From Candidatus Iainarchaeum sp. (lineage in GTDB: Archaea; Micrarchaeota; Micrarchaeia; Anstonellales; Bilamarchaeaceae): 64,000 nucleotides of DNA. The position numbers were made by a program, and so were the translations under genes. Shown here one piece after another: positions 1 through 64,000 of the stretch. The DNA lies in assembly GCA_028714535.1 (NCBI GenBank), contig JAQTME010000001.1, positions 69,955 through 133,954 of the forward strand, read 5' to 3'. The notes beneath the pieces are model-generated. The model was not told the DNA's origin and ran no database searches. It saw only the letters and a list, made by a program, of their open reading frames with translations. Within the stretch, counting starts at the first letter, position 1. Each line of letters starts with the position of its first letter.

Positions 1-162
1 ATTTCGCAGCCCAGCGCAACCTCAACACCAGCGAACGGATGGTGCCGCAGGTGCTCGTGAACGGGAGCGTGATAACCGACAGGTTCAAAATCAATGCGAC
101 GCTCGAAGGCATAATACTCGGTTACCGGAATCCCGAGGGATAATAAATCGGAATGGCGCAGG
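1..162 (+). CDS. 3' end of an upstream gene (partial, hypothetical)
   Basis: Open frame 3 runs from the window edge to a TAA at 160-162 (…VITDRFKINATLEGIILGYRNPEG*). No domain recognised in this fragment. Confidence 0.3.
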
Positions 163-169
163 TATTGCC

Positions 170-1201
170 ATGAGGATAGTGCACCTGGAAAGGAAGACCG
201 GCGAGATGAAGGTCCAGCCGGATACGCTCGACGACCTGTGGCACCTCGAGAAGGTCATAGCGCCAGGGGACGAGGTCGAGGCGCACAGCCTCCGCACCTA
301 CAGGGTCGGCACGAAAGAGGAGAAGAAATCCGTCACCATACGCGTGAGGGCTGAGCGGGTGGAGTTCGCAAAGGATGCGAACCGGCTGCGCATCCTGGGC
401 CCGATAACATGGGGCGAGCCAGAGGAGTACATACAGCTGGGCAAGTACCATACGATAGAAATCGAGCCCGGCGAGCGGCTGAAGATAACGAAGCAATGGA
501 AGAACCACGAGATAAAGCGGCTGCAGGACGCAGAGAAGGAAAGCAAGAGGCCGCGCATACGCATAATCGTGCTTGACGAGGAGAAGGCGCTCACCGGGTT
601 CCTCAGGGCGTCTGGGGTTGACTACGGCCCTGAGTTCTACAGCTCGGGCAGCAAGAGGGACGAGAAGTACGAGAAGACGAAGCTGGAGTATTTCGGGGCC
701 CTGATGGCAGAGGTCGAGCGGCACCCTGAGAAGTACGTCATCGCAGGGCCGGGGTTCGCGAAGGACAACCTGAAGGACTTCATAGCGAAGAGGAAGCCGG
801 AGCTCCTGAAACGCATCGTGTTCGAATCGGTCAGCTATGCGGAACGGAGCGGGGTGAACGAGCTGTTCGCCAACGGCATAATCGAGCGCATAATGGGCGA
901 GGAGCGCTCCGCGAACGAGATGAAGCTGGTGGAGGAGCTGCTCACCCACGTGTACAAGGACACAGGAAAGGCGGCCTACGGCCTTGCAGAAGTGAAGAAG
1001 GCGGCCGATGCGTCCGCAATAGACCGGCTCCTTGTACTGGACGAATACCTCCGCAAGGACAAGGAGGCGGAAGCAGTTGTCGACGCCGCAGACAAGAGCA
1101 GGGCCGAGATAGTGGTCGTATCATCCGAGGGCGACGCAGGCGCGAAGCTCAAGGGGTTCGGGAAAATAGCCGCGTTCTTGAAATTCAGGCTGCGGGAGTA
1201 G
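170..1201 (+). CDS. pelA: Pelota / Dom34 mRNA surveillance factor (archaeal)
   Basis: 343-aa ORF. N-terminus MRIVH…PDTLDDLWHLEKVI and overall eRF1-like architecture are typical of archaeal Pelota. Confidence 0.85.
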   Translation: MRIVHLERKTGEMKVQPDTLDDLWHLEKVIAPGDEVEAHSLRTYRVGTKEEKKSVTIRVRAERVEFAKDANRLRILGPITWGEPEEYIQLGKYHTIEIEPGERLKITKQWKNHEIKRLQDAEKESKRPRIRIIVLDEEKALTGFLRASGVDYGPEFYSSGSKRDEKYEKTKLEYFGALMAEVERHPEKYVIAGPGFAKDNLKDFIAKRKPELLKRIVFESVSYAERSGVNELFANGIIERIMGEERSANEMKLVEELLTHVYKDTGKAAYGLAEVKKAADASAIDRLLVLDEYLRKDKEAEAVVDAADKSRAEIVVVSSEGDAGAKLKGFGKIAAFLKFRLRE

Positions 1202-2135
1202 GCGCCAGGGCAGGCGGGCTGCCGGCGATCAGCAGGTTGAAATAGAGCAGGACCTTGCGGTGGAGCGCCACATAGGCCCGCCGTGTATATACCTCGTAGC
1301 CGTTCTCCTCTATCACGCGCAGGATTTCCCTGTAGAGCGTGAATGACATGAATATGACAGTGCGCGCCTCCTTGTGTATCGTGCGCAGCCCTTCCAGCGC
1401 CTCTTCATAGTATCTCCTCGCGCGTGCCACCTGGAATTTCAGGAACCGTATCAGGTTCTCGGTCTTGCGCAGCGACAGGATGTCCTCTATGGCCAGGCCG
1501 AACCTGGCGAGCTCGTCCTTCGGGAAATACACCCTTCCCATCCTCGCGTCCTCGCCGACGTCGCGCAGTATGTTGGTGAGCTGCATGGCGATGCCGAGCT
1601 TGATTGCGTGGCGCTTCGTCAGGTGCAGGTTATCAGCGCCAAAAATATACATCAGCATGATGCCGACCACAGATGCGACATGGTAGCAGTAGCGGCGGAG
1701 CTCTGCGAAAGTGCCGTATGCCTTCCTGGATATGTCCATGCTCACGCCCTTTATGAGCTGGAGCGGGTAGCGAAGCGGTATCGAGTATTTCTTCATTACA
1801 TGGACGAACGGCGCGAGTATGGGATCGTCGGAAAAGCCACTGTCGTACGCGGCGCGCAGGCGCTTCCGCCAGTCGCGCACGAGCATTTTCTGGAGGCGTG
1901 GGTTGCCCTCGTTGTTGTCAACCAGGTCGTCGGTCTGCCTGCAGAATGCATAAACAGCGTGGAAGGCGTTGCGGCTCTCCTGCCCCATGAAGCGTGAGGC
2001 GAAGTAGAATGTCTTCGAGCCCTTCTTGATGCTTTCTTCCGCGTACCTGAAGTCTATTTTCCCACCTGATGTTTTTTCCCAGGAAAGGTTTATATCGTCA
2101 TCTGCCGTTGATTGTGCATGGCATACGAGCTCCAT
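1185..2135 (-). CDS. squalene/phytoene synthase family (head-to-head isoprenoid synthase)
   Basis: SKTFYFASRF…AFCRQTDDLVD and YCYHVASVVG…NILRDVGED match the two Asp-rich regions of the trans-IPPS head-to-head family. The longer ORF (to 2441) has an implausible N-terminal extension; start is probably ATG at 2135 (MELVCHAQ…). Confidence 0.7.
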   Translation of the reverse strand: MELVCHAQSTADDDINLSWEKTSGGKIDFRYAEESIKKGSKTFYFASRFMGQESRNAFHAVYAFCRQTDDLVDNNEGNPRLQKMLVRDWRKRLRAAYDSGFSDDPILAPFVHVMKKYSIPLRYPLQLIKGVSMDISRKAYGTFAELRRYCYHVASVVGIMLMYIFGADNLHLTKRHAIKLGIAMQLTNILRDVGEDARMGRVYFPKDELARFGLAIEDILSLRKTENLIRFLKFQVARARRYYEEALEGLRTIHKEARTVIFMSFTLYREILRVIEENGYEVYTRRAYVALHRKVLLYFNLLIAGSPPALAPTPAA

Positions 2136-2150
2136 CTGGCCCTGGTTGTG

Positions 2151-2609
2151 ATGTTGTTCCTGGCTGCGCTGCCAGTGGCTTTCGCGGATGTCGGGCCTTC
2201 GCCCCAGCCCCCCAGCGTGGTCATCCACCTCGTCAAAAATAACATGCCGGTCACCACGGTCAGTGAGATAACGTATAATTGCCTTGGGAGCACTGACGAG
2301 AACGTGAGCAACGCTGTTGCCCCGGTGCCGATAAAGCTGGCGTGCACGGCCGGGACATGCACCAACGAAAACGGCTGGTATTACAAGTTCAGCCCCTGCT
2401 TCGGCTTCCCGGGCGGCTACATCTCCTATGACCTGGGGCATGGGAAAATCAGGACCGGCGATTTCACCTACAATGAAAGCTACCAGAAATATGAGATGAC
2501 GATAGATGCTGAAAGCGGCAACATAACCAGCAGGAGCGGCTCCAGCATCCCCTCGTGCCTGCCTGCGTTCCTGCTGCTTCTGGTGCCAATCCTGCTGCGG
2601 CGTGGTTGA
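2151..2609 (+). CDS. secreted protein with N-glyc sequons and a C-terminal Cys + hydrophobic + RR sorting signal
   Basis: Signal-peptide-like N-terminus (MLFLAALPVAFA if the start is 2151; an ATG at 2112 is also possible). Sequons NES and NIT. C-terminus …PSCLPAFLLLLVPILLRRG*. Confidence 0.5.
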   Translation: MLFLAALPVAFADVGPSPQPPSVVIHLVKNNMPVTTVSEITYNCLGSTDENVSNAVAPVPIKLACTAGTCTNENGWYYKFSPCFGFPGGYISYDLGHGKIRTGDFTYNESYQKYEMTIDAESGNITSRSGSSIPSCLPAFLLLLVPILLRRG

Positions 2610-2933
2610 TTGGACTTCTTACAGGCATACTGCCTGACCCTCATCGTCGAAGGGGCGGTGCTCTTCATCCTCCTGCGCAGCAGATATGCAGCCGCCTTAA
2701 TCGCAAAGAACACATTCGTGGCAAGCACGCTCACGCTGCCGCTCGTGTGGTTCGTTTTCCCCAGGCTTGGCATGGCCTGGAGCCTGCAGGTCGCAATTTC
2801 AGAGGTGTTCGCCGTGGCGGCTGAAAGCGGCGCCTACCTCCTGCTTTTCAAGAAGCTTGGCGCAAGGGATGCCGTACTTGTCAGCGCGGCCTGCAATCTG
2901 GCCTCCTTCCTGGCAGGGATGGCAATAAGTTAG
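2610..2933 (+). CDS. small 3-TM membrane protein, hypothetical
   Basis: 107-aa ORF starting immediately after the stop of the preceding gene. Three hydrophobic segments. Confidence 0.4.
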   Translation: MDFLQAYCLTLIVEGAVLFILLRSRYAAALIAKNTFVASTLTLPLVWFVFPRLGMAWSLQVAISEVFAVAAESGAYLLLFKKLGARDAVLVSAACNLASFLAGMAIS

Positions 2934-2983
2934 CGCTTTTTCCTCAGGAAAAGGTTTATATCGCCAGTTGCCGTTAGTGGAAC

Positions 2984-3718
2984 ATGGCCCAGCCCGCTGT
3001 CCAGGTCAATGAGCTCACAAAGATAATAGACGACCGGATAGTGGTGGACAGGATATCGTTCTCGGTGGAGGAGGGCGAGCTGTTCGGCCTGCTGGGCGCC
3101 AACGGCAGCGGCAAGACCACAACGTTCAACATGCTCGCCGGCCTGCTGTCGCCGTCTTCCGGCACGGTGACGCTCCTGGGGAAAAGCATAAAGGAGATGC
3201 AGAAGAGCAAAAGGCCGGAGATAGGCTTCGTAACCCAGGAGGACTCGTTCTATGAGACGCTCACTGTGGAGGAGAACCTGAAGTTCTTCGCGGACATGTT
3301 CGGCATGCCGGGCGTGGAGAGCGATGCGGCGATACGCAAGCTCCTGAAGCAGATGAGGCTCACGGAGAAGGCAGACACCATGGCCTCGCGCCTGTCCGGA
3401 GGCATGAAGAAGCGGCTGAACATGGCGTGCGCCATAGTCCACGACCCGAAGATAATATTCCTGGACGAGCCCACGGTCGGCCTCGACCCGGTAGTGCGCA
3501 AGGAGATATGGGCCCTCATAGAGTCGCTCCATTCCGAGGGCAAGACGATAATCATAACGTCGCACTACATGGACGAGGTCGAGCGGCTGTGCCACCGCGT
3601 CGCGATCATGTACTCCGCGAGGCTGGTGGCCAGCGGAACGCCCGCAGAGCTGAAGACGAAGTACAAGCTCAAGCAGATGGAGGATGTTTTCGCCGAAGTG
3701 GCGAAGCCGGTGTCCTGA
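2984..3718 (+). CDS. ABC transporter ATP-binding protein (ABC-2/DrrA-like)
   Basis: Walker A GANGSGKTT, signature LSGGMKKRL and Walker B IIFLDEPTVGLD. Its stop overlaps the ATG of the next gene (ATGA). Confidence 0.85.
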   Translation: MAQPAVQVNELTKIIDDRIVVDRISFSVEEGELFGLLGANGSGKTTTFNMLAGLLSPSSGTVTLLGKSIKEMQKSKRPEIGFVTQEDSFYETLTVEENLKFFADMFGMPGVESDAAIRKLLKQMRLTEKADTMASRLSGGMKKRLNMACAIVHDPKIIFLDEPTVGLDPVVRKEIWALIESLHSEGKTIIITSHYMDEVERLCHRVAIMYSARLVASGTPAELKTKYKLKQMEDVFAEVAKPVS

Positions 3719-5691
3719 TGAAATTCCTTTCTGCCATGCGCAAGGAGCTGCTGGAAATCATGCACGACCGCACCATGCTGGCAGTGCTTGTCATATTCCC
3801 GATTTTCATAATGGCATTCATGGGAAGCTCGTTCCGTTCCATGGAGATAGTCGGCCTGCCCATCGGCGTGGCGGGGGCGGCCAACACCACGTTCGCGGCC
3901 GCGCTTTTCAGCAGCATAAACGAATCGCACGCCTTCAACCTCCAGGGCTTCCCGTCAGAAGCCGAGGCCCTGGACGCGTTCAGGAACGGCCGGCTGAGGG
4001 CGGTCATAGTCGTCCCGCCGGATTTCGATGCGAACATCAGGCGGGGCAGCGGCTCCGAGGTGCGCGTGCTGGTTGACAATTCAGACCTGGCGCTGGAGCA
4101 GGCGATGCTCGCGGCGATGTCGTCTGTCATCGAGGCATCTTCCGTGAACATAACCAAGGGATACGTCTATTCCGCGTGGGAGGACCTGAAGGGCCTCAAC
4201 GCCTCAGCGGCTTCGCTCAGCGAGCAGATAACCGCCACGAAAAGCCGAATGGAAGAGACTAAGACGAGCCTCGCGGCCGTGCGCGGAAGGATAAATGAGC
4301 TGAGCGTATCCACACTGGAGGAGACGCTGGGCAATGCGTCCAGCGACGTAACAGGCATGCGCCAGGTGCTCCTGCAGCAGAAGGGGGCCCTGGCAAACAT
4401 CTCCACGAGCAGCGGTGAGCTTTTCAGCCAGAGCGATGCGTTCCTCGCCAACGCCACCGGCGCGATTAACCAGTCCATAGCAAGCGTTGACGATACGCAC
4501 TCGAAACTGGCATCGCAGGTGGCAGGCCTGAACAACAGCCTGCACACGCTTGACGCGTCAATAGCCGGCCTTGAGCTTATAAAGAACGCCACGCCGGACA
4601 ACCTGACGAAGGCGGCCCTGGACCTCAACCTGGCCGGCCTGCGCAGCCTCAGGAACGACACCGCGGTGCAGATGGCGAATGCCCAGGACGAGATGGCGTC
4701 GTTAAGGGAGCTGAACGCCACGCTGCAGAACACGTCCGCGTCCCTTGCCGATTACGCAGCATCCGTATCGGCCGCGAAAAATGACGCCGCATCGCTGGAT
4801 GATATGGAAACCGCGCTGAACAACGCGGCCGGGGCCCTGGACAGCCTCAACACATCGTTCAGCGGCGCGCGGGCGCAGGTGAGGGAGCTGAAGGCCCTGC
4901 TGGCGGACATAAACTCCACCAGCGCGCAGATAGAGGGGACGCTGGATGCCGCGCTGGCGCAGGCATCTTCGGTCGAAACCCTGATAGCGTCGCTGGAAGG
5001 CACCGTCGCTGAGCAGACCGGCAAGGATCCGGCCCTGATAGCGTCGCCGCTTTCGGTGAAGGTGGAGGGCCAGTATGCACGGCAGAGCTTCGTGGACTTC
5101 ATCATGCCGCAGGTGATATCGGTCTCCCTGCTGTTCTCCTGCTTCCTGCTCGGCTCTGTGAGCCTGGTGCGGGAAAGGACCAGAAAGACGATAATACGCG
5201 CGCTGCTGGCGCCCGACGGCTTCGTAAACCTTGTGGCCGGGAAGATAGCCACGCTGATGCTCCTTTCGTTCGGGCAGATAGCCCTGATACTGGTGGTGGC
5301 GTCGCTCGTGTTCGGGGTGAGGGTGCCGAACGACTGGGCGCTGCTCATGTGGGGCACGGCAATATCGTCCCTTGTGCTCTCCTCAATCGGCGTGCTCATA
5401 GGCTTTTATGCGAGGAGCGAATCGTCTGCCATCCAGGGCTGCCTCCTCATCGCCATACCCATGCTTTTCCTCGGCAACATCGTGTTCTCCCCGGACCTGC
5501 TTCCGGCGTATACGCAGGTGCTGCAGCAGGCCCTTCCGCTCGCGCACGTGACCAGCATATTCAAGGTCGTGCTGGTAACAGGAGGCAACCCGGCAGCGGA
5601 CGTGATGGCGCTCCTGTCCTATTTCATCCTGCTGATGGTATTGCTCGCCTACGTCCTTGTGAAGAGGCGTGACATAAGCAACTACACATAA
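3718..5691 (+). CDS. ABC-2 family permease with a large extracytoplasmic coiled-coil domain (YhgE/Pip-like)
   Basis: One N-terminal TM helix, a roughly 400-aa Ala/Leu/Ser-rich predicted coiled-coil region with N-x-S/T sequons, then five or six C-terminal TM helices. Translationally coupled to the ATPase. The ORF track's 3427 start overlaps the ATPase in another frame and is rejected. Confidence 0.7.
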   Translation: MKFLSAMRKELLEIMHDRTMLAVLVIFPIFIMAFMGSSFRSMEIVGLPIGVAGAANTTFAAALFSSINESHAFNLQGFPSEAEALDAFRNGRLRAVIVVPPDFDANIRRGSGSEVRVLVDNSDLALEQAMLAAMSSVIEASSVNITKGYVYSAWEDLKGLNASAASLSEQITATKSRMEETKTSLAAVRGRINELSVSTLEETLGNASSDVTGMRQVLLQQKGALANISTSSGELFSQSDAFLANATGAINQSIASVDDTHSKLASQVAGLNNSLHTLDASIAGLELIKNATPDNLTKAALDLNLAGLRSLRNDTAVQMANAQDEMASLRELNATLQNTSASLADYAASVSAAKNDAASLDDMETALNNAAGALDSLNTSFSGARAQVRELKALLADINSTSAQIEGTLDAALAQASSVETLIASLEGTVAEQTGKDPALIASPLSVKVEGQYARQSFVDFIMPQVISVSLLFSCFLLGSVSLVRERTRKTIIRALLAPDGFVNLVAGKIATLMLLSFGQIALILVVASLVFGVRVPNDWALLMWGTAISSLVLSSIGVLIGFYARSESSAIQGCLLIAIPMLFLGNIVFSPDLLPAYTQVLQQALPLAHVTSIFKVVLVTGGNPAADVMALLSYFILLMVLLAYVLVKRRDISNYT

Positions 5692-5739
5692 TCAGCCGCA
5701 AGAGCAAGTGTTTTATCCTTTTCATGCCCTTATCCCGCC

Positions 5740-6882
5740 ATGCAGGACTTCACGGTCACCCCATGGGAAGTGAGCGGCGACATAGACTATGACAGGCTTG
5801 TCAGGCAGTTCGGCACCAGCAGGATAGACGACAACCTCCGCAGCCGGATGAAGGCCGCATGCGGCGAGTTCCACCCGATGCTCAGGCGCGACTTCGTGTT
5901 CTCGCACCGCGACCTCAACCTGGTCCTGGACGACCACGAGAAGGGGAAGGGGTTCTTCCTCTACACCGGCCGCGGGCCGAGCAAGGGCATGCACATAGGG
6001 CACCTGGTCCCGCTCATCTTCACGAAATGGCTGCAGGAGAAATTCAAGGTCAACCTGTACATCGAGATAACCGATGACGAGAAGTTCCTCTACCGGCGCG
6101 AATACTCATGGAAGGACATCGGCGAGAGCGCGCACGACAACATCCTGGACATAGCCGCGGTGGGGTTCGACCCGCAGCGGACATTCATATTCAGGGACAG
6201 CGAATACGTGAAGAACGTCTATCCGCTGCTGCTGAGGACGGCGAGGAAGATAACCGGCTCGACCGTGAAGGCGGTGTTTGGATTTGATGATTCGACCAAC
6301 ATCGGGCTCTCGTTCTACCCGGCATACCAGGTCATACCCTCGTTCTTCGAGAAGAAGCGGTGCCTGATACCCTGCGCCATAGATCAGGACCCCTATTGGC
6401 GTGTGCAGAGGGACGTGGCCGAAGGGCTTGGGTTCCACAAGACCGCCGCCATACATACGAAATTCCTCCCCCCGCTGCAGGGCGTGAGCGGCAAGATGAG
6501 CTCGTCCGCAGGCCAGGAAACGGCGATATTGCTGACGGACGACGAGAAGGCGGTGAAGAACAAGATAAACAGGTACGCGTTCTCGGGCGGCAGGGCGACC
6601 ATTGAGGAGCACAGGAGGCTCGGCGGCAATCCGGACATAGACGTGCCCTACCAATGGATGAAGATACTTTTCGAGCCTGATGATAAGAAGCTGAGAACGG
6701 TGCACGACGACTACCTCGCGGGCAGGCTGCTCACAGGCGAGCTGAAGGCCATGCTCATAGACCGCATAAACTCGTTCCTCAAGGGCCACAGGGAGAAAAA
6801 GAAGAAGGCGGAGAAGGAAATCGAATCCTTCATGTACAAGGGAAAGCTCGCGAAGGAGATGTGGAGCCGCACCTACGAGTGA
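5740..6882 (+). CDS. trpS: tryptophanyl-tRNA synthetase
   Basis: 380 aa. Class I HIGH-like motif (TGRGPSKGMHIGH) and KMSKS-like motif (KMSSS). Confidence 0.85.
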   Translation: MQDFTVTPWEVSGDIDYDRLVRQFGTSRIDDNLRSRMKAACGEFHPMLRRDFVFSHRDLNLVLDDHEKGKGFFLYTGRGPSKGMHIGHLVPLIFTKWLQEKFKVNLYIEITDDEKFLYRREYSWKDIGESAHDNILDIAAVGFDPQRTFIFRDSEYVKNVYPLLLRTARKITGSTVKAVFGFDDSTNIGLSFYPAYQVIPSFFEKKRCLIPCAIDQDPYWRVQRDVAEGLGFHKTAAIHTKFLPPLQGVSGKMSSSAGQETAILLTDDEKAVKNKINRYAFSGGRATIEEHRRLGGNPDIDVPYQWMKILFEPDDKKLRTVHDDYLAGRLLTGELKAMLIDRINSFLKGHREKKKKAEKEIESFMYKGKLAKEMWSRTYE

Positions 6883-7529
6883 TGAGCCTTGAGATGGCTG
6901 CCGGGGGGCTGCAACAGCGCTTCTATGGCCTCAAAGAGGAGTGGTTTGCTCTCTTTCGTGAGGCTGGCGTAAAATGAAGCCACCTTGCCCCAGCGGATGC
7001 TGCCCATCACATCATTTACCTTGGCGAATCCGCCGTATGCCAGGACGCGGGTCGCGTTGGCCGGCGCGTATGCATGGAAATACTTGACCCCTTCATCTAT
7101 TTTGTCGATCAGGGCTGCCAGCGTAAGCAGGCTTCCGATTTTCCTGCACCTGAACTCCTCTGCCACCACCAGGTCAAGGACCTCTGCGGCTGGCGGCTTG
7201 TGCACGGTGATGTGCTCGGCAGAAAGCTTGAACAGTTTGACTTCTTTTACTATCCCTGCTGCCGCGGGGAACCTCCTGATGCCGACCAGGCCGGCCACCT
7301 GGCCAGCTACTTCGGCTACCTCGTAGTTGCGCTTATGCGCTGTTTTTTGAATGTTGCCAAAGCGGTAGGCCGCCAGCTCCCTCTCATAAAGCTGGGTTGC
7401 AATCTCCGGAAGCGGTGAGGGCACCTTGAAACTTTTGTTGAGAAGCGTACTGCAGCTGGCGGCGTCCCTGGGCTCGAATTTCCTTAACGTCACTGTTACG
7501 CCCGTCTTAAGCCTGAATTCTCTCACCAT
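6873..7529 (-). CDS. GNAT family N-acetyltransferase
   Basis: C-terminal 218 aa of the listed ORF (start MVREFRLK… at 7529). Acetyl-CoA-binding motif RCRKIGSLLTLAAL. The upstream 100 codons of the ORF look non-coding. Confidence 0.5.
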   Translation of the reverse strand: MVREFRLKTGVTVTLRKFEPRDAASCSTLLNKSFKVPSPLPEIATQLYERELAAYRFGNIQKTAHKRNYEVAEVAGQVAGLVGIRRFPAAAGIVKEVKLFKLSAEHITVHKPPAAEVLDLVVAEEFRCRKIGSLLTLAALIDKIDEGVKYFHAYAPANATRVLAYGGFAKVNDVMGSIRWGKVASFYASLTKESKPLLFEAIEALLQPPGSHLKAHHS

Positions 7530-7592
7530 TGGATGCACCTCAAGTAATGTTATGCTAAATAAGAATATGTGGGCGTATGATTTTAAATACCT

Positions 7593-8051
7593 GTGATGGG
7601 AAGGGAGGGCATGCGAACGAGGAAAATGAAGACCGGGACTCCGATGCCGAAGGCATTGGCATGCGGCATGCTGGAAGACGAAGGCCGCGCATTGTTCCTG
7701 GTGCGCAGGGACGAACATGGAACGGAGCGCATCGAATTGCCCTGCGTGCTCGTGCCCTCGGGGCGGAGCCCGTTCGCAGAGATAAAGGCCGAATTCGCCC
7801 GCCAGACAGGGATAGACGGGCAGGTGCACGAGATAATACTTGAGGGCAGGTACAACGCCGGCACAAGGAAGAGGAAAATCTGGGTTCCGTGCCTTGTTTT
7901 CCAGGTTACGGCACGCGAGAGGCGCGCGAAACCATCCGGGGGATTCTCAGGTTTCAGATGGCTTCCGCTCGAAGAGGCGAAAAAACAGAGATTGGGGCGC
8001 AATGCCGAATGGCTCCTGCGCAGTCATGCCAGCCTGAACTTGAAGCCGTAG
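7593..8051 (+). CDS. NUDIX-fold protein with a degenerate Nudix box
   Basis: Gx5Ex7-like segment SGRSPFAEIKAEFARQTGIDG at the expected position. The REUXEE residues are not conserved. Confidence 0.4.
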   Translation: MMGREGMRTRKMKTGTPMPKALACGMLEDEGRALFLVRRDEHGTERIELPCVLVPSGRSPFAEIKAEFARQTGIDGQVHEIILEGRYNAGTRKRKIWVPCLVFQVTARERRAKPSGGFSGFRWLPLEEAKKQRLGRNAEWLLRSHASLNLKP

Positions 8052-8431
8052 TGGATGAGCCCCTCCGGGTCGTCCTTCTGTATCATCCTGAAGACCTGCT
8101 CCACGCGGGTGCCGATTTTCACGTCCTTCTTGTGCGCGTCCACTATCTGCGCGGTGAGCTTGGCGCCTTCGTCCAGCTCAACGATGGCCAGGAGGTAAGG
8201 CACCTGGTCCTCGAAGCCCTCGGGCGGCGCTGTCACCTCGGTGAACGAGTAGACCTTCCCCTTGCCGGAATACTTGAACTCCACGAGCTTGCCCTTGCGC
8301 CTGCATTTCGGGCAGATGGAGCGTTTCGGGAAGTAGTGCTTGCCGCACGTTTCGCATTTGACGCCCAGCAGCCTGTACCTTTCCGGGATCCTTCTCCATG
8401 TGAGCGGTATCGATTCCTTCATGTGCATCAC
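8024..8431 (-). CDS. DUF35-type Zn-ribbon/OB-fold protein (thiolase/HMG-CoA synthase partner family)
   Basis: CETCGK…CPKCRRKG zinc ribbon followed by an OB-fold region. This is the family normally encoded beside archaeal thiolase/HMGCS. Confidence 0.7.
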
Positions 8432-9072
8432 TTCCTGGTCTTGGCGTAATCTTCCTTGAACTTTGCTATGCCCTTGTCAGTGAGCTGGTGTTTGAACATG
8501 TCGTCGAACACCGCGGCCGGGACAGTGGCTATATGCGCGCCGAGCTTCGCGGCCTCGACGACGTGCTTGACAGAGCGGACCGAGGCCACGATGACTTCTG
8601 TCTTGTACCCGTAGGCGCAGAATATCTGCATTATCTCGGCCACCAGCTTCATGCCGTCCTCTGAGATGTCGTCGAGCCGGCCCACGAACGGGGAGACGTA
8701 GGCCGCGCCTGCCTTTGCAGCGAGCAGCGCCTGCGCAGGCGAGAAAACCAGCGTCACGTTGGTCTTTATGCCCTTGCCGCTGAGGACGCGGACGGCCTTC
8801 ATGCCCTCCTTTGTCATCGGGATTTTCACGACCACGTTGGGCGCCCATTTGGCGAACTCAACGCCCTCGCCCACCATGCCATCGACGGTGTCGGCGATGC
8901 CCTCCACGCTTATGGGCCCCTTGACGATTTTGGCTATCTCCTGTATGACCGTCCTGTGGTCGCGGCCCTCCTTCATTATGAGGGTGGGGTTGGTCGTCAC
9001 GCCGTCGCACAGGCCCAGCTCCACGGCCCTCTTTATCTGCTCGACATTGGCAGTGTCCATGAAGAATTTCAT
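8428..9072 (-). CDS. transaldolase / fructose-6-phosphate aldolase (short, MipB/TalC type)
   Basis: 214 aa. [14 protein letters not shown]…GVTTNP and a Schiff-base Lys region VKIPMT. Confidence 0.85.
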
Positions 9073-9104
9073 AAGGAGATATCTATCCTGAAGGTTTTAA
9101 GCGA

Positions 9105-10082
9105 CTACTTTTTCCGCTTCAGGGCACCCCGCACGGCTTTTGCTATGCCTGCGGCGTCAAGACCGTATTTCTTATAGAGCTCTGAGCAGCTGCCGGTCTC
9201 GCCGAAGCCGTTCATGCCCACGCGCCTGAGCACGGCCGGGCAACTGGATTCCGCAAGCACTTCCGCGATGGCGCTTCCCAGCCCGCCATCGACCTGATGG
9301 TCCTCTGCGCTCACCAGAACGCCGCATTTTTTGGCATAGGCGAGGATGCATACCCTGTCTATGGGCTTTATGGTGTGCATGTCGATCACCGCCGCGCCTA
9401 TACCCTCCTTCTTCAGTTCCTCTGCAGCCTTCAGGGACTCGTAGACCTGCAGGCCGCATGCGAATATTGCAGCGTCGCTGCCTTCGCGGCAGACGTTCGC
9501 CTTTCCGACTGTGAACGGCGTGTCGGGCGTGGTGAACACAGGCGCGTTCTCGCGCGATGTGCGGATGTAAACCGGGGTTTTCAGCGCCGCGGCCGCGTGG
9601 GTCGCCTTCCTGGCCTCTTCCATGTCGGCCGGTGCGATCACTGTCATGTTCGGCAGCGCGCGCATCATGGCCATGTCCTCGAGCACCTGGTGGGATGCGC
9701 CGTCAGGCCCCACGCTCAGGCCGGTGTGCGACGCGTGGATTTTCACATTCACGTCGTTGTAGCAGATTGAGACGCGTATCTGGTCGAAGTTCCTGCCGGG
9801 CGAGAACGCCCCGAACGCAGAGATGAACGCCATCTTGCCGCAGGACGCGATGCCCGCAGCCACGCCTGCCATGTTCTGCTCCGCAACGCCGACCTGCACG
9901 AAGCGTTCCGGGAATTTCTCTGCGAACCAGTGCGTCCTGCTGGACTCTGAAACGTCGGCTGAGACCGCCCAGACGTTCCTGTCCCGTTCGCCCAGCTCGG
10001 CAAGCGCCTTGCCGAAGCCGTCGCGGCTGCTTTTCTTGGCCAGGGCAGGGGAGAACAGGTCCGGCGCGAGCTTGACTGTCAT
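9105..10082 (-). CDS. transketolase, C-terminal (pyrimidine-binding) subunit
   Basis: 325-aa split-Tkt C-section. Its start overlaps the N-subunit stop (ATGA). Confidence 0.85.
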   Translation of the reverse strand: MTVKLAPDLFSPALAKKSSRDGFGKALAELGERDRNVWAVSADVSESSRTHWFAEKFPERFVQVGVAEQNMAGVAAGIASCGKMAFISAFGAFSPGRNFDQIRVSICYNDVNVKIHASHTGLSVGPDGASHQVLEDMAMMRALPNMTVIAPADMEEARKATHAAAALKTPVYIRTSRENAPVFTTPDTPFTVGKANVCREGSDAAIFACGLQVYESLKAAEELKKEGIGAAVIDMHTIKPIDRVCILAYAKKCGVLVSAEDHQVDGGLGSAIAEVLAESSCPAVLRRVGMNGFGETGSCSELYKKYGLDAAGIAKAVRGALKRKK

Positions 10083-10924
10083 GCCATCGCCTCCAGTCTT
10101 TTCCTCTGCTCATCAAGCTCCTTCAGGGCCTGGGCAGCCTCTTCGGGATTGGGGGTCTTGCCATGCCACCCGAATTTCCCTTCCATGAATGACACGCCTT
10201 TTCCAGGGACTGTCTTCGCGATTATCGCGGTCGGCTTCTCGAAATTTTTCCTGGCGGCGTCGAAAGCCCCGAGTATGGCGCCCATGTCGTTGCCGTCTAT
10301 CTCAAGGACGTTCCAGCCGAACGAGCTGAGCTTGGCCGCGAGCGGCTCCAGAGGGAGCACGTCGTCGCTGGTGCCGTCTATCTGGATGTTGTTCCTGTCT
10401 ATTATGGCGGTGAGGTTGCTGAGCTTGTACTTCGCGGCGAGCAGGAGCGCCTCCCAGACCTGCCCCTCGTTCATCTCGCCGTCGCCCATCACGCTGTAGA
10501 CGCGCCAGTTCCTGCCCTCGCGCTTGGACACTATGGCCATGCCCACTGCCATGGAGATGCCCTGGCCGAGCGGGCCCGACGAGTTCTCTATGCCGGGCAG
10601 GGAGCCGCGGTGGGGGTGGCCCTGCAGCGGAGAGCCGAGTTTCCTGAGCGTCATGAGTTTTTCCCTGGGGAAATAGCCGGCGTTGGCGAGCGCTGCGTAA
10701 AGCACGGGGCAGACGTGGCCGTTGGACAGCACGAACCTGTCCCGGTCAGGCCAGTCGGGCTTCTTCGCGTCGTGGCGGAGCACGCCGAAGTAAAGCGCTG
10801 CGAATATGTCCGCGAGACCGAGGGAGCCGGCCGGGTGGCCGCTCTTCGCCTCTGTGAGCATGCGCACTATGTCCTGGCGCATGGTGTTGGCCGAGAGCAT
10901 AAGGGATTTGTTCCGGGCGTTCAT
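10079..10924 (-). CDS. transketolase, N-terminal (TPP-binding) subunit
   Basis: 281 aa. GHPAGSLG…GDGEMNEG TPP-binding motif. Confidence 0.85.
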   Translation of the reverse strand: MNARNKSLMLSANTMRQDIVRMLTEAKSGHPAGSLGLADIFAALYFGVLRHDAKKPDWPDRDRFVLSNGHVCPVLYAALANAGYFPREKLMTLRKLGSPLQGHPHRGSLPGIENSSGPLGQGISMAVGMAIVSKREGRNWRVYSVMGDGEMNEGQVWEALLLAAKYKLSNLTAIIDRNNIQIDGTSDDVLPLEPLAAKLSSFGWNVLEIDGNDMGAILGAFDAARKNFEKPTAIIAKTVPGKGVSFMEGKFGWHGKTPNPEEAAQALKELDEQRKRLEAMA

Positions 10925-11571
10925 GACGGGGCCCCTCCGAGAGCGCGCGCCTTCAGCGCGTCTATGGCGGCTTTGATGTCATCCGCAGCGAATATCGCGC
11001 TGGCCGCTGCGAGCACGTTCGCGCCAGCGGCGTACGCGCCGCGCACTGTGTCAAGGTTCACGCCGCCGTCAACCTCGATGTCGATGGACGGGAATTTCCT
11101 GCGGAGCTGCCGGATTTTCTTTTCCATGGCAGTTATGTAGCTCTGGCCTGAGAAACCTGGATGGACGGTCATGATGAGTATGCGCTGCGCCTTGGAGGCG
11201 AACGGGAGCAGCTTTTCCAGCGGCGTTTCTGGGTTTATCGCGAGCCCGAGCCTGCCGCCGGACTTCTTCACCGCATTTTCAATCGCGTCGAACGAGCGTA
11301 TGGTCTCCACGTGGACGAGGTGCAGGTGAGGGCCAGGGACCTTCGCGATCCACTTCTCAGGCTCCTTCACCATCCAGTGGAACTCGTACTTGGCGTTCTG
11401 CAACGCAGGCACCGCAGCGAGGTCGTCCATGCCGATTGTCCTGTTGGGCACGAACTCGCCGTCCATGATGTCCAGCTGTATCTCCTTCACCAGCCCGTTG
11501 ACCTGGGAGATGCGGCGCAGCAATTCCTCCCTGCTCTTGGCCAAGATAGCTGGTATGACCACTGGCTCCAT
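10921..11571 (-). CDS. rpe: ribulose-phosphate 3-epimerase
   Basis: 216 aa. TIM-barrel Rpe motifs (HLHLVH…, DGGVN). Confidence 0.85.
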   Translation of the reverse strand: MEPVVIPAILAKSREELLRRISQVNGLVKEIQLDIMDGEFVPNRTIGMDDLAAVPALQNAKYEFHWMVKEPEKWIAKVPGPHLHLVHVETIRSFDAIENAVKKSGGRLGLAINPETPLEKLLPFASKAQRILIMTVHPGFSGQSYITAMEKKIRQLRRKFPSIDIEVDGGVNLDTVRGAYAAGANVLAAASAIFAADDIKAAIDALKARALGGAPS

Positions 11572-11757
11572 CCTTAACGCCTCCCAGAAAACGAGCGGGT
11601 GCCCGTAACCTGATTTGCCTGGGGATTTATATAAAGATTGTGATTGCAGCCGCCCCTGCGGCCCGCCCTGCCGGGACGCGCCCCATTGGGGCGCAGGTTT
11701 TTGGTTGTTTATTGGTTTTCCACCAATAATTAAAAATCATGCCCGAGAAAGGAAAGC

Positions 11758-11979
11758 ATGAAAATCGACTTGAATGACGTGGTGCACGTGCAGGAGACAG
11801 CCCTTACCATAAGGGGGTCCAGGAGGCGGACGACCGTGCCTGGCGAAATCGTGAGGTTCCTGAAGCTCAAGGACGGCGAGCGCATACGCTGGGCGCTCCT
11901 CAGGAACGGCACGCTCATAGTTTCTGTCGCCACGGAAGCGCGTGGCAGGCACAGCACCAGGAAACAGGCAAAAGCATGA
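11758..11979 (+). CDS. AbrB/MazE/SpoVT-type swapped-hairpin DNA-binding protein
   Basis: 73 aa. …RTTVPGEIVRFLKLKDGERI… resembles the swapped-hairpin fold. Its stop overlaps the start of the substrate-binding-protein gene. Confidence 0.45.
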   Translation: MKIDLNDVVHVQETALTIRGSRRRTTVPGEIVRFLKLKDGERIRWALLRNGTLIVSVATEARGRHSTRKQAKA

Positions 11980-13022
11980 ATGCCGCCAGCACGCTGATTG
12001 CCTGCCTCGCCTGCTTCGCGCTTCTCATGGGCTGCATATTCCTGCAGTTCCAGGGAAGCGGCGGCCAGACAGGGAAGGAAGAGGTGAGGATAGGGTATTT
12101 CCCGAACATGCTCCACGGCCAGGCACTGGTGGGCTGCGCCAATGGCGCGTTCCAGGAGGCATTCGGCCCCAACGTGACGGTGAGGATGGTGCCGTTCAAT
12201 GCCGGGCCCTCGGCCATAGAGGCGCTTTTCGCCGGCGAGCTGGACCTGGCCTACATCGGCCCAAACCCGGCCATCAACGGCTATGTGAAATCAGGCGGGG
12301 ACGCGCTCTGCATAATCGCAGGAGGGGCGAGCGGCGGGGCCGTGCTCGTGGTGCGCAATGATTCCGGCATCAGCAGCGACGCTGATTTCGCAGGCAAGAC
12401 ACTCGCCAGCCCACAGCTCGGCAACACCCAGGACGTTGCGCTGCGCAGCTACATACAGAACGCGGGCCTGAAGATAGGCGAGGGCCCTGGCGGAGTGAGG
12501 GTCATCCCCACCGCCAACCCGGACATCCTGCTCCTCTTCCAAAAAAAGGAGATAGACGGAGCGTGGGTTCCGGAGCCATGGGGGGCACGCCTGGTGCAGG
12601 AGGGTGGCGGCAGGATTTACATTGACGAGCGGGAACTGTGGCCGGACGGAAAGTTCGTAACGGCGAACGTGATCGCGAGCAAGGAGTTCATGGGCAGGCA
12701 TCCGGACCTGGTGAAGCGGTTCCTTGAGGCCCACGTGGAGCTCACCAGGTGGATAAACGGCCACCCTGAGGAGGCAAAGGCGCTGATAAACGGGCAGATA
12801 AGGAACATCACGTCCAAGGCACTCGCGCCGGAAGAGATGGACGCCGCCTTCTCGCGGTGCGATATGACCTATGACCCTGTGAAAAGCTCGCTGGCCAAAT
12901 CCGCTGACGACGCCTACGCGCTCGGCTTCCTCGGCGCTGAGAAGCCGGACCTTTCCGGGATCTACAGCCTTTCCCTGCTTAACGAGGTGCTGCGGGAAAA
13001 GGGCCTGGAGGAGATAGGATGA
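11976..13022 (+). CDS. ABC transporter substrate-binding lipoprotein, NMT1/THI5 (SsuA/TauA/ThiY-like) family
   Basis: Lipobox (LLMGC) then a periplasmic-binding-protein type 2 fold resembling NMT1/THI5. First gene of an SBP-ATPase-permease set with 4-bp overlaps. Confidence 0.7.
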   Translation: MNAASTLIACLACFALLMGCIFLQFQGSGGQTGKEEVRIGYFPNMLHGQALVGCANGAFQEAFGPNVTVRMVPFNAGPSAIEALFAGELDLAYIGPNPAINGYVKSGGDALCIIAGGASGGAVLVVRNDSGISSDADFAGKTLASPQLGNTQDVALRSYIQNAGLKIGEGPGGVRVIPTANPDILLLFQKKEIDGAWVPEPWGARLVQEGGGRIYIDERELWPDGKFVTANVIASKEFMGRHPDLVKRFLEAHVELTRWINGHPEEAKALINGQIRNITSKALAPEEMDAAFSRCDMTYDPVKSSLAKSADDAYALGFLGAEKPDLSGIYSLSLLNEVLREKGLEEIG

Positions 13023-13834
13023 ACCGGCCAGATGTGGAAAGCCGCGCGGATAAGATCAGGCTCGAGGGGGTGCATAAGGGGTTTCCCATGGGCCAGGACC
13101 GCAAGGGCAGGCTCCTTGCCCTTCAAAACGTCGACATTGCCATAAAGCAGGGTGAATTCGTGTGCATCGTGGGGCCGACCGGCTGCGGCAAGACCACAAT
13201 ACTCAACATCATCGCGGGGCTGGCAAAGCCTGACCGCGGGCGGGTGCTGGTCGACGGCAGGGAAGTGGGCGGCCCGGCCCCGGACAGGGTGGTGATGTTC
13301 CAGGAGGCAGCGCTTTTTCCCTGGCTCACGGTGATTGAGAACGTGGAGTTCGGCCTGGAGATGCAGGGCGTGGGAAGGGCGGAGAGGCGCAAACGCGCGG
13401 AGAAGCACCTGAGCCTGGTGCGGCTTTCGCACTTCAGGGATTCTTTCGTGCACGAGCTTTCGGGCGGCATGAAGCAGAGGGTGGCGCTCGCCCGGGCGCT
13501 GGCAATGGACCCGGATATCCTGCTGATGGACGAGCCGTTCGCGGCCCTGGACGCCCAGACCAGGGACAGGTTCCACCTGGAGCTCCAGCAGATATGGATG
13601 AAGACGAAGAAGACGATTTTGTTCGTGACGCACAATGTGAGCGAGGCGGTCTGCCTCGGGGACAGGGTGCTGGTGCTGAGTTACCGGCCGGGGCGGATAA
13701 AAAAGGAATTCACGGTGGACCGCCCACGCCCCAGGGAGTACCGCACGACGCCGGAGCTCGCATGCATCACTGCAATGGTGCTTGACGAGCTCAGGGGAGA
13801 GGTCGACAAGGCGGCAAAGGAGGAGATGGGATGA
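13019..13834 (+). CDS. ABC transporter ATP-binding protein (SsuB/TauB-like)
   Basis: Walker A GPTGCGKTT, signature LSGGMKQRV and Walker B ILLMDEPFAALD. Confidence 0.85.
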   Translation: MNRPDVESRADKIRLEGVHKGFPMGQDRKGRLLALQNVDIAIKQGEFVCIVGPTGCGKTTILNIIAGLAKPDRGRVLVDGREVGGPAPDRVVMFQEAALFPWLTVIENVEFGLEMQGVGRAERRKRAEKHLSLVRLSHFRDSFVHELSGGMKQRVALARALAMDPDILLMDEPFAALDAQTRDRFHLELQQIWMKTKKTILFVTHNVSEAVCLGDRVLVLSYRPGRIKKEFTVDRPRPREYRTTPELACITAMVLDELRGEVDKAAKEEMG

Positions 13835-14607
13835 TGCTGGAACGGAGGGGCTTGCGCTTTGCTGCGTTCTGCATCGTGTTAGTGGCAGCATGGCAGCTGG
13901 TCGCCCTGCTCGGCATCTGGCCCCAGTATATCTTCCCGGCGCCTGCTGGCGTCCTCTCAGCGCTCTGGACGGGGATGTCAGATGGGACTTTCCTGCTTGC
14001 TGCGCTTGCAAGCCTGCAGCGCATGCTCATAGGATTCGGAATCGCATTCGCCCTGGGATTCACGCTCGGCGTGGCCATAGCGCGCAGCAGGATTGTTGGG
14101 GATACGGCCGGGCAGCTGGTGCTGGGCCTGCAGACGCTTCCGAGCATATGCTGGCTTCCGCTGGCTGTCCTTTGGTTCGGCCTGAACGACGCGGCCATAT
14201 TGTTCGTGGTTGTGGCCGGCGCGGTCGGGTCCATAACCATGGCCATCAGCTCTGGCATAGCGCACGTGCCGCCGCTTTTCATAAACGCGGCAAGGACGAT
14301 GGGCGCTTCAGGATGGAACCTCTATTCAAAGGTGATATTCCCTGCTGCGCTCCCGGCGATAATAGCCGGCGCCCGTCAGGGCTGGTCGTTCGCATGGCGC
14401 TCGCTCATGGCAGGGGAGCTCCTGTTCTTCAGTGTGGGGCTGGGGCAGCTGCTCCAGATCGGGAGGGAGCTGAACGACATAAACCAGGTGGCGGCGGTGA
14501 TGCTCGCCATCCTTGCCGTCGGGCTCCTGACCGAAAACCTGGTGTTCGCATCCCTGGAAAGGGCAGTGAAAAGGAAGCGGGGGCTGGAGCAGGAGTCCGG
14601 TTATTAA
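13831..14607 (+). CDS. ABC transporter permease (SsuC/TauC-like, BPD_transp_1)
   Basis: 258 aa with about six TM helices. EAA-like loop AARTMGASGW. Confidence 0.8.
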   Translation: MMLERRGLRFAAFCIVLVAAWQLVALLGIWPQYIFPAPAGVLSALWTGMSDGTFLLAALASLQRMLIGFGIAFALGFTLGVAIARSRIVGDTAGQLVLGLQTLPSICWLPLAVLWFGLNDAAILFVVVAGAVGSITMAISSGIAHVPPLFINAARTMGASGWNLYSKVIFPAALPAIIAGARQGWSFAWRSLMAGELLFFSVGLGQLLQIGRELNDINQVAAVMLAILAVGLLTENLVFASLERAVKRKRGLEQESGY

Positions 14608-14630
14608 ACCGTTGCGGCATATTTTACCCC

Positions 14631-15836
14631 GTGAAACTGAATCCGGGAGAGCTCAAGCTGGACCTTTACTGCAACGGGATGCAGCTGGACCGGAGCTGCG
14701 CGATTGACGAGGACGGATGCGGGATTCTCAGTACGCGCGGCGGGCTTGGCAGCGGGCTGGAACTGATTTTGCCCGGGGGCGTGCACGCCAACGTGCCCGT
14801 AACCGAAGAGTTCGCAAAAAAATCGCCCTATGTGCTGCACAAGGAGGCTGGCGGATACGTGGTAAGGAAGGGCGGCGTGGCTGTCTGCGGGGTCGCGCTT
14901 CTTCCACGCCCTGCGTTCTACGACAGGAAAACCGCCACGGGCAAGCCCATGGGCCGCATCGGCATCCTCCAGGGAACCTATCTGGGCATTTATCCGGCAG
15001 GGCTCTGCGATTTCTGGGGGATGGGGCCGCGCATGAACTGCAGGTTCTGCTCGGTGGGACTGAACCTTGGCGCGAACGAGGAGGCTGGCAAGACCGTCAT
15101 GGACGTGGTGGAAACCGCGCTGGCTGCGCGGGATGAATGCGGCGTCACCTTCGTCCATTTCAACTCGGGCTTTTGCAGGAACGGCGATGAGCTGGGCAAG
15201 CTGGAGCCCTACATAAAGGCCATAAAGGAGAAGACCGGCCTTCTGGTCGGGGTGCAGGCGATACCGTCCGCAGACCTGTCGGCCTATGACCGGCTGAAGA
15301 AGATGGGCGTGGACCACGTCTCATTCTGCATGGAACTTTTCGGGCCCGCGGAATTCAGGAAGACCTGCCCCGGCAAGGCGAAATACCTGGGGCAGGAACG
15401 ATTCCTGAAAGCCATCGGATACTGCACAAGGATTTTCGGCAAAGGAAAGGTGGCCGGGGAAGTGATTGCCGGCCTTGAGAGCCCTGGCAACACCATAAGG
15501 GCCATAGAAACATTCGCGAAGATGGGCGCGGTGGCCACTGTGTGCGTGTTCAGGCCATGCAAGGGAACTGATTATCAAGACCTGCCGCCTCCGGCGTACG
15601 AAGACATGGTCCCTGTTTTCAGGCGCGTTTACACAGCATGCCTGGACTATGGCATCCCGTTCGGCATCGCACCGAACATAAAGGTGAGCATAGTGATGCT
15701 CCCTGAAGAATGCGCCTGCCTTGTCCCGGAGATTACGCTCGGGCAAAGGCTCCAGCTGGCGAAACTCCAAGCCATGAAATTCGCCTTCCAGGCATATTTC
15801 AGGGCAGTCCTCGCCCTCAAATCAGGTAAGCTGTGA
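14631..15836 (+). CDS. radical-SAM-like TIM-barrel protein with a non-canonical Cys cluster (Cx10CxxC)
   Basis: Cys cluster CDFWGMGPRMNCRFC followed by Gly-rich (HFNSGF) and barrel-like segments. Start is GTG at 14631 or ATG at 14679. The ORF-track N-terminal extension (from 13782) overlaps the permease and is rejected. Confidence 0.4.
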   Translation: MKLNPGELKLDLYCNGMQLDRSCAIDEDGCGILSTRGGLGSGLELILPGGVHANVPVTEEFAKKSPYVLHKEAGGYVVRKGGVAVCGVALLPRPAFYDRKTATGKPMGRIGILQGTYLGIYPAGLCDFWGMGPRMNCRFCSVGLNLGANEEAGKTVMDVVETALAARDECGVTFVHFNSGFCRNGDELGKLEPYIKAIKEKTGLLVGVQAIPSADLSAYDRLKKMGVDHVSFCMELFGPAEFRKTCPGKAKYLGQERFLKAIGYCTRIFGKGKVAGEVIAGLESPGNTIRAIETFAKMGAVATVCVFRPCKGTDYQDLPPPAYEDMVPVFRRVYTACLDYGIPFGIAPNIKVSIVMLPEECACLVPEITLGQRLQLAKLQAMKFAFQAYFRAVLALKSGKL

Positions 15837-16695
15837 CTATCCCCAGGTGCGCGGCGGCCATCAGCAGGTACATGTGCAGCCAGGACGGGTGGTTTTCCCC
15901 GGATGCCAGGCGCTTTGGGTCCCGGATTATGGTATGCGCGATATACGCCCCCCATAGCGAGAGGAGGGAAAGGAACGCCACTGCCGGAGGAAGGATGCCT
16001 GCCGCCGCCCCCCAGGCGAAAAGCAGGAACGGGAGCGTGAGGAACGGCGCCATTATCCAGGCGGCCGTCCGTACGCCGTAGATTATCGGGAGCGTCCTGG
16101 CGCCGTAGCGCCTGTCCCCTTCCATGTCGGCGAAATCCTTGGTGCTCGCCGCGCCCAGAAGGAAAATGCCGAGTATGGACCCCATAAGCCACGGGGCTGG
16201 CGAGAGGGGGGTTGCGAAAACAGACCAGCCTGCCACCAGCAGCAGGAGGCCGCGTGGGAGCGCGATGGCCGCATTGGCGATCCATCCATGGTTTTTCAGG
16301 CGCACGGCCGGCCAGGAATAAAGTATCGTGAGGAGCGCGGCGGTTCCGGCGAGCAGCATGAAGGCCGTGCCAACCATGGCTGCGAAAATGAGGGCGACCG
16401 CATAGGCCGCCGCGGCGAGCGTGGTGGCTTCGCCGGCTGTTGCCCTTCCCGATGGCAGCGGACGAGTTGGCTTGTTTATCTTATCCAATTTCACATCGCA
16501 CGCTTGGTTGAATGAGTTGGACGCCCCGTTGAGGAGCATTGCGCTTGCTGAAGCGAGGGCGAGCGCAGGTATTGCCCCGGCGTTTAATACGATGCCATTT
16601 GCAACGGCCGAGGCGATGGCCCCTGAGAGAATGCCGGTCGCTGGCGGAAGGAGGGTGGGGAGCCTGAAAAGTTCGATGAGTTCGTATGGTTTCAC
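15817..16695 (-). CDS. UbiA family prenyltransferase (DGGGP-synthase-like)
   Basis: 292 aa, polytopic. NQACDVKLDKIN matches Nx3Dx3D. A second Asp-rich motif (DFADMEGD) is present. Confidence 0.8.
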   Translation of the reverse strand: MKPYELIELFRLPTLLPPATGILSGAIASAVANGIVLNAGAIPALALASASAMLLNGASNSFNQACDVKLDKINKPTRPLPSGRATAGEATTLAAAAYAVALIFAAMVGTAFMLLAGTAALLTILYSWPAVRLKNHGWIANAAIALPRGLLLLVAGWSVFATPLSPAPWLMGSILGIFLLGAASTKDFADMEGDRRYGARTLPIIYGVRTAAWIMAPFLTLPFLLFAWGAAAGILPPAVAFLSLLSLWGAYIAHTIIRDPKRLASGENHPSWLHMYLLMAAAHLGIVTAYLI

Positions 16696-16743
16696 GGGGT
16701 GATTGAACTGCGCATAAATATAAAGGCTGACGCAGATAAATGC

Positions 16744-19700
16744 TGGATGGACGGGCGGGTTTTGGCGATTTTGATTGCAGCTGCCGCACTGCTACTGATT
16801 TATTTTGTCTATACCGGGGCAACGGCCCAGAAAAAAGCGGACAGGACCGTGATCGTCCTTGGCTTTGACGGCATGGACGCGCGCCTTGCCGAGCAATGGA
16901 TGGACGAAGGCAAGCTGCCGAACCTTGCACGGCTGCGGGCCATGGGAACCTATTCGCGCATCCAGACCACGACCCCTGCTGATACCCCGGTAGCCTGGAC
17001 CACGGTTGCGACCGGGCTCAACCCCGGGAAGCACAATGTCTTGGACTTTCTTGACCGCGACCCTGCAACGTACATGCCACGGATTGCCCTGATAAAAAAG
17101 GAGGAGACAGGAGGCGGAAAGCCGCTCGTGTTCAACCTGAAGCAGGGGGAGCCCATATGGAAGACCGTGAGCGACAATGGGGGCAGGAGCACTGTGATAA
17201 CGGTCCCTGTGACCTTCCCTGCAGAAGATTTCGATGGCAAGATGTTATCTGGCCTAGGAACGCCCGACATACGCGGGACCTGGGGAACGTTCACGGCCTA
17301 TGTGGAAGGCGGGGAGGGCGGGGACAGCCTCATGGGCGGAAACTTCGTGCCCGTGGAATTCGAAGGGGGAGTTGCAAGCACCGAGCTCCGCGGCCCGAAG
17401 GAAATGGCGATAAACATGACCATCACCCGCACTGCGGATGGTGTGAAACTGTCATTTGGGGGGAAGGAATACGCCCTTAAGCAGGGGGAATGGAGCGAAT
17501 GGGCGGACATACAGTTCGAGGCCAATCCGTTCGTGAAGGTCAAGGGAACCGGCAGGTTCTACCTGATTAGCACGGACCCGCTCAGCCTTTACCTCATGCC
17601 GGTCAGCCTGGACCCCAGGGACCCGTTCTTCAGGATTTCCACGCCGGAATGGTATTCGCGCCAGGTCGCAGAGGACGATGGGCTCTACAAGACCGTTGGC
17701 TGGGCTGACGACACCTGGGCGCTCAATGACGACGCCATAGACGAGCAGGTGTTCCTCCAGGACGCCTACAGGACCCTGGAGCAGAAGGAGAAGCTCGTGC
17801 TTGATGAGATGGAAGAAAAGCCGGACCTCCTCATGGCGGTTTTCTATCAGACCGACACCGTCCAGCACATGTTCTACAGGTACATGGACCCGGAAAATCC
17901 GCTCTATGGCAGCATAAGCCCGGAAGAGAAGGAAAGGCACAAGGACGAGATACTGCGCGTCTACCAGAGGATGGACGAGGCTGCCGGCAAGGTCATGAGC
18001 AAAGCTGGCCAGGACGACGTCATAATCGTCATGAGCGACCATGGCTTCAACCCTTTCAGGAAAGCAGTCAATCTGAACACCTGGCTGGCAAATAACGGGT
18101 TCCTTGCAAAAAAGCCCGGCGCAAACACATCCTATTACAAGCTCAACAGCCTCTACGGCGAGCAGGGGCTTTTCTGGAACGACGTCCTGCTGAATGAGAC
18201 GCAGGCCTATTCCATGGGCCTTGGCAACATCTACATAAACCTGAAAGGAAGGGAAGCCCAGGGGGCTGTGGGTGTGGAACGGTATGACGCGGTCCGCGAC
18301 CGGATAATCAGGCAGTTGAAGGAGCTCCGGGACCCTGAGACAGGGGAGAAAGTGATCGCAGACGCCCAGAAGCGCGAGGATTTGTATTCGGGCCCCTATA
18401 TGGATAACGCCGCGGACATCGTGGTCTCGTTCAACCCTGGCTACCGTGTGTCGTGGCAGACTTCGCTGGGCGGGGTGCCGCCGCACGTTATTGAACCGAA
18501 CCTCAAGAAATGGTCCGGGGACCACTGCACCGTGGACCCGAAGCAGACCGAAGGGGTGTTCTTCGTGAACCGCGTTATGGGTCTTGACGGAGAGCCTTCG
18601 CTCCAGGATGTGAACCCCACGCTCCGCAGCCTTCTCGGCCTCCCGGCCAATGAAAGCCTGGACGGCATGTCGATGCTCCGCGATGGCAATGAAACCGCAG
18701 GCCCAGAAGCCGGCTGCAAGGACTGCAACGTCCTTGTCATAACCATGGACGACGTCCGTGCCGACTATCTTCCTCTTTTCAACCCCAAGGCGCTTGCGGA
18801 AACCCCGAACCTGGAGGCGCTCGCTTCAAAGAGCGTGCTGTTCACCAACGCGCACACGGCATTCACATTCACCTGCCCGTCGCACACCATCATGATGACC
18901 GGCAGGTATTTCACGGACGATGACCGCCAGACCAGCCTTCCCCGGATTCTGAAGGGCAACGGGTATGCCACCGGCGCCACGGTCGGGTTCGCCGGCCTGC
19001 GGCAGGAGGAGTGCCCCACCGGCGCAATGTTCGGCTACTACGATGAAAGCAGCACGGCTATAGGTTTCGGAGAGCGTGACGATAATTCTGCCGCCCAGGC
19101 CATGACATGGCTGCAGAACCACAGCAAGGGCAGGTTCTTCTTCTGGCTGCATCTTTATGACGCGCATCCCTTCGGGAAAGCAGCCAACGCCAGCGCGACC
19201 GGCAGCTATTCCGAGAGGATAGGGCAGATGGATGGCCACATTGGGGAGGTGCTCGCATTATTGGACAGGCAAAACCTAACCAACAAAACCATCGTGGTGG
19301 TCCTATCGGACCATGGGATGGGGGCGGATTTCGCCCACCCCGCCAATAACAGGCAGCTCTACGACCTGGCGACCCACGTTCCGATGATGATATACGTCCC
19401 TGGCGGGGCGCCAGCCAGGGCCGAGGGTCTTACGAGCACGGTGGACCTGGCGCCGACCCTCGCCGCGCTTCTTGGCGTGCACTACGCCGATGCAGATGGG
19501 GCTGCACTGTTAGATGCGGACGGCACCCTGGTTCCGGGGTCCGCAAGAGACCACGTATTTGCGACTTACCGCGCGCTCCAGGTGGTGCAGCACATGGTAC
19601 GCACCAATGAGTGGAAGTATATTGTGACCATGATTGAAAACGGCAACACCAGTTATGAGCTCTATAACCTTGCCCAAGACCCCGCCGAGAGCCGGAACCT

Positions 19701-19890
19701 CTATGGCAGCCAGCCGGAGATTGAAGCGCGGTTGAGAGGGCTCCTGCAGGGATACCCGACGGCAATGCCGGGCAGGCTCCGGGGCCTGGGCATGCCTGGG
19801 GCCATGACTGGTTGGTACGGTACCACCACTGCCACCCCAATGAGCAACCAGACCAGGGACGAGCTCCGCTCGCTGGGGTACATAAATTAG
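16744..19890 (+). CDS. membrane-anchored double alkaline-phosphatase-superfamily protein (N-terminal PglZ/NPP-like domain, C-terminal sulfatase-like domain)
   Basis: N-terminal TM anchor. Domain 1: GFDGMDA…TTPADTPVAWTT nucleophile-Thr motif. Domain 2: DDVRADYL…TFTCPSHTIMMTGRY, a sulfatase CxPxR signature with H in place of R, and DHGM later. The 16699 ATG leaves only 3 bp to the divergent UbiA start, so 16744 is preferred. Confidence 0.65.
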   Translation, partial: WMDGRVLAILIAAAALLLIYFVYTGATAQKKADRTVIVLGFDGMDARLAEQWMDEGKLPNLARLRAMGTYSRIQTTTPADTPVAWTTVATGLNPGKHNVLDFLDRDPATYMPRIALIKKEETGGGKPLVFNLKQGEPIWKTVSDNGGRSTVITVPVTFPAEDFDGKMLSGLGTPDIRGTWGTFTAYVEGGEGGDSLMGGNFVPVEFEGGVASTELRGPKEMAINMTITRTADGVKLSFGGKEYALKQGEWSEWADIQFEANPFVKVKGTGRFYLISTDPLSLYLMPVSLDPRDPFFRISTPEWYSRQVAEDDGLYKTVGWADDTWALNDDAIDEQVFLQDAYRTLEQKEKLVLDEMEEKPDLLMAVFYQTDTVQHMFYRYMDPENPLYGSISPEEKERHKDEILRVYQRMDEAAGKVMSKAGQDDVIIVMSDHGFNPFRKAVNLNTWLANNGFLAKKPGANTSYYKLNSLYGEQGLFWNDVLLNETQAYSMGLGNIYINLKGREAQGAVGVERYDAVRDRIIRQLKELRDPETGEKVIADAQKREDLYSGPYMDNAADIVVSFNPGYRVSWQTSLGGVPPHVIEPNLKKWSGDHCTVDPKQTEGVFFVNRVMGLDGEPSLQDVNPTLRSLLGLPANESLDGMSMLRDGNETAGPEAGCKDCNVLVITMDDVRADYLPLFNPKALAETPNLEALASKSVLFTNAHTAFTFTCPSHTIMMTGRYFTDDDRQTSLPRILKGNGYATGATVGFAGLRQEECPTGAMFGYYDESSTAIGFGERDDNSAAQAMTWLQNHSKGRFFFWLHLYDAHPFGKAANASATGSYSERIGQMDGHIGEVLALLDRQNLTNKTIVVVLSDHGMGADFAHPANNRQLYDLATHVPMMIYVPGGAPARAEGLTSTVDLAPTLAALLGVHYADADGAALLDADGTLVPGSARDHVFATYRALQVVQHMVRTNEWKYIVTMIENGNTSYELYNLAQDPAESRNLYGSQPEIEARLRGLLQGYPTAMPGRLRGLGMPGAMTGWYGTTTATPMSNQTRDELRSLGYIN

Positions 19891-19961
19891 CGCGCGGTCG
19901 GATTTCTGGGCACAAAATTCCAAAAAATTCCGTCAAAAAGCGTTGGCGCGCGAAAAACTGG

Positions 19962-19985
19962 GAATAGGCTTTTAAACATTTACTG
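19962..19985 (+). promoter_or_regulatory. putative archaeal BRE/TATA promoter for the speH-like gene
   Basis: GGCTTTTAAACATTTAC lies about 30-38 nt upstream of the ATG at 20010 in an AT-rich intergenic gap. Confidence 0.3.
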
Positions 19986-20009
19986 GATTTAGTATTTCCA
20001 AGATGTAAA

Positions 20010-20438
20010 ATGGCGAAACTCGAACACATACATATCACGGTAAACGCCAGGATCGACCCTAATTTTAAGGCACTTCCAAAGGACGATGCGGGGCGTTTTG
20101 TGGATAAACTGCTGAAAGCCATCAACATGAAGCCGCTCGGCCCGCTCAACTGGGCTGACGCCGAGGACCTTGACTTCCCGGGACAGAGCTTCGTGCAGAT
20201 GATAACCACGAGCCACTGCTCGCTGCACTTCTTCGCGCACCCCAACGGCGACAAGGAGATATACTTCGACCTTTACTCGTGCAAGCCCTTCGACCCCGAG
20301 GAGGTCGTGAGGCTGCTGGATGAGAAGTTCGGCCTGCGAGACTGGCACGGCACGCTCTACACCAGGGCGACTGACAGCGCGCCGGAAGTCCGGATGATAG
20401 GGAGCCAGGCCAGGGAAGTAATAGTGGCGCGGAACTGA
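20010..20438 (+). CDS. speH: pyruvoyl-dependent S-adenosylmethionine decarboxylase proenzyme family (SpeH-like; arginine decarboxylase paralog possible)
   Basis: 142 aa. TTSHCSLHFFAHP aligns to the ESHxSxHTxPE self-cleavage region of archaeal/bacterial class 1 AdoMetDC. A downstream YSCKPF resembles the conserved TCG region. Confidence 0.65.
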   Translation: MAKLEHIHITVNARIDPNFKALPKDDAGRFVDKLLKAINMKPLGPLNWADAEDLDFPGQSFVQMITTSHCSLHFFAHPNGDKEIYFDLYSCKPFDPEEVVRLLDEKFGLRDWHGTLYTRATDSAPEVRMIGSQAREVIVARN

Positions 20439-20477
20439 ATTGCTTGTTTTTTAATTCTTCCATCCCCAGTGTAAACC

Positions 20478-20933
20478 ATGTCCAAGATGTTTGCGGTTAT
20501 CCTGGTTTTGGCGCTTGTGTCGTTAGCATTCTCAATGAGCTGCGCGGCGGACGCATACAGAAAAGCGTGCGCCTCCTGCCCGTTCGATGAGAACGGCAAG
20601 ACTGACAAGTCGTGCTCCGGCGGCTACCAGGCATCAGGAACTGCATGCATCAGCGCGGCCTACCCGATAATGGCAGGCAAATACGCCAGCGGGGAATGCC
20701 CTGCCGTGGATGCGTGCGCCAGCGAATTATCTTCGTGCGTCGCCCAGTATTCCAGCGGCAATGACAGGGCAGACTGCCAGGAAGGCTCGGTGGCCATCTG
20801 CTATGCTGCCGCGGACCAGTGCACCCAGCAGGCCGCGGTCAAGTGCGGCGAGATAGAGAACCCGTGCAAGGCACCGTCGTTCATAATGCTGCTGCTACTG
20901 GCAGGGGCCGCATTTTACAGCAGGAAAAAATGA
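20478..20933 (+). CDS. small Cys-rich secreted protein with a C-terminal Cys + hydrophobic + RKK sorting signal
   Basis: Signal peptide MSKMFAVILVLALVSLAFS, about 17 Cys, C-terminus …NPCKAPSFIMLLLLAGAAFYSRKK*. A TATA-like TTTTTTAATTC lies about 25 nt upstream. Confidence 0.55.
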   Translation: MSKMFAVILVLALVSLAFSMSCAADAYRKACASCPFDENGKTDKSCSGGYQASGTACISAAYPIMAGKYASGECPAVDACASELSSCVAQYSSGNDRADCQEGSVAICYAAADQCTQQAAVKCGEIENPCKAPSFIMLLLLAGAAFYSRKK

Positions 20934-20937
20934 GAAG

Positions 20938-22116
20938 CTAGAGGTTGCGGTAGATGTGCACCACTGAGGTGGCGCCGCTGCCGCCGACGTTCTGGCTCAG
21001 CCCTATGTGCGCGCCCTTCACCTGGCGGCCTTCTGCCTCGCCGCGGAGCTGCCAGACAACCTCCACTGCCTGCTTCACGCCGGTGGCGCCGACGGGGTGG
21101 CCGCAGGCCTTGAGCCCGCCGGATGTGTTAATCGGGATTTCACTGCCAAGGGCGGTCTTCCCTTCCAGGGTGGCCTTCCCGCCCTCGCCCCTCTTGAAGA
21201 AGCCAAGGTCCTCTATGGCCATTATCTCCGCTATTGTGAAGCAGTCGTGCACTTCCGCGAAATCCATGTCCTTGGGCGTGAGCTGCGCACGCTCGAATGC
21301 CTTCTTCGCGGCGACCTGGGTTGCGCGCAGCCCGGTCATGCTCTCGCGCGAATGCAATGCGATCGCATCGCTGGCCTGGGCGCTGGAGAGGAGCTCTATC
21401 GGCTTTTTCACGTAGCTGGGCGCCACGTCAAGGGGCGCGAGCACCACCGCTGCAGCGCCGTCGGTTATCGGCGAGCAGTCGAAGACCTTGAGCGGGTCTG
21501 CTATCATCTTGGAGTCCATCACCGTCTCTATGGATATCTCCTTCTGGAACTGCGCGTATTTGTTCTTGGCGCCGTGCTTGTGGTTCTTGACCGCGACAGC
21601 AGCCATCATCTCCTCTGTCGTTCCGTACTCATGCATGTGCCTGCGCGCCATGAGCGCGTATATGGCAGGGAAGGTAGCGCCGAGGAAAAGCTCCCATTCC
21701 TGGTCGCCTGCGCCCCCGAGTATGTCGCTGACTGTGTTCACGCCCAGGTCGGTCATCTTCTCCACACCGCCGACGACGACCAGGTCGTGCATGCCGCTGG
21801 CCACTGCCATGATGCCCTGCCTGAGGGCAAGGCTGCCTGAGGCGCACGCGCCCTCGACACGGGTGATAGGGATGGGATTGAGCCCCATGTAGTCTGCGAG
21901 CAGGCCGCCGATGTGCTCCTGGCCTATGAGCCGGCCTGACGCCATGGTGCCGACGAAGCCGCCGTCTATCCTGTCCCCTGATATGCCCGCGTCGGCTATG
22001 GCCTTGACGCCTGCCTCGACCACCAGGTCGCGGAAGCCGGTTTCCCAGTGCTCGCCGAAGGCGGTCATGCCCGCCCCTATGATTGCGACTTTTCTCATAA
22101 GGATTACCGTCAGCAT
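20938..22116 (-). CDS. thiolase (acetyl-CoA C-acyltransferase, archaeal/SCP-x type)
   Basis: 392 aa. Thiolase active-site regions (…EGACASGS… Cys nucleophile, C-terminal GHPVGATG, NVGGSGATS). Confidence 0.8.
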   Translation of the reverse strand: MLTVILMRKVAIIGAGMTAFGEHWETGFRDLVVEAGVKAIADAGISGDRIDGGFVGTMASGRLIGQEHIGGLLADYMGLNPIPITRVEGACASGSLALRQGIMAVASGMHDLVVVGGVEKMTDLGVNTVSDILGGAGDQEWELFLGATFPAIYALMARRHMHEYGTTEEMMAAVAVKNHKHGAKNKYAQFQKEISIETVMDSKMIADPLKVFDCSPITDGAAAVVLAPLDVAPSYVKKPIELLSSAQASDAIALHSRESMTGLRATQVAAKKAFERAQLTPKDMDFAEVHDCFTIAEIMAIEDLGFFKRGEGGKATLEGKTALGSEIPINTSGGLKACGHPVGATGVKQAVEVVWQLRGEAEGRQVKGAHIGLSQNVGGSGATSVVHIYRNL

Positions 22117-22210
22117 ATTGCCGGGGACGGTTTAAAAAAGATGGGGCACGGAGTTCGGCACTGGACGTTGGCCTGCAAAAAATTAAAAACAGTTCATCTA
22201 TAGTATTCGT

Positions 22211-23605
22211 ATGGTAACCAAAATCACCAGTCGCTACTTTGATGAGAAGCACGAGGAGTGCGGCGTGCTCGGCATCTATTCCAAGACGGGCAAGGACGTC
22301 GCACCGCTGATCTACAAGGCCCTCATCGCGCTGCAGCACCGCGGTCAGGACGCGGCGGGCTTCGCGGTATTATACGACAGGAACATAGAGGCGCGCCTCG
22401 GCATCGGATTGGTGGACCAGATTTTCAAGCCTGACGACCTGGCGCTGCACGGCTCCATAGGCGTGGGGCACACCCGCTACCCGACCATAGGCGAATGCCG
22501 CATGTGCGACGTGCAGCCGTCGGTGTTCGGCGACATCGCCGCAGCGCACAACGGCCACATAGCGAACTATGACGACTTGAAGAAGCAGCTGGAGGGCGAG
22601 GGCTACAAGTACACGAGCACAGTGGATTCAGAGCCAATCGCATTCCTGCTCCACCGCAACACAAGCATAGAGGCGGGGGTCAGGGACGTGATGAAAAGCG
22701 CCGAGGGGTCATACTCGGACGCAGCCATCCTGGAGGGAAAGCTCGTCGTTTTCCGCGACCCGCACGCCATAAGGCCGTTGGTGTGGGGCGAGAATAAGGA
22801 CTTCATATGCTTCTGCTCGGAGACCGTGGCGCTCGACATAAACGGCATACCCTACAAGGGCGAGGTGAAGGGCGGCGAACTGATAATCGTGGACAGGAAG
22901 GGCATGAGGCGCCAGCAGCTCGTGCCCGAACAGCCGAAACACTGCATGTTCGAATACGTATATTTCGCCAGGCCGGATTCCAGCATGAACGGCAAGAGCG
23001 TATATGAGGCGAGGAGGAGGCTTGGGACGAACCTGGCGCGGGAGGCGCCTGCGAAGGCCGATGTGGTGGTGGCTGTCCCTGACACGTCGCGCATAGCGGC
23101 CGAGAGCTATGCGAGGGCTCTGGGCATCCCATGCGAGGAGGGCCTGATAAAGAACAGGTACATTGGGAGGACGTTCATAATGCCTGACCAGGAGAAGCGC
23201 ATGGATGCTGTTAAGCTGAAGCTCAACCCTGTGCGCGAGGTGGTCGGCGGCAAGTCGGTGGTGCTGGTGGACGACAGCATAGTGCGCGGCACCACGCTCA
23301 AGGAGATTGTCGCGCTGGTGCGTGGCGCAGGCGCCAAGGAGGTGCACCTGCGGATAACCTGCCCGCCCGTCCGGGCGCCGTGCTTCTACGGCGTTGACAT
23401 GTCAACCTATAGCGAGCTCATAGCGAACAAGAAGAGCATTGAGGAGATAGGGAAGTTCCTCGGCGCGGACAGCCTCGCCTATCTTTCCATAGACGGGCTC
23501 AAGGCCGCGCTGGACCTTCCGCTGTGCACCGCATGCCTTAATGAAGAGTATCATTCTGACTACGTAAGGAACATGGCCAAGGCCGTGAAGGCCAGGGAGA
23601 TCTGA
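22211..23605 (+). CDS. purF: amidophosphoribosyltransferase
   Basis: 464 aa. N-terminal Cys nucleophile (…EECGVLGIY) and a PRTase motif VVLVDDSIVRGTT. Confidence 0.85.
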   Translation: MVTKITSRYFDEKHEECGVLGIYSKTGKDVAPLIYKALIALQHRGQDAAGFAVLYDRNIEARLGIGLVDQIFKPDDLALHGSIGVGHTRYPTIGECRMCDVQPSVFGDIAAAHNGHIANYDDLKKQLEGEGYKYTSTVDSEPIAFLLHRNTSIEAGVRDVMKSAEGSYSDAAILEGKLVVFRDPHAIRPLVWGENKDFICFCSETVALDINGIPYKGEVKGGELIIVDRKGMRRQQLVPEQPKHCMFEYVYFARPDSSMNGKSVYEARRRLGTNLAREAPAKADVVVAVPDTSRIAAESYARALGIPCEEGLIKNRYIGRTFIMPDQEKRMDAVKLKLNPVREVVGGKSVVLVDDSIVRGTTLKEIVALVRGAGAKEVHLRITCPPVRAPCFYGVDMSTYSELIANKKSIEEIGKFLGADSLAYLSIDGLKAALDLPLCTACLNEEYHSDYVRNMAKAVKAREI

Positions 23606-23609
23606 GCGC

Positions 23610-25193
23610 ATGGTCGTCGTCGAATACCTTTACGAGGAGATGAAGGGGCTGGTCAACCTGCCCCTTGAGAAGGTGGTGAACGGCCTGAGCGAGCTGGGCG
23701 CGCCTTCCGAATACGAGGAGGAGACCAAGAAGATAATAACCGAGCTCACGCCGAACAGGCCTGACTGGTATTCCATGGAGGGCCTTGCCAGGGCCCTGAG
23801 GGCCTATTACGGCAAGGGGCATCCGGAATACAGCACCAGGAAATCCGATTATGAGGTCATCGTGGATTCATCGGTGGCCAGGATAAGGCCTTATACGGCC
23901 TGCGCTGTGGTCATGGGGCTGAAATTCAACGACCAGCGCATCACGGACATGGTCCTGCTGCAGGAGAAGCTCCTGGCGACCCTCGGCAGGAGGGTGAAAA
24001 AATTCGGCCTGGGCATCTACCCGCTCCACGTGATAAAATTCCCTGTGCGCTACACGACGATGAAGCCGGCTGAGATAAGGTACGTGCCGCTCGGCCATGA
24101 GAAAGAGATGAGCGCTGCCGAGATAATGGCGCAGCACAAGAAAGGCCAGCAGTACGGCCACCTGATAAGGCAATTCGACAGGTACCCGGTATTCGTGGAC
24201 GCCGCCGGCAAGATAATGGCACTCATCCCGGTCGTCAATTCTGCAGAGACAGGCAAGGTGGACGCGGCAACCAAGGACGTGTTCATAGAGGTGTCCGGAA
24301 CAGACCTGAATGCGTGCAAGGCCGCCCTTAACATCCTCGTGTGCACGTTCGCGGACATGGGCGGCACGATATATGAGGTCGGCGTGAAGTACGGCAAGGA
24401 AACGCTCGCCCTGCCAGACCTGGAGCCGAAAAAGGTGAAGCTGGACCTGAAGAAGGTGAACGGGATCCTTGGGCTGGAGCTCAAGGAGAAGGATGCCGCA
24501 GGCCTGCTCGCCAGGATGGGATACCGATACCAGGGCGGACATGCCATAGTGCCCCCGTATCGGGCAGACATCATGGGACCGATTGACGTCATAGAGGACA
24601 TAGCCATCGCCTACGGGTACAACAACTTCAAGCCGACCATACCTGACTTCTTCTTCCCTGGGAAGATAAACAGGGATTATGAGGATGCGGACGCTGCTAT
24701 GCGCGGCATGGGCTTCCTTGAGATAAAAACCTTCATACTGACGAACTGGGAGAAGCTGAAGCGCACGGGCTATGAGGGCAAGGTGGTTGAGATAGCCAAC
24801 CCGTCCAACGAGGAATACACAATAATCAGGCCGAACCTGCTCTCTGACATGCTGGACACCTTCGCCATGAACAAGATGAAGGGCCTGCCGCAGAGGCTTT
24901 ATGAGATTGGCACCGTGCAGGCGGCTTCCGGCGGCAGTAAGAGGCTCGTCTTCGGCATCATGGACAAGAAGGTCGATTTCTCCGAAGCGCGCGGCTGCCT
25001 GCAGGCGCTGGCGCAGGGCTCCGGCTTTGAATTCTCCCTTGAGAAAAAGAAGACCGGCCTTTTCGAGCCGTTGATTTCATGCTCGGTCGTCTCCAAAGGC
25101 AGGGAGCTGGGCGTTTTCGGCAAGGTCAGGGCGGATGTGATGGAAACGTTCGGCCTAGGCTTCGAGGCTTACATTTGTGAGCTGGAACTGTAG
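23610..25193 (+). CDS. pheT: phenylalanyl-tRNA synthetase beta subunit (archaeal type)
   Basis: 527 aa. B3/B4 and B5 domain organisation without the bacterial N-terminal tRNA-binding domain. Confidence 0.8.
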   Translation: MVVVEYLYEEMKGLVNLPLEKVVNGLSELGAPSEYEEETKKIITELTPNRPDWYSMEGLARALRAYYGKGHPEYSTRKSDYEVIVDSSVARIRPYTACAVVMGLKFNDQRITDMVLLQEKLLATLGRRVKKFGLGIYPLHVIKFPVRYTTMKPAEIRYVPLGHEKEMSAAEIMAQHKKGQQYGHLIRQFDRYPVFVDAAGKIMALIPVVNSAETGKVDAATKDVFIEVSGTDLNACKAALNILVCTFADMGGTIYEVGVKYGKETLALPDLEPKKVKLDLKKVNGILGLELKEKDAAGLLARMGYRYQGGHAIVPPYRADIMGPIDVIEDIAIAYGYNNFKPTIPDFFFPGKINRDYEDADAAMRGMGFLEIKTFILTNWEKLKRTGYEGKVVEIANPSNEEYTIIRPNLLSDMLDTFAMNKMKGLPQRLYEIGTVQAASGGSKRLVFGIMDKKVDFSEARGCLQALAQGSGFEFSLEKKKTGLFEPLISCSVVSKGRELGVFGKVRADVMETFGLGFEAYICELEL

Positions 25194-25206
25194 GAGACCC
25201 ACCCCA

Positions 25207-25236
25207 AACTTCCACTAATCAAGCGGTTTGTTTTTG
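25207..25236. repeat. left terminal inverted repeat of the AT-rich cassette
   Basis: aacttccactaat + 6-nt spacer + gtttgtttttg. The reverse complement recurs at 25538-25571 (13 bp and 10 bp perfect blocks). Confidence 0.6.
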
Positions 25237-25545
25237 TCAGAGCCGCTCTATACTCTCCGAATAGGATTTGTACACCACGACAGCCTTGCCGAAGCGCCGG
25301 AAGAAGGAATCCATTGTTTTTTCCATTTTTGGCTGCACTGCCAGGACTGATTTCGTCTTCCACGCCTCTTTTTTGAGGGAAAGGCGGCCCAGATGGTAGT
25401 AGAACAGCCGCTTCGCGCGGTTGAACGAACCCTTGTCCTTAGCTTTAACGTCGTAAATATACAATATCTGCACGAAAACCACGACCAGATGGCAGAAACC
25501 TTTCGTTGTTGTTATGTATCTATAGTTACATAAATTTAAAAACAA
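25237..25545 (-). CDS. small basic hypothetical protein inside an AT-rich IR-flanked cassette
   Basis: 102-aa ORF, Lys/Arg-rich, in a low-GC segment bounded by inverted repeats. No secure family assignment; a faint Cas2/VapD-like pattern (…LYIYDV…, …VVVYKS…) is not convincing. Confidence 0.3.
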   Translation of the reverse strand: MFLNLCNYRYITTTKGFCHLVVVFVQILYIYDVKAKDKGSFNRAKRLFYYHLGRLSLKKEAWKTKSVLAVQPKMEKTMDSFFRRFGKAVVVYKSYSESIERL

Positions 25546-25571
25546 ACAACGATGGTTTATTAGTGGAAGTT
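25538..25571. repeat. right terminal inverted repeat of the AT-rich cassette
   Basis: aaaaacaaac + 11-nt spacer + attagtggaagtt, the reverse complement of the blocks at 25207-25236. Confidence 0.6.
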
Positions 25572-25631
25572 ACCCCCCTCCCCACCTGTCTTTTTGCTCG
25601 TTCCATACGGCGTTGCCGGGTTCTGCGCCGC

Positions 25632-27023
25632 CTATTTCTTGCCGAGTTCAGCGCAGTATTTGGAATAAGTGATGAACCGCTCCATCGCCTTCACGGCGGC
25701 CCGGGGCGAGTTGTAGCTCGGCACTCCCTTGCTTTCCAGGACCTTCCTGTAGCTTTCCGTGTATGTGCCGCCGACCGATATCGTGGCTATGGGCTTCTTG
25801 CCATTGCCGGCAGCGGCGGCAAGGACGTGGATTATGCGCTCATCAATCGGCGGTGTCTGCAGCAGCACGACCACGACCAGAGCATCCACCCCAGGGTCCT
25901 TCAAAAGGAGGTTCAGGGCCTTCTCATAGGCTTCCACGCCGGCGTCGGCCACAAGGTCCAAGGGATTGGCGACGTTGCCGTATGCCGGCAGGATCTTCTT
26001 CAGCTCTGCTTCCGTCTCCTTGCTGAACTGTGCCAATGCGAGCCCCTCGCTTTCTATTGCGTCGGCCGTGAGGACCCCCATCCCGCCGCCGTTTGTTATG
26101 ACGCCAACGCGGTTCCCGGCCGTTTTGGGCTGGTCGAATATCTTGACGATGTCGAAAACCTCGCTTATACCCTCGGCTTCGGTCACCTTGGCCTGCTTGA
26201 ACGCGGCCTGGTACGCAAGGTAGCTGCCTGCGATGTTGCCCGTGTGCGACCGCGCTGCGGCCTGCCCGCCCATGCCACGGCCTGCCTTGAGCGCTATTAT
26301 GGGCTTCACCCGGTTGACTTTCTTCATGGCCTCAAGTAACCGCCTGCCATCCTTGGCGCCTTCCAGGTAGAGTATTATTATCTCAGTTTCCTTGTCCTGC
26401 ATGAGGAACTCAAGGTAATCGCTCTCATCAAGGACGGTGCTGTTGCCGTAGGATATGAATTTGGAAAATCCCAGGCCGTAGAATGCGGCCAGATCCATCA
26501 CCGTGGAGCCGACCGCGCCGCTCTGAGTTATGAATGCTATGTTGCCCGGCTTCGGCCTTTCCAGCTTGTACGTGGGCAGGAACACACTGTCGAGTTTGCT
26601 GTATGGGTTGTATATGCCAAGGCAGTTCGGTCCGACCACCGGCATGCCGTTCGCATCTGCTATCTCCTTTATCCTCTGTGCCAGGTCGGTCCTCCCGACC
26701 TCCTCGAAGCCGCCGCTGAGTATGAGGACGCCGCCTGCCTTCTTGGCTGCGCAGTCCTCGACCACGCCCGGTACTGTTTCTGCCGGCGTCGCAATGATGA
26801 CGCAATCCACGCTGCCTGGTATGTCGCTCACCTTGGCATAGCATTTCAGACCGTACATCTCAGTGTGCTTGGGGTTGACAGGGTAGACCTTGCCCGGAAA
26901 TTTCGCGTCCAGGAAGTTCCGCAGCACCACATTGCCTATCTTGTTCTGCGTCGGCGATGCGCCGACTATGGCAACCGACCGTGGGTTGGCCGCCAGTTTC
27001 AGTCTCTGTAGCATCTTCTTCAT
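25632..27023 (-). CDS. acdA: acetyl-CoA synthetase (ADP-forming), alpha subunit
   Basis: 463 aa. CoA-binding domain (AIVGAS…) and succinyl-CoA-synthetase-like domain with a His-loop region. Confidence 0.8.
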   Translation of the reverse strand: MKKMLQRLKLAANPRSVAIVGASPTQNKIGNVVLRNFLDAKFPGKVYPVNPKHTEMYGLKCYAKVSDIPGSVDCVIIATPAETVPGVVEDCAAKKAGGVLILSGGFEEVGRTDLAQRIKEIADANGMPVVGPNCLGIYNPYSKLDSVFLPTYKLERPKPGNIAFITQSGAVGSTVMDLAAFYGLGFSKFISYGNSTVLDESDYLEFLMQDKETEIIILYLEGAKDGRRLLEAMKKVNRVKPIIALKAGRGMGGQAAARSHTGNIAGSYLAYQAAFKQAKVTEAEGISEVFDIVKIFDQPKTAGNRVGVITNGGGMGVLTADAIESEGLALAQFSKETEAELKKILPAYGNVANPLDLVADAGVEAYEKALNLLLKDPGVDALVVVVLLQTPPIDERIIHVLAAAAGNGKKPIATISVGGTYTESYRKVLESKGVPSYNSPRAAVKAMERFITYSKYCAELGKK

Positions 27024-27027
27024 GTGA

Positions 27028-27651
27028 TTACCTGCTGAACCTGGCGTCGACGATGTCGCAGCCCTGGTCGTCGAAAACCACCGGATTGAGGTCCATCTCC
27101 TTTATGTCCTCCTTCTGCATGAAATTGCACGCCTTGAGGATGAGCTGCTGCAGCGCCTTCTTGTTTACCGGTTTCTTGCCCCTCGCCCCCTCAAGCAGCG
27201 GGTGGGACTTGAGCTCAGACACCATCTCCTCCACGTCGGAACCGACAAGCGGGCATATCCTGGCGCTCACATCACGGAATATTTCCACATATATGCCGCC
27301 CAACCCCAGCACCATCATGTGCCCGAACTGCGGGTCCTTCTTGCCGCCGATAATGAGTTCCACGCCCTTGCGGGCCATCTTCTGCACTAGCACGCCATCA
27401 ATCTTCTTGCCGGCAGCGCTCTGCACGATGTCGCGGTATGCGAGCGCTAGCGACTCGTCGTTCCTGATATTGACCTTGACCCCGCCCACGTCCGTCTTGT
27501 GCTCGATTTCAGGCGAGACTATCTTCAGGGCCACCGGATAACCGATCTTTTTCGCAGCCCCAACCGCTTCCTTCTCGCTTTTCGCGAGCCTGTAGGGGAG
27601 AAGGGTGAAGCCGTGCTTCTCGAGCAGGGCGAAGTCTTCAACCAGTGTCAT
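27028..27651 (-). CDS. acdB: acetyl-CoA synthetase (ADP-forming), beta subunit (ATP-grasp)
   Basis: 207-aa ATP-grasp fold protein directly upstream of the alpha subunit. Confidence 0.75.
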   Translation of the reverse strand: MTLVEDFALLEKHGFTLLPYRLAKSEKEAVGAAKKIGYPVALKIVSPEIEHKTDVGGVKVNIRNDESLALAYRDIVQSAAGKKIDGVLVQKMARKGVELIIGGKKDPQFGHMMVLGLGGIYVEIFRDVSARICPLVGSDVEEMVSELKSHPLLEGARGKKPVNKKALQQLILKACNFMQKEDIKEMDLNPVVFDDQGCDIVDARFSR

Positions 27652-27708
27652 GGAGGTAACTAAACAGGCGCGCCTATTTAATTTTTGCTCATGCCTGGAA
27701 GGGCCGGG

Positions 27709-28857
27709 TTACTCCTGCACCGGCTCTTTTGGCACACGAAACTGCCCTGTCTTTGTGCTTTTTATGTACTCTGCCGTGAGGGGGAAGTCCGGGGCGATCT
27801 CAATGCCGAACCCCGTTGCCCAGTCGCACATCTTGCTCGTATATGCGGCGATTTTGGCGTGGGACCGCTTTTTCATAACCCTGATGAATTCGTTGTCCCC
27901 GCATATGTAGTTCAGTACATGCCCTTTCACAATGTCCGTGTCCAATAGCCCCTTCTGATCGCCGCTATACCTGAGCCTTTCCACGAGTGCATCTGCCTCG
28001 CCCGGCTTGATGTCGTACATGGCGGTGAGCAGGCAGCTTACTGTGAGCGGGTCGAGTTCGGTGCCTGCCATCATGATTGCGTATCCTACAGCCTCGTCGA
28101 CTGCCGTTATCCATTGCTGCTGGTAAACCGGCCGGTATTTGCGTGGCAGCACCGCGGATACGAAATCCGCTGTCTTGGCGATGCGGCAGTGGAACGGAAG
28201 GTCCATCCCTCGCTTGCCAAGCGGATAACTTGGGTATGAGCCATCCTGGCCGTTGTACGTTACATGGTGCAACCCTATCATGTCCTGGGCGATGATGAGA
28301 CTGGTGTCGTCATCGCGATTCCAGTAGATTTTCCCGATTTCACTGCCAAGCCTTATGTGCTCGTGACGCAGCGTGCACCTTTCCACAATCGTGAGTTTCA
28401 CGCCCAACAAAAGCCTCAGCCCAAATATCTCGATACCGCCTTCCTTGGAGAGGAGCGCCCTGGGCAGCACAGTCTTGCCTACGTCATGCACGTACCCCCC
28501 AGCGAAAATACATTTAGGGTCTACGCCCCGTGTTTCAGGGAGGTCGCGTTGTATCCCTTCGTTGATAATCGCCCCTGCGAGTGTGGCCGCTTCGCGCGAA
28601 TGCTTGTTAGTGTCCCTGCCCCCCCCGTTCTCCATCCCGATCAGACGCCTATGCGCTGCCTGTACGAGCGCGCCAAGGCCTTTTCCCTCGCGGGCATCCG
28701 CCTCCCTGCGCAACTCTCTATTCGCATGGAAAGTCACGAGGCTCCTGTAAATCGCCCCATCCATGTTCTGCGGCCAGAACATGGCGGCCTGCAGCAGTGA
28801 AACCCCCCTTGCATTCCCGTCTGCCGGTGGGCGTGTTCTTTTAGTGTAAATTAGCAT
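27709..28857 (-). CDS. HD-domain metal-dependent phosphohydrolase (HD-GYP-like)
   Basis: 382 aa. H…HDVGK motif plus downstream His and Asp residues typical of the HD superfamily. Confidence 0.55.
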   Translation of the reverse strand: MLIYTKRTRPPADGNARGVSLLQAAMFWPQNMDGAIYRSLVTFHANRELRREADAREGKGLGALVQAAHRRLIGMENGGGRDTNKHSREAATLAGAIINEGIQRDLPETRGVDPKCIFAGGYVHDVGKTVLPRALLSKEGGIEIFGLRLLLGVKLTIVERCTLRHEHIRLGSEIGKIYWNRDDDTSLIIAQDMIGLHHVTYNGQDGSYPSYPLGKRGMDLPFHCRIAKTADFVSAVLPRKYRPVYQQQWITAVDEAVGYAIMMAGTELDPLTVSCLLTAMYDIKPGEADALVERLRYSGDQKGLLDTDIVKGHVLNYICGDNEFIRVMKKRSHAKIAAYTSKMCDWATGFGIEIAPDFPLTAEYIKSTKTGQFRVPKEPVQE

Positions 28858-28941
28858 GAATATGTGTTATACACAGATACCCTTTAAATACCCCCTACTG
28901 GCCGCAAAAACCGATTTAAATAACAATGTAAAAAGGAAATC

Positions 28942-29469
28942 ATGGCTATTTACACAAAATTCGGCGACCAGGGACAGACCTCGCTCCTCGGCGGCTCCGT
29001 GGTGGCGAAGGACGACCCGCGCGTGGAAGCCTATGGCGCCGTGGATGAACTGAACGCAGCCCTGGGAATCGTGGTTGCCTTCGGTGACATTGGCGACGTG
29101 AACGCTTCACTCTTATGCATCCAAAAAGACCTCTTCGTCATAGGCGCAGAACTTGCCGGCGGCAAAAAGCACCTGAGCCCATCCCGCGTCAGCGACCTGG
29201 AGAGGGAGATTGACACCCTTTGGCCGGAGTTGCCGCCGCTGAAGCACTTCATAATCCCCGGCGGCAGCAAGACGGCGTCCCTGATCCACCTCGCAAGGAC
29301 GGTCTGCAGGCGGGCAGAGCGGCAGGTGGTGCTGCTTTCCAACGTGGAGAAGAAAAAGGTGAACCCTAACATAATCACATATCTGAACCGCCTCGGCGAC
29401 CTGCTTTTCACCCAGGCGCGGTACGTGAACTACAAGAAGAGGAAGGAAGAGGCGGTCTGGAGGGGCTGA
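28942..29469 (+). CDS. ATP:cob(I)alamin adenosyltransferase, PduO type
   Basis: 175 aa. MAIYTKFGDQGQTSL…RVEAYGAVDELNA is the PduO-type adenosyltransferase signature. Confidence 0.8.
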   Translation: MAIYTKFGDQGQTSLLGGSVVAKDDPRVEAYGAVDELNAALGIVVAFGDIGDVNASLLCIQKDLFVIGAELAGGKKHLSPSRVSDLEREIDTLWPELPPLKHFIIPGGSKTASLIHLARTVCRRAERQVVLLSNVEKKKVNPNIITYLNRLGDLLFTQARYVNYKKRKEEAVWRG

Positions 29470-29484
29470 GCCCACCCAACGCCA

Positions 29485-31014
29485 TCAAATAGCGTCAATT
29501 ATCTCCTTGTTCAGGCCCTTGAACTGCCCCAGCCACGCGCGCCGCTCCTGCATGAGCTCCTCGGTAAGCCTGCGATATTCCTCCGCGGTGTAATATTCCG
29601 AGCTCCTGAAGGGCTGCAGGTCAACATCGCCTGCCCACGCAGCCACCTCATAGCCCCAGTCGGGGTCCTTTTCCCATTTTATGGTTCCGCGCGCTGCGTT
29701 GGCCAGCAGCCTGGCCGAATCGTATACGGTTATCTTCCTGCCCTCGTCCTTGCCAGGATGCGCGCCGAAATGGCCGGTGTCCACGAGGTAGCATTCGACG
29801 TGCGGGTTCGCCTTGAGGATTTCCAGGAACCGGTTGCCCTCCTCCTCGTAGGGCCCGATTATGAACGGGTTCGTTCCCACCACGCGCAGCGGCCTGCCGG
29901 CTTGTGTCGGGTCTCCGGCTGACGACTCAACCGACTCGCCGAGCATGAAGAATGCCGCTGCCTGCGCCCTTGTCAGCCTGGCGATGGGCGGCACGATCGT
30001 CTTGCGCCTGGTTATGAATACAATCATGTCGACCCTGGCAAGGTCGATTTCGTCATCCGTGAAATCCAGCTCCTTTCTTACGACGACCCCCCTGCCGTTG
30101 GACGTTATGCTCGAATCGAAGAAATTTACCTTTCCGCCGTGCTCCGCATCGACCTTCACGTTCTCCAGGATGGCGTTCGGCGATGTGGCGCCCTTGTAGA
30201 GGAGCGGCTGGGATTCCGGCTCCAGCCCGTCGGTCTTTATGTAGAAGTTGTTCTCTGTGCCCATGGCAGAGCTGTCCTTGTTCAGAAGCACGATGTCGTC
30301 CTGCCGTATGCGCACCAGCTCGCCTGACTTCCCGTCCACCCAATGGTGGTGGCATGTCAGCGTCGTCTTGCCCGTGGCGCTCAGCCCGAAGAGCAGCACG
30401 CCCCTGTCCAGCAGCTTCCCGCTCGCCGCGTCGCGCACCCTGAGAACCTTGGAGCCGGCGTGCAGCCCCAGCCCGCCGCGCTTTTTCTTGTGCGCGTACA
30501 TCATCATGCGCAGGCCGGCCTTCTTTATCTCGCCGCAGTAGTCAGAGCCCAATATGAACGTGGTGAAAGAGCTGGGGTCAACGAGGATTTTCCGTTCCGG
30601 CCATTCAGGCACGTCAACTATGTGGAAATCCGGCCGTTTGACCTCCTTCTCCGGCAGGAAAAGCATCTTGCCCCACATGTATGCCAGCCGCGCGTACCTT
30701 TCGGTCACTAGCAGCCTGATGTTGGTCTGATAGCCCTTCCGCTGGCACATCGTCCTGTCGATGGCAATCAGCCCCTTGTCTCCGAGGTATTCCGAGACCT
30801 TCGCCAGCGTCTCGCGGTGCTGCGCGGACGGCTCGAAGACTATCTCAGTGAACTTGGCGCTCCGCGAGCGCACATCTGTTATGTAATTAGGGCTGCCGAA
30901 CTCGGTTGTCTGCTCGTCCGGCCTTGCCATCTCCCTGAGGACATGGCTGGCCGGGTTAGGCAGCAGCCTCCCGCTGGAAATGGCCCTGACCGCTAGTGAA
31001 AACGGGTTATCCAT
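29485..31014 (-). CDS. pckA: phosphoenolpyruvate carboxykinase (ATP)
   Basis: 509 aa. Kinase-1a motif GLSATGKTTLT and PEPCK-ATP family architecture. Confidence 0.8.
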   Translation of the reverse strand: MDNPFSLAVRAISSGRLLPNPASHVLREMARPDEQTTEFGSPNYITDVRSRSAKFTEIVFEPSAQHRETLAKVSEYLGDKGLIAIDRTMCQRKGYQTNIRLLVTERYARLAYMWGKMLFLPEKEVKRPDFHIVDVPEWPERKILVDPSSFTTFILGSDYCGEIKKAGLRMMMYAHKKKRGGLGLHAGSKVLRVRDAASGKLLDRGVLLFGLSATGKTTLTCHHHWVDGKSGELVRIRQDDIVLLNKDSSAMGTENNFYIKTDGLEPESQPLLYKGATSPNAILENVKVDAEHGGKVNFFDSSITSNGRGVVVRKELDFTDDEIDLARVDMIVFITRRKTIVPPIARLTRAQAAAFFMLGESVESSAGDPTQAGRPLRVVGTNPFIIGPYEEEGNRFLEILKANPHVECYLVDTGHFGAHPGKDEGRKITVYDSARLLANAARGTIKWEKDPDWGYEVAAWAGDVDLQPFRSSEYYTAEEYRRLTEELMQERRAWLGQFKGLNKEIIDAI

Positions 31015-31021
31015 ACTCCCT

Positions 31022-31294
31022 CTACCTTCTGCTTCTCACGAATGCAACGCCGCCAAGCACAGCCAGCAGCAACGCGCTAGGGCCGCAGCAGCTGAGCGTC
31101 CCGCCCGCAATCTGCTCGCATGTCTGCGAACAGGTTGAATAATCGCTTGAGCTGGAAGCGCCTGAGCAGTAGCCGTCGCTCCAGGCCCCTCCATACTGCT
31201 CGCAGCACCCCATTTGGCACTGGGTGCGTACGTCCCCACTGGCTGCGAACGCCGATGAAGCCAGCAAAACCAGAAACAAAATATGCGTTTTCAT
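31022..31294 (-). CDS. small Cys-rich secreted protein with a CGP-CTERM-like sorting signal
   Basis: Signal peptide MKTHILFLVLLASSAFA, 8 Cys, C-terminus …SCCGPSALLLAVLGGVAFVRSRR*. Confidence 0.6.
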   Translation of the reverse strand: MKTHILFLVLLASSAFAASGDVRTQCQMGCCEQYGGAWSDGYCSGASSSSDYSTCSQTCEQIAGGTLSCCGPSALLLAVLGGVAFVRSRR

Positions 31295-31337
31295 GGCCCT
31301 ATCTATCCTTAAAGAATTTTAAATGCTCAGGTAGCCA

Positions 31338-31676
31338 TTACCTTCTGCTTCTCACGAATGCAACGCCGCCGAGCACAGTCAGCAGCAATGCGGCCGCGCC
31401 GCAACATGACGCACCCGTGCCGAAGCTGGCGCCGCCCTCGTTCGCGATGCATTGCTGGTAAGCATCTGAGCAGGGCAGGCACGCGCTTATACATGCCTGG
31501 TCCGGGTTGTCCGCTGTCCCGGCATTGCATACAAGTTCGCCATTGGCATCCGTGCCAAGCGTCGAGCCGCACGTGTAGCAGCAGTTTGTTATGCACTGTT
31601 CGTAATCGCTGTTGCACGACGCATAGGCCAGCGGCGAAGCCAACAGGGCAGCCAAAACAATGAATAGCGTCTTCAT
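31338..31676 (-). CDS. small Cys-rich secreted protein with a CGP-CTERM-like sorting signal (tandem paralog)
   Basis: Signal peptide MKTLFIVLAALLASPLAYA, about 14 Cys, C-terminus …SCCGAAALLLTVLGGVAFVRSRR*. The last ~50 nt are near-identical to the 3' end of 31022-31294. Confidence 0.6.
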   Translation of the reverse strand: MKTLFIVLAALLASPLAYASCNSDYEQCITNCCYTCGSTLGTDANGELVCNAGTADNPDQACISACLPCSDAYQQCIANEGGASFGTGASCCGAAALLLTVLGGVAFVRSRR

Positions 31677-31726
31677 AACGGCACCTCGGTTCTGCACCTG
31701 CCTTCTGCGCTGCGGTTTATATTTTT

Positions 31727-32638
31727 ATGGTGGGCAAGCTGGTGCAGATGAAAAGCACGGAAAGACTGCCGATTATCGCCGTTGCGGCGTTTTTGCTTTT
31801 AGGGGCTTTGCTCGCCTACTCGGTTTTCATAGAGCCGCGCTCCTATTCAATCACACGCCTCAGCGTCGACGGCGCGCCTGCCCGGGTGGTTTTCATCGCC
31901 GACCTCCACGTCCGCGGCGCGAACTACGATTACATAAAATATGTCGTCAGCGAAGTCAACAAGCTCAACCCCGACATGGTCCTGGTGAGCGGGGATTTCA
32001 TCCTTGAAAATGAGACGGACGCCCAGTATCTGGACGCCCTATCCGGCCTCAAGGGGAGGAAATACGCGGTCCTGGGCAACCACGATTACCTGGCATCCAT
32101 AGATTTCGCCGGCTCGCAGATGAAGGTGAAGGAAAAGGCGCAGGCCAACTTCAGTGTGGGGGGCTACGACGTTTCAAGCCTCGACGACGGCCTCTACAGC
32201 CAGGCTGCGGCCGGCACGGTGACCAGAAAACTCCAGGCCCTCGGTTTCCATGTCCTCAAGAACGATTACGAACTGGCGGATGCAGGCGGAAAGCGCGTCC
32301 TTGTGGTGGGCCTGGACGACTGCTGGGCAGGGAAGACGAAGCCCCCAATCACGCTTCCGGCAGCGGATTATGGGATTTACCTGCTGCACGAGCCGGAGTG
32401 CATCGCGGACTGGGATTACGACCTGCTGCTGGCCGGGCACACCCACGGCGGGCAGATCGTATTCCCGATAGTCGGCGCACCGCAGAGCTGGACCGGGATG
32501 GATGCGTTCAGCGGCATGCTGGTGGACGAGCCAGGGAAAAAGGCCTACGTGACCCGGGGCGTCGGCTCCTACCCGATGTTTTTAGGAATCGCGGAGATGC
32601 GCTTCAATTGCGCGCCGGAAATCGTCCTGATAAACTAG
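31727..32638 (+). CDS. membrane-anchored calcineurin-like metallophosphoesterase
   Basis: N-terminal TM helix. Motifs DLH, GDF, GNHDY and GHTHGGQ. Confidence 0.7.
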   Translation: MVGKLVQMKSTERLPIIAVAAFLLLGALLAYSVFIEPRSYSITRLSVDGAPARVVFIADLHVRGANYDYIKYVVSEVNKLNPDMVLVSGDFILENETDAQYLDALSGLKGRKYAVLGNHDYLASIDFAGSQMKVKEKAQANFSVGGYDVSSLDDGLYSQAAAGTVTRKLQALGFHVLKNDYELADAGGKRVLVVGLDDCWAGKTKPPITLPAADYGIYLLHEPECIADWDYDLLLAGHTHGGQIVFPIVGAPQSWTGMDAFSGMLVDEPGKKAYVTRGVGSYPMFLGIAEMRFNCAPEIVLIN

Positions 32639-32702
32639 CACCTTCCGTTTCTGCCGCCAGCCGAATGCAAGGATTTATTTACTTTCAAAGCAATTCCCCA
32701 GC

Positions 32703-33836
32703 ATGAGCATTTCCTTACGGAACCCTGTTTTGATGCTGGCAGCCGCATTTCTCATATTTTCTATGGCTGGATGCGCCTCTCCATCCGGGCCTTCCGACTG
32801 CCCTCCTGCATGCGCCGCACCGGCGATAGGCCTGCATGTCCAGGAGCCGCCGGCATATTCGCTGCTCGGCGGCAAGCCAGTGCTGTTCTATGAGCTTTAC
32901 ATTTCCAACTACAATCCGCCCGGCCTATACCGTGTGGAAGTCCTTGAAAACGGCCCCGGCGGCCGCGTGTTGAAAACTATCGAGGGCGACGAACTGAACA
33001 AGACCCTGCGCGCGCCGCAAAAAGGGGTTTCTGACTACGTGGCCTTCATGTGGGTGGACCTTGGTGCCAACACAACCCCTGCATCAATCTACCATAAGCT
33101 TTACACCAACAGATCCGGCAACATTGAAATCACCGGAGGCGCAACAGATGTGAAATACGCGGCCCCCGTCATAATCTCCCCTCCGGTAAAAGGCGACGGC
33201 TGGGTGGCTGCCGAAGCGCCGTCCAATTACAACCATCATCGCATTGCGGTCGTCACCCTGCAAGGTACCCCCAGGGTGCCCGAAAGATACGCCATCGACT
33301 GGGTAAGATACGGTCCGAACGGCAAGATATACAAGACAGACGGAAAGGCCAATGAGGATTATTATGCCTACGGGGTTGACATACTTTCGGTTGCAGACGG
33401 TACGGTCGTGGACGCCAAAGACGGCATACCCGATGACCTGCCCGGGACCAAACCCCCCATGACCGTTGCCTGGGCAGGAGGCAACTATGTCATGGTGGAT
33501 ATTGGCAACGACTCATACGCCTTCTATGCGCATATGATCCCTGGAAGCGTGAAAGTGAAGATTGGTGACAGGGTAAAAACCGGCGATGCCCTGGGCAGGC
33601 TGGGCAATTCAGGCAACTCTGACCTGCCGCACCTGCACTTCCACGTCGATACAGGAAAGGATGCGTTGTTCTCAGACGGGCTTCCCTATGTCTTCCCGTC
33701 ATATCTCCAACAGGGCGAGGCGAAGGACTGGGGGGAGCGCCTGGAAGCTGACGCATCCTGGGCAGGATGGCTTCAGGTGCCCGCGGAGCGGGTCATGACC
33801 ATGCCGATAAACGGCGATGTGGTGAGCCTGCCATGA
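32703..33836 (+). CDS. secreted lipoprotein peptidase, M23 (LytM) family
   Basis: Lipobox (SMAGC). HxxxD-like region and C-terminal HLHFHV of M23 metallopeptidases. Confidence 0.65.
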   Translation: MSISLRNPVLMLAAAFLIFSMAGCASPSGPSDCPPACAAPAIGLHVQEPPAYSLLGGKPVLFYELYISNYNPPGLYRVEVLENGPGGRVLKTIEGDELNKTLRAPQKGVSDYVAFMWVDLGANTTPASIYHKLYTNRSGNIEITGGATDVKYAAPVIISPPVKGDGWVAAEAPSNYNHHRIAVVTLQGTPRVPERYAIDWVRYGPNGKIYKTDGKANEDYYAYGVDILSVADGTVVDAKDGIPDDLPGTKPPMTVAWAGGNYVMVDIGNDSYAFYAHMIPGSVKVKIGDRVKTGDALGRLGNSGNSDLPHLHFHVDTGKDALFSDGLPYVFPSYLQQGEAKDWGERLEADASWAGWLQVPAERVMTMPINGDVVSLP

Positions 33837-33921
33837 CGCCGCCGGCGAGCGGATGCGGCTATTTTTACCGCAGCAAGCCCGGCATCCTAGGTCTTTTATT
33901 CGTTGCTCTGCAGATTAGGGC

Positions 33922-35019
33922 ATGAACCTACGTCTTCTCGGCCTCCTGGGCCTTGCGCTTCTTCTCACCACCGGTTGTATCTATCCCCATCCCCTTCCCG
34001 GTCCGCCCGCGAATGGCACCGGCATTGCAGGGCCGAATACCACAAACGCACCGATGGACAACACAGCCCCCTCCATTCCATATAAGAATTACACCGAGAG
34101 CGCCCTGTCATTCTACACGTTCACAGAACCCAACGAAGGCGCGTTCAGCCTTGAAGTGCCAGAGGGCTGGGTTGTGACCCCCGGCTCAGGTCTCGTGAGG
34201 CCTTACATAGACGCGGCCGTGGCGTTCGAGGCGAAATCGCCTTCAGGGCAGGGCGTCTTCATCCAGGACCCGTACGTGCCCATATACGCCACGCCGAACC
34301 AGCTGCTGGACTTCGCCGGCTTCACCGAGGGCTCCCAATACGACCCCTCAGGCGGGATCGCGCAACCGATGGTGGTGCAACGCTATGCAGACGCGCCATC
34401 GTTCGCCTCAGGCCTGCTCAGCGCGAGCGGCATCACTGCCTCCAATGTAGCGGTGGTGGAGCGGCCGGACCTCCTCCAGGCCGGAAACCCGCTGGTTTCC
34501 CAGCAGTCAGCTGCCGAGCTGTCATTCGACTACAATGCAGGCGGGCAGAAGATGCGGGCCGTGCTTCTCGTCAGGACAGTGCTGATCGAACTTTCCGGCA
34601 CAGGGGTATGGTACGCATCGGTCATGGAATACTACTCTCCGGAGGAGCTGATGAACGAGACCGAGCTTCTCGCTCTCCACATGCAGAAATCCTTCAGAGT
34701 GGACCCGGCCTGGGCTGCCCGCGAGCAGGCAGAGGTGCGCAAGCGTTCCCAAATCCTCTCCCAGAGCCAGAGCGACATAAGCGAAATCATCTCCTCTACG
34801 TTCGAGATGCGGAGCAGGACCATGGACGACCTGAACCGGAAGTGGGACAACTACATACTGGGCGTGGAGGACGTCTACGGTCCTGCTACAGGCGAGCACT
34901 ACGTAGTTGACAGCGGCTCAAATTACTACTGGGCTGATGCACACGGAAACGTATATGGCACGGACACCGCAGATAATCCCTTCCCGCTGGAAAACCTGCA
35001 GCTGCTGACCAGAAAATAG
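33922..35019 (+). CDS. secreted lipoprotein, hypothetical
   Basis: Lipobox (LLTTGC), Pro/Asn/Thr-rich linker with sequons. No recognised domain. Confidence 0.45.
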   Translation: MNLRLLGLLGLALLLTTGCIYPHPLPGPPANGTGIAGPNTTNAPMDNTAPSIPYKNYTESALSFYTFTEPNEGAFSLEVPEGWVVTPGSGLVRPYIDAAVAFEAKSPSGQGVFIQDPYVPIYATPNQLLDFAGFTEGSQYDPSGGIAQPMVVQRYADAPSFASGLLSASGITASNVAVVERPDLLQAGNPLVSQQSAAELSFDYNAGGQKMRAVLLVRTVLIELSGTGVWYASVMEYYSPEELMNETELLALHMQKSFRVDPAWAAREQAEVRKRSQILSQSQSDISEIISSTFEMRSRTMDDLNRKWDNYILGVEDVYGPATGEHYVVDSGSNYYWADAHGNVYGTDTADNPFPLENLQLLTRK

Positions 35020-35102
35020 CCCAGCGGAAATACAGGCCGGAAGCCCGGCGCCGTTCCTTCCACCTCGCAAATTATTTAAACATCAGTCAGGTATACTGGT
35101 TC

Positions 35103-35498
35103 ATGGTAGAACCGGCCAAATCCGACATAACCGACGATGTGCTCAGTAGCATAAGGAAAAACGATGCGAACATCAAGCGGAAGCCCGTGAACGAAAGCGA
35201 GGATGACGAGCCGCGCTCGGCCGATGCCGAGGCCGTGGGCGAAATCGTGCAGCAGGCCAAGCACGTCCAGCGTGTGGCCGAAAAGATATACTTCCTTTCA
35301 GTCCTAAAACGGTTCGGGATGGCTTTTGGCGGGATCCTGCTGTTGCTCGGCGCCATAAGCGCCACGGGGTTTTTCCTGTTGTTCTTCGGCATTTTCTCCT
35401 TTGGGTTCGCGACAAATGTCGAACTCCTGCTTGAGGTCCTGCTGGTGCTAATGGCCGTCGTCCACATCCTTGCCGGGCTGACCCTGCTCGCCGGCTAA
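35103..35498 (+). CDS. small membrane protein, hypothetical
   Basis: 131 aa: acidic cytoplasmic N-terminus then 2-3 TM helices. Its 3' end overlaps the convergent permease gene. Confidence 0.3.
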   Translation: MVEPAKSDITDDVLSSIRKNDANIKRKPVNESEDDEPRSADAEAVGEIVQQAKHVQRVAEKIYFLSVLKRFGMAFGGILLLLGAISATGFFLLFFGIFSFGFATNVELLLEVLLVLMAVVHILAGLTLLAG

Positions 35499-36959
35499 CC
35501 CAGCGTTCTTCCCCGTGAACAGGATTAGGCGTATTGATGACGCAAAAAGCGCAAGGGTAACCAACAGTACGATCCCGTTGAGGTTGAACGAATCAATTTT
35601 TGGCAGGTAAAACTCCCCGGCCTCTATCATGAAATAGAACGTGAACCCGATTGCCGACAAGAAAAGCAGCATGCCGCCAAAGGCGATCTTCACGCGGTCC
35701 AGCCCTATCACATAAAGATAGTATGCGAGCACGCCGGTCAGCAGCCAAAGCATGCCCATGAACAGCGCCTGCGGTGTCATGAAGATGATGGCGCTGGCGC
35801 TGAGCACAATCGCAGCGTACGGGACGTATGGATAGAACGGGACCAGAAAAGGCCGTTCCAGGGAGGGCTGCTTATGCCTCAGCGTTATGAGGGCGTACCC
35901 CGATATCGCGATTGCCATGAAGTACGCGAAGTCGCTCAGGTATGCGACGAATGCAACGGCTTCGGTTGCGGCAAAGACGCTTATGATGATCGCACTGGCC
36001 AAAATGGCATTGGTCGCAGTGCCGTGTGGGCCGATTAGCGTGAGCTTGCGGGGCAGGTACTTGTCATGCCCCAGGGCAAATGCGTTCATTGTCGCTGCTG
36101 TCATCGCCGCATTGAGCGATGTGACTATGGCAACCAGGCCTGCGATGGTGAAAAGCAGCTTGCCGTTTGCGCCCAGCGCCACATTCACGGCATCGAGCAC
36201 CGCATTTTCTGACGTCGCCACTACGGAGAGCGGAAGCACCGCGAAAACCGCGAGCGAAACCAGGACATAGATCGCCAATAGCACCAAAAGCGTCAGAATT
36301 ATCGCGCGCGGTATCGTTTTCCTCGGTTCCTTGATTTCAGAAGAAACCGAAACGATGTCTTCAAACCCTATGAACGCGATGAAAAGGAACGCGGCTGTTG
36401 AAAACGTGGCGCGCCAGTCTCCCCCGATAAGGCCTGAGATGTATGTCCAGTCGCCGATGCCGGTTGTCGAGTAAACAAACCCCGCAAGCATAATGATCAG
36501 CCCGGCCACCATCACATTTTGCACACGTTTCAGCGTGCTCATCCCCAGGTAGATCAGGAGACCTGCGGCAGCCACGAACGAGATGGCGGTCAGGCCAACC
36601 GGCACCGGGATGATAATTTTCAGGAAGTACGCCACGGCAATCGCATTGAATGCAGCATAGACCATGTTCCCGAACCAGACAATCCAGCCTATGATGAACG
36701 GCAGCATCCCCTTGAACGCCCGCCTAGCAAAGACGTAGTCTTCACCAGACGCAGGGATTGCGGTCGCAAGCTCAGCATAACAAAGGCCCACGAGCAAGGC
36801 AAGGACAAACGCGATGCATATCGATAGAATCGCCTGTATCCCCGCCAATGCGCCAGCAAGGCCCAACAAGAGAAATATTTGTGGGCCCAGCGCGCTGCCC
36901 ACCCCCAGCATCACGCAGTCAAAAAGCGAAAGTTCGCGCTTGCCCATGCATACAATCAA
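35448..36959 (-). CDS. amino acid/polyamine permease (APC superfamily)
   Basis: 503 aa with about 12 TM helices and APC-family G-rich segments. Confidence 0.8.
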   Translation of the reverse strand: MIVCMGKRELSLFDCVMLGVGSALGPQIFLLLGLAGALAGIQAILSICIAFVLALLVGLCYAELATAIPASGEDYVFARRAFKGMLPFIIGWIVWFGNMVYAAFNAIAVAYFLKIIIPVPVGLTAISFVAAAGLLIYLGMSTLKRVQNVMVAGLIIMLAGFVYSTTGIGDWTYISGLIGGDWRATFSTAAFLFIAFIGFEDIVSVSSEIKEPRKTIPRAIILTLLVLLAIYVLVSLAVFAVLPLSVVATSENAVLDAVNVALGANGKLLFTIAGLVAIVTSLNAAMTAATMNAFALGHDKYLPRKLTLIGPHGTATNAILASAIIISVFAATEAVAFVAYLSDFAYFMAIAISGYALITLRHKQPSLERPFLVPFYPYVPYAAIVLSASAIIFMTPQALFMGMLWLLTGVLAYYLYVIGLDRVKIAFGGMLLFLSAIGFTFYFMIEAGEFYLPKIDSFNLNGIVLLVTLALFASSIRLILFTGKNAGLAGEQGQPGKDVDDGH

Positions 36960-36993
36960 TATGCATCCCTTAAATTCATTATGTCAGGGCTGC

Positions 36994-37626
36994 TTATTTT
37001 CTCCGGATTATGACCAATGCGCCCGCTAGCACTGCCAAGATGGCCGCCGATGACTTGCACCCGGCATTGCCGCCCTCATTTTCCGCCTCAGGGTTCAGCT
37101 GCACGCATCCTATTTCGTCTGCCTCAGGGTCGCCGAATTTGCACACCATATCTGCCGGGCATGCGCAGTCGAGCTTGCTGTCGACGCAGTTCTCGCCCTT
37201 CACATAATCGCATATCTCGTCGTTCACAGCATAACCCTGGACGCACCGCAGCCCTAAAGTGTCGCACCCATGTGCGCATACCTCTCTCTGGACGTACTTG
37301 CACTTCCCATCTGCCGGGTCACAAGTGCCAATGGAAAATGCGCCGTTCTGACATTTGTTGGCGCATACCACCCCAGTGCACTTGTCCTCGGTCTGTGGAT
37401 TGTAAGGCTTGGCAGGGCAGTAGCAGATGCATGCCTTTCCCTGCGGGCACTCGCAAGCGACATGGCCGAGCCCGGGCCTGTCCGGCCCTGTCGGGCAGTT
37501 CGTGGTGCAGGGTTCGCCACTTACCCCGCCGCAAAGAAAGCACGAGGTATCGCTGGGGTCGCACCCACCAGCCATGACGAATCCAAACGAGATCAACAGG
37601 ACAATGACCGTTATCCAAGGCCTCAT
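36994..37626 (-). CDS. Cys-rich (EGF/knottin-like) secreted protein with a C-terminal Cys + hydrophobic + RRK sorting signal
   Basis: Signal peptide MRPWITVIVLLISFGFVMA, 30+ Cys in CxxC / C-x-C patterns, C-terminus …NAGCKSSAAILAVLAGALVIIRRK*. Confidence 0.55.
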   Translation of the reverse strand: MRPWITVIVLLISFGFVMAGGCDPSDTSCFLCGGVSGEPCTTNCPTGPDRPGLGHVACECPQGKACICYCPAKPYNPQTEDKCTGVVCANKCQNGAFSIGTCDPADGKCKYVQREVCAHGCDTLGLRCVQGYAVNDEICDYVKGENCVDSKLDCACPADMVCKFGDPEADEIGCVQLNPEAENEGGNAGCKSSAAILAVLAGALVIIRRK

Positions 37627-37845
37627 GGTAATGTCCCTCCAGTTTCTCATTTAAGGCTTTGCATAACGAGCCGAAGGCGAACCGAAGCCCTGCCAATGCT
37701 GGTTTTCATATACCAGACCGCACGTTAGCGAGGTTTTGTAGGGGGGTTGCGCTCATCATGCCGGGATTTGCAGGGTGTTCTCCAACTGCAGCGCCGGGCG
37801 AACAGCTTATCAACCGAGCGAAAGGCATAAATACTTTATGTTAGT

Positions 37846-37867
37846 TATACCTAACATGTTAGGTATA
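37846..37867. promoter_or_regulatory. perfect 22-bp palindrome, candidate operator (XRE regulator target)
   Basis: TATACCTAACATGTTAGGTATA is 20 bp upstream of the ATG at 37888, downstream of an AT-rich TATA-like element (AAATACTTTAT). An XRE-family HTH gene lies in the same operon. Confidence 0.45.
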
Positions 37868-37887
37868 TATCACCTGGTGGTGCTGCG

Positions 37888-38307
37888 ATGGAGAAACAAC
37901 TCAATCTTTTCATAAGGGTTTTTGTCCTGGCGTTGATTATTGCCGCTGGTTCCCTGTTTTTCACGTTTCCGGGGAAATCAATTTGGCTACTGGCTTCAGT
38001 TGCCATCGCCATGGCGGTTGCACTCGTTGCCCTTGTTGCCGCTTCTGAAAGAGTTACTTCGATGAAAACCGGTTTGCCGCTGGAGGACGAACTCTCCAGA
38101 AAAGCCACCTGGAAAGCAGGGTATTATGCGTTTGTCACTGGCTTATGGCTTGCAATTGGGATAATGGCAGCCAACCTGATTGGTGGGGAAATATTCAAGC
38201 TTCCAGACATTGATTTCAGATACGCATTTGAGGCAATGCTTGTAGTGCCTGGGCTCACCTTCGTTGTTCTTGCGATGTTGTTTAAGAAAAAAGGAAATGT
38301 GGACTAG
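37888..38307 (+). CDS. small 4-TM membrane protein (DUF2178-like partner of XRE regulators)
   Basis: 139 aa, four hydrophobic helices. Stop abuts the start of the XRE gene. Confidence 0.45.
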   Translation: MEKQLNLFIRVFVLALIIAAGSLFFTFPGKSIWLLASVAIAMAVALVALVAASERVTSMKTGLPLEDELSRKATWKAGYYAFVTGLWLAIGIMAANLIGGEIFKLPDIDFRYAFEAMLVVPGLTFVVLAMLFKKKGNVD

Positions 38308-38511
38308 GTGTTCGGTTTGAGGACGAGAATCAAGGAACTGAGGGACAGGTTCCACCTTACGCAGGAAGACCTGGCAAAGAAAGTCGGCGTGCGCAGGGAA
38401 ACAATCGTCCTCATAGAAAAGGGCGACTATAACTGCTCCATAATGCTAGCCCATGCACTGGCAAAAGAACTGAAAACAACAATCGACAAGCTGTTCATCT
38501 GGGAAGATTGA
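38308..38511 (+). CDS. XRE-family (Cro/C1-type HTH) transcriptional regulator
   Basis: 67 aa. [23 protein letters not shown] is a canonical HTH_3 motif. GTG start. Confidence 0.75.
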
Positions 38512-38726
38512 CTCCTATCGCCCTTCTATTTTAATGAAATGTCAGACCGCACGTCAATCGTCATCGTTTTCGCCGTGGCCGGGTTTCCCCTGTTCCTGGC
38601 GGCACTGACGCGCCATCAGGACGCTGGCTTAGGGCTAGACTCAGTGATCACCTTGGTCATCACGATGTTATTATCGCTGAAGGGGTTTAAGTAGCTTTTT
38701 TATTATCAGCCGCGCCAACTCATGCG

Positions 38727-40268
38727 ATGCTCCAGCTAATCAACCACATATTCGTCGCCCTGCTCATGCTTGCCGCGGCAGCAGGCGTATCCCTGACCCT
38801 GCTCATCCTCCTGGTGCCGGCCCTGTTGGAAAACAACGAACTGGGCGGCGAGGAAAGGCCCGACTTCGTTCTCGGCGGCGGCAATTTCATGATTGCGGCT
38901 GATGATTCCCCTTCCGAGGTCAATTTCACCATCCGTACCCCAAGGCTTGGCGAGGGCGACCTTCTCAACCTTGAAATATACGAGAACGGCCTCCAGGTGG
39001 CGTCTGCGGACTGCCTCAATGACGATGAGCAGAACTACACCGGGGCGACCGATATCACATGCGCGGCCGGCCTTCCATACGCCTATGTTGACTGGAGCAC
39101 CTACCAGGTCGTCGCAATCCTCACCGCAGGAGGAAAAGATTACACCTCAGGGCCTGCCGACGTGACTGTGGATTGGTCGGCCTACGAGGCCGGTTTCTGG
39201 GGCATGGAGGGCGTCCTCCTGCTGCTCGTGGCCGCAGTATACGCCATCGTGGTCCTGCCAGTGCTGCTGTTCATCTTCTGGACCGTTTCAGGCATGAAAC
39301 ACGCAGGTGCAGAGCCTGGCGAATATTCCCTGCGCTCGCTCATCTTCCTAAACGGGCAAACGCTGCTGCAAAAATTCCATGCCTTCCTCACATCGCCGTA
39401 TTTCTGGGCCTTTGAATTCATAGGCGTCATCCTGATAGTCTGCTATCTAGTCCTCAGCCAGGAAATCTGGAAGTCAGGGACCGCCTTCGTCGCCTTTGTC
39501 ATATCCGGCCTCATCTCGTTCATAGTCCCTTTCCTGTGGTGCTGTGCCTGGTGGTACGCCGACTACCGTGAACGAGAGCCCATGCGGATAATGGTGACGT
39601 TTTTCCTGTGGGGCATGCTCGCGGCCCTGATGGCCATAGGCATAAACACTGTTTTCGGGGTGTTGTTCGGGCTCATCGGCGTGGGGTTCCTCGGCTCGTT
39701 CTTCATCGCGCCCCCGGTGGAGGAGTTCTATAAGGCCTCCGGGCTCGGCCTTCTCGCCGAACATAAGGAGTACAATTCCATAGAGGACGGCATCCTGTTC
39801 GGCTTCACAATCGGCATGGGGTTCTCCTTCATAGAGAACTGGATATACCTGCTTGACAATCCCATGGGCTCTGATGTGGGCGCATGGCTCGCGATCTTCT
39901 TCATGCGATGCATCCTGTTCTCTGCCAACCATGGCTTTTTCACAGCCATCACCGGCGCCACAATAGGCTGGCTCATAGAGCGCAGGTTCGCAGCCCCGGC
40001 CCTCGGCCTGCTTCTCGGCGCGCCAGTGGCGGCCCTGTTCCATGCGATGCACAATTCAGGCGAGATGCTGGCCGCGCTCCTTGGAGGTGGCGGCCTGCTC
40101 ATCTACTGCTGCCTGTTCATGCCGTTTTTCGACTATGGCGGCCTGCTGCTGGTGGCGGCGTTCTTCATCCGCTCAGTGCTGCGCCAGAAAGGGACGGCCC
40201 GCAAAACGGCCAGGGCACCTGCCAAAAAACAGGGTATTAATTCGGTTCGATTCAATATTTTACGATGA
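38727..40268 (+). CDS. PrsW-family intramembrane protease with an N-terminal extracytoplasmic domain
   Basis: 513 aa. N-terminal TM, a roughly 130-aa external domain, then a multi-TM core with EExxK (VEEFYK), FxxxH (HGFF) and HxxHN (HAMHN) motifs of PrsW/CAAX-like proteases. Confidence 0.65.
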   Translation: MLQLINHIFVALLMLAAAAGVSLTLLILLVPALLENNELGGEERPDFVLGGGNFMIAADDSPSEVNFTIRTPRLGEGDLLNLEIYENGLQVASADCLNDDEQNYTGATDITCAAGLPYAYVDWSTYQVVAILTAGGKDYTSGPADVTVDWSAYEAGFWGMEGVLLLLVAAVYAIVVLPVLLFIFWTVSGMKHAGAEPGEYSLRSLIFLNGQTLLQKFHAFLTSPYFWAFEFIGVILIVCYLVLSQEIWKSGTAFVAFVISGLISFIVPFLWCCAWWYADYREREPMRIMVTFFLWGMLAALMAIGINTVFGVLFGLIGVGFLGSFFIAPPVEEFYKASGLGLLAEHKEYNSIEDGILFGFTIGMGFSFIENWIYLLDNPMGSDVGAWLAIFFMRCILFSANHGFFTAITGATIGWLIERRFAAPALGLLLGAPVAALFHAMHNSGEMLAALLGGGGLLIYCCLFMPFFDYGGLLLVAAFFIRSVLRQKGTARKTARAPAKKQGINSVRFNILR

Positions 40269-42568
40269 TAAAATCCATCCGCCTTGTAAACTGGCGCTCG
40301 CACGCTGATACGTCGCTGCAGTTCAGGCAGGGCACCAATCTCCTCGTCGGCATGATGGGGGCCGGCAAGTCCAGCGTGCTGGAGGCGATATCCTTCGCGT
40401 TCTTCGGGACCTTCCCTGCGCTTGAGCGGCGGAAGATGAAGCTGGAGAACATCCTCAGGCTTGACGAGAGCACGGCCAAAATCACCCTTGAGTTCGAATG
40501 GGAGGGCCAGGGCTACCGCATAGAGCGCAGGCTCGAGCGCTCCAAGCGCGGCATCGCCTCGGGCGCAGAGCTGTTCAGGGGCGGCTCAGAAATCGATCAC
40601 GGCTCCACTGCGGTCACGGCGGCCGTCCAGCGCATCACCGGCGTGGACTACGACCTTTTCACCAGGGCGATATACTCCGAGCAGAACAACATCGACTATT
40701 TCCTCAACCTGGACGCAGGCACGAGGAAGCATGAGATAGACACCCTGCTCGGCCTGGACAGGTTCGAGGACGCCAGGTCAAGCATAGTCAGCGTCATCAA
40801 CCGCGTGGCCGAGCAGCGCAGGATGCTGGAGGAGCGCTTCAGCAGGGTACGGATGGCAGAGCTTGAGAGCAAGGAGAAGGAACATGCGGCGGCCGCAGCA
40901 TCGGCCCGGGACAAGCTCGCACATGCCACGGCCGCCTCAGAGCGTAAGGCCAAGGAACTGACAGGCAGCTCTGCTAAGTTCGACGAGATGCGCAGGCACA
41001 GGGAGGCGTTCGAACGGCTGGACAAGGAGGCCATAGCCCTGGCAGCCCAGCAGGAATCCCTGAAAAAGGAGCTGGAAGGGGTTGTTGCAGATGAAGCCTT
41101 CCATGCCGAATCGAAAAAGCGCCTGGCAGGGCTTGTGGGCGAGCGCAACAAGCTCGCAGAGCAGGCCAGGGCGGTTGACAGCCGGAGCGCCGTCCTGTCA
41201 AAGGAGGCAGGCACGCTGGAAGCCCGCATGAAGTCCGCCTCCGAGGCAAAAAGCAGGCTAGACTCGCTCCGGAAGGAGCTCAAGTCCCTACTCGGGGCCA
41301 AAACAGTGGATGCACTGCAGACAAGGCAGAAGGAGGCAGAAAAAGAGGTGCTCGCGCACGAGTCAGAGCGCCGCTCGCTGGAAAGCAGCGTGGCAGAAAT
41401 CGACGAATTGGTCCATAAGCTCAAGCCCGGGCTTGCAGAATGCCCGCTGTGCTCGTCAAAGCTCGACGATGCAGGGATATCACACATAAAGCACGAGAAG
41501 CAGGCCCTGGCCGAAGCCAGGAAGAAGCGCATCAAAGAACTCCTGGCAGCGGTGGCTGCCGGAAAGAAGGAGAACGAGGCGCTCCTGGCAGGCATAAAGA
41601 AGGCCGTTCTCCTGTCTGAGCAGGGGATCGTGCTTGAGAAAGAGCTCAAGGGCGCAGAAGGGTTGCCAGAGCGCAAAGCCGAGCTTGAAGCAGCCTTGGG
41701 CGGCATCCATTCCGAACGCGATGCAATTCAAAAGCGCTCCACCGCACTTGCCGACGCCATAGAGAAGCTGCGCGTCGAGCTGAGCGGCATGGAAAGCGCA
41801 ATAACCAAGAAGAAATCGCTCGCATCGCTGGAGGTGCGGCTCGCAGATGCACTGGCAAGGCTCGCAGCCATGAAATTCGACGAGAAGTCGTTCGAAACCC
41901 TTCGCAGCGCCGTTGAAACGCTGCGCCTTGGCGCCGCTACGGCCGCCTCGGAGAAGCAGTCGCTAGAGGCCCAGTCCAGGATGGCAGCAGACATGCTCAA
42001 CCTCGTCAGGGGTGAGCTTTCAGGCCTGAAGCAGATGGAAAAGGACGCCATCGCGCTCGCGAAGCTCGGTGAGGAGCTTGCCATATACAGGAATGCGGTC
42101 CTGGAGACCCAGATATCGCTCCGCGCCAGCCTCATAGACGCCATAAACACAGCCATGAACGAGGTCTGGGCCATATTCTACCCATACAGGAACTACTCCG
42201 CCATACGGCTCGAGGTCACGGAAAAGGACTACCTGTTCGAGGTCAACGACGGCAACGCCTGGAAGGGCCTGGAAACCACCGCCAGCGGGGGAGAGCGTGC
42301 GAGCGCTGCGCTCACCCTCCGCGTCGCCCTGGCCATGGTGCTGACGCCCAGGCTGAGCTGGCTCATCCTGGACGAACCGACGCACAACCTCGACACAGAG
42401 GCCATAGAGATGCTTTCAACAGCGCTCCAGACCAAGGTGCCGCAGGTCGTCAACCAGACGTTCGTGATAACGCACGAGGAGGGGCTTATGGGATCGGATT
42501 TCGCCTCAAGCTACCGCCTGAGCCGCGACAAGGAGCACAATGGGGATACGAAAGCAGAAGTGATATGA
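40265..42568 (+). CDS. Rad50/SbcC-like SMC-type ABC ATPase with a CxxC zinc hook
   Basis: 767 aa. Walker A GMMGAGKSS, long coiled coils with a central CPLC hook, signature SGGERA, Walker B LILDEPTHNLD and H-loop ITHEE. Start overlaps the stop of the PrsW gene (ATGA). No Mre11 gene adjacent. Confidence 0.7.
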   Translation: MIKSIRLVNWRSHADTSLQFRQGTNLLVGMMGAGKSSVLEAISFAFFGTFPALERRKMKLENILRLDESTAKITLEFEWEGQGYRIERRLERSKRGIASGAELFRGGSEIDHGSTAVTAAVQRITGVDYDLFTRAIYSEQNNIDYFLNLDAGTRKHEIDTLLGLDRFEDARSSIVSVINRVAEQRRMLEERFSRVRMAELESKEKEHAAAAASARDKLAHATAASERKAKELTGSSAKFDEMRRHREAFERLDKEAIALAAQQESLKKELEGVVADEAFHAESKKRLAGLVGERNKLAEQARAVDSRSAVLSKEAGTLEARMKSASEAKSRLDSLRKELKSLLGAKTVDALQTRQKEAEKEVLAHESERRSLESSVAEIDELVHKLKPGLAECPLCSSKLDDAGISHIKHEKQALAEARKKRIKELLAAVAAGKKENEALLAGIKKAVLLSEQGIVLEKELKGAEGLPERKAELEAALGGIHSERDAIQKRSTALADAIEKLRVELSGMESAITKKKSLASLEVRLADALARLAAMKFDEKSFETLRSAVETLRLGAATAASEKQSLEAQSRMAADMLNLVRGELSGLKQMEKDAIALAKLGEELAIYRNAVLETQISLRASLIDAINTAMNEVWAIFYPYRNYSAIRLEVTEKDYLFEVNDGNAWKGLETTASGGERASAALTLRVALAMVLTPRLSWLILDEPTHNLDTEAIEMLSTALQTKVPQVVNQTFVITHEEGLMGSDFASSYRLSRDKEHNGDTKAEVI

Positions 42569-42571
42569 GAA

Positions 42572-43453
42572 TCAGTTGTAGACTTCCTCTTCTATCTTCG
42601 CGGCCAGGTCGAACTGGTCAGATGCCTTCTTCCCGGTCTTCTCCTGGTACCATTCGCTGCAGCTCAGCTCGTTCTTGCCTGTGTAGTATGCGATGGCGCA
42701 GTAGATGTCCTCCCTCGTCGCGAAGCCGATCGCGAAAAGGTATTGGAGTATGTTCTTGAATTCCTCTATGACATAGGCCCTCTTCCTGGACACCCTCATC
42801 TTCCTGAGGTCGCTGAGCGTCATGTCATCCCTGCCCAGGAGTATGTTGTTGAGCGTGAACCTGCCTATGATGACGTTGCCGGAGTGCAGTTCCGCGATCT
42901 TTTCCGCTATCATCTCGGTGAGCTTGCTCCTGCTCTTGGCCTTGAGGCTGTCGACGTCGACGTAGTGTATGCTGCCCCTCGTTATCCTCCTGTCGAATGC
43001 CCAGGAGTCCTGCTCCACCTTGGAAATCACGTAGTCGCTGCCGAGCGCGGTGGTGAGGTAGCCGACGATGTTCTCAAGCGCGCCTGTTATCTTGCCGTAT
43101 GCGTTGTAGAGCGCCTGTGCGATTTCATGGGCTGTCTTCCTTGCGATATAAGTCATGTTATTGTGGCTGAAGCATATGCTGTCCGCGCCGTCCCTGGCGG
43201 CTATGCGGTAGAGGCCGGAAAGGTCCTCGCCGCTCCTGAAGATGAGCCTGGTCACCCTTATGCTCGGGCTGTCGGTGCGCTTCCAGGTGTATTCCATGGT
43301 GACGTTGCTGCCGCTTTCATGTTTCCTGGATGAAACTGGCACTTCCTTCGAGAACTCCGGCAGCGCATAATCGTCGTGCTTGCCGGTCTCCAGTTCCTGG
43401 AGCTTCTCGTCGGCGCTAGGTATGTGCGCTTCTGCGTATTCCGTTTTCTTCAT
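42572..43453 (-). CDS. hypothetical protein, possibly a degenerate RIO/Kdo/APH-like kinase fold
   Basis: 293 aa. …GNVIIGRFTLNNILLGRDD… sits where kinase-like folds carry HxDLHxxNIL, but the catalytic His/Asp are replaced. Tentative. Confidence 0.3.
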   Translation of the reverse strand: MKKTEYAEAHIPSADEKLQELETGKHDDYALPEFSKEVPVSSRKHESGSNVTMEYTWKRTDSPSIRVTRLIFRSGEDLSGLYRIAARDGADSICFSHNNMTYIARKTAHEIAQALYNAYGKITGALENIVGYLTTALGSDYVISKVEQDSWAFDRRITRGSIHYVDVDSLKAKSRSKLTEMIAEKIAELHSGNVIIGRFTLNNILLGRDDMTLSDLRKMRVSRKRAYVIEEFKNILQYLFAIGFATREDIYCAIAYYTGKNELSCSEWYQEKTGKKASDQFDLAAKIEEEVYN

Positions 43454-43557
43454 CCATGGTCACCGATATTAATGAATCTGGGCGATGCCCACATTCGACT
43501 ATAATTACGCATTCCCCCCTTTTAAATCTGTGTATCGTAATTCGTCATCCGTCGAAG

Positions 43558-44301
43558 TCACTCTGTCTCAATCCTCGGCGCAAGGTAGTATACTATCCTC
43601 GCCCCCTCGATTTCATATTCGAGCTTCAGCGGCCTGTCCGTCTCCAGGTTTATCCTCACCATGGCGTTGCCTGATGTGGCCTTGACCATGTCCTCTAGAT
43701 ACTGCAGCGGGAACGTGGCCTTTACCGAAGCAGGCGTCTGCATCTCCGGCACCTCTGGCGAGCCTTTGTCGAACTCGGCCTTGACCTCCCCGCTCTCGCC
43801 CCTCACATCGACGATGAACTGCTCCGGCGTGAGCTGGAGCCGCACATGAGAGCTTATCAGCTTCGCGTCCTTGAGCGTCTCCTTTATGGAGTCGGCCCTG
43901 ACCATGGCATGGCTCTTGAACTCTATCTTCGGCTCCCTCTGGCTCCTTTCCCCGCTCTCTATGAGAGGCACCTTGAAGGTCCGCTTGTGCTTTTCCCCTG
44001 TGAACCTCACGACCAGCCGCCCCTCCTCCAGGGAAAGCTCGACCTTCTCGCCCTTCTTGCCGCGGGAGAGCACGTTGGCGAGCTGGCCTATGTCTATGCC
44101 TATCTTGCGCTCCTCCGTGACATTGTATTCTACGAAGGCGCTCTTGGGCATGCTGAAGGACACCATGGAGATCTGCGACGGGTCCATCGCCATGAGATGC
44201 AGGCCGTCCGCCTTCACCTCGAACTGCCCTTCCTCGACAAGGCTGACTATGCAGTCTATCACAGACTTAAGCGCTGGAGCGTCCTGTACTACCAATCTCA
44301 T
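43558..44301 (-). CDS. pcn: DNA polymerase sliding clamp PCNA
   Basis: 247 aa. MRLVVQDAPALKSVIDCI… and …AMDPSQISMV… match archaeal PCNA. Confidence 0.85.
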   Translation of the reverse strand: MRLVVQDAPALKSVIDCIVSLVEEGQFEVKADGLHLMAMDPSQISMVSFSMPKSAFVEYNVTEERKIGIDIGQLANVLSRGKKGEKVELSLEEGRLVVRFTGEKHKRTFKVPLIESGERSQREPKIEFKSHAMVRADSIKETLKDAKLISSHVRLQLTPEQFIVDVRGESGEVKAEFDKGSPEVPEMQTPASVKATFPLQYLEDMVKATSGNAMVRINLETDRPLKLEYEIEGARIVYYLAPRIETE

Positions 44302-44368
44302 GCTTACACCTCTCAGCCTACACTGGGGCGTAAAACAATATAATGGTTCTTGTGGCCCGGCGCCCTGG

Positions 44369-44989
44369 TCATCCGAGCGCGCCTGCCAGCGCAGTTTTTT
44401 CCTGTTCTGCCCCCCTTGATTTGAGCAGTTCGCTGGCCACGCGGTTCACTGTCGCCATGCCAGTCCGCAGTTTGAGGAGCTCTGTATCGATGAGCGAAAC
44501 CGTGTAAATGGACGTTTCAGCGGCCACTATGCAACTGAGCGTGACAAGCACCCTTCCATGCCTGCCGCCTGCGCCGCTGACGCCCACCCCGGTGGCATTC
44601 TCGAGGTAACTGATGAGTCCCGGATCCGGGTCTTTATCCGGCGTCCTGATATTGACAGCTGCATACCACCCGTTCTCATGCGCGCCGCACTCGGCCCTTT
44701 CAAAGCCAGGTATTACGCCCGGCAGCCCTTCGTGATAGGGCACCAGGTGCACAACCGTATTGCCAAGCGGCTGGAGGAACTTAGTGCCGAGCCCCCTGTA
44801 TCCGAGCCCCTGCATGGAGAGCGCATCGACCACCTTGCCATCCGGCTTCAGCGTGTCGCAAAGCGGCTCTTTGCCCCTAATCCCGTTTATGATGTGCCAT
44901 AGCTCTGCAGTCGGAACCTTATTCTTCGTGATAAAAAGTTCTGCGGTCATGCGTTGTCTCAGTCCAGCCACTGTATGATCATTTCTCAT
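44369..44989 (-). CDS. hypothetical protein (possible PAC2-family proteasome assembly chaperone-like)
   Basis: 206 aa. EGLPGVIPG resembles the PAC2 GxPGxGxVG motif but is displaced from the N-terminus. Weak. Confidence 0.3.
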   Translation of the reverse strand: MRNDHTVAGLRQRMTAELFITKNKVPTAELWHIINGIRGKEPLCDTLKPDGKVVDALSMQGLGYRGLGTKFLQPLGNTVVHLVPYHEGLPGVIPGFERAECGAHENGWYAAVNIRTPDKDPDPGLISYLENATGVGVSGAGGRHGRVLVTLSCIVAAETSIYTVSLIDTELLKLRTGMATVNRVASELLKSRGAEQEKTALAGALG

Positions 44990-45196
44990 CCCGATGCACC
45001 TCCACGCTTTGTGCTGATTTGAAACAGGATTGCATTTGCCCGCTTTATAAATTTATGTAACCGGACTTCGGCGGATGCCGTCGGCTAAAATCAGGTGGCA
45101 ACTCGGTAGCTACTCTTGTCGTCATCGCCTTGCGGCTGTGTCTGGGACGGTACAGTCATCATTGCCACTATGTTTTGTGCTGAGTTGTGTTTAAAA

Positions 45197-45502
45197 TTAC
45201 CTGTATGATTCGCTCTTTTCCATGGGCCGCTGCGCCTTGGGCGCCCTGGGCACGCGCGGCATGACCTGGCCTGAGCGCATCAGGAGCACGACGGCAAGGG
45301 CGATTATGAAAAAGCCGACAAGGAACTCGCCGCTACCCTTCACATCCAGGAAATCAGTGACAAAAGAAGCGATGCCCAGCAGCACGAAAAGCAGGCCTAC
45401 CAGCAGCAGGAAGTCGCCGGTGACCGAAAGGGCGGCCGCGCGCATCACCATTGGCTGCACCTCGGCCTCGTCCCCCTCTTCAACCGGTTTCGGCGCTGCC
45501 AT
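45197..45502 (-). CDS. small 2-TM membrane protein, hypothetical
   Basis: 101 aa, two hydrophobic helices. Immediately downstream of the kinase-deaminase gene on the same strand. Confidence 0.4.
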   Translation of the reverse strand: MAAPKPVEEGDEAEVQPMVMRAAALSVTGDFLLLVGLLFVLLGIASFVTDFLDVKGSGEFLVGFFIIALAVVLLMRSGQVMPRVPRAPKAQRPMEKSESYR

Positions 45503-46510
45503 CTATCCCACCTTGTGCTGCCTGACCTTTATGCCGGCGTCCTTCAGCAGCCTCATCGGCGTCTCGGCCATAGGGTAGTCGAGGTTGTATACGACCTCCT
45601 TTATGCCGGCGTTGATTATCATCTTGGTGCACAGCAGGCAGGGCGAGAACGTGGTGTATATGACAGAGTCCTTTATGCTTATGCCGTGGTAGCTGGCCTG
45701 GACTATTGCGTTCTCCTCGCCATGGCTGCACAGGCACTCATCGAGGTTCTTGCCCGACTCCGTGAACTTGTTGCACCTTGGGCAGCCCCCTTCCGAGCAG
45801 TTGCGCGTCCCGCGCGGCGTGCCGTTATACCCTGTGGATATTATCCTCTTGTCCTTGACTATGACCGCCGCGACCTTGCGCTTCACGCAGTTGCTGCGCG
45901 ACGCCACTACCTTGGCTATGCCCATGAAATATTCGTCCCAGCTCGGCCTTGCAAGCTTGAATTCGTCCGAGACCTCCGCCAGGGCGGTGTCCACCTTGTC
46001 ATGGAGCTCGTTGAGGTCGCCCTCATTGACGATTTTTTTCTGTGCGAGAGCGAACGTGCCCTTCAGGTTCTGCTTGGTCCTGTCCGCGTTCTCGATCTCC
46101 AGCTTCTCTATCTCCACGAAGGCGCCATACGTTTGCGGGTCCTCCTCCCTGCGCCTCGCCCGCGTCCTTTCGAACCTCGCCTCGCTGGGTGCTGTGATGT
46201 AAAACAGGAAGAACCGGCCGAGCTTCTTGAGTTCCTCGACCTCCGCGGGGTTGCGGATGGAATCCACGACGTAGTTCTTGTCCTTCTCGAGCTTTTGGGC
46301 GATCTTGGTCCCGAGCACGCCGGGCCCGAACTTCTCGCGCAGCTCGTTGCCCCTGGCTATGAGGTTCTCGCGCGTCACTGGCTTGCCGTGCGCCTTGAGC
46401 TCCTCGCGGATGACGTCAGACAAAGAATAGTAGTAGAACCCCTTCTTCATGAGATACTCTGCGACAGTGCTCTTGCCTGCGCAGTTCTCGCCTGTAAGCC
46501 CGATTATCAT
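45503..46510 (-). CDS. fusion protein: N-terminal P-loop nucleotide kinase domain + C-terminal dCMP (cytidine/deoxycytidylate) deaminase domain
   Basis: N-terminal P-loop IIGLTGENCAGKST (CoaE/dNMP-kinase-like). C-terminal domain has the zinc-ligand motifs HGEENA and PCLLC of CDA/dCMP deaminases plus an extra CxxC (CSEGGCPRC). Confidence 0.7.
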   Translation of the reverse strand: MIIGLTGENCAGKSTVAEYLMKKGFYYYSLSDVIREELKAHGKPVTRENLIARGNELREKFGPGVLGTKIAQKLEKDKNYVVDSIRNPAEVEELKKLGRFFLFYITAPSEARFERTRARRREEDPQTYGAFVEIEKLEIENADRTKQNLKGTFALAQKKIVNEGDLNELHDKVDTALAEVSDEFKLARPSWDEYFMGIAKVVASRSNCVKRKVAAVIVKDKRIISTGYNGTPRGTRNCSEGGCPRCNKFTESGKNLDECLCSHGEENAIVQASYHGISIKDSVIYTTFSPCLLCTKMIINAGIKEVVYNLDYPMAETPMRLLKDAGIKVRQHKVG

Positions 46511-46607
46511 AAGAATCCCCTGCCTTATGCGGATTGGGCTTATCGTTATTATAATTGTTGTCTTTGCCCTGCCTTCACATCACATTTTAAGACATTCGAA
46601 CTAACAT

Positions 46608-47243
46608 ATGACCATGAATCCTCCTGCTGCTAACCTGCAGCAAAGAGTCGTAGTGGAAGTCTGCCACAAGGACAGGCCATTCTGCCCCTTTGCGAAGCGG
46701 AATCCGCTCCCAGACGGCATAAGATACGAGCGCATCCATGTCGGTCCCTTCCACATCCCCGGCATGGGCAGCACAGGCGACGGCGATTTCTTTAGCGCCG
46801 GGAGAATATTCCAATTCCCCCTCGTATCCCTGGGCAGCCATTCAGTGCATGAGCTTTACCTTTCCGAGGTCCCGACCAACCCCTTCCTTGACTCATCCCT
46901 TTTCTCGCTGCTGGTGAGCGAAGCCCATCGCGTCCTCGACCCGTCCGGCACCCTCGTCCTGTTCAATGGCTATTTCAACTCCCCCTCGAAAATAATCATT
47001 GATTTTAGCGCCGGCTGCGCCGGCCTTCCAAAATTCCAGAGGTCTAAAGGCGCGCCTAAGGAGCTCTTGATCTCTGGAATCGCAGAAGCAGGCAATTTTA
47101 TCGACATGGTCGACCGCCTGAACGAACACTTCAGGCCGCTCACCCTTCCTGAGCACACAAAGTTCCTCATGGAAAGGGACCTTGGCCCGGCGACCGAGCT
47201 CCAGCCCGGCGACCAGATATCCGTGTTGGCAGCGAAACACTAA
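46608..47243 (+). CDS. hypothetical protein
   Basis: 211-aa ORF with a protein-like composition; the opposite-strand ORF here is Arg/Gly-rich junk. No family recognised. …RVLDPSGTLVLF… vaguely resembles a methyltransferase motif. Confidence 0.35.
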   Translation: MTMNPPAANLQQRVVVEVCHKDRPFCPFAKRNPLPDGIRYERIHVGPFHIPGMGSTGDGDFFSAGRIFQFPLVSLGSHSVHELYLSEVPTNPFLDSSLFSLLVSEAHRVLDPSGTLVLFNGYFNSPSKIIIDFSAGCAGLPKFQRSKGAPKELLISGIAEAGNFIDMVDRLNEHFRPLTLPEHTKFLMERDLGPATELQPGDQISVLAAKH

Positions 47244-48985
47244 AAAGAGCGGACGAGCGCGCGCCTTATCTCGGCGAACAGCGCCTTCTCGTCCTCGCTG
47301 AGCATGTGCAGCTGCCCGTCCCATTTCTTCAATTCGTCGACAATCATGTAGGTGTAGAGAAGCTCGCCCTCGGCCACGTTCTTGCCTATGGATATCCCGT
47401 CGCAGGATATGGCCAGCTGGTCGCCTGCCGAAGCCTCGGTGACCTTTTCCTTCTCCTTCTGTATCTCCCTTATCTCGCCTACGACCTCGCCGGCCTTGTT
47501 CATCAGCCTGTAGCCGCTCTTTATCCTGCCTGCGAGCACGTCCACGCCGAAGACCGCCGGCTTGGACGCACGGAACACGTACCCGTCCAGCACCTTTATC
47601 TTGCCTGGCCATGTGAGCTTCTCCAGGCTCTCCTTCTTCATCCTCTTCCTGCTTTCCTCCACCCACTCCTTGTAGTTGTCTATGAGCCTGTAGACTATGT
47701 CGCTGGTGATTATCGGGATCTTGCTGTTCCTGCTCTCTTCGGCTGCCTCGTCCAGGATGCTCACATTGAACCCCAGGACAACGCCAAGGAACGGGTCCTG
47801 CTGCGCCACAACGCCGGCAGCTATGACCTCCTTGCGTGTGATGTGACCGACCGACGCCTCGCGTATTGGGATATTCTCGTTGGCCAGAAGCTTCAACAGC
47901 GCCTCGACCGAGCCCAGGCTGTCCGCCTTTAGAACAACCCCCGCCTCGCCCTTCTTCTCGAATATGATGTTCTTGAACTGCACCTCTATGGCCGCGCTGT
48001 CGCGCTCGAAGTCTTCGACCACCTCGAGCGGCGAGCCGGGTATCGCCCCTTCCAGGCCCGGGGCATAGATTTTCACGCCTGCGGCGGCGACCACCGAATC
48101 CACGTTCAGGTACTTCTCCCCGCCGCCGAGGTTCGGCAGCAGCAGCCCCCTGACCTTGGTCTTCTTCACCCCGTTGATGGTCATGTAGGCGATATCGTCG
48201 TTCTTCCTGAGTATGCCGTCGTAGAGTATGACATCGACCGTGGTCCCGAGGCCCTTCTCCTCCTTGACCTCCATGACGCTTCCCTTGCCCCTGCCGTTCT
48301 CGTCGATTTCAAGGCTTTCGCCGAGAAATCGCTGGCTGAGGCCAGCTATGAGCACCAGGAGCTCGCTCAGCCCCTCCCTGGTCTTGGCGCTCACCGGTAT
48401 TATGGCTATCTGCTTCGTGAAGTCAGTGACCTTGTCGTACCTCTCGCTGTCGAATCCGTGCTCTGATATCTTGCCCATCAGCCCGTAGAGCTTATCATCG
48501 AACGCACTCCTGACGTACTCAGGCTGCTGGCTGTAGGACTCCATGAAGGACAAGGTCCCATGGCTCTTCCACCCATTGAGGGCGTCTATCTTGTTGGCGG
48601 CCACTACGAAAGGCGTCTTGTACTGCTTGAGTATCTTTATGCTCTCAATGGTCTGTGGCTGGAACCCCTGGTTGATGTCCACTAGCAGGATGACCAGGTC
48701 CGCTATGCTGCCCCCCCGGTCCCTGAGGTTGCCGAAGGCCTCATGGCCGGGCGTGTCGATGAACAGAAGCCCGGGTATCCTCAGGGTCAGCTTCATCTTC
48801 GCGGCCAGGTCCTTTGAGATGGCATCGATGTCCGCCCTGGAGACGTAGCTGGCGCCTATCATCTGGGTTATGCCGCCAGCCTCCTTCTTGGCCACGGCCG
48901 TGCCCCTGATGCTGTCAAGCAGCGAGGTCTTGCCGTGGTCCACATGGGCCAGCAGGCAGATTATCGGCGAACGCGTGAATTTCAT
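47240..48985 (-). CDS. infB: translation initiation factor aIF5B (IF2 homolog)
   Basis: G-domain motifs AHVDHGKTSLLD, DTPGH and NKID with C-terminal beta-barrel domains. Start taken at MKFTRSPI (48985). No intein. Confidence 0.85.
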   Translation of the reverse strand: MKFTRSPIICLLAHVDHGKTSLLDSIRGTAVAKKEAGGITQMIGASYVSRADIDAISKDLAAKMKLTLRIPGLLFIDTPGHEAFGNLRDRGGSIADLVILLVDINQGFQPQTIESIKILKQYKTPFVVAANKIDALNGWKSHGTLSFMESYSQQPEYVRSAFDDKLYGLMGKISEHGFDSERYDKVTDFTKQIAIIPVSAKTREGLSELLVLIAGLSQRFLGESLEIDENGRGKGSVMEVKEEKGLGTTVDVILYDGILRKNDDIAYMTINGVKKTKVRGLLLPNLGGGEKYLNVDSVVAAAGVKIYAPGLEGAIPGSPLEVVEDFERDSAAIEVQFKNIIFEKKGEAGVVLKADSLGSVEALLKLLANENIPIREASVGHITRKEVIAAGVVAQQDPFLGVVLGFNVSILDEAAEESRNSKIPIITSDIVYRLIDNYKEWVEESRKRMKKESLEKLTWPGKIKVLDGYVFRASKPAVFGVDVLAGRIKSGYRLMNKAGEVVGEIREIQKEKEKVTEASAGDQLAISCDGISIGKNVAEGELLYTYMIVDELKKWDGQLHMLSEDEKALFAEIRRALVRSF

Positions 48986-49142
48986 AGGGATGCCTTCCAA
49001 TGGCTGCAAACAAGGCTTCTATTTCATCTACAGTATTCTAATCCTTTCCCCTGGCGCCGACAGGCATGAATTTCCACCCTCAAACACATGTATTTATAAA
49101 CACTTTCAGCCATAAATATCCATATCACAGGCAGGCGATTTA

Positions 49143-52100
49143 ATGGTTGCAACCCAAATCATCGAGAAGAGGCCGGCTATGCCAAAAAAGGAGGCAAAGG
49201 CGGTCTTGAGGAACATCGAGATTCTGCTCTCCAAGGCGATGGCAGGCAGCAACGGCACTGCCCACAGCGCCCTAGGCGATGCAATCACGGCATTCTCAGG
49301 CCTTGACCCTGCATTGCAGCTCAAACAGCTCGACGCCGTGGCCAAAGCGCTGAAAAGGTCCTCCAAGGGCGTTTTCACATGCAAGCAGCCGAGGCGCGCG
49401 CCTGACGCTTCTATCCTGGAATCCAAGGCCCACGTCGTGGACGTTCTTTCTGCTTTCCTTGCAACCGCTGCCCTGCACGTCCCCCGCAACCAAGAAGACG
49501 GCTCCATCATATTCCCTATCAATAAGAGGGGCCAGACTGTGGTCCCACGGCCCTATGAGAAGATTTACACCGCCCTTGCAGAGGTCGGCGACTCAGCCCC
49601 TGTAGCGAACCCGGCGCATGCCAACGCGCGCATCAAAGCCAGCGCGGCCCTCTGGGAACTCGAATATGGGCACATCCCGTTCTGGATCGCGAGGGTGGAG
49701 GACCCTGTCACCCGCAGCCAGGCAATAGACTATCTAGTCAACATGCCAGGAACCGATGGCTGGAACATCCTGGAAAGCCTGCTGGACCGGTATGGCACAG
49801 ACATCGCCAGGTCCCCATCGCCGGCGGCAGCTGAATTCCTGCTCAGGTCAGTGCAGCGCACGGACCCTGCAGTCGCCTGCGCAGCGCTCCGCGCATCCGC
49901 ATACCTCACACGCATCCACCCGGAGATCCTCGATATCGCACAGCGCATGCAGCTCCCTCCCCCGGCGCCGTCCGGTCTTGTTCCACCTGATGCATTGGAT
50001 AATGGTGCGATGAAGACATTCCTTCCCCCGCCAGTTCCAGAAGGCCCGAAGCCCATAGCCTGCGACCCTCAAATCAAGCAGGCCGCGGCAGAGCTGCTGT
50101 TCGTCAACGACGCACGCAAGTTTTCCGCAGATGGCGACTGGTTCGCAGGCGCGTTCGCCCTCGTCATGTTTTACAAGGCAGGAGGCAGGGAATGGCTGAG
50201 GCCGATGCTTGAGGGCATGTGCGCGCAGGCAGAGCAGGCTGCAACCGAAACCATCGCCACCCCGGCCAGCACGCAGCACCAGGACGCACTCCGCATCCTC
50301 GGCGTCCTCGGCATCGCAGGCATAACCGTGCAGGGCGATCTCCAAAATGCTTCAACCACGTACACTTCCAAATCCCCGGAGCCCGTGCCAAAGGAGGCTA
50401 TCGAGGCCGCGGCAGGCATGAGCGCAGCAGACTGCGTGCTCTCCACCGCGATATACCTCGACCGCGTTCCGAGGCAGGTGATTGATTTCGCCGCAGTCCA
50501 GGCAGCTTCTACCCGCGACCAGGCCACCATGAACACGGCCATGGACGTCCTTTTCATAGCCGAGGCAAAGGAAATGCTCGCACAGGGATATGACAGGCAA
50601 TTCGCAGGCACGCTCGCGCTCGCGCTCCTTTACAAGAGCGACAGATATGCACAGAACGGCAGGTATGACATAAAAGCCATGGTTGAAGGCATGGCGGTGT
50701 CCACCGCCGATGCCGGAGCCAAGGTCCAGGCGAGGCTGGAGCGGCTCCAACTACTCCGCGCCGGCAGCGCAGCCCTCGATGCCATGGCCAAAGATGCGAA
50801 AACCAAAGAAGGCTTCCCAATCGACACCGGAGCCGTGGCAGCCAAACAATCTGAGCTCCGCGAGGAAATAGCAAAACTCGCGAAGACCGAAGCCAGCGAC
50901 ATGGCGCAGCTGAGCATGGCGAACAGCGCCCTGCTGGCCCTGCACCAGCTGGGCATAGATGCGCCTGGCCTTGCCTACCCGGTAAATCCTGCGCCGCTTC
51001 CCCAGGACGTTATCAACGGCGCGGTCATCAGGCGGGTGCCGGCCTGTGTTCTTTCAGCAGGCATTTACCTCGATCCTCTTCCAGCAGAGATGACCGCCTA
51101 CGCAGAATCGCTCTATGGCGACGCCGCTGCAGACGCAAAAACCGCAGCCTGGGAATTTCTGCTCATAAAGGACGCTGCAGGCAGCACCGATTATGCTGAT
51201 GGCAGGCAGTTCAAGGCAACCCACGAACTCCTGGACCTCTACAAGGCAGGCCGCAAGGACCTCGGTCCGCTCCTCGTCGACCAGGGCATCGAGATGGCAG
51301 ACGTCATCATGAGGCCAAGCACCCTGGAACAGCGCACCAAGGCCTGGAATCTGCTTGAGGCCATTGACCGCGCAGGTGTGGACCTCGCAAGTCACAGGCT
51401 GCGCGCGGCAGCGTATCTCAACCCCATCCCGGCGGCCATGCTTTCATTCGCAGAAGCCCTGCTCGCGCAAAAATCCGTGCCTGCAGGCCTTCAAGGCGCC
51501 GCCCGCGACCTCATCGCCATAAACGATGCGAAGAATGCCATCGCCCAGGGCAGCATGTTCACAGGCGGCCATGCACTCGCTGACCTTGCCAACAGCGGCA
51601 GCGTGCACCTCAGGGACATGGTGGAGGACACAGGCGCCCAGGCAGTGCTCACCATTGCCGGCGCCTCCGATTCACAGGCCCGCCAGAAAGCCATGCGTCT
51701 GCTTGCCTCGCTCGCGAACGTAGACGTGCCAGGCGACGCCCTTTTCAGGGTGGCTCTTGCACAAGAAATAAACCCTGATGTCCTGACAGTTGCAGAAGCC
51801 ATCGCCTCAGGCAATTACCCCCAAAGCGTCAAAATGGCCGCAGAGGATCTTCTCACAATTAATTACGCGAGGTACCAGCTTGCCATCGCAGAACAGCAGT
51901 TCGATGGCGCCCAGGCGCTCATAGACCTGTATTGTGCAGGAAGGCATGAACTCGGGCAGATGCTTGATGAGCAGGTCGCCCCGCAGATGCTCCGCGTGTT
52001 CGCGAACGCAAGCGCCCAGGGCCTGCAGGACGCAGCAATGGGTACGCTCGCCTCGCTTTACGCTTCAAGGCCTGATGCGGTCCGCATGCCTCTGGCCCAG

Positions 52101-53105
52101 ACAGCCGAAACCATGCTCAGGGAACTCAAAAGGCCGGGCCGTGGAACCTCGCGCATGCGTGAAGCCCACGGGCTGGCGCTGCTGGCAGGCATAGACGACA
52201 AGGCCGTCCAGCAGGTGGTGATGCGCGCGGCAACAGACCTGGCAATAGTTTTCACCCACCCGAAGGGCAAGACCCTCCAGGAGAAAATTGCCCGCCAGAC
52301 CGAGGCCGTTGAAGTCATGCAGGGCGCGTATCCACTCATGAAGGCAGATATCGCCAAAAAGCTCGGCGACAACGTCGATGCCATGGTCGGCATTGTGAAG
52401 TCATCCTGGTCCGGAACCCATACGCAGGAGCTCGCAGCCAACTGGCTCGCTGGCCTGCCGGCCATCGCAAATGGGAATCTGGCCGAAGGGGACGAGCTGC
52501 ACGGCATGATCGCCACAGTAGGCGCGGAGATGGTGGGCATACTCGCAGAGCCTGAGGGCCACGATGCAGGGCAGATGGGCAAACAGCAGGCAAGTGCCCT
52601 TCGCGTCCTTGGAAGGGCCTATCCACACGCCCGGAAGGAGCTCCAACCGATAATCCGTGCATCCCATGAAACATTGATGAAAAAACTCGCAGAGGCTGAA
52701 GGCATGACGCCACGCTGGCAGGCGGCGGTCACCGCTGTCACCAGCATGTTTATCGCCACCAGCGACATGCACATACATTCAGGGTTCGAAACGCTGTGGA
52801 AGAGCGAGTTCAGTAGCCTGAGGGATGCGCTTGCGCAGAAGGATGCCGCGCGCGTCGAGACGATATCCAGCAGGATAACATTCATGCACAACACGTTCAC
52901 AGGCGCATGCGTGCAAGACGAGCAGAGGATACGCGTGCTCGGGGTAATCAAGAGCCTGCCGGTGGAAGATAAGCCGCCAAAGCCGGCGCCAGTGGCACCT
53001 GAGCCTGCTGCGCCCGTGGTAACCAGGACAGGCCTCGCCGGGCTCTGCAAAAAGTATGGCAACTGGGTGGAGAAGCGCCTGGGGCTCGAGCAGTGTGCAA
53101 GGTGA
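49143..53105 (+). CDS. giant Ala-rich cytoplasmic tandem-repeat protein, no recognisable domain
   Basis: 1320 aa, no signal peptide or TM helix. At least five degenerate 115-200-aa repeats, each with an A-x-YL-x-P-[IVL]-P…[ML]-x-[FVI]-A-[EQ] segment and an [LF]L-x-[IV]-N-[DY]-A-[KR]…F-x-G…AL-x-[DL]-LY-K/C-AG-R segment. Repeat starts near 49900, 50450, 51060, 51410 and 51750. Confidence 0.6.
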   Translation: MVATQIIEKRPAMPKKEAKAVLRNIEILLSKAMAGSNGTAHSALGDAITAFSGLDPALQLKQLDAVAKALKRSSKGVFTCKQPRRAPDASILESKAHVVDVLSAFLATAALHVPRNQEDGSIIFPINKRGQTVVPRPYEKIYTALAEVGDSAPVANPAHANARIKASAALWELEYGHIPFWIARVEDPVTRSQAIDYLVNMPGTDGWNILESLLDRYGTDIARSPSPAAAEFLLRSVQRTDPAVACAALRASAYLTRIHPEILDIAQRMQLPPPAPSGLVPPDALDNGAMKTFLPPPVPEGPKPIACDPQIKQAAAELLFVNDARKFSADGDWFAGAFALVMFYKAGGREWLRPMLEGMCAQAEQAATETIATPASTQHQDALRILGVLGIAGITVQGDLQNASTTYTSKSPEPVPKEAIEAAAGMSAADCVLSTAIYLDRVPRQVIDFAAVQAASTRDQATMNTAMDVLFIAEAKEMLAQGYDRQFAGTLALALLYKSDRYAQNGRYDIKAMVEGMAVSTADAGAKVQARLERLQLLRAGSAALDAMAKDAKTKEGFPIDTGAVAAKQSELREEIAKLAKTEASDMAQLSMANSALLALHQLGIDAPGLAYPVNPAPLPQDVINGAVIRRVPACVLSAGIYLDPLPAEMTAYAESLYGDAAADAKTAAWEFLLIKDAAGSTDYADGRQFKATHELLDLYKAGRKDLGPLLVDQGIEMADVIMRPSTLEQRTKAWNLLEAIDRAGVDLASHRLRAAAYLNPIPAAMLSFAEALLAQKSVPAGLQGAARDLIAINDAKNAIAQGSMFTGGHALADLANSGSVHLRDMVEDTGAQAVLTIAGASDSQARQKAMRLLASLANVDVPGDALFRVALAQEINPDVLTVAEAIASGNYPQSVKMAAEDLLTINYARYQLAIAEQQFDGAQALIDLYCAGRHELGQMLDEQVAPQMLRVFANASAQGLQDAAMGTLASLYASRPDAVRMPLAQTAETMLRELKRPGRGTSRMREAHGLALLAGIDDKAVQQVVMRAATDLAIVFTHPKGKTLQEKIARQTEAVEVMQGAYPLMKADIAKKLGDNVDAMVGIVKSSWSGTHTQELAANWLAGLPAIANGNLAEGDELHGMIATVGAEMVGILAEPEGHDAGQMGKQQASALRVLGRAYPHARKELQPIIRASHETLMKKLAEAEGMTPRWQAAVTAVTSMFIATSDMHIHSGFETLWKSEFSSLRDALAQKDAARVETISSRITFMHNTFTGACVQDEQRIRVLGVIKSLPVEDKPPKPAPVAPEPAAPVVTRTGLAGLCKKYGNWVEKRLGLEQCAR

Positions 53106-53110
53106 ATGGC

Positions 53111-53356
53111 ATGGACGAAATCTCAGTCATCCTGGAAATGCTTTCAAGCAAGAGCGTGCTCACACGCAAGGAAGCGATAAAGCAGCTGGCAGCGCACCTG
53201 CACCTGAAGGACGCCTACATGGCCAGGCTGTCCCTGCATTACATATCAGAGCACGACCCTGCCTGGACAGTACGCAACATCGCCCGCCAGGCGTTCTACC
53301 GCATAGGCGCGCCGCCGTCAAAGGACGCCACTTGGGACAAGGCGTATGTGTTCTGA
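53111..53356 (+). CDS. small HEAT-like (PBS-lyase-type) repeat protein
   Basis: 81 aa. …RKEAIKQLAAHL…EHDPAWTVRNIARQAFYRIG fits the PBS-lyase HEAT-like pattern. Starts 5 nt after the giant gene's stop, with GGTGA upstream. Confidence 0.4.
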   Translation: MDEISVILEMLSSKSVLTRKEAIKQLAAHLHLKDAYMARLSLHYISEHDPAWTVRNIARQAFYRIGAPPSKDATWDKAYVF

Positions 53357-53365
53357 GTTATCCGG

Positions 53366-53388
53366 GTGTGGGGAAACCCACTTTTTTA
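53366..53388 (+). terminator. stem-loop + T6 tract, putative transcription terminator
   Basis: GTGGG-GAAA-CCCAC hairpin immediately followed by TTTTTT, 10 nt after the HEAT gene stop. Confidence 0.3.
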
Positions 53389-53489
53389 AACCCTTCGAAA
53401 CATCAATATTCCAGGAAGCTTAGAATTATTGTTCCCGGACAGTGGTCCGGCCGATTCTCAGAGCGACCGCAAGAGCAAGGTGGAAAATA

Positions 53490-53984
53490 ATGCAAAAATC
53501 CCTAACAACCAGACCCATCGCCCTGTCTGCTGCCAATCCTAAGCCAGTTGAAAGGCTGCAGTTGCATGCAAAGACCATCGCAGACAGGAAGGTGGTCCTT
53601 GTCGTTCCAAACGTAGAATCAGACGAAAGCGTCGAGCAGTTCGCCGATCTCACCCGTCGCTGTCTGCCCACTGCCAACCTTTCGCCCATCTCTTGGCCGA
53701 CCTTCCTAAAGAATCTCCCAACCCTCGATGCGGACATCATATTCATAACCAGCATGAGGGGCGCCCCCGACGACTTTGGTGCGCTGAGAGAAGGCTTGAA
53801 AGCATTCAGGGGCAGGAACCACAAGGCGGTCGTCGCCATGGCAAACGCCCACATGGAGAGCATCACAGTGCGCTCACTCCAATCAGCTAATCTCATTGAC
53901 CATGTGGAGCACCAGGCTATTTTCTCCCTGTCATTCCTGGCCGAAGGCGTTGAATTGTTCACAAGGAGGCAGGAACTTCGGTAG
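53490..53984 (+). CDS. CheY-like receiver-fold protein lacking the phospho-acceptor Asp (pseudo-receiver)
   Basis: Paralog of the next gene (KAVVAMANAH vs KAVVIAGKPA; DADIIFIT vs KDLIILD). Thr occupies the aligned phospho-Asp position and the conserved Lys is absent. ATG at 53490 has GGTGG upstream. Confidence 0.4.
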   Translation: MQKSLTTRPIALSAANPKPVERLQLHAKTIADRKVVLVVPNVESDESVEQFADLTRRCLPTANLSPISWPTFLKNLPTLDADIIFITSMRGAPDDFGALREGLKAFRGRNHKAVVAMANAHMESITVRSLQSANLIDHVEHQAIFSLSFLAEGVELFTRRQELR

Positions 53985-53993
53985 GCTGATGAT

Positions 53994-54704
53994 ATGCACA
54001 TCCCTCAAAATCCTGAAAAACCAGTTGCAGTTGCGGCTGCAGCCCCCGGCAAGCCACGCCTGGCTGCCGCGCCGCTTATCAGCCGCAGCGCCAGGAAAAT
54101 AACTGACGTCCTCCAACACAAGCGCGTATGCCAAGTGCTGAACGACAAAAGCTTCGAAATGTCTTTCCGCAGCCACGTCGCCATAGACTATGATCACCGG
54201 TCCAAATTCGAGATAAAGCCAGGCGAACCGATAGACCCGCTTCTATTGGACTCCTGCATGACCATCACAAACATGTCCGTGTTCCTGCGCATGCTTCCTG
54301 CCCGGCAGGAGCATGAAGCGGGCCAAACGGCCCCCAAGGCGCCGTTCCTGTCAAAGGACCTCATAATCCTGGATTCGCCTGTGCTTCTGGAGACGGATGC
54401 ATTCGATACGCTTGAGGCCGGCCTCGCGGTTTTCCGCAGCACGCACCCCAAAGCTGTAGTCATTGCCGGAAAGCCGGCAGATGAGGCGGCCATGCTCCAG
54501 ATGAAAGTGCTCAAGGAGAAGGGCCTCGTGGACATTGTGGTCACCAAACCCCGCACGTCCTCCAAGCTCATGCTCTGCGGAGCGAATATCCTCGAGCAGA
54601 AACTCCAGAAATTGGGCGCGGCATTAGAGGCTGGAAAGGTGGCACTGCACTGCGACCCAGCCGACGTCCACGAAACCGTGCTCATAGAGTCCATTCAGAA
54701 ATAG
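53994..54704 (+). CDS. divergent CheY-like receiver (REC) domain protein with an N-terminal extension
   Basis: Residues about 80-186 follow the REC pattern: …LLLD… (beta1 acid), …DLIILD… (phospho-Asp candidate), …AVVIAGKPADEAAM… (beta4) and …DIVVTKP (conserved Lys). Confidence 0.45.
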   Translation: MHIPQNPEKPVAVAAAAPGKPRLAAAPLISRSARKITDVLQHKRVCQVLNDKSFEMSFRSHVAIDYDHRSKFEIKPGEPIDPLLLDSCMTITNMSVFLRMLPARQEHEAGQTAPKAPFLSKDLIILDSPVLLETDAFDTLEAGLAVFRSTHPKAVVIAGKPADEAAMLQMKVLKEKGLVDIVVTKPRTSSKLMLCGANILEQKLQKLGAALEAGKVALHCDPADVHETVLIESIQK

Positions 54705-55149
54705 GGTCAAACATCAGTAGCCAATTGTAAACCCGACGAAATTCGTTGATAAATGGCACACTCATTACATTCTCCGCCACAAACTCAATAGGGACAAACC
54801 ATAACTTCTTAGATGCTAATGATCTCCTCATTAGTTCTATTTCGTGGGAGTCCGACTGTTCGAGCATTTTTTTTGGTTCGTTTTTCTTAAAAAATTCCCT
54901 ACATACCTCTCTGTGCAAAAGATTGCGATTATAATTAATCGCTAGGTATTCCAGCGAATTCCTCAAGCATTGTTGTTCCTGTTTTTTGGCCTTTCCTTCA
55001 GAGGTTTGTATTTTGTAGAATTGTTCTAGTGAAACGAACGACATCTTTTGTAAAAGTTCCAGCTTACGGAGATTAGTATTACGATGCACTGTAATTACTG
55101 CAATGACTGCAGCCAGGACACCAACGCACAATGCCTCATAGTCTGCCAT
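54682..55149 (-). CDS. hypothetical protein encoded in an AT-rich island next to tRNA-Val
   Basis: 155 aa with an N-terminal TM helix and a Lys/Glu-rich remainder. Lies in a ~38% GC segment that contrasts with the ~60% flanks. Confidence 0.35.
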   Translation of the reverse strand: MADYEALCVGVLAAVIAVITVHRNTNLRKLELLQKMSFVSLEQFYKIQTSEGKAKKQEQQCLRNSLEYLAINYNRNLLHREVCREFFKKNEPKKMLEQSDSHEIELMRRSLASKKLWFVPIEFVAENVMSVPFINEFRRVYNWLLMFDPISEWTL

Positions 55150-55183
55150 CCTAACCCACCTCCGAAAACCTAAAACAAAAAAT

Positions 55184-55256
55184 TGGGCCCACGCGGGATC
55201 GAACCGCGAATCTCTACCATGTCAAGGTAGCGTCTTAACCATTCGACTATGGGCCC
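55184..55256 (-). tRNA. tRNA-Val (anticodon GAC)
   Basis: Manual fold of the minus strand: acceptor GGGCCCA/TGGGCCC, anticodon stem CTACC/GGTAG with loop TTGACAT, T-arm CGCGG-TTCGATC-CCGCG and discriminator A. CCA is not encoded. Confidence 0.8.
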
Positions 55257-55315
55257 GGCCAACGCCTACAAATAGCAAACCTTTTTCTGCCACGATGTAA
55301 TTTTATACCTTATCC

Positions 55316-56956
55316 TCACTCGCCGTGCGTCTCGCCGGCCGATTTCGAGGGCTTGCCCCTGAAATCCTTGGCCGCCTTCATGAACTCCACGAAAAGCGGC
55401 CCTGGCGTCTCGAGCCTGCTCTTCAGCTCTATGTGCGCCTGCGTGGCGACGCCGAAGCTGCCCTTCCACTCGGTCATCTCCACGACTCCCTTGGGGTGCG
55501 TGGCTGATACCACGAGGCCGTGGTCTTCCAGTTCCTTGACGTAGTTGGGGTTGACCTCGTACCTGTGCCTGTGGCGCTCGGATACGGTGTCGCTCTTGTA
55601 AGCCGCATGTGCGACGGTCCCGGCATTCACCTTGCAATCATAGGCGCCGAGCCGCATGGTCCCGCCCATCTTTGAAATCTGGTGCTGCTCAGGCAGCATG
55701 TCTATCACCGGATGGGGGGTCTTCTTGTCGAACTCGGTTGAATTCGCGTTCGCAAGGTTGCACTTGTACCTCGCATATTCAACAACCATGAGCTGGAGCC
55801 CCAGGCAAAGGCCGAGATACGGCACCTTGTTCTCGCGCGCGTATCTTATCGCCATTATCTTGCCCTCGATCCCGCGCTCGCCGAACCCGCCAGGGACGAG
55901 TATGCCGTCGTAGGGCGCAAGCACCTCGGCGACATCGCCCAGCTTCTCGAGGTCGCTGGCCTCTATCCAGCCGATCTCCAGTCCGCTGTTGACCGCAGCC
56001 GCACCGTGCACCAGCGCCTCCTTGACGCTGATATAGGCATCCTTCACAGCCGTGTATTTGCCTACAATGGCTATCTTCAGCGGCCTGTCCTTTGGCTGGA
56101 GGATGTGTGTGACGTTCTTGTGCCATTCCTTCAGGTCCGCTTCCTTGTTGGGCAGGTCAAGCTTCTTCGCCAGCTGCGCATACAGCCCCTGCTTCTCCAG
56201 GATGAGCGGCAGCTCGTATACTGTCTGCAGGAGCGGGTCGTCGAACACCGCTTCCTCGGCAACATTGCAGTACAGGCTTATCTTCTTCTTGGATTCCTCG
56301 GTGAGCTTTTCCTGCTCGCGCGTTATTATTATGTCCGGCTGGATGCCGAGGCTCTGCAGCAGCCTCGTGGCCTGCTGCGTCGGCTTGGTCTTCTGCTCGC
56401 CGACGCTCAGGCTCGGGATGTAGGTCAATTGCACGAACGCCATGTTGTTGTGCTCGAAATGCAGCTGCCTAAGCGCCTCTATGAAATATCCGTTCTCCAG
56501 GTCGCCGACCGTGCCGCCGACCTCTATAAGCACGAAATCAGCGTCGTTGTCCCTGCCCACTTTCTGCACCCAGGCCTTTATCTCGCCTGTGAGGTGAGGC
56601 ACGAACTGCACGTCCCTGCCAAGGTATTCGCCCTTGCGCTCCTTCTCTATTATCTTCTGGAACAGCTTGCCCCCGGTTATTGAGCATTCGCCTGGCAATG
56701 ATTTGTTGAGGAATCGTTCGTACGTCCCGAAGTCCATGTCCACCTCGGTCCCGTCGTCCAGCACGAAGACCTCTCCGTGCCTGAACGGGTTCATGGTGCC
56801 GCAATCAACGTTGAGATAGCCGTCGAACTTTATCGGCACGACGTTGAAGCCCCTGGCCTGCAGCAGCTTCGCGATAGAAGAAGTCACTATCCCCTTGCCG
56901 AGCCCGGACATGATGGAGCCGGTAATCACAATGAACTTGGTCTTTTTTTCTGGCAT
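55316..56956 (-). CDS. pyrG: CTP synthase
   Basis: 546 aa. N-terminal synthetase domain (KFIVITGSIMSGLGKG) and C-terminal GATase1 with a Cys nucleophile (GLCLGLQ). Confidence 0.9.
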   Translation of the reverse strand: MPEKKTKFIVITGSIMSGLGKGIVTSSIAKLLQARGFNVVPIKFDGYLNVDCGTMNPFRHGEVFVLDDGTEVDMDFGTYERFLNKSLPGECSITGGKLFQKIIEKERKGEYLGRDVQFVPHLTGEIKAWVQKVGRDNDADFVLIEVGGTVGDLENGYFIEALRQLHFEHNNMAFVQLTYIPSLSVGEQKTKPTQQATRLLQSLGIQPDIIITREQEKLTEESKKKISLYCNVAEEAVFDDPLLQTVYELPLILEKQGLYAQLAKKLDLPNKEADLKEWHKNVTHILQPKDRPLKIAIVGKYTAVKDAYISVKEALVHGAAAVNSGLEIGWIEASDLEKLGDVAEVLAPYDGILVPGGFGERGIEGKIMAIRYARENKVPYLGLCLGLQLMVVEYARYKCNLANANSTEFDKKTPHPVIDMLPEQHQISKMGGTMRLGAYDCKVNAGTVAHAAYKSDTVSERHRHRYEVNPNYVKELEDHGLVVSATHPKGVVEMTEWKGSFGVATQAHIELKSRLETPGPLFVEFMKAAKDFRGKPSKSAGETHGE

Positions 56957-57052
56957 AGGAAAAGTTTTCCCGCAACTATTTTTAATTCGATGGCTTCGGC
57001 CGACATGGCACCGGCTTTCTCCCGCGAGCGAAGCGGGCTAAGGAGAAAAAAA

Positions 57053-57751
57053 TCAGATGCGGTTGAGCGCTTCCTTTATCGTTTCTATGGACGCGTTGCT
57101 CACGATGAGAGGGATGCGCTCGCGCTCGGATATCCTCATCGCCAGTTTGTCCACTTTCGTGGGGTCTATGTTGTGCAGGACGATGGCCGACGGCTTGGAC
57201 GAGCTGACGCGCACGACGACCAGCGGGCTGCGCCCTGTGCTGACGCCGGTGAAGATGAACACGCGCTCGCTCACGTTGCCGTAGAGGTTCTGGAAATAGG
57301 AGAACGGCATGTCGAGTATGACCTTTATGCTGTCTATGAGCGTGTAGCCGTAGATCTTCTTGGACTCTATCAGGTCTGCGTTGGACAGCACCTTGCCATC
57401 GACCAGCTTCACGAAATCCTTCAGCGAAATGGAGCGCGCGAACTCATGGACCTCGAAATATTCAGTGAGCGGCTTCTGCTTCTCGGTCAGCTTCTCTGTT
57501 ATGGTGCCGCCCTTGGCCTTGTCTATGTCAAAAATCGCATTCACGAACCGCTTTATTACCGCGGTGCCCGGCGATTTCCTCCGGTTGCCCTCGTAATCGC
57601 TGATCGTGGAAACGGTTATGCCGAGGTGCCTGGCCAGCTCTACCTGCGATATGCTGAATATCTCGCGCCATTTCCGCATGGTCGCGCCAGGGTCCTCGGA
57701 GAGCGATATCTCGCCGGCGATTTCCATCTTGACCTTTTCCATCAGCAGCAC
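57053..57751 (-). CDS. HTH (XRE-type) transcriptional regulator with an uncharacterised C-terminal domain
   Basis: 232 aa. N-terminal SQVELARHLGITVSTISDYE HTH, then a roughly 150-aa domain with no match I can name. Confidence 0.5.
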   Translation of the reverse strand: MLLMEKVKMEIAGEISLSEDPGATMRKWREIFSISQVELARHLGITVSTISDYEGNRRKSPGTAVIKRFVNAIFDIDKAKGGTITEKLTEKQKPLTEYFEVHEFARSISLKDFVKLVDGKVLSNADLIESKKIYGYTLIDSIKVILDMPFSYFQNLYGNVSERVFIFTGVSTGRSPLVVVRVSSSKPSAIVLHNIDPTKVDKLAMRISERERIPLIVSNASIETIKEALNRI

Positions 57752-57920
57752 CTGGCAAAATGGAAAGACCTGGCCATCAGGCCGGGGCGATTTCCATCTT
57801 GACCTTTTTCCATCATTGAAATATGCGCTCCAAACGCTTTAAATGTATTCGTCTTTTGCCTATGCCCACTTCGTCAGTCTGCCCTGCTGCCGTCGTAGCG
57901 TTTTAAAACAATCCGTGCCA

Positions 57921-58406
57921 ATGCCTATCATGGCATTCAACCTCATAGCCGATTTCTTCAGCATAATCAGCCCATCGCTTTTCTACAATGCGTCAGTGAT
58001 CCTGGTGATAAGCTTCATCTTCTGGGAGCTCCCGCGCTCCGTGAAGCTGATCTCAGAAGAGTACACGAGCGGGCTTTACCCGGACACGGGCAGGGTAATC
58101 GACTTCGGCCTGCTCTTCATAGGGCTGGCCGCCATCGCCTATCTGGTGCTCTTCAACGCCACCGACCGCGTGGTCACGTTCCTCAAGACGCCCGGCATAA
58201 CATCGCTGTTCCTCATCATCATGATAACCGTGCCGCTCCTCATCCTGCTCGGCTTCCTGAAGCGGTTCTTCGGCAGGTTCGATTCGCACAACTCGGTCAC
58301 TGTCTTCCTGGTGCACGGCTTCCTTGATTTCATGCACACGCTGTTCTTCATCTCGCTCGTCGTGCTGGCGGTTCCAGTGGTCGGGTCCCTCCTCATGGGC
58401 CGGTGA
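57921..58406 (+). CDS. polytopic membrane protein, hypothetical
   Basis: About 160 aa with 5 TM helices. The ORF-track start at 57843 adds a Cys/Arg-rich leader that is probably not translated. Confidence 0.4.
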   Translation: MPIMAFNLIADFFSIISPSLFYNASVILVISFIFWELPRSVKLISEEYTSGLYPDTGRVIDFGLLFIGLAAIAYLVLFNATDRVVTFLKTPGITSLFLIIMITVPLLILLGFLKRFFGRFDSHNSVTVFLVHGFLDFMHTLFFISLVVLAVPVVGSLLMGR

Positions 58407-58450
58407 ACGCCTTATAAAATCTTTCCATCAACGTTCCCTGGGGTGTTAAG

Positions 58451-58699
58451 ATGGTCGCAAAAAAGAAGGTCAATGCCGTGAAATCTTCCGATAACTGCAT
58501 GTGCGGCGACGGCTGCCACGCTATGGATTCCTGGCTTCCTGCCTACCTGCTCATATGCTTCGGTGCCCTGGCGCTGCCGATAAACTTCGGCGTCCTGCAA
58601 GGCCTGGAAGTGCTGAAGGCATGGCCGGTGCTGATGATACTGGTCGGCATAGTGCTCGTCGTGAAAATCGAGCTGTGCAGATCCAGGTCCAAAAAGTAG
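58451..58699 (+). CDS. small 2-TM membrane protein, hypothetical
   Basis: 82-aa ORF: Lys-rich N-terminus, CxC…C…H cluster, two TM helices. Confidence 0.3.
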   Translation: MVAKKKVNAVKSSDNCMCGDGCHAMDSWLPAYLLICFGALALPINFGVLQGLEVLKAWPVLMILVGIVLVVKIELCRSRSKK

Positions 58700-58701
58700 C
58701 T

Positions 58702-59478
58702 TCAGAACCCCTTTTCCTGTGCATGCTGCACGGCATTTTTGAAGACACGCAGCCCCAGGGCCTCCTTCACGTTCCCCCTCACCCAGTACGGGCAGTTCTC
58801 AGGGATGTTGAACGCCTCGGGGTGCGGCATCATGCCGAACACGCGCCCTGAGCTGTCGCATATGCCAGCGATGTTCTCCACCGAGCCGTTGGGGTTGTGC
58901 GGGTAGCCCGCCAGTGAGCCCCGTTCATCTATATATTGGAATACGATCTGGTTCCTTTCCTTCAACTGCTTCAGCACATCGTCGTTCGCAGCCACGAACT
59001 TGCCTTCGCCGTGGCGGACCGGGACCAGCATGGCCTCGATGCCCTTCGTGAATATGCACGGCGAGGCCGCGTTCCCCTTCAGTATGACCCACCTGTCCTC
59101 GAAATGGCCGGAGTCGTTGCTTATCAGGCTCACCTTCTGGGCAAAGTCAGGCTCAGGCAGGAGCCCCATCTTCACCATCACCTGGAAGCCGTTGCATATG
59201 CCCAGTATGAGCTTGCCTGATTTCACGAACGAGTCGAGCGGCTCGCGGAGCCTGAATTTCATCTTGTTGCCGAACACCTTGCCTGAGCCGAGGTCGTCGC
59301 CGAACGAGAACCCGCCGGGTATGAACAGCATGTTGTACGTTTCAAGCAGCTTGGGGTCGTCGAGCAGCTTGTTGACGTGGAGGATGTCTGCAGCGCCGCC
59401 GCTCTTCTCTATCGCATATTTGCTCTCGTTCTCGCAGTTTATGCCGTAGCCGGTAAGGACGAGCGCCTTGAGCCCCAT
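58702..59478 (-). CDS. purQ: phosphoribosylformylglycinamidine synthase subunit PurQ (glutaminase)
   Basis: GATase1 with LILGICNGFQ (Cys nucleophile) and a C-terminal HPE. Start at MGLKALVL (59478); the longer ORF-track extension is rejected. Confidence 0.85.
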   Translation of the reverse strand: MGLKALVLTGYGINCENESKYAIEKSGGAADILHVNKLLDDPKLLETYNMLFIPGGFSFGDDLGSGKVFGNKMKFRLREPLDSFVKSGKLILGICNGFQVMVKMGLLPEPDFAQKVSLISNDSGHFEDRWVILKGNAASPCIFTKGIEAMLVPVRHGEGKFVAANDDVLKQLKERNQIVFQYIDERGSLAGYPHNPNGSVENIAGICDSSGRVFGMMPHPEAFNIPENCPYWVRGNVKEALGLRVFKNAVQHAQEKGF

Positions 59479-59533
59479 GGATATACCGTCATGCTCAAGT
59501 AATAAAAAGCAGAGCGCCATTATGTACGGTGAT

Positions 59534-59758
59534 ATGATGAGGGTGCTCTTATTGCTGGTCGCTGTCCTGCTGCTGCTCGCCGGATGCGCCCAAATCGCCC
59601 AAAGTGCATTAGGGGAACTCGGGACGTGCATGGGCAAGTGCCAGCAGCTCTGCGGCCTGGCCAAAAACAACAGCATGGACCTCGGCGGCTATGATGTCGG
59701 TCTTTCCAAGTCGAGCGGCGGCATGAAGGTGTCATGCAGCTGCATGTGCCCGCCATAG
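59534..59758 (+). CDS. small Cys-rich secreted lipoprotein, hypothetical
   Basis: Lipobox LLLAGC; about 8 Cys in 55 mature residues (…CMGKCQQLCG…SCSCMCPP*). Confidence 0.35.
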   Translation: MMRVLLLLVAVLLLLAGCAQIAQSALGELGTCMGKCQQLCGLAKNNSMDLGGYDVGLSKSSGGMKVSCSCMCPP

Positions 59759-59907
59759 CGCTTCAACCAGCCTTCTCCAACAAGCCATTCCATCAAGCAG
59801 TGGACGCACACGCTGGACCGCCTGGCGAAGCGGCTCGTGCTCAGCAAGGAACTGCGCCAGTTCCAGGACTTCAAGGCAAAAGACCTCGTCCAGTGCCTGC
59901 CGCAGAT

Positions 59908-60282
59908 CTAGACCTTCTTCAATCCCTTTATCCCGTCGAAATCAGACGGCTTCTGTGCGAAAAGCAGCGCATCGTTCGCCATGCATATGGCCGCCGTCAG
60001 GACTATCTCGCTCCGCTTCCCCGCGTTCCCCTTCTCCTCGAGCTCGCGGTTTATCGCCGCGGCTATCTGCGCGGCCTTGCGGTCGAACGGCAGCACGTTG
60101 ACGCCGTTGGCGAACGCGCTCACCACCTCGGGCTTGTTTATGACCTCGATGATGTGCAGCATGGTGAAGCTTGTGATGCACATCTCCTCGCTGTCCGCGT
60201 AATACCGCATCTTCTCCACTGTGGCCTTTCCACCGTGCAGGAAATCGAGCGCCGTCTCAAAATCAAGGCATATCTTCTCCAT
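59908..60282 (-). CDS. vapC: PIN-domain ribonuclease toxin VapC
   Basis: 125 aa from MEKICLDFETALDFL. Conserved acidic residues spaced as in PIN (D at β1, …D…TAAICMANDALLF…). Its start overlaps the stop of the upstream antitoxin gene. Confidence 0.6.
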   Translation of the reverse strand: MEKICLDFETALDFLHGGKATVEKMRYYADSEEMCITSFTMLHIIEVINKPEVVSAFANGVNVLPFDRKAAQIAAAINRELEEKGNAGKRSEIVLTAAICMANDALLFAQKPSDFDGIKGLKKV

Positions 60283-60286
60283 GATG

Positions 60287-60505
60287 TCACCTGTTCCATG
60301 CGTAGACCCTGCGGACCTTCTCCATGGCCCGCCTGTCAACGTCCATCTCATTTATGCTGCCGGCGAGCGCGATTATGTTGCGGTTCTCATCGCGCCTCTG
60401 CTTGACCAGGTACCTCAAAATCTCGCTGAAGCTCATATTCTTCGATCTTTTCAGCTGGTAGAGCTCAGCGTATATATCATCCATTATTGTGATGACCTTG
60501 ACCAT
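60287..60505 (-). CDS. vapB: VapB-type antitoxin (archaeal ISDDxYxxL…SFSEVI family)
   Basis: 72 aa. MVKVITIMDDIYAELYQLKRSKNMSFSEILRYL matches the common archaeal PIN-associated antitoxin family. Confidence 0.55.
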   Translation of the reverse strand: MVKVITIMDDIYAELYQLKRSKNMSFSEILRYLVKQRRDENRNIIALAGSINEMDVDRRAMEKVRRVYAWNR

Positions 60506-60550
60506 TCCAATCCCCCATTATACACTAAAATGCGGGTTTTTGCCTGCATA

Positions 60551-60564
60551 AGTAAATGCATTTA
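60551..60564. promoter_or_regulatory. 14-bp perfect palindrome, candidate VapB operator
   Basis: GTAAATGCATTTAC lies 46 bp upstream of the vapB start in the AT-rich vapB/ftsZ divergent region. Related half-sites (ATGCATTT) recur at about 60625. Confidence 0.35.
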
Positions 60565-60754
60565 CCAAATACATTTATATGTTTGACCTCGTTTTTCGCC
60601 ACTTTGTTTCTTTTGGGCAACATTTATGCATTTTTTCTTCCGCCGTAAAAGCGAATCTATTTAAACCGCCAAACACCGTCAATTAGTCCACGCATTTCCT
60701 CAGGAAATGATGATGAAAATATGAAATAAAGGCGACCAAAAACAAGGTGAAAAA

Positions 60755-61840
60755 ATGGACGACTTGGTAAGATCTGTAATGGGGGAGAATACGCCGCAGG
60801 AGAAGCAGTCTTCTTCAGAGGCGCTGAGCTCGGAGAGCATAAAAATCGTGACCGTCGGCGTAGGTGGTGCTGGCAACAACACCATCAACAGGCTGATCAA
60901 GTCCGGAGTGAAGGGCACCGACCTGGTTGCCATAAACACGGACAAGCAGCACCTGAACATCGTCCACGAGAGGGCGAAGAAGGTGCTCATCGGCCGCTCT
61001 GTCACAAAAGGCCTTGGCGCAGGAGGCTACCCGGATGTGGGTGCCAAATCGTGCGAGGTTGACAGGCCGTTGGTCGAAAGGGAACTCGAGGGAGCACACC
61101 TGGCGTTCATATGCGCAGGCATGGGCGGCGGAACCGGCGGCGGTGCCGCACCGGTCGTGGCCCAGATCGCCAAGGAGCAGGGCGCAATCGTAGTCGCCAT
61201 GGTGACCTACCCGTTCGCGCTTGAAAGGGCGAGGAAGAAGAAGGCAGACGAGGGCATCAAGCTCCTCAAGAAATACTGCGACTCGGTCATCATACTGGAC
61301 AACAACAGGCTGGTCCAATTGGTCCCGAACCTGCCGATGGCAGAAGCGTTCGCTGTTGCAGACGAGATCCTCTCGAGGGCGATAAGCGGCCTCGTGTGGA
61401 CCATCACGCAGCCATCGCTGATCAACATCGACTTCGCCGATGTGCGCTCCATCATGGAGGGCGGAGGCGTAGGGTTCATCGCGGTCGGCGAGGGCAAGGG
61501 CAACGACAAGGTCCGCGCAGCTTCCGAGGGCGTCATAAAGAACAGGCTCCTGGACGTTGACTTCGAGGGTGCCAAGGGCGCGCTCATCCACATAACCGGT
61601 GGCAGCGACCTGACGCTCGGCGACGCGATCAAGGCCGGCGAGATGATAACCGAAAAGATGGACGCGGAAGCGAACGTGAAATGGGGCGCGCGCATCATGC
61701 AGAACTACGAGGGCAAGCTTGAAGTGGTTGCCATCGTGACCGGCGTGAAGGGCGCTTCGATCGCGGGCAACTCCATGTCCCAGGACGAGGAGTCCTCCTC
61801 GATACCGGCCTACTCCCAGGACCTCGAAGTCCTCGGCTGA
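60755..61840 (+). CDS. ftsZ: cell division GTPase FtsZ
   Basis: 361 aa. Tubulin signature GGGTGGG (…CAGMGGGTGGGAAP…), T-loops, and a C-terminal acidic tail. Confidence 0.9.
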   Translation: MDDLVRSVMGENTPQEKQSSSEALSSESIKIVTVGVGGAGNNTINRLIKSGVKGTDLVAINTDKQHLNIVHERAKKVLIGRSVTKGLGAGGYPDVGAKSCEVDRPLVERELEGAHLAFICAGMGGGTGGGAAPVVAQIAKEQGAIVVAMVTYPFALERARKKKADEGIKLLKKYCDSVIILDNNRLVQLVPNLPMAEAFAVADEILSRAISGLVWTITQPSLINIDFADVRSIMEGGGVGFIAVGEGKGNDKVRAASEGVIKNRLLDVDFEGAKGALIHITGGSDLTLGDAIKAGEMITEKMDAEANVKWGARIMQNYEGKLEVVAIVTGVKGASIAGNSMSQDEESSSIPAYSQDLEVLG

Positions 61841-61913
61841 AGGCCAGTATTTTTCCTTCTTTTTATTTTCCTTATTTTTCCTATTTTTCCGGCAGGCGAC
61901 CATTTTTTCTCTT

Positions 61914-62417
61914 TCACCTAGCCGGTATGAACAAATTAGCGATGGCCCCATTTACGTTATTGAAACCCCCCTGGTCCAGCACATGGAGATCGCCAGAGCC
62001 AGCCCCAAAAAATTCGCCGACCGTTTCAATCCCCTTCGACTTCAGTTTCTGCAATGCTCCGACGTCTATCCCTGGGCATGTGTCCAGCCGCCTTTCTGAT
62101 ATTGCCCCAGGCAGCCTCATTGCTGAAAGATTGCTGTACCCTCGTATGACTGCTTCAGGGCTGAGCCGCCCCCCACTCCCCTCGGCTTTTTCCACGGCCC
62201 TGCGTTGCCGGCCTAGATTTTCATCCACATCGCGTAAAGTATCCGGGCTCAGTAATCTTGCCATCTTCTTCAAATACGGTGCCACTTCGTCAATCTGCCT
62301 GCGGAGATTCCCGTATTTTCTCCTTTCAGGGCCGATGTACGTCCTTTCTCCCACCCATTCACCTGTTATTATTTGTGGAAGAAAATATTTTAATGCTGCC
62401 GGTACCAACCATCCCAT
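61914..62417 (-). CDS. hypothetical protein with a C-terminal helix-hairpin-helix motif
   Basis: 167 aa. …CPGIDVGALQKLKSKGIETVGEF… fits LxxxPGIGxxxAxxI. The opposite-strand ORF over this region is Ser/Pro-rich junk. Confidence 0.4.
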   Translation of the reverse strand: MGWLVPAALKYFLPQIITGEWVGERTYIGPERRKYGNLRRQIDEVAPYLKKMARLLSPDTLRDVDENLGRQRRAVEKAEGSGGRLSPEAVIRGYSNLSAMRLPGAISERRLDTCPGIDVGALQKLKSKGIETVGEFFGAGSGDLHVLDQGGFNNVNGAIANLFIPAR

Positions 62418-62445
62418 TTATTTCCCTTCCCAGCGTATCATTTTC

Positions 62446-63174
62446 ATGGACCTCAAAATAATCGCCAACCCGCGCAAGCCCTGGGCCAAGGAACTCGCGC
62501 GAGAGGTCTCGTCGGTCCTGAGGCGCGGGCACCGCATCGTGAAGAAGGGCGCGGACGCCACCATCTGCATCGGCGGGGACGGCACAATCCTGTTCGCCAA
62601 CCACCAGCACAGGCTCGAAGGCCCTGTGCTCGGCATCGGCGGCGCGAAAAGCTACGTCTGCCAGCTCAGCAAAAAATCCTGGCGCGGCAAACTCCTCGCC
62701 ATCCTGCGGAAAAACAGGATTGTCAGCACAATGACGCTCGACGCGCACATCGGGAAAAAACGCTACCGCGCGCTCAACGACTTCGTCGTCCACGCGACGC
62801 ATTTCCGCGTCGCGGAAATCCGCGTGGCGACATCATCCGGAAGGAAAAGGCGGCTGTTCTCCTTCGAAGGCGACGGCGTCATCGCCTCAACAGCCCTCGG
62901 CTCTGCGGCCTACGCCTACTCGGCCGGCGGTATTAAAATGGCACCGCTCCAAAGGAAGATCAGCATTGTCCCTATTTGTCCTTACAAGCGCGCGTTTCTC
63001 CCATCCGTGCTGTCGGAAAAAGGCAAGGCGAATATAACTGCAGGCCGGGATTGCGCCTTCATAGTTGACGGAATCTACGTCCGCCGCCTGAAGAAGGGCG
63101 AGGTCGTGCGCATAGGGAAGGGCAGGGACATGCGATTCTTTGAAGGAGTTGGTGTTCATGATTGGCAGGGATGA
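62446..63174 (+). CDS. ppnK: NAD kinase
   Basis: GGDGT motif, NDxxV… and a C-terminal DGxxxxTxxGSTAY-like segment (ASTALGSAAYAYSAGG). Start at MDLKII (62446). Confidence 0.8.
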   Translation: MDLKIIANPRKPWAKELAREVSSVLRRGHRIVKKGADATICIGGDGTILFANHQHRLEGPVLGIGGAKSYVCQLSKKSWRGKLLAILRKNRIVSTMTLDAHIGKKRYRALNDFVVHATHFRVAEIRVATSSGRKRRLFSFEGDGVIASTALGSAAYAYSAGGIKMAPLQRKISIVPICPYKRAFLPSVLSEKGKANITAGRDCAFIVDGIYVRRLKKGEVVRIGKGRDMRFFEGVGVHDWQG

Positions 63175-63472
63175 GATACTCAGGCGCGGCTTCGTTGACG
63201 TCAAGGTCTTCGTTTCAGGCCTGCGCCAGTCGCACAGGCTCACCATAGAAAGGGAACGGATGGCCCAGGGCCTGGTCCCGTTTCTCGTGTGCAAGCACTA
63301 CATACCGACGCCAGAACTGCTCAGGCTGTCCGAAGAGCTGCAGCTGCCCGTGAAATGCAGGGACGTGCGCGTCTTCCCCAGGGGAAAGATGGCCGGCGAC
63401 TTCGCAGAGAAAGTGTCCCCGCTGCTGGCCACGGCCGAAGCAGACACTGTGGAAGCTGAATTGGAGGAATAG
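63158..63472 (+). CDS. hypothetical protein
   Basis: 104-aa ORF (MIGRDEIL…) overlapping the ppnK stop. No family recognised. Confidence 0.3.
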   Translation: MIGRDEILRRGFVDVKVFVSGLRQSHRLTIERERMAQGLVPFLVCKHYIPTPELLRLSEELQLPVKCRDVRVFPRGKMAGDFAEKVSPLLATAEADTVEAELEE

Positions 63473-63475
63473 GCA

Positions 63476-64000
63476 ATGGCAGCCGGGCGGGCAGTGAGAA
63501 TCCCTGCGGGCCAGGCAATCCTCGAAGGCAATCTCGTTATCCCAAAGGGCGCAAAAGGCCTCGTCATCTTCGCACATGGGAGCGGAAGCTCGCGCCTGAG
63601 CCCGCGGAACATGTTCGTTGCAGGCGAGCTGCAGAAGCGCAAGATGGCAACGCTCCTTTTCGACCTTCTCACAGAGCAGGAGGACCAGCGCTACGAGAAC
63701 CGCTTCAACATCGAGCTTCTCGCCGGGCGGCTCATTGCGGCGACTGAATGGGCCATGAGGCGGCCTGAGAGCGGGAAACTGAAGGTAGGCTATTTCGGCG
63801 CCAGCACAGGGAGCGCTGCCGCGCTCATTGCGGCAGCGAAGATGGGCGCAGGCATACGCGCAGTGGTCTCGCGCGGCGGCAGGCCTGACCTCGCCATGCA
63901 GGCGCTCCCTTTCGTGGATGCGCCGGTGCTTCTGATAGTTGGCGGAAACGACCACGAAGTCATAGGGATGAACGAAACCGCGTTCGCCCGGCTGAAATGC
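63476..64000 (+). CDS. dienelactone-hydrolase-like alpha/beta hydrolase (partial, continues past the window)
   Basis: …LVIFAHGSGSSRLSPRN… and GxSxG-type nucleophile elbow YFGASTGSAA. No stop before the window end. Confidence 0.5.
   Translation, partial: MAAGRAVRIPAGQAILEGNLVIPKGAKGLVIFAHGSGSSRLSPRNMFVAGELQKRKMATLLFDLLTEQEDQRYENRFNIELLAGRLIAATEWAMRRPESGKLKVGYFGASTGSAAALIAAAKMGAGIRAVVSRGGRPDLAMQALPFVDAPVLLIVGGNDHEVIGMNETAFARLKC

Follow-up and report, generated by a model that had tools for sequence, protein, structure and literature searches.

The window analyzed here is a 64,000-nucleotide stretch of a Candidatus Iainarchaeum sp. contig (JAQTME010000001.1), in which the interval 11758-15836 had been predicted to hold an NMT1/THI5-type ABC importer operon ending in a radical SAM-like gene. 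The predicted reading frames are all present as claimed (Table 1), as are the three 4-bp overlaps (ATGA) at the junctions between importer genes. However, we read the interval as two independent units and not as one operon, a reading which, taken whole with the role proposed below for the radical SAM enzyme, we hold to be slightly better than even. Unit 1 is a self-contained operon made of an AbrB-like gene and an SsuA/TauA-type (NitT/TauT) ABC importer, while unit 2 comprises three genes encoding a radical SAM enzyme, a UbiA-superfamily prenyltransferase, and a membrane-anchored phosphodiesterase-"sulfatase" fusion. Conservation links the radical SAM gene to these last two genes, which lie downstream beyond the predicted interval, and not to the importer upstream.

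Table 1. Features of the two units and their coordinates in the window
Feature	Position	Strand	Remarks
Unit 1	11758-14607	+	AbrB-like gene and ABC importer
AT-rich TATA-like box AATAATTAAAAAT	11726..11738	+	~26 nt 5' of the AbrB-like ATG; read from the sequence
SpoVT/AbrB-like small protein	11758..11979	+	73 aa; putative regulator, first gene of the operon
Substrate-binding protein (SBP)	11976..13022	+	348 aa; NitT/TauT-family importer, SsuA family, NMT1_2 fold
ABC transporter ATP-binding subunit	13019..13834	+	271 aa
ABC transporter permease subunit	13831..14607	+	258 aa; last gene of the operon
TATA-like box TTATTAAA	14601..14608	+	overlaps the permease stop codon; ~27 nt 5' of GTG 14631
Unit 2	14631-19890		three genes
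Radical SAM enzyme	14631..15836	+	401 aa; NF045502 ('variant_rSAM'); start GTG 14631
Cluster-binding loop C126-x10-C137-x2-C140, CDFWGMGPRMNCRFC	15006..15050	+	residues 126-140 of the GTG-start protein
UbiA-superfamily prenyltransferase	15817..16695	-	292 aa; convergent with the radical SAM gene, 20-nt overlap at its 3' end
AT-rich box ATAAATATAAAG	16714..16725		between the UbiA start (16695) and ATG 16747, ~25-27 nt from each
Type I phosphodiesterase/NPP and sulfatase-fold fusion (alkaline-phosphatase superfamily)	16747..19890	+	membrane-anchored

The importer operon

By the established position rule for archaeal promoters, the AATAATTAAAAAT box is a putative promoter of the importer operon, from which a leaderless transcript would start. 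The AbrB-like call for the first gene was borne out in type only: profile searches returned matches to PrlF antitoxin (PrlF/SpoVT-AbrB) models that were weak, at 21.4 bits (cut-off, 32) and 23.7 bits, both below cut-off. The families of the other three products were confirmed by Pfam matches to NMT1_2 (PF13379, 125.8 bits) and NMT1 (48.8 bits) for the SBP, ABC_tran (PF00005, 122 bits) for the ATPase, and BPD_transp_1 (PF00528, 80.5 bits) for the permease.

The SBP carries an N-terminal signal peptide and an LMGC lipobox-like site, and it passes the TIGR01728 SsuA_fam model (196.4 bits; cut-off, 163.5), which relates the importer to SsuABC/TauABC-type NitT/TauT systems. However, no equivalog model was passed. 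The best matches of the other subunits were to SaoA, TauB, SsuC, and NrtB-type models, the ATPase scoring highest in NCBIfam against SaoA and TauB and the permease showing SaoP- and SsuC-like matches, all below their cut-offs. The subfamily has diverged unusually little between domains, with SBP homologs 55-80% identical in both archaea and bacteria. Furthermore, a bacterial homolog of the cassette adjoins sulfate-activation genes (ATP-sulfurylase/APS-kinase) with no radical SAM gene, and a riboswitch search found none. The SsuA_fam match, the sulfate-activation context, and the negative riboswitch search argue against the thiamine-pyrimidine or MqnA/MqnD connection that had been suggested for the SBP. 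The SBP belongs to the SsuA (aliphatic sulfonate-type) family, and the substrate taken up by the importer is probably a small sulfur- or nitrogen-containing anion.

The radical SAM enzyme

The last gene of the predicted interval encodes a genuine radical SAM enzyme, uncharacterized and with an unusual Fe-S motif, as the original prediction had supposed. Its length had been put at about 385 aa from ATG 14679, with some 100 residues before the cysteine cluster. Because homologs conserve an N-terminal NPGxLKLDLxC segment with a near-invariant C14, and because the exact 401-aa sequence is NCBI MDD5339709.1 (annotated as a hypothetical protein), we place the start at GTG 14631, and about 125 residues therefore precede the cluster. 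The 385-aa version was absent from the NCBI protein collection searched.

Whereas no named family had seemed assignable, an HMM search placed the protein in NCBIfam NF045502 (206.9 bits; cut-off, 125; residues 56-336), whose name is generic and carries no assigned function and with which it shares a long C-x(n)-C-x2-C loop. Homologs number more than 2,800 and come from at least 402 GTDB species. TIGR04043 (MSMEG_0568-family radical SAM) could be aligned almost end to end, N-terminal domain included (residues 30-335 to model positions 15-325; E 3e-31), and is therefore a paralogous family of the same architecture, although at 108.6 bits the match falls far short of the 303.7-bit cut-off. TIGR04043 represents the radical SAM member of the Nit1C nitrilase cluster; none of the Nit1C partners (nitrilase, GNAT, AIR-synthase-like protein, flavoprotein) was found near the window gene. 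A literature search returned no paper on this family, the UbiA clade, the phosphodiesterase, or the membrane protein X described below, and no member with a known function.

The lack of a radical SAM core or of cysteine conservation had been named beforehand as grounds for refutation, and neither was seen. A radical SAM barrel was predicted with high confidence in the AlphaFold model (pLDDT 91.3, pTM 0.91), with LipA, HydE, ThiH, and BioB as structural matches. LipA, LIAS, archaeal LipS2, and BioB are among the closest known systems. The (beta/alpha)6-type core follows a family-specific N-terminal domain (residues 1-112) and precedes a long, weakly amphipathic C-terminal helix (muH at most 0.38). 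The predicted Cx10CxxC motif is present, and its three cysteines (C126, C137, and C140) are invariant in an alignment of 34 diverse homologs from about 10 phyla, as are E277, G281, and E283 of a GxIxGxxE-type motif. However, the x10 spacing is not fixed across the family, ranging from x8 to x14 among 120 homologs: the search pattern found x10 in 89, x11 in 19, x8 in 7, and x14 in 1, and missed four more solely because they read CSLG, one printed example of which has x10. Expanded cluster loops occur in QueE and other radical SAM enzymes, such as the CX14CX2C of Burkholderia QueE, a precedent for radical SAM chemistry tolerating extra residues between the first two cysteines. Further invariant cysteines, namely, C233 (beta-4), C246, C305 (beta-6), and C337, lie in or beside barrel strands, and two more cysteines, C14 and C23, lie in the N-terminal domain. 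Judging from cysteine conservation and secondary-structure position, these residues probably coordinate one or more auxiliary Fe-S clusters, like those of LipA and BioB.

Gene neighborhood

The permease and radical SAM genes lie on the same strand only 23 nt apart, and a search of their junction revealed no terminator-like site, so that read-through co-transcription is possible. However, a TATA-like box precedes the radical SAM gene, and synteny separates it from the operon that it had been predicted to end. The TTATTAAA box is a putative promoter of the radical SAM gene's own, and an AT-rich box occurs at the same distance of about -27 in L001 and L006-L009, making six Micrarchaeota loci with the window, despite different genes upstream. 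In the related Micrarchaeota genome L173, the order is TAL-Tkt-Tkt-RPE / SBP-ATPase-permease / AdoMetDC-151aa-thiolase-PurF-PheT (62-85% identity), and AdoMetDC directly follows the permease; this genome retains the importer and its flanking genes, whereas unit 2 is missing and no AbrB-like gene was found. Conversely, two 75%-identical relatives (L007 and L009) keep the radical SAM-UbiA-phosphodiesterase block with unrelated genes and no importer upstream, and L008 keeps it with no SBP or permease match. The block is thus present or absent as a unit. A protein search with the SBP and permease across the radical SAM loci matched only the 91%-identical relative L006, the one locus besides the window where the importer stands beside this gene.

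The window prenyltransferase belongs to an uncharacterized UbiA clade placed between chlorophyll synthase and DGGGP synthase. UbiA adjoins the radical SAM gene in 17 of 83 loci (15 of the 59 whose flanks both reach 1.2 kb or more), spanning DPANN and Asgard archaea (Micrarchaeota, Hermod- and Helarchaeota) and, among bacteria, Omnitrophota, Planctomycetota, CPR (Paceibacterota and Roizmanbacteria), and Actinobacteria. A 4-bp overlap joins the end of UbiA to the start of the radical SAM gene in six bacterial loci drawn from four phyla. The link is recurrent and not obligate, because about 75% of radical SAM loci, chiefly from Acidobacteriota, lack an adjacent UbiA and only 2 of 80 UbiA-centered metagenome loci have a radical SAM gene within 6 kb. 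In the Acidobacteriota, the neighbors include hemerythrin, Crp/Fnr, Usp, a LuxR-type response regulator with a GAF kinase, and a TIGR04053 radical SAM/SPASM gene, and they count toward an O2-independent role of the enzyme.

Between the divergent UbiA and phosphodiesterase genes, the ATAAATATAAAG box may act as a shared bidirectional promoter; the phosphodiesterase frame opens at GTG 16699, and its likely start is ATG 16747. The sulfatase-fold domain has a threonine at the formylglycine position (T-C-P-S-H), and we propose that the fusion is an ecto-phosphodiesterase/'sulfatase' with a Thr nucleophile. Next to members of this UbiA clade, a phosphodiesterase of about 685 aa is also encoded in L092 and in 19 of 80 metagenome loci. 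The gene for X, an orphan polytopic membrane protein, lies 3' of the radical SAM gene in L003, L011, and L019, 3' of UbiA in L090, L091, L110, and L144, and between the two in L095 (a UbiA-X-radical SAM operon). A GGPP-synthase-like gene abuts the UbiA-radical SAM pair in Roizmanbacteria, and in Omnitrophota the pair is followed by two B12-radical SAM genes and a polyprenyl-phosphate-type GT2.

Proposed role and alternative explanations

In the role that we propose, C126, C137, and C140, carried by an exceptionally long loop that follows beta-1, would coordinate a [4Fe-4S] cluster. The enzyme would cleave SAM to a 5'-deoxyadenosyl radical within a barrel resembling those of lipoyl synthase and biotin synthase, and it would act without O2 on the acceptor or product of the neighboring prenyltransferase. 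Its likely function is to modify a prenylated membrane compound independently of O2, where we infer both the lipid or prenyl substrate and the reaction. The futalosine pathway, in which MqnE/MqnC are paired with MqnP, and the ebo cluster, in which the UbiA-like EboC occurs with an NPP-type phosphodiesterase, follow the same gene-content logic as unit 2, the former joining a UbiA-family prenyltransferase to a radical SAM enzyme and the latter to an alkaline-phosphatase-superfamily phosphodiesterase.

The original prediction had instead envisaged an importer for a pyrimidine- or quinone-type precursor that a co-transcribed radical SAM enzyme would modify. Such a module is very unlikely: the shared strand, the 23-nt spacing without a terminator-like site, and the order kept in L006 would suit it, but L173 has the importer without the radical SAM gene, and neither the 75%-identical relatives nor any of the 80 other radical SAM loci has the SBP and permease. 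The box at -27, the SsuA-type rather than ThiY- or MqnA-type SBP, the negative riboswitch search, and the bacterial cassette beside sulfate-activation genes point the same way. A stand-alone LipA/BioB-like enzyme, inserting sulfur or forming a cofactor on a soluble or protein-bound substrate, with UbiA adjacency reflecting shared anaerobic regulation, appears to us unlikely. It draws on a weak LipS2 match (E 1e-7), on the extra invariant cysteines, and on the Acidobacteriota loci, most of which lack UbiA and encode hemerythrin or DUF1858 (ScdA_N-like), which are found in Fe-S repair proteins. However, the LipS2 score is far below cut-off (31.6 versus 270), the alignment shows no LipA-like CX4CX5C motif in the N-terminal domain, and regulation alone poorly explains the 4-bp UbiA overlaps or the L095 operon.

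As a sub-case of the prenylated-compound role, the enzyme could generate, like ThiH, HydG, CofH, or MqnE, an aromatic or cyclic acceptor that UbiA prenylates, which would be a minimal pathway, needing no O2, to quinone-like or other prenylated redox lipids. The futalosine pattern and the hypoxia-type regulators of Acidobacteriota loci fit this proposal, and HydG (E 0.11) and MqnE (E 0.39) were the sole marginal PDB sequence-profile matches. Still, we find it distinctly unlikely, given that LipA outranks the lyases among structural matches, that the nearest relatives of the UbiA are O-prenylating (chlorophyll and DGGGP synthases) and not aromatic C-prenyltransferases, and that many hosts belong to CPR and DPANN, which generally lack respiratory chains. 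An anSME-like anaerobic maturase forming formylglycine in the adjacent sulfatase-domain protein is extremely improbable, even though a sulfatase-fold domain is encoded beside the gene in Micrarchaeota and overlaps it by 4 bp in L001. Profile searches found no SPASM domain in the enzyme, most radical SAM loci lack the sulfatase gene, and the maturase role is contradicted by the motif itself, T-C-P-S-H in the window and T-L-P-S-H in L001, with Thr in place of Cys/Ser and His in place of Arg.

Family and cluster loop of the variant radical SAM protein

The Cys motif CDFWGMGPRMNCRFC was found inside the frame ending at 15836, as predicted, and the protein that carries it has 401 aa instead of the ~385 aa first proposed. 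Translation was assigned to GTG 14631 rather than to ATG 14679 because the segment NPGxLKLDLxC, which lies upstream of the ATG and includes a near-invariant Cys in the homologue alignment, is kept in homologues. NCBI holds the exact 401-aa sequence as MDD5339709.1 ('hypothetical protein, Candidatus ainarchaeum sp.'), and no record of a 385-aa form was found among NCBI proteins. The nearest relatives are encoded in Micrarchaeota MAGs, and the adjacent UbiA protein matches, at 100% identity, one encoded on the same MAG contig as MDD5339709.1; the window thus derives from a DPANN archaeon.

When searched against radical SAM (rSAM) models, the protein passed NCBIfam NF045502 'variant_rSAM' (206.9 bits versus a cut-off of 125) and missed the gathering threshold of Pfam PF04055 (20.8 versus 29.5 bits); a precomputed PF04055 match is present in most of its homologues. 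It belongs to NF045502, a family that is catalogued without an assigned function and spans at least 402 species-level genomes, mostly of uncultivated anaerobes, among them DPANN and CPR lineages with reduced genomes. TIGR04043 (MSMEG_0568 family) aligned over approximately the full length and stayed below its cut-off (108.6 versus 303.7 bits), and no partner genes of the TIGR04043 multi-gene cluster were present in the window neighbourhood. The variant rSAM protein is a paralogue of that family, which is as functionally blank as NF045502. The match to LipS2 was weak (NF053743, 31.6 bits versus a cut-off of 270), the conserved N-terminal Cys are limited to C14-x8-C23 without the LipA auxiliary-cluster motif, and Pfam and NCBIfam searches revealed no SPASM domain. 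PDB sequence searches, run with the protein alone and with a profile of 34 sequences, returned marginal matches only (HydG, E 0.11; MqnE, E 0.39).

Conservation was analyzed across 34 aligned homologues that are 50-91% identical and represent about ten phyla. C126, C137 and C140 are invariant in all 34 and present in 120 of 120 scanned homologues. The canonical CxxxCxxC is absent; the first two Cys are separated by x10 in the window protein and by x8 to x14 family-wide (x10 in 89/120, as captured by the search pattern, x11 in 19, x8 in 7 and x14 in 1). The other four of the 120 were missed by the pattern solely for reading CSLG, and the one printed also has x10. The predicted structure contains a (beta/alpha)6-type radical SAM barrel core. 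With the three Cys invariant and the barrel predicted, both grounds on which the radical SAM reading could have fallen are therefore removed. Residues 276-283 (GEVIAGLE; E277, G281 and E283 invariant) were recognized, by inspection against established knowledge, as a GxIxGxxE-type SAM-binding motif. C23, C233, C246, C305 and C337 are likewise invariant among the 34 homologues, and conservation reaches at least 90% for C14 and C265. The predicted model places C233 in beta-4, C246 just past it, C305 in beta-6 and C337 in the last barrel helix. An amphipathic C-terminal membrane anchor was also considered and set aside, the C-terminal helix being only weakly amphipathic (muH at most 0.38).

The C126/C137/C140 loop would bind a [4Fe-4S] cluster; the enzyme would cleave SAM to a 5'-deoxyadenosyl radical, which would abstract hydrogen from the substrate. 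C233, C246, C305 and C337, together with the N-terminal C14 and C23, are candidate ligands for one or two auxiliary clusters like those of LipA and BioB. It is predicted to resemble LipA/BioB-class enzymes, yet it fell outside these families in every membership test.

Coordinates of features in the window and in compared loci of other genomes (L-numbers)
Locus	Feature	Position	Strand	Remark
Window	318-aa ORF	6873-7829	-	no Pfam match at E 1e-5
Window	non-oxidative pentose-phosphate operon	8428-11571	-	transaldolase/FSA, split transketolase C and N halves, ribulose-phosphate 3-epimerase; divergent from importer operon
Window	AbrB-like gene	11758-11979		73 aa
Window	substrate-binding protein	11976-13022		348 aa
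Window	ATPase	13019-13834		271 aa
Window	permease	13831-14607		258 aa
Window	TATA-like AT-rich box	14601-14608		TTATTAAA
Window	variant rSAM gene	14631-15836	+	401 aa
Window	UbiA gene	15817-16695	-
Window	AT-rich box	16714-16725
Window	phosphodiesterase-sulfatase fusion	16747-19890	+	likely start ATG 16747
Window	T-x-P-S-H site	18870-18905		residues about 709-719 of the protein started at 16747
Window	AdoMet decarboxylase-like gene	20010-20438	+	directly 3' of the block, with the thiolase gene
Window	thiolase	20938-22116	-
Window	1320-aa ORF	49143-53105	+	no Pfam match at E 1e-5
L001	sulfatase-fold domain with T-x-P-S-H	11197-12627
L003	protein X gene	11237-12025		follows rSAM gene
L003	DUF1858 (ScdA_N-like) gene	12040-12279		downstream of rSAM gene
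L087	BchE/HpnJ-like genes	9185-12209		two in tandem, then GT2
L090	protein X gene	7914-8642		follows UbiA gene
L095	protein X gene	1890-2537		between UbiA and rSAM genes
L173	spacer	8626-8851		226 nt

The upstream importer and its relation to the rSAM gene

The six-frame ORF list reproduced the four genes predicted upstream of the rSAM gene, with 4-bp ATGA overlaps at all three junctions among them. Pfam and NCBIfam matches bore out the assignments of the substrate-binding protein (SBP; NMT1_2/NMT1 fold, with generic NMT1 at 48.8 bits), the ATPase (ABC_tran) and the permease (BPD_transp_1); of the AbrB-like call, a weak SpoVT/AbrB resemblance remained, with a score below cut-off. The importer is of the NitT/TauT type and belongs to the SsuA family: the SBP passes TIGR01728 (196.4 versus 163.5 bits), and the ATPase and permease genes are joined to it by the 4-bp overlaps. 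The best ATPase and permease matches were Sao transporter models, yet no Sao model reached its cut-off (SaoX 64.7 versus 300, SaoA 249 versus 360, SaoP 121 versus 295), and this assignment was rejected. The same applies to a ThiY/THI5 pyrimidine-precursor binder: only the generic NMT1 model was passed, no riboswitch (TPP or other) was found in 11300-17000, where the sole match was a chance snoRNA (E 0.4), and no thi genes were seen in the window neighbourhood. The SBP subfamily is unusually conserved, with 55-80% identity from Micrarchaeota to Bacillota, Actinobacteria and Omnitrophota. In the homologous Bacillota cassette (L174), genes for an ATP-sulfurylase/APS-kinase and an FAD-binding protein precede the importer, and 6PGD, G6PD and a Glucosamine_iso-domain gene follow; this sulfate-activation context makes a sulfur compound a likelier ligand than a thiamine or quinone precursor. 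Pentose-phosphate genes adjoin the importer in the window and in the Bacillota locus alike.

The original prediction placed the rSAM gene last in the importer operon, possibly as the modifying half of an uptake-plus-modification module for a pyrimidine- or quinone-type precursor. This arrangement is not conserved. A protein search found the permease beside the rSAM gene only in L006, the 91%-identical Micrarchaeota relative, and the SBP in 0 of 85 rSAM loci; in two 75%-identical Micrarchaeota (L007 and L009), the upstream neighbour of rSAM is a surface-protein gene or a divergent deaminase gene. The strongest evidence against the link is synteny with L173 (Micrarchaeota, GCA_022627495.1), which was reached by look-up of a 71%-identical SBP and shares the window backbone at 62-85% identity. 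There, transaldolase, split transketolase and RPE on one strand are followed by SBP-ATPase-permease and AdoMet decarboxylase, and further on by a 151-aa gene, thiolase, PurF and PheT. Only a short spacer replaces window positions 14608-20009, and the AbrB-like gene is missing as well. Since L173 lacks this 5.4-kb stretch, the rSAM, UbiA and phosphodiesterase-sulfatase genes form a block that is either wholly present or wholly missing. A search for flanking repeats that would mark the block as a mobile insertion gave nothing beyond chance-level short matches. On the grounds of synteny, the proposed functional coupling of importer and rSAM was rejected.

A TATA-like box lies ~27 nt before GTG 14631, and five further Micrarchaeota loci, whose upstream genes differ, have an equivalent box equally far from the rSAM start. 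Taken with established archaeal promoter geometry, this suggests from sequence that the rSAM gene has its own promoter and a leaderless transcript; read-through from the permease gene may also contribute. For annotation, a short same-strand spacer does not establish an operon in archaea. A second, single AT-rich box is ~25-27 nt from both the UbiA start and ATG 16747, which suggests a shared bidirectional archaeal promoter for the UbiA and phosphodiesterase genes; the mechanical ORF start of the latter, GTG 16699, is probably too far upstream. As expected for an archaeal host, a sigma-70 promoter scan gave no matches.

Gene neighbourhood of the variant rSAM family

In de novo clustering of neighbouring ORFs combined with targeted searches, the gene that recurred most often beside the variant rSAM gene encodes a UbiA-family prenyltransferase. 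Of 83 non-redundant loci, 17 have it adjacent; among the 59 loci whose flanks both reach 1.2 kb or more, 15 do. Adjacent pairs occur in Micrarchaeota, Hermodarchaeota/Helarchaeota, Omnitrophota, Planctomycetota, Paceibacterota, Roizmanbacteria and one actinobacterial MAG. The UbiA stop and rSAM start overlap by 4 bp in six bacterial loci, and gene tables confirm the adjacency in four of these. A convergent GGPP-synthase-like gene is added beside the pair in Roizmanbacteria, and the Omnitrophota operon also holds two BchE/HpnJ-like B12-radical SAM genes and a polyprenyl-phosphate-type GT2. BchE/HpnJ-like B12-binding genes recur near the variant rSAM gene (L012, L016, L020, L033, L042, L083 and L087).

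The UbiA clade is coherent. The window protein passes PF01040 (124.7 bits versus a cut-off of 34.2), and both Asp-rich motifs are invariant among 30 sequences (N60, N63, D67, D71; D187, D190, D194). Equivalog models scored below cut-off (PRK12882, 90.5 versus 296; ChlG, 108.9 versus 313; PRK12884, 119.5 versus 269), and the best PDB matches were chlorophyll a synthase (E 3e-22) and DGGGPS (E 3e-17). A tetrapyrrole role suggested by ChlG-, BchE- and AhbD-like neighbours was rejected, these being the nearest named models of broad families, with all scores below cut-off.

In the signal-anchored product of the third gene of the block, a PF01663 phosphodiesterase domain is fused to a sulfatase-fold domain. 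The phosphodiesterase half occurs as a separate protein of ~685 aa and is adjacent in other Micrarchaeota and in Iainarchaeota; of 80 metagenome loci centred on UbiA, 19 have it next to this UbiA clade, as does L092. The formylglycine motif of sulfatases is (C/S)-x-P-x-R, and superfamily members that transfer phosphoryl groups typically have Thr at the formylglycine position. The sulfatase-fold domain reads T-C-P-S-H in the window and T-L-P-S-H in L001, with Thr at that position, and the sulfatase-fold domains beside rSAM are probably phosphoryl-transfer enzymes rather than sulfatases. An anSME-like maturation of the adjacent protein by the variant rSAM enzyme was rejected because Thr fills the formylglycine position, leaving no (C/S)xPxR target; the enzyme likewise lacks a SPASM domain.

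An orphan polytopic membrane protein of 242-271 aa, protein X, follows the rSAM gene in L003, L011 and L019, follows UbiA in L090, L091, L110 and L144, and sits between the two in L095. Its invariant residues are E94, M95, T101, G102, G104 and E106 (first-sequence numbering of the alignment), with an LLxxMNxYV motif. Neither protein X nor the Coatesbacteria neighbour genes had a Pfam, NCBIfam or PDB match.

Candidate chemistry and other genomic settings

The gene neighbourhood suggests that the substrate or product is a prenylated membrane compound. The rSAM enzyme might make the acceptor, in a ThiH/MqnE-like manner, or modify the prenylated product by LipA/BioB-like or tail chemistry. Tentatively, and as a less probable reading, rSAM, the UbiA clade, the ~685-aa ecto-phosphodiesterase and X would form an undescribed membrane pathway that makes or remodels a prenylated lipid or lipid-anchored cofactor without O2 across DPANN, Asgard, CPR, Omnitrophota, Planctomycetota and Acidobacteriota. 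Under the same reading, the N-terminal fold would be new, and the enzyme would use it, with an auxiliary cluster of the BioB/LipA kind, for chemistry new to radical SAM families, such as inserting sulfur or forming C-C/C-O bonds on a substrate linked to an isoprenoid. The thiolase 3' of the block is possibly the entry to the mevalonate pathway, and the organism may synthesize its own isoprenoid precursors.

Literature searches covering Omnitrophica, Micrarchaeota and MSMEG_0568 found no description of the variant rSAM family or its UbiA pairing, and titles and abstracts on CX10CX2C motifs contained none on this enzyme family. The published work found on archaeal lipid radical SAM enzymes concerns families other than NF045502; those described to date are Tes-type or B12-type (bioRxiv 10.1101/2025.10.20.683597). 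The rSAM-UbiA-phosphodiesterase-X network across archaea and bacteria is a moderately interesting, testable lead. If the linkage is true, it gives a family known from at least 402 species-level genomes a context open to testing, and a non-B12 rSAM family joins those enzymes by which isoprenoid membrane compounds are made or altered. The compact rSAM, UbiA and phosphodiesterase set would be expressible heterologously and open to lipidomics, and it would bear on which envelope parts small-genome symbionts still make themselves.

UbiA is not adjacent in Acidobacteriota rSAM loci, where a hemerythrin gene lies immediately upstream and further neighbours include Crp/Fnr, universal stress proteins, a LuxR-type regulator with a GAF kinase and a TIGR04053 radical SAM/SPASM gene, a setting that appears to be hypoxia-type. 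The hemerythrin-domain gene is 10-50 nt upstream of rSAM in L023, L032, L040, L077 and L081. A DUF1858 gene lies downstream of rSAM in Coatesbacteria-type loci; hemerythrin and DUF1858 domains both occur in Fe-S cluster repair proteins.

Follow-up and report, generated by a model that had tools for sequence, protein, structure and literature searches.

A predicted outer-face fusion of two alkaline-phosphatase-fold domains within a conserved UbiA and radical SAM gene module of archaea and bacteria

Several enzymes of the alkaline phosphatase (AlkP) fold, including LtaS, LtaP, EptA, MCR-1 and YejM, transfer phospho-head groups on membrane lipids at the outer face. The active sites of UbiA-family prenyltransferases normally face the cytoplasm. 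In mycobacteria, the product of the UbiA-family DPPR synthase Rv3806c is a polyprenyl-linked, phosphorylated head group from which the phosphate is later removed, and the phosphatase Rv3807c (PAP2) and the SDR enzyme DprE2 belong to the same system. The only described conserved partnership that we found between a UbiA-family enzyme and a PF01663 protein is the ebo operon (eboA-F), in which the UbiA-like prenyltransferase EboC occurs with EboF, an "alkaline phosphatase family" protein of PF01663 (PMC5133447; bioRxiv 10.64898/2026.05.21.724671). Eukaryotic EboF homologues reportedly carry no targeting signal and are regarded as cytosolic (PMC5133447). The locus described here lies in a 64,000-nucleotide stretch of DNA (the window) from the micrarchaeon Candidatus Iainarchaeum sp. 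and brings together a UbiA gene, a radical SAM gene and a gene for two fused AlkP-fold domains (Table 1). No description of this system was found in the searchable literature.

The first-pass annotation of the window placed a UbiA gene head to head with a large membrane-anchored open reading frame carrying two AlkP domains, and this arrangement is borne out by the reading frames and Pfam domains. It assigned the large protein 1063 residues and a start at 16744. The longest reading frame (16699..19890, plus strand, GTG start) does encode 1063 aa, but homologues and NCBI protein P0001 (100% identity, 1047 aa) agree with a start at the ATG of 16747 instead. The fusion comprises, in order, a signal anchor, a nucleotide-pyrophosphatase (NPP)-type domain, a linker, a Thr-type sulfatase-fold domain and a C-terminal tail, and its AF2 model has a mean pLDDT of 81.9. 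Because nine full-length or nearly full-length homologues (55-100% identity) occur in independent NCBI, ENA, JGI and Logan assemblies, the fusion is not an assembly artefact; one homologue is present on 20 contigs. The radical SAM gene was missed in the first reading. It is conserved, and its 3' end overlaps that of the convergent UbiA gene by 20 nt, as it also does in L001 and L004. An ABC transporter gene lies directly upstream in the window and is not conserved in relatives.

Table 1. Positions of the module genes and of features of the fusion protein in the window.
Feature	Position	Strand	Remarks
Radical SAM gene	14631..15836	+	401 aa, GTG start; third conserved module member
UbiA-family intramembrane prenyltransferase	15817..16695	-	292 aa, GTG start
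Divergent intergenic region	16696..16746	.	51 nt between the two start codons
Fusion protein gene	16747..19890	+	1047 aa, ATG start
N-terminal transmembrane helix of fusion	16759..16815	+	aa 5-23
NPP-type (PF01663) domain of fusion	16843..18681	+	aa 33-645
Codon of nucleophile Thr80	16984-16986	+	
Beta-rich insertion in NPP-type domain	17044-17646	+	about aa 100-300
Sulfatase-fold (PF00884 + SGSH_C) domain of fusion	18727..19761	+	aa 661-1005
Codon of Thr709	18871-18873	+	formylglycine position
C-terminal tail of fusion	19762..19887	+	low confidence; ends ...DELRSLGYIN

The closest known systems for the N-terminal half are the NPP enzymes (Xanthomonas NPP, ENPP4, ENPP6, ENPP7 and PhnA). This half had been described as PglZ/nucleotide-pyrophosphatase-like. 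The second label stands, as PF01663 is matched at E=3.6e-55 in a Pfam search, in four stretches broken by an insertion; PglZ (PF08665) is absent among the Pfam matches at E<=0.01. The domain also has the NPP core fold. The proposed Thr nucleophile is upheld: T80 aligns to the nucleophile Thr of Xanthomonas (Xac) NPP, position 80 is Thr or Ser in 14 of 14 aligned family members, and in the model T80 sits at the start of a helix (80-89) that follows a strand (68-73). The six two-metal ligands D41, D370, H374, D431, H432 and H593 either do not vary or are conserved to 90% or more among 14-47 aligned relatives, in which position 80 stays Thr or Ser. D41 and the D431-H432 pair align directly to NPP ligands, whereas D370/H374 and H593 are assigned by motif spacing (DxxxH, GDH), not by coordinates. 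What sets the window domain apart from known NPPs is an inserted beta-rich segment of about 200 residues. Its family, labelled "predicted AlkP superfamily phosphohydrolase/phosphomutase", is also a separate one, whose members measure about 650-690 aa and begin with a signal anchor or a lipoprotein signal. A sequence search for a solved relative with phmmer returned none, and the best profile match had E=0.0065.

The C-terminal half resembles S1 sulfatases and phosphonate monoester hydrolases (PF00884; PAS, choline sulfatase, RlPMH and EfAS) in its fold and SGSH_C subdomain, and S1 sulfatases are its best matches in both sequence and structure. The PF00884 match (E=2.1e-41) covers aa 677-927 in the numbering of the 1063-aa frame, and a match to SGSH_C (1.2e-9) comes after it. 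The metal ligands D668, D855 and H856 (Asp...Asp-His, as in PMH and EfAS types), H807 and T709 are conserved; the nucleophile and metal ligands are thus kept in each half of the fusion, a point on which the first-pass annotation had asked for a check. That annotation read a CxPxR formylglycine signature with Arg replaced by His. The string TCPSHTIMMTGRY and the His replacement are present, but alignment to the solved sulfatases (SLSGPSRACMITGKH and ATSTPSRYAMLTGEY) moves the register by one residue. Thr709 (1047-aa numbering) then occupies the formylglycine position, the variable "x" falls on Cys710, and Arg gives way to His713. In contrast to the C/S-x-P/A-x-R motif of S1 sulfatases, with Cys or Ser at the formylglycine position, the motif here is T-x-P-[SA]-H, so the nucleophile would be Thr rather than formylglycine. 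T709-C-P-S-H713 is invariant in nine fusion proteins.

The residues that bind sulfate are important in sulfatases (PMC12421950). The Lys residues of this set (PAS K113/H115/K375; EfAS K110/H112/K324) are absent from the C-half alignment: the sulfatase "GK" aligns to G747-F748 and "DKRFMYE" to N867-N868-R-Q-L-Y-D. The equivalent positions in the Thr-type clade hold S/A/F and G/S/H. Thus, a Cys sulfatase whose maturation by FGE or anSME was merely questionable, as had been supposed, does not fit this domain. With a Thr nucleophile and no sulfate-binding Lys, sulfoester chemistry and FGE/anSME maturation are unlikely, and neither of the maturation enzymes that accompany S1 sulfatases, FGE or a SPASM-type radical SAM anSME, was found for it. 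It is very improbable that the C-half is nevertheless a genuine sulfatase, with the adjacent radical SAM enzyme acting in an anSME-like manner to oxidise Thr to a keto analogue of formylglycine; this reading would draw on the sulfatase fold, on the S1 sulfatase matches and on a conserved radical SAM gene that in L172 overlaps the sulfatase-like gene by 4 nt.

A decayed sulfatase was also considered and rejected. Among the nearest 148 family representatives, 144 carry Thr at the formylglycine position (mostly TLPSH) and 133 carry the His, so the C-half belongs to a large uncharacterised Thr-type clade. This clade has a signature of its own, L-x-x-LGY[ILV], at the end of the domain family. LGY[ILVM] is found in 108 of the 148 representatives, compared with 7 expected from shuffles; the terminal GYIN is invariant among fusion proteins, and the LGY motif likewise closes the separate genes of L080 (LKSLGYLH) and the AlkP gene of L172 (LRSLGYLS).

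The structural neighbours of the C-half include PMH, LtaS/LtaP and YejM in addition to sulfatases. As in the LtaS/EptA type, which pairs a Thr nucleophile with a one-metal D/E, D, H site, T709, D668, D855 and H856 are conserved and placement outside the cytoplasm is predicted. The signal anchor proposed for the large protein was found as a single N-terminal helix, its only hydrophobic segment (Kyte-Doolittle mean 2.6), which would place the rest of the fusion outside the cell; the protein carries 11 N-x-S/T sequons. Archaeal homologues have basic N-termini (MKRP..., MNRR...). Of the bacterial homologues inspected, P0029 and P0034 begin with a Cys signal of lipoprotein type, and a single hydrophobic helix stands at the N-terminus of the rest. 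However, sequence similarity is marginal, at E=0.0028 and 16 bits for the LtaS model and 43 bits for YejM (cut-off 825), the fold is overall closer to sulfatases, and the fusion has one transmembrane helix rather than the N-terminal domain of about five helices in the LtaS/EptA type. The separate sulfatase-like homologue in L080 has at least four transmembrane segments.

The UbiA protein matches PF01040 (E=4.9e-36, Pfam search), and calling it DGGGP-synthase-like was only loosely right. Of its closest solved structures, chlorophyll synthase scores 82.7 bits and the DGGGP synthase MjDGGGPS 66.5 bits. All NCBIfam matches fall far below cut-off, including the DGGGPS models PRK12882 (90.5 bits, cut-off 296), PRK12883 (78.3, 353) and PRK12884 (119.5, 269). 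It shares its best solved relatives and intact Asp-rich motifs with the DGGGPS/chlorophyll synthase (ChlG/BchG) clade, but lies below every equivalog cut-off and has invariant motifs of its own (NQxxDxxxD, NHPSWxHMY). The Asp-rich prenyl-diphosphate/Mg2+ motifs of the superfamily are present as N60...N63-Q-x-x-D67-x-x-x-D71 and K186-D-F-x-D190-x-x-G-D194, both invariant in 20 orthologues, and N-H-P-S-W-x-H-M-Y is a family-specific C-terminal motif. Orthologues at 41-51% identity are mostly bacterial. The radical SAM protein is LipA/BioB-like, with a variant cluster motif C-x10-C-x2-C (LCDFWGMGPRMNCRFCS) and further invariant Cys residues; its identity between archaea and bacteria is 50-60%.

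Compared with the ebo system, the window UbiA scores only 57.9 bits on the EboC model (cut-off 250), and none of the EboA, B, D and E genes occurs in the cluster; no TatD, sugar-phosphate cyclase or xylose-isomerase-like gene lies near the module. The window AlkP protein is anchored and probably external, unlike the eukaryotic EboF homologues, and the module goes beyond the ebo pairing with a radical SAM enzyme and another enzyme of the AlkP fold. As in the DPPR system, whose logic is similar, SDR/epimerase genes recur nearby (L011, L036 and L137), yet the DPPR enzymes comprise another UbiA subfamily and a PAP2 rather than an AlkP-fold phosphatase, with no radical SAM enzyme.

Conservation of the UbiA adjacency had been named as a decisive check, and it is kept in every Micrarchaeota relative examined: radical SAM, UbiA and fusion genes adjoin in all of these loci, while flanking genes vary. 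Elsewhere the two AlkP halves are encoded separately within a single operon, a relationship absent from the first reading. For example, L172 (Micrarchaeia, 1.3-Mb contig) has a co-directional operon of PF01663 (688 aa), UbiA, radical SAM and a Thr-type sulfatase-like gene with a signal peptide, TLPSH and a C-terminal anchor. In L080 (a Clostridia MAG) the PF01663-type gene (AlkP_N), radical SAM, a multi-TM Thr-sulfatase-like gene, UbiA and polyprenyl synthase stand side by side, and L036 (Iainarchaeum) has the same module parts with a DUF92 protein and polyprenyl synthase. Module gene pairs recur in Asgard archaea, Planctomycetota, Omnitrophota, Patescibacteria and soil metagenomes. UbiA and radical SAM genes abut or overlap in the three bacterial groups, with 4-nt overlaps, and are separated by 1 nt in Hermodarchaeota, 32 nt in Actinobacteria and 51 nt in Helarchaeota.

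A co-directional AlkP_N homologue lies beside UbiA in 19 of 80 UbiA-anchored metagenome loci. Of the 20 UbiA loci that extend for 2.3 kb or more on each side, only 2 have AlkP_N. In neighbour clustering around radical SAM genes, UbiA and AlkP_N are the most recurrent real gene families, where a larger cluster consists of antisense ORFs of the radical SAM gene and PFOR ties with AlkP_N at 6 loci. The two AlkP families, with 4037 and 67088 matches, extend far beyond the module, so not all homologues need act on the same lipid. An unlikely reading is that the fusion is a surface nucleotide pyrophosphatase and phosphatase for scavenging phosphate or nucleotides, beside UbiA and radical SAM genes through co-regulation or drift. 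NPP-family enzymes classically hydrolyse nucleotides, stand-alone AlkP_N homologues are many and occur in unrelated contexts (L007 and L008), and most radical SAM loci are without the partners, as at most Acidobacteriota loci, where none lies within 10 kb. However, the adjacency extends over at least eight phyla in varied gene orders, with tight coupling through 4-nt overlaps and co-directional operons. The fusion joins the AlkP genes that flank UbiA and radical SAM in L172, a Rosetta-stone type of link, and no phosphate or nucleoside transporter is conserved beside the module.

In the window, the intergenic region contains a central A/T-rich, near-palindromic TATA-like element, ATAAATATAAA, at 16714-16724, about 24-28 nt from both start codons. 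Relatives have central elements at the same place (AAATTTAAA in L004 and L005; AATTTAA in L001), and the spacing counted in L004 is similar. A shared bidirectional promoter with leaderless transcripts is predicted for UbiA and the fusion, and the common element suggests their co-expression.

The first-pass annotation hinted at phosphoester or sulfoester chemistry on lipid head groups or the cell envelope. Only the phosphoester part is retained, as the best reading; the sulfoester part falls with Thr709 and the missing Lys residues. Judged from sequence and gene context, there is an even chance that the fusion carries out two steps as an outer-face phosphoesterase/phosphotransferase on a phosphorylated isoprenoid lipid supplied by UbiA and the radical SAM enzyme. 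In favour of this reading are the conserved catalytic residues, the gene linkage across phyla, structural neighbours such as ENPP6 and ENPP7 for the N-half and LtaS/LtaP for the C-half, the common TATA-like element, the isoprenoid enzymes of the window and the ebo precedent; the loci that have no AlkP_N or no partners at all, and the stand-alone AlkP_N homologues, count against it. The fusion would be an N-terminally anchored enzyme joining two phosphoryl-transfer domains predicted to be catalytically intact, a two-metal NPP-type domain using Thr80 and a sulfatase-fold domain with one metal site using Thr709, and would act as one component of a conserved four-part module with UbiA and the LipA/BioB-like enzyme, the AlkP enzymes being separate elsewhere. 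On the cytoplasmic side, UbiA would join a polyprenyl chain from prenyl diphosphate to an acceptor, and the radical SAM enzyme would make or modify that acceptor or the chain. The phosphorylated lipid would then arrive at the outer leaflet; a flipping step is needed because the UbiA site is cytoplasmic and the AlkP domains are predicted to lie outside, and the gene cluster contains no flippase. There, the NPP-type domain could cut a phosphodiester or pyrophosphate bond, and the Thr709 domain could remove the remaining phosphate-containing group or pass it to an envelope acceptor, following LtaS/EptA logic. The order and nature of these two phosphoryl steps are putative, and the UbiA product may carry no phosphate at all. 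In this Micrarchaeota lineage, fusion would fix the 1:1 stoichiometry and proximity of both ecto-enzymes.

The same parts might instead serve lipid salvage or head-group remodelling, which we consider unlikely. Phospholipase C/D-like ecto-domains would strip phospho-head groups from pre-existing host or own phospholipids, for example under phosphate limitation, and UbiA with the radical SAM enzyme would rebuild or re-prenylate them, remodelling membranes with no new lipid. Two lipid phosphodiesterases, ENPP6 (lysophospholipase C type) and ENPP7 (alkaline sphingomyelinase), are among the structural neighbours of the N-half, DPANN archaea are commonly viewed as reliant on lipids from a host, and the unconserved ABC transporter could be counted in the same direction. 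The DUF92 gene of L036, from a family that includes the plant phytyl-phosphate kinase VTE6, would suggest prenol salvage. Against this, the module is also found in bacteria that live freely and have large genomes (contigs of 0.45-6.4 Mb), de novo polyprenyl synthase occurs in the clusters of other lineages, and no acyl-/alkyl-transferase or glycosyltransferase typical of remodelling operons is linked. The source organism itself makes isoprenoids, since the window also encodes a squalene/phytoene synthase and a thiolase.

That the same four parts sit together, as separate genes, in archaea and bacteria of unrelated lineages suggests a pathway of isoprenoid lipids or the cell envelope that has yet to be described. 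A more specific and tentative proposal, somewhat doubtful as it stands, is that the four genes form an unrecognised pathway, shared by archaea and bacteria, whose product is an isoprenoid lipid or lipid-linked carrier of a new class, with a new C-H functionalisation by the radical SAM enzyme and external processing or transfer of the phospho-head group. The radical SAM chemistry would be, for example, sulfur insertion or C-C coupling on a prenylated intermediate, and the carriers would be DPANN, Asgard, CPR, Omnitrophota, Planctomycetota and Acidobacteriota-rich soil communities. Members of the Thr-type "sulfatase" clade (TxP[SA]H...LGY) are very unlikely to be sulfatases, and surveys of sulfur and glycan cycling in genomes and metagenomes probably mis-annotate them wholesale. 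As a Rosetta stone, the fusion links two uncharacterised families of the AlkP fold with a single process, and the question of their function therefore becomes testable. If the module is a pathway, it would add a widespread gene set to those that shape archaeal and bacterial membranes and envelopes, including those of DPANN and CPR lineages, which are usually held to lack lipid synthesis of their own.

The large protein divergent from UbiA is best read as an enzyme on the outer face of the membrane whose two phosphoryl-transfer sites differ in kind and are both intact, and as part of a conserved module that also includes UbiA and a radical SAM (rSAM) protein. The first-pass annotation had recognized a double AlkP-fold protein head to head with UbiA, an observation that is borne out with one detail, a motif register, corrected. 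The conserved neighbourhood is wider than that annotation saw and includes an rSAM gene, whose GTG start was chosen by alignment with orthologues starting M-[RS]-LNPGELKL. The rSAM and UbiA genes converge, and their 3' ends overlap in the window and in three relatives' loci (L001, L004, and L005). For the fusion, homologues and an identical NCBI protein (P0001, from a 'Candidatus ainarchaeum sp.' MAG) favor an ATG over the mechanical GTG start. The fusion is real because nine homologues (55-100% identity) come from independent assemblies. The names attached to the nearest proteins and loci suggest a Micrarchaeota-type DPANN archaeon as the source. The middle of the UbiA-fusion intergenic region contains an A/T-rich, TATA-like element that is nearly palindromic and sits roughly 25 nt from either start codon. 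Equivalents occur in the same three relatives, and the arrangement is consistent with a single bidirectional promoter and leaderless transcripts. A putative three-gene NitT/TauT-like ABC transporter directly upstream of rSAM is not conserved in relatives' loci.

Coordinates of features in the window and in related loci (L-handles)
Locus	Feature	Position (nt)	Strand	Detail
Window	Squalene/phytoene synthase	1185-2441	-	418 aa; PF00494, E=7e-78
Window	Putative ABC transporter genes	11976-14607	+	Binding protein, ATPase, permease
Window	rSAM gene	14631-15836	+	401 aa
Window	rSAM/UbiA 3' overlap	15817-15836		20 nt
Window	UbiA-family gene	15817-16695	-	292 aa; Pfam PF01040, E=4.9e-36
Window	Fusion ORF, mechanical start	16699 (GTG)	Divergent from UbiA	1063 aa
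Window	Fusion ORF, start per homologues	16747 (ATG)	Divergent from UbiA	1047 aa
Window	TATA-like element	16714-16724
Window	LGY signature	19864-19887		C-terminus of fusion protein
Window	Small Cys-rich proteins (three in both spans)	20478-20933	+
Window	Small Cys-rich proteins (three in both spans)	31022-31697	-
Window	1320-aa ORF	49143-53105	+
L001	rSAM/UbiA 3' overlap	7071-7090		20 nt
L001	TATA-like element	~7968-7976
L004	rSAM/UbiA 3' overlap	3999-4018		20 nt
L004	TATA-like element	~4880-4890
L005	rSAM/UbiA 3' overlap			47 nt
L005	TATA-like element	~7966-7976
L172	Type IV pilus-like genes	1631-6666, 14511-15089
L172	NPP-type gene	7018-9084		LGY signature at end
L080	Thr-type sulfatase-like gene	11194-13032	-	Ends LGYLH
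L013	Four genes after UbiA-rSAM pair	3836-8431
L015	B12-binding radical SAM genes	6831-12757		Four copies in a row
L021	B12-binding radical SAM gene	10182-11741
L108	B12-binding radical SAM gene	13607-15016
L071	rSAM fragment, inserted genes, full copy	8012-11197		Fragment 116 aa
L100	DDE transposase	5694-6833
L104	DDE transposase
L009	Peptidase_C25/FlgD_ig neighbour	3452-7984
L010	Peptidase_C25/FlgD_ig neighbour	1496-5710
L098	Peptidase_C25/FlgD_ig neighbour	3708-7688
L016	Mch/FwdC-like, rSAM-UbiA, Ftr	1820-6840
L017	Mch/FwdC-like, rSAM-UbiA, Ftr	7971-12991

The fusion protein has a sole hydrophobic segment, a helix at residues 5-23, and 11 N-x-S/T sequons. Among archaeal homologues, the N-terminus is basic ahead of this helix. 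The inspected bacterial homologues of the N-terminal half (N-half) carry either a lipoprotein-type Cys signal (P0029 and P0034) or one N-terminal hydrophobic helix (the rest). Together, these features most likely place the catalytic part outside the membrane. The protein matches PF01663 (3.6e-55), PF00884 (2.1e-41), and SGSH_C, and its AlphaFold model (mean pLDDT 81.9) shows two alpha/beta cores of AlkP type, with a low-confidence linker between them at about residues 646-660 and a disordered tail at the end. The N-half had been likened to PglZ, an identity that is rejected for lack of a Pfam match. Its profile search returned only marginal NPP and PhnA matches, and phmmer found no relative among solved structures. 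Its NPP-type site fits an enzyme that cleaves phosphodiester or pyrophosphate bonds.

The C-half (residues 661-1005 in 1047-aa numbering) was previously described as sulfatase-like, with a CxPxR motif whose Arg is replaced by His. Alignment to solved sulfatases shows that this register is one residue off: T709 occupies the formylglycine position, C710 the variable position, and H713 the Arg position. T-C-P-S-H is invariant across the fusion proteins, and in the 148 nearest cluster representatives at 50% identity, Thr (144/148), Pro (140/148), and His (133/148) prevail, most commonly as TLPSH (81) or TLPAH (26). D668, H807, D855, and H856 are also conserved in this set. T-C-P-S-H is not a decayed motif. 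Thr709 belongs to a metal site of the D/T/D-H kind seen in PMH and LtaS-like enzymes; such a site fits the removal of a remaining phospho-group or its transfer. In this family the domain closes with an L-x-x-LGY[ILV] (or L-[RKQE]-x-LGY-[ILV]) signature, present in 108 of the 148 representatives versus 7 in shuffles; in the window protein and in a Thr-type sulfatase-like protein of a Clostridia MAG (L080), it is the C-terminus. In the Micrarchaeia locus L172, it stands instead at the end of the NPP-type protein. The fold and the neighbouring rSAM gene raise the rival explanation of a true sulfatase matured by rSAM. The sulfate-binding Lys residues of true sulfatases align with Phe748 and Asn868, and mutation of the equivalent residues in an Enterococcus arylsulfatase abolishes or almost abolishes activity (PMC12421950). 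anSME-type maturation was rejected when tested as a membership criterion, and a true sulfatase is the weakest of the rivals. Of the phosphoester or sulfoester role suggested earlier, the phosphoester part is supported and the sulfoester part is not.

Three loci are decisive for linkage. L172, on a 1.3-Mb contig, encodes a co-directional operon of PF01663 (688 aa), UbiA, rSAM, and a Thr-type sulfatase-like protein (476 aa), the last of which combines a signal peptide and TLPSH with a hydrophobic anchor at its C-terminus. L080 lines up an N-half homologue, rSAM, a multi-TM Thr-type sulfatase-like gene (motif TLASH), UbiA, and a polyprenyl synthase. An Iainarchaeum locus (L036) adds a DUF92 protein, an SDR, and an exosortase-like gene to these parts. 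The window protein is therefore a fusion of two genes that share one operon elsewhere. Homotypic tandems occur as N+N (P0010-P0012, about 1300-1370 aa) and C+C (P0361-P0368, about 930-1550 aa), each with two domains of its type; the N+C fusion was found in this Micrarchaeota group only. Genes resembling those of type IV pili surround the L172 operon: T2SSE, two T2SSF, a prepilin peptidase, and a gene for a class III signal peptide protein.

The adjacency to UbiA is conserved: every Micrarchaeota relative examined keeps the rSAM/UbiA/fusion trio (57-83% identity) while the flanking genes vary. In an rSAM-anchored scan of 80 loci (one genome per species), UbiA adjoins rSAM, often with 4-nt overlaps, in Planctomycetota, Omnitrophota, Paceibacterota, Actinobacteria, Hermodarchaeota, Iainarchaeum, and Clostridia, and it likewise does so in Helarchaeota. 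An N-half homologue adjoins rSAM in 5/80. Clustering of neighbours identifies UbiA and the N-half family as the most recurrent real gene families around rSAM; PFOR ties with the N-half family at 6 loci, and polyprenyl synthase follows at four. A bigger cluster is an antisense-ORF artefact (naive ORF clusters 1 and 6, from high-GC loci, were disregarded). The rSAM beside UbiA in locus L011 belongs to a different family (23% identity, canonical CxxxCxxC) and was left out of the linkage. A UbiA-anchored metagenome scan of 80 loci, many on short contigs, places a co-directional N-half homologue beside UbiA in 19, rSAM in 3, and polyprenyl synthase in 3. Only 2 of the 20 UbiA loci with long flanks on both sides contain an N-half homologue, so the UbiA/N-half linkage is frequent, not universal. 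A second rival, phosphate scavenging, would leave the AlkP-fold protein unlinked to UbiA and rSAM. Neither gene lies near P0029 or P0012, two bacterial N-half homologues that stand alone.

Other neighbours also occur near these genes. In Hermodarchaeota (L016 and L017), the rSAM-UbiA pair lies between Mch plus FwdC-like genes and Ftr (H4MPT/methanofuran C1 genes); these were taken as lineage synteny because none occur around the Helarchaeota pair (L173). Four genes follow the UbiA-rSAM pair in a Planctomycetales MAG (L013): one of FAD amine-oxidase/phytoene-desaturase-like type, a DegT aminotransferase, and two further rSAMs, the second with an MJ0619/tetraether-synthase-type Zn-ribbon. Radical SAM genes of the B12-binding type are found repeatedly in the stretch immediately downstream of the pair, in Omnitrophota, Paceibacterota, and a metagenome locus. 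In a Planctomycetota MAG (L071), a full rSAM copy is preceded by an rSAM fragment, and inserted genes separate the two; at the corresponding site, the related loci L100 and L104 carry a DDE transposase. In several high-GC bacterial loci, a 1300-1500-aa Peptidase_C25 (gingipain-like) and FlgD_ig protein adjoins the AlkP/UbiA pair or UbiA alone.

UbiA retains intact Asp-rich motifs and has its own invariant motif, NHPSWxHMY. The earlier suggestion of a DGGGP synthase-like enzyme was tested as equivalog membership and rejected: UbiA falls under every NCBIfam cut-off, and among solved structures chlorophyll synthase is nearer than DGGGPS. Its orthologues (41-51% identity) are mostly bacterial. The rSAM passes the NF045502 'variant_rSAM' model and has C-x10-C-x2-C and further invariant Cys residues. 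Its predicted model resembles LipA, HydG, HydE, BioB, and PylB, and not anSME or tetraether synthase.

The squalene/phytoene synthase and a thiolase encoded in the window indicate that the organism handles isoprenoids, and this DPANN-type genome appears able to make head-to-head isoprenoids. The 64-kb window contains neither a polyprenyl synthase related to that of L080 nor paralogues of the four parts. A third rival is head-group remodelling or salvage of existing lipids. Elsewhere in the window, three small proteins are rich in Cys and carry a hydrophobic signal at the N-terminus (the one at 20478-20933 has no Pfam match), and the 1320-aa ORF has no Pfam match at E<=1e-4.

The module could not be assigned to a pathway described so far. 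The ebo operon (PMC5133447; bioRxiv 10.64898/2026.05.21.724671) is the one published partnership of UbiA and PF01663 that was found, and it has this pairing in common with the window module; ebo membership was rejected, as the module did not pass the tests for it. The superfamilies are known, but neither the two AlkP subfamilies, nor the UbiA subfamily, nor the rSAM family, nor the association among them has been characterized. Under the best-supported reading, the module would make a phosphorylated isoprenoid lipid or lipid-linked head group and then process the product outside the membrane, where the NPP-type site would cleave a phosphodiester or pyrophosphate and the Thr709 site would remove or transfer the phospho-group that remains.

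Follow-up and report, generated by a model that had tools for sequence, protein, structure and literature searches.

A Cys-containing C-terminal tail on small secreted proteins of Micrarchaeota that looks like a relative of known surface-sorting signals

Five secreted proteins encoded in one stretch of micrarchaeal DNA (the window, meaning the whole 64 kb analysed here) end in the same kind of tail, in which Cys stands directly before a short hydrophobic helix and a basic C-terminus, and related tails recur in other Micrarchaeota. The data below demonstrate the motif, along with how far it is conserved, how modular it is and in which lineages it occurs, and in its sequence the tail looks like an undescribed relative of the known Cys-containing surface-sorting signals. 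The reading towards which we lean, with restrained confidence, is that the tail represents a variant, specific to this lineage, of the tripartite sorting signals that contain Cys (CGP-CTERM, MYXO-CTERM); for this variant we infer lipidation, cleavage and a cognate enzyme. Such a tail would probably mark proteins for lipid anchoring at the cell surface.

The mechanism proposed follows by analogy from MYXO-CTERM and its protease MrtX and from CGP-CTERM and its protease MrtA. The exported protein would be held in the membrane by its short C-terminal helix, the Cys next to the membrane, of which there are often two or three, would be lipid-modified on the outer face, and an intramembrane protease of the glutamic type, from the Rce1 superfamily, would then cut off the helix with its basic stub, leaving a lipid-anchored surface protein. 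For CGP-CTERM, the cognate CPBP protease MrtA (NF040590, archaeomyxosortase) has been predicted, and experiments have shown that its homolog MrtX cleaves MYXO-CTERM and depends on the Cys to do so; the statement in a sequence-only reading of this DNA that CGP-CTERM has no established processing enzyme is therefore outdated.

Micrarchaeota and similar DPANN archaea spend their lives attached to archaeal hosts, and next to nothing is known of how their surface is constructed. A conserved, readily recognised C-terminal tag would define a surface proteome and so give a direct list of host-interaction candidates, and an HMM built for the tag would give a name to many DPANN MAG proteins now annotated as 'hypothetical'. 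The link recognised recently between a Cys C-terminal signal and an Rce1-superfamily protease would gain a third archaeal/bacterial setting, and a doubled-Cys version would be added to the known motifs. Moreover, precursors of 62-65 aa would provide very small natural substrates for tests of lipidation or intramembrane cleavage. A literature search found neither a C-terminal Cys signal in DPANN or Micrarchaeota nor a role of PrsW in sorting.

Architecture of the tail

The five ORFs to which the sequence-only reading had assigned a common tripartite tail were all found where it had placed them, with the tails that it had quoted, and in 5/5 the layout is Cys(-Cys), small residues, ~15 uncharged residues and Arg/Lys. 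Two of them lie in tandem on the reverse strand, where ORF and translation give for gene A (31022..31294) a 90-aa secreted Cys-rich protein with 8 Cys that ends in CCGPSALLLAVLGGVAFVRSRR (31022-31090, including the stop), and for gene B (31338..31676) a 112-aa secreted Cys-rich protein with 12 Cys that ends in CCGAAALLLTVLGGVAFVRSRR (31338-31406). The ORFs at 2118..2609 and 20478..20933, both on the forward strand, translate into a protein of ~163 aa with 5 Cys, whose tail CLPAFLLLLVPILLRRG (2556-2609) contains a single Cys, and a protein of 151 aa with 13 Cys, whose tail is CKAPSFIMLLLLAGAAFYSRKK (20865-20933). The fifth (36994..37626, reverse strand) specifies 210 aa with 25 Cys and a lipobox-like N-terminus (VMAGGC), and its translation ends in CKSSAAILAVLAGALVIIRRK (36994-37059). 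The last three ORFs (2118-2609, 20478-20933 and 36994-37626) are coding in their own frame, with a GC3 of 0.69-0.75. A long antisense ORF over 2112-2441 was rejected as a true overlap: it represents a squalene/phytoene synthase called too long, with its domain beginning at residue 138.

N-terminal signal peptides had also been assigned to all five, and 5/5 look Sec-type by inspection, these calls being made by eye from the n-region, the hydrophobic core and an AxA-like or lipobox-like end. An invariant Cys, within a short signature, stands directly N-terminal to the helix on proteins whose signal peptides were recognised by inspection. In three of the five window tails there is only one Cys, with K or L and not G after it, so the five may represent more than one system.

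The window, 40 Micrarchaeota loci and metagenomes together supplied a catalogue of 36 tails. These give the consensus [G/S]n-C-C-G-[S/P]-hydrophobic-K/R, in which the hydrophobic run has ~13 residues, and the C-terminus lies 18.8 ± 1.4 residues (range 16-22) beyond the last Cys. The last Cys is preceded by another Cys in 28/36 tails and followed by Gly in 23/36, the second residue after it is Ser or Pro in 25/36, and the linker positions ahead of it are G/S-rich. The helix is abutted by G, S or P directly after the tail Cys, an arrangement pointed out by Haft for signals that membrane-embedded enzymes cut. As for the searches, the tail-only profile had P0004 as its single match in a word-index database of 5.8 billion proteins and did not recover its seed proteins; the profile run on the representative library covered the whole B protein and so recovered the B family, not all tail bearers; and the metagenome locus search, with a narrower B-family alignment, returned 3 loci. 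A degenerate DNA pattern for C-C-G-[S/P]-x-x-hydrophobic, at ~24 bits of information, would be expected to match the metagenome collection tens of thousands of times by chance.

Carrier proteins and their lineage

The window derives from a DPANN MAG that carries the label "Candidatus (I)ainarchaeum sp.", and its nearest relatives are labelled Micrarchaeota. The carriers appear to be Sec-exported; unrelated in sequence, they are for the most part small proteins or peptides rich in disulfides. By BLAST single linkage the mature domains that bear the tail fall into at least 7 unrelated groups, and four of the five carriers in the 64-kb window are mutually unrelated. The mature domain of the 2118-2609 protein, for example, is unrelated to those of the other carriers and matched no Pfam or NCBIfam family. 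The 36994-37626 protein has an orthologue in locus L002 (1323-1958, 79% identity) that keeps the Cys tail. Most members had been described as Cys-rich, which holds for four of the window carriers (8.6-11.9% Cys) and not for the 2118-2609 protein (3%). At the lower end of the size range are four tiny carriers of 62-65 aa, which contain little besides a signal peptide, a CCCG tail and ~20 residues rich in D, Y and G; in 3/4 of them Cys occurs in the motif only, and the fourth has two extra Cys within its signal peptide. Altogether, the view that a signal-like tripartite Cys module at the C-terminus is common to unrelated small Cys-rich secreted proteins of a non-Thermococcales archaeon is supported.

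In the window, tail-bearing proteins are the commonest class of exported protein. Besides the five genes there, tail genes were detected in 10/40 Micrarchaeota loci (12 genes in 599 kb), and 238 kb of control loci from outside DPANN contained none; the related DNA sampled amounts to ~0.66 Mb in total, with relatives viewed ±10 kb around one gene. That the pattern exceeds chance is shown by a scan whose criteria (signal peptide, C-terminal helix and basic end) make no reference to Cys: in the window and the 599 kb of Micrarchaeota DNA, Cys abuts the helix in ~12 of ~16 credible proteins, compared with 0/3 proteins under the same criteria in the 238 kb of control loci. Throughout the loci examined, tail genes are dispersed among housekeeping genes, and no dedicated tail-protease operon was seen.

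Lipobox-type N-termini at window ORFs 11976, 32703 and 33922 point to a putative capacity for Cys lipidation, and lipoproteins and AliA are on record for DPANN. Locus L062 encodes a membrane-anchored CPHC thioredoxin-like protein, which suggests that extracytoplasmic disulfide chemistry may be active.

Proteins with 8-12% Cys could in principle carry Cys near a helix as a mere by-product of their composition, and at ~10% Cys the probability of finding one within 3-4 residues of any point is ~0.3. Yet the tail also occurs on low-Cys carriers, such as the 2118-2609 protein and the L041 carrier (3.5% Cys), and it is kept in tiny proteins that mostly have Cys nowhere else, with G-[S/P] following the Cys in fixed register. 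This explanation is exceedingly improbable and, given the tiny proteins, the motif register and the doubled Cys, effectively refuted.

A more serious alternative is that the tails are plain C-terminal transmembrane anchors that are retained, their Cys pair serving to link molecules through a disulfide, to bind metal or to cap the disulfide-rich ectodomains structurally, with neither cleavage nor lipid transfer. A helix with a positive-inside stub suffices as a tail anchor, the carriers are Cys-rich in any case, no dedicated enzyme is demonstrably linked to the tails, and the L062 protein hints at active disulfide chemistry outside the cytoplasm. Set against this, the hydrophobic segment spans ~13-15 uncharged residues, compared with ~22 in two ordinary C-terminal anchors of large proteins from the same loci, and both C-C-G-[S/P] and the fixed distance from Cys to the end are kept across unrelated carriers with hypervariable linkers. 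Moreover, proteins of 62-65 aa, being barely more than the tail, would anchor nothing, and the architecture matches that of MYXO-CTERM, for which processing has been shown by experiment. Simple retention is accordingly judged rather unlikely, though it deserves to be taken seriously, and a sorting signal is preferred in what follows.

Tandem genes A and B

Gene B lies 43 nt upstream of gene A, in tandem, and the order metallophosphoesterase - B - A - PEPCK is kept in loci L056-L058. The two genes have an atypical composition, yet orthologous ORFs are conserved in other assemblies. Gene A has as orthologues P0119, L056 1497-1769 and one in L058, and its product falls by BLAST single linkage into a large Cys-rich superfamily. 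The product of gene B is 100% identical to the annotated NCBI protein P0001, and its predicted structure (pLDDT 63) is too uncertain for a fold search. The exact match to P0001 is also present on a 2.2-kb duplicate contig; the corresponding look-up of exact-match contigs for gene A found none. A (C)C-[G/A/S/I] tail is kept in 16/16 representative-level relatives of gene B, and within the B family the linker varies in length from 0 to ~60 aa with the tail Cys invariant.

The near-identity of the two 3' ends next to divergent mature parts, already reported by the sequence-only reading, was reproduced. The last 54 nt of the genes (31023..31076 on the reverse strand for gene A, with the counterpart in gene B at ~31339-31392) are identical at 50/54 positions, and the 30 nt coding for GGVAFVRSRR show no difference at all, whereas the bodies are unalignable as DNA and their proteins share 18/67 residues (27%). 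Among codons for the same amino acid, 16/20 are identical in the tail compared with 8.5 expected (P ~2.5e-4), and 12/17 in the body compared with 9.9 expected, which is no excess. Because synonymous-codon identity exceeds expectation in the tail and not in the body, the comparison shows that gene conversion has homogenised the tail-coding ends of A and B, one of the two explanations offered earlier. At the variable position of GG[V/A]AF, A and B both use GTT and the two L056 paralogues both use GCT.

Candidate enzymes and known systems

Archaeosortase- and rhomboid-like genes had been named as possible partners of the tail, but genes for CPBP (PF02517), archaeosortase and rhomboid proteases were all missing from the 64-kb window, and a PrsW-family protease was seen instead. 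This gene (38727..40268, forward strand), 1.1 kb from the tail gene 36994-37626, encodes the sole intramembrane protease seen there, a glutamic-type enzyme of 513 aa and a candidate for processing the tails, with an N-terminal TM helix and an Ig-like beta-sandwich ectodomain. The protein reaches 120.3 bits for PF13367 (gathering score 23.5), has an Rce1/APH-1-type fold and is conserved across Micrarchaeota; its EExxK, FxxxE and HxxxN catalytic motifs are intact and invariant in the alignment. In L002, the orthologue of the tail gene is 251 bp from the PrsW-like gene, and 9/12 tail genes lie within 4 kb of one, a trend towards proximity that is weak and not significant. A true PF02517 CPBP protease is encoded in the Micrarchaeia locus L027, alongside a CCCGP-tail gene. 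The processing enzyme could therefore be the PrsW-like protease 38727-40268 or one of the CPBP/Rce1-like type as in L027, each being linked to the tails by co-occurrence in the lineage at most.

It is also conceivable that the tail is a real sorting signal served by another type of enzyme, archaeosortase-like, rhomboid, of the signal-peptide-peptidase type or wholly new. The view taken here covers ~64 kb of the genome and, in relatives, the 10 kb on either side of one gene, and lineage co-occurrence is all that ties the candidate proteases to the tails. Nevertheless, each of the four Cys-containing tripartite signals described before has been assigned to a glutamic protease of the Rce1 superfamily, in one case experimentally, and no PGF, PEF, VPXXXP or GlyGly-type signatures were found, with scores far below those models, so that another enzyme type seems very unlikely.

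PrsW (PF13367) is the Bacillus subtilis site-1 protease of the anti-sigma factor RsiW. The 38727-40268 protein resembles it in matching the same family and keeping the three catalytic motifs, but is archaeal, has a conserved ~280-aa N-terminal extension with the Ig-like ectodomain and extra helices, and scores 46 bits in the PrsW equivalog model (cutoff 225 bits); it is thus not an equivalog of B. subtilis PrsW. No anti-sigma system is known from archaea. The PrsW-like gene shares an operon-like string with genes for a 4-TM protein and an HTH regulator, a context that a PrsW-type regulatory role would fit as well, and its sorting role is hypothetical. In the boldest form of this idea, which we hold to be unlikely, the Micrarchaeota-wide 500-aa PrsW-family protease, with its Ig-like ectodomain and Rce1/APH-1-fold core, would be the cognate enzyme of the CCG tail, giving surface proteins rich in disulfides and lipidated at several Cys, as well as very short lipopeptides. 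If true, it would be the first PrsW-type 'sortase', and episymbiotic DPANN cells could use the resulting lipidated proteins or lipopeptides at host contact.

PGF-CTERM, recognised by archaeosortase A (ArtA), is likewise an archaeal C-terminal tripartite signal that gives C-terminal lipid anchoring of surface proteins. Its motif, unlike that of the tails described here, has no Cys; the tails have no PGF (11.3 bits for TIGR04126, cutoff 24.5), and the window has no archaeosortase. Among the curated models for sorting signals, none attained its cutoff with the tails.

CGP-CTERM is also archaeal and tripartite, with a signature Cys that abuts the helix without a spacer, a basic C-terminal end, Gly after the Cys and often Pro next, and a low-complexity linker that often precedes the signal. 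The sequence-only reading had placed the tails in this class, so that they would be true Thermococcales-type members (TIGR04288) cut by an MrtA orthologue. In favour of membership, a literal C-G-P occurs in gene A and several relatives, the length past the Cys is similar (roughly 20 aa), and TIGR04288 aligns almost end to end with some relatives' tails (positions 2-19 of 20; 18.2 and 14.8 bits). These matches are all under the 21-bit cutoff, however, and none of the five window proteins, nor their isolated tails, matches the model even at E <= 10. CGP-CTERM is reported to be exclusive to Thermococcales, with C-G-P invariant and carriers averaging 583 aa (Haft), whereas the present tails belong to DPANN, contain C-G-P in 1/5 (window) and 10/36 (catalogue) cases, usually have a doubled or tripled Cys, which is not among the described features, and sit on small disulfide-rich proteins or peptides, not on large glycoproteins. 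The MrtA-type enzyme, single-copy there, had no match (NF040590) among the membrane proteins scanned, and the L027 CPBP fits MmRce1-type models best, far under their cutoffs. At the level of sequence, then, the likeness to CGP-CTERM is real and membership is not, the class assignment having very little chance of being correct.

A variant signal related to CGP-CTERM and MYXO-CTERM, the preferred reading, finds a functional parallel in MYXO-CTERM and MrtX of Myxococcota. That system belongs to Gram-negative bacteria and relies on type II secretion, whereas the archaeon here has a single membrane, and its domain is longer, with a 34-position model (TIGR03901) that scores 13.3 bits at best (cutoff 20) and covers the helix and Arg part only. 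The two systems nevertheless have in common an invariant Cys, a frequent second Cys (GCGC there, CC here), a helix with an Arg-rich stub and many unrelated carriers per genome, and the Cys-dependent C-terminal cleavage by MrtX would serve as the mechanistic template for the tail described here.

Tail-bearing genes and their surroundings

The C-terminal Cys-tail, Cys(-Cys) and small residues followed by a short hydrophobic helix and Arg/Lys, was sought by a regular-expression scan over all stop-to-stop ORFs of the window. The tandem genes A (31022-31294, minus strand; 90 aa, 8 Cys) and B (31338-31676, minus strand; 112 aa, 12 Cys) carry it exactly as described in the sequence-only reading, which had claimed five such ORFs. 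The scan also returned the other three, together with only three obviously spurious ORFs: tail gene 1 (2112-2609 stop-to-stop, plus strand; 163 residues, 5 Cys), tail gene 4 (20475-20933 stop-to-stop, plus strand; 151 residues, 13 Cys) and tail gene 5 (36994-37650 stop-to-stop, minus strand; 210 residues, 25 Cys). The N-terminal signal peptides attributed to all five proteins are Sec-type as judged by eye, for example MKTHILFLVLLASSAFA ahead of AS and MKTLFIVLAALLASPLAYA ahead of SC. Frame-specific codon statistics back the coding status of ORFs 1, 4 and 5; A and B are unusual in composition, yet they are validated because orthologous ORFs are conserved.

An antisense ORF apparently overlapping tail gene 1 encodes a squalene/phytoene synthase (1185-2030, minus strand) whose domain begins no earlier than residue 138, which puts the true start before tail gene 1. 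This synthase and a UbiA-family prenyltransferase (15817-16695, minus strand) are isoprenoid-lipid enzymes, probably unrelated to the tails. One base past the stop of tail gene 1 begins a 107-aa ORF (2610-2933, plus strand) for a predicted small membrane protein; its coding statistics are good, but neither Pfam nor NCBIfam matches it and the fetched loci contain no homologue. The remaining window is ordinary archaeal chromosome, with genes for eRF1, an aminoacyl-tRNA synthetase, ABC transporters, UbiA prenyltransferase, thiolase, PEPCK, Rad50, PCNA, FtsZ, a CTP-synthase-like protein and other housekeeping functions, and one tRNA-Val. Its source is a DPANN archaeon of ~58% G+C. The product of gene B matches, at 100% identity, an NCBI protein encoded on a 148-kb contig of a MAG labelled "Candidatus ainarchaeum sp."; for a neighbouring gene, nearly every labelled orthologue belongs to a Micrarchaeota or Bilamarchaeaceae MAG.

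Conservation and modularity of the tail

Relatives came from three sources. A HMMER search with the B-family profile against 1.84 billion representative proteins gave 16 relatives; GTDB genomes were scanned with a PrsW-like protein alignment (this protein is a candidate processing enzyme), which retrieved 40 loci of Micrarchaeota, 599 kb in all, and 13 from outside DPANN; and P0004, a Micrarchaeota protein of 62 aa with the C-terminus GGCCCGSGAILAVLGGVAFLKKKN, came from a further profile search. In ORF scans, 12 more genes combining signal peptide and Cys-tail were spread over 10 of the 40 Micrarchaeota loci and none was found in the 13 non-DPANN control loci (238 kb), whose three C-terminally anchored secreted proteins all lack the tail Cys.

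One consensus, [G/S]n-C-C-G-[S/P]-x-hydrophobic-K/R, describes the 36 catalogued tails. The last Cys is preceded by Cys in 28/36 and followed by Gly in 23/36, with Ser or Pro at the next position in 25/36; the first bulky hydrophobic residue lies a median of 4 positions after the Cys, and the Cys-to-C-terminus span measures 18.8 ± 1.4 residues. BLAST separates the mature parts into at least seven unrelated groups. All members of the B family keep ten ectodomain Cys and the tail Cys, separated by a linker of 0 to ~60 residues, mostly G/S/T/N. Four tiny precursors of 62-65 aa (P0004, at 3074-3262 of related locus L062; P0125; 8175-8372, minus strand, of L027; 7002-7190, minus strand, of L023) consist of little else than a signal peptide, ~20 acidic Asp/Tyr/Gly-rich residues and a CCCG tail. 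Their Cys are confined to the motif in three of the four, the fourth having two extra Cys within its signal peptide; processing, if it occurs, would turn the four into lipopeptides of ~20 residues. Near the tiny gene of L062 lies a gene (277-657, plus strand) for a membrane-anchored 126-aa protein with a thioredoxin/DsbA-like CPHC motif, consistent with extracytoplasmic disulfide formation for a Cys-rich secretome.

That the tail is a by-product of Cys-rich composition is ruled out by the consensus, the fixed spacing, the unrelated carriers and the tiny precursors. A plain membrane anchor is the other reading, and two large proteins of the same loci do end in ordinary helices, which are longer (~22 residues) and without Cys. 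Judged from sequence, a modular signal fits better than such an anchor because motif and spacing are conserved, mature parts are unrelated, some carriers are tiny and ordinary helices are longer and Cys-less. Secreted proteins of 852 and 1255 aa (L012, 11535-14093, minus strand; L027, 14390-18157, minus strand) share another tail, GID[P/W] with a ~22-residue helix and basic residues and no Cys. One of their genes adjoins the PrsW-like gene and the other lies ~0.9 kb from a CPBP protease gene; on large surface or S-layer-like proteins, this tail may act as another C-terminal signal.

Genes A and B are distant paralogues inside one Cys-rich superfamily. As had been claimed, their tails are alike in DNA while the mature parts differ: 20/23 tail residues are identical, against 18/67 aligned body residues (mature-part BLASTP E = 0.02). 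Among codons for the same amino acid, 16/20 are identical in the tails (8.5 expected from window codon usage, P ~2.5e-4) and 12/17 in the bodies (9.9 expected), and the tail excess therefore places the likeness at the DNA level, beyond selection on the peptide alone. The order metallophosphoesterase-B-A-PEPCK is kept in three metagenome contigs (L056-L058). The GG[V/A]AF codon is GTT in both window paralogues and GCT in both L056 paralogues, the pattern expected of concerted evolution. Across all 72 nt of the tail, however, orthologues still match better (66/72) than paralogues (60/72), so any recent conversion tract would be short, about the last 30-45 nt. Assembly GCA_964647575.1 (L055) has B only: the lone gene (2546-2884) joins a B-type body to an A-type CCGPS tail and adjoins PEPCK directly. 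This leaves two readings: loss of A following a tail exchange, or a duplication that postdates the L055 lineage.

Candidate enzymes and a proposed mechanism

Within the window, no CPBP (PF02517), archaeosortase or rhomboid gene was found, and the sole intramembrane protease is a 513-aa PrsW-family protein (38727-40268, plus strand; PF13367 at 1e-34) with the motifs VEEFYK, FSFIENW and FHAMHN. Full-length orthologues (38-86% identity) occur across Micrarchaeota, and the AlphaFold model (pLDDT 79) has an N-terminal helix, an Ig-like ectodomain and a helical core. The distance between its gene and tail gene 5 is 1.1 kb (251 bp for the orthologous pair in L002), and 9/12 locus tail genes lie within 4 kb of a PrsW-like gene, a weak trend that is partly syntenic. 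The second candidate, a genuine CPBP protease (PF02517 at 64.5 bits), is encoded in L027, a Micrarchaeia locus that has a CCCGP-tail gene as well. Either protease is tied to the tails by no more than co-occurrence. A regulatory role, as for B. subtilis PrsW, is an alternative for the PrsW-like protein because its gene follows those for a 139-aa 4-TM protein and, translationally coupled to it, a 67-aa XRE-type HTH protein (37888-38511, plus strand). The closest relatives (L004, L005, L006, L007, L009) keep the 4-TM protein in synteny, and it could form with the HTH protein a membrane-tethered regulator pair, an alternative PrsW substrate. At the PrsW-like C-terminus (40090-40268, alignment A4), a nearly invariant Y-C-C precedes the last helix and a basic stub follows, …LIYCCLFMPFFDYGG…RSVLRQKG, loosely mimicking the substrate-like layout of CC, helix and basic residues. 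The stop of the PrsW-like gene overlaps the start of a Rad50-like ATPase gene (ATGA, 40265-40268), so that genes unrelated in function are packed as tightly as in an operon.

Comparative genomics has paired all four earlier-described Cys-containing tripartite signals with glutamic intramembrane proteases of the Rce1-like CPBP type (bioRxiv 10.1101/2023.06.07.544157), and MrtX cleaves the MYXO-CTERM tail in a Cys-dependent manner, including in E. coli (PMC11980579). By analogy, a carrier would be exported by Sec and retained by its short helix, its outer-face Cys residue(s) would be lipid-modified, and a glutamic intramembrane protease would remove the helix; that such processing takes place, and which enzyme performs it, are hypotheses. 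Outer-face Cys lipidation is plausible because three exported window proteins have lipobox-like N-termini and because DPANN archaea reportedly often have lipoproteins and AliA, a lipidation factor (PMC12462473). The three, a sulfonate/NMT1-type binding protein (11976-13022, …LLMGC), an M23 peptidase (32703-33836, …FSMAGC) and an unknown protein (33922-35019, …LLTTGC), indicate that N-terminal Cys lipoproteins are probably made in this organism.

Comparison with known sorting signals

The sequence-only reading recognized the right kind of element, but its assignment to CGP-CTERM did not hold: TIGR04288 (NCBIfam release 20) was unmatched by the five window proteins, whole or as isolated tails, even at E <= 10. 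Sub-cutoff matches only were obtained, over the helix-plus-Arg part, to PVV-CTERM, LAVTG, NPXTG and GPS-CTERM; against the tails, MYXO-CTERM reached 13.3 bits (cutoff 20) and PGF-CTERM 11.3 bits (cutoff 24.5). No curated model recognizing the Cys-tail was found in NCBIfam 20 or Pfam, and no mention of it in the searchable literature. TIGR04288 aligned over positions 2-19/20 with the tails CCGPAFILLALAGFVLMKR and CCCGPALILFALMGLALKRGSG of two relatives (18.2 and 14.8 bits, cutoff 21), and this likeness to CGP-CTERM is real. CGP-CTERM is a 20-aa signal exclusive to Thermococcales, placed after a Thr/Ser-rich stretch in carriers averaging 583 aa, with the CPBP protease MrtA (NF040590) as predicted cognate enzyme and C-G-P as an invariant motif (Haft, bioRxiv 10.1101/2023.06.07.544157), whereas among the five window tails C-G-P is carried by that of gene A only.
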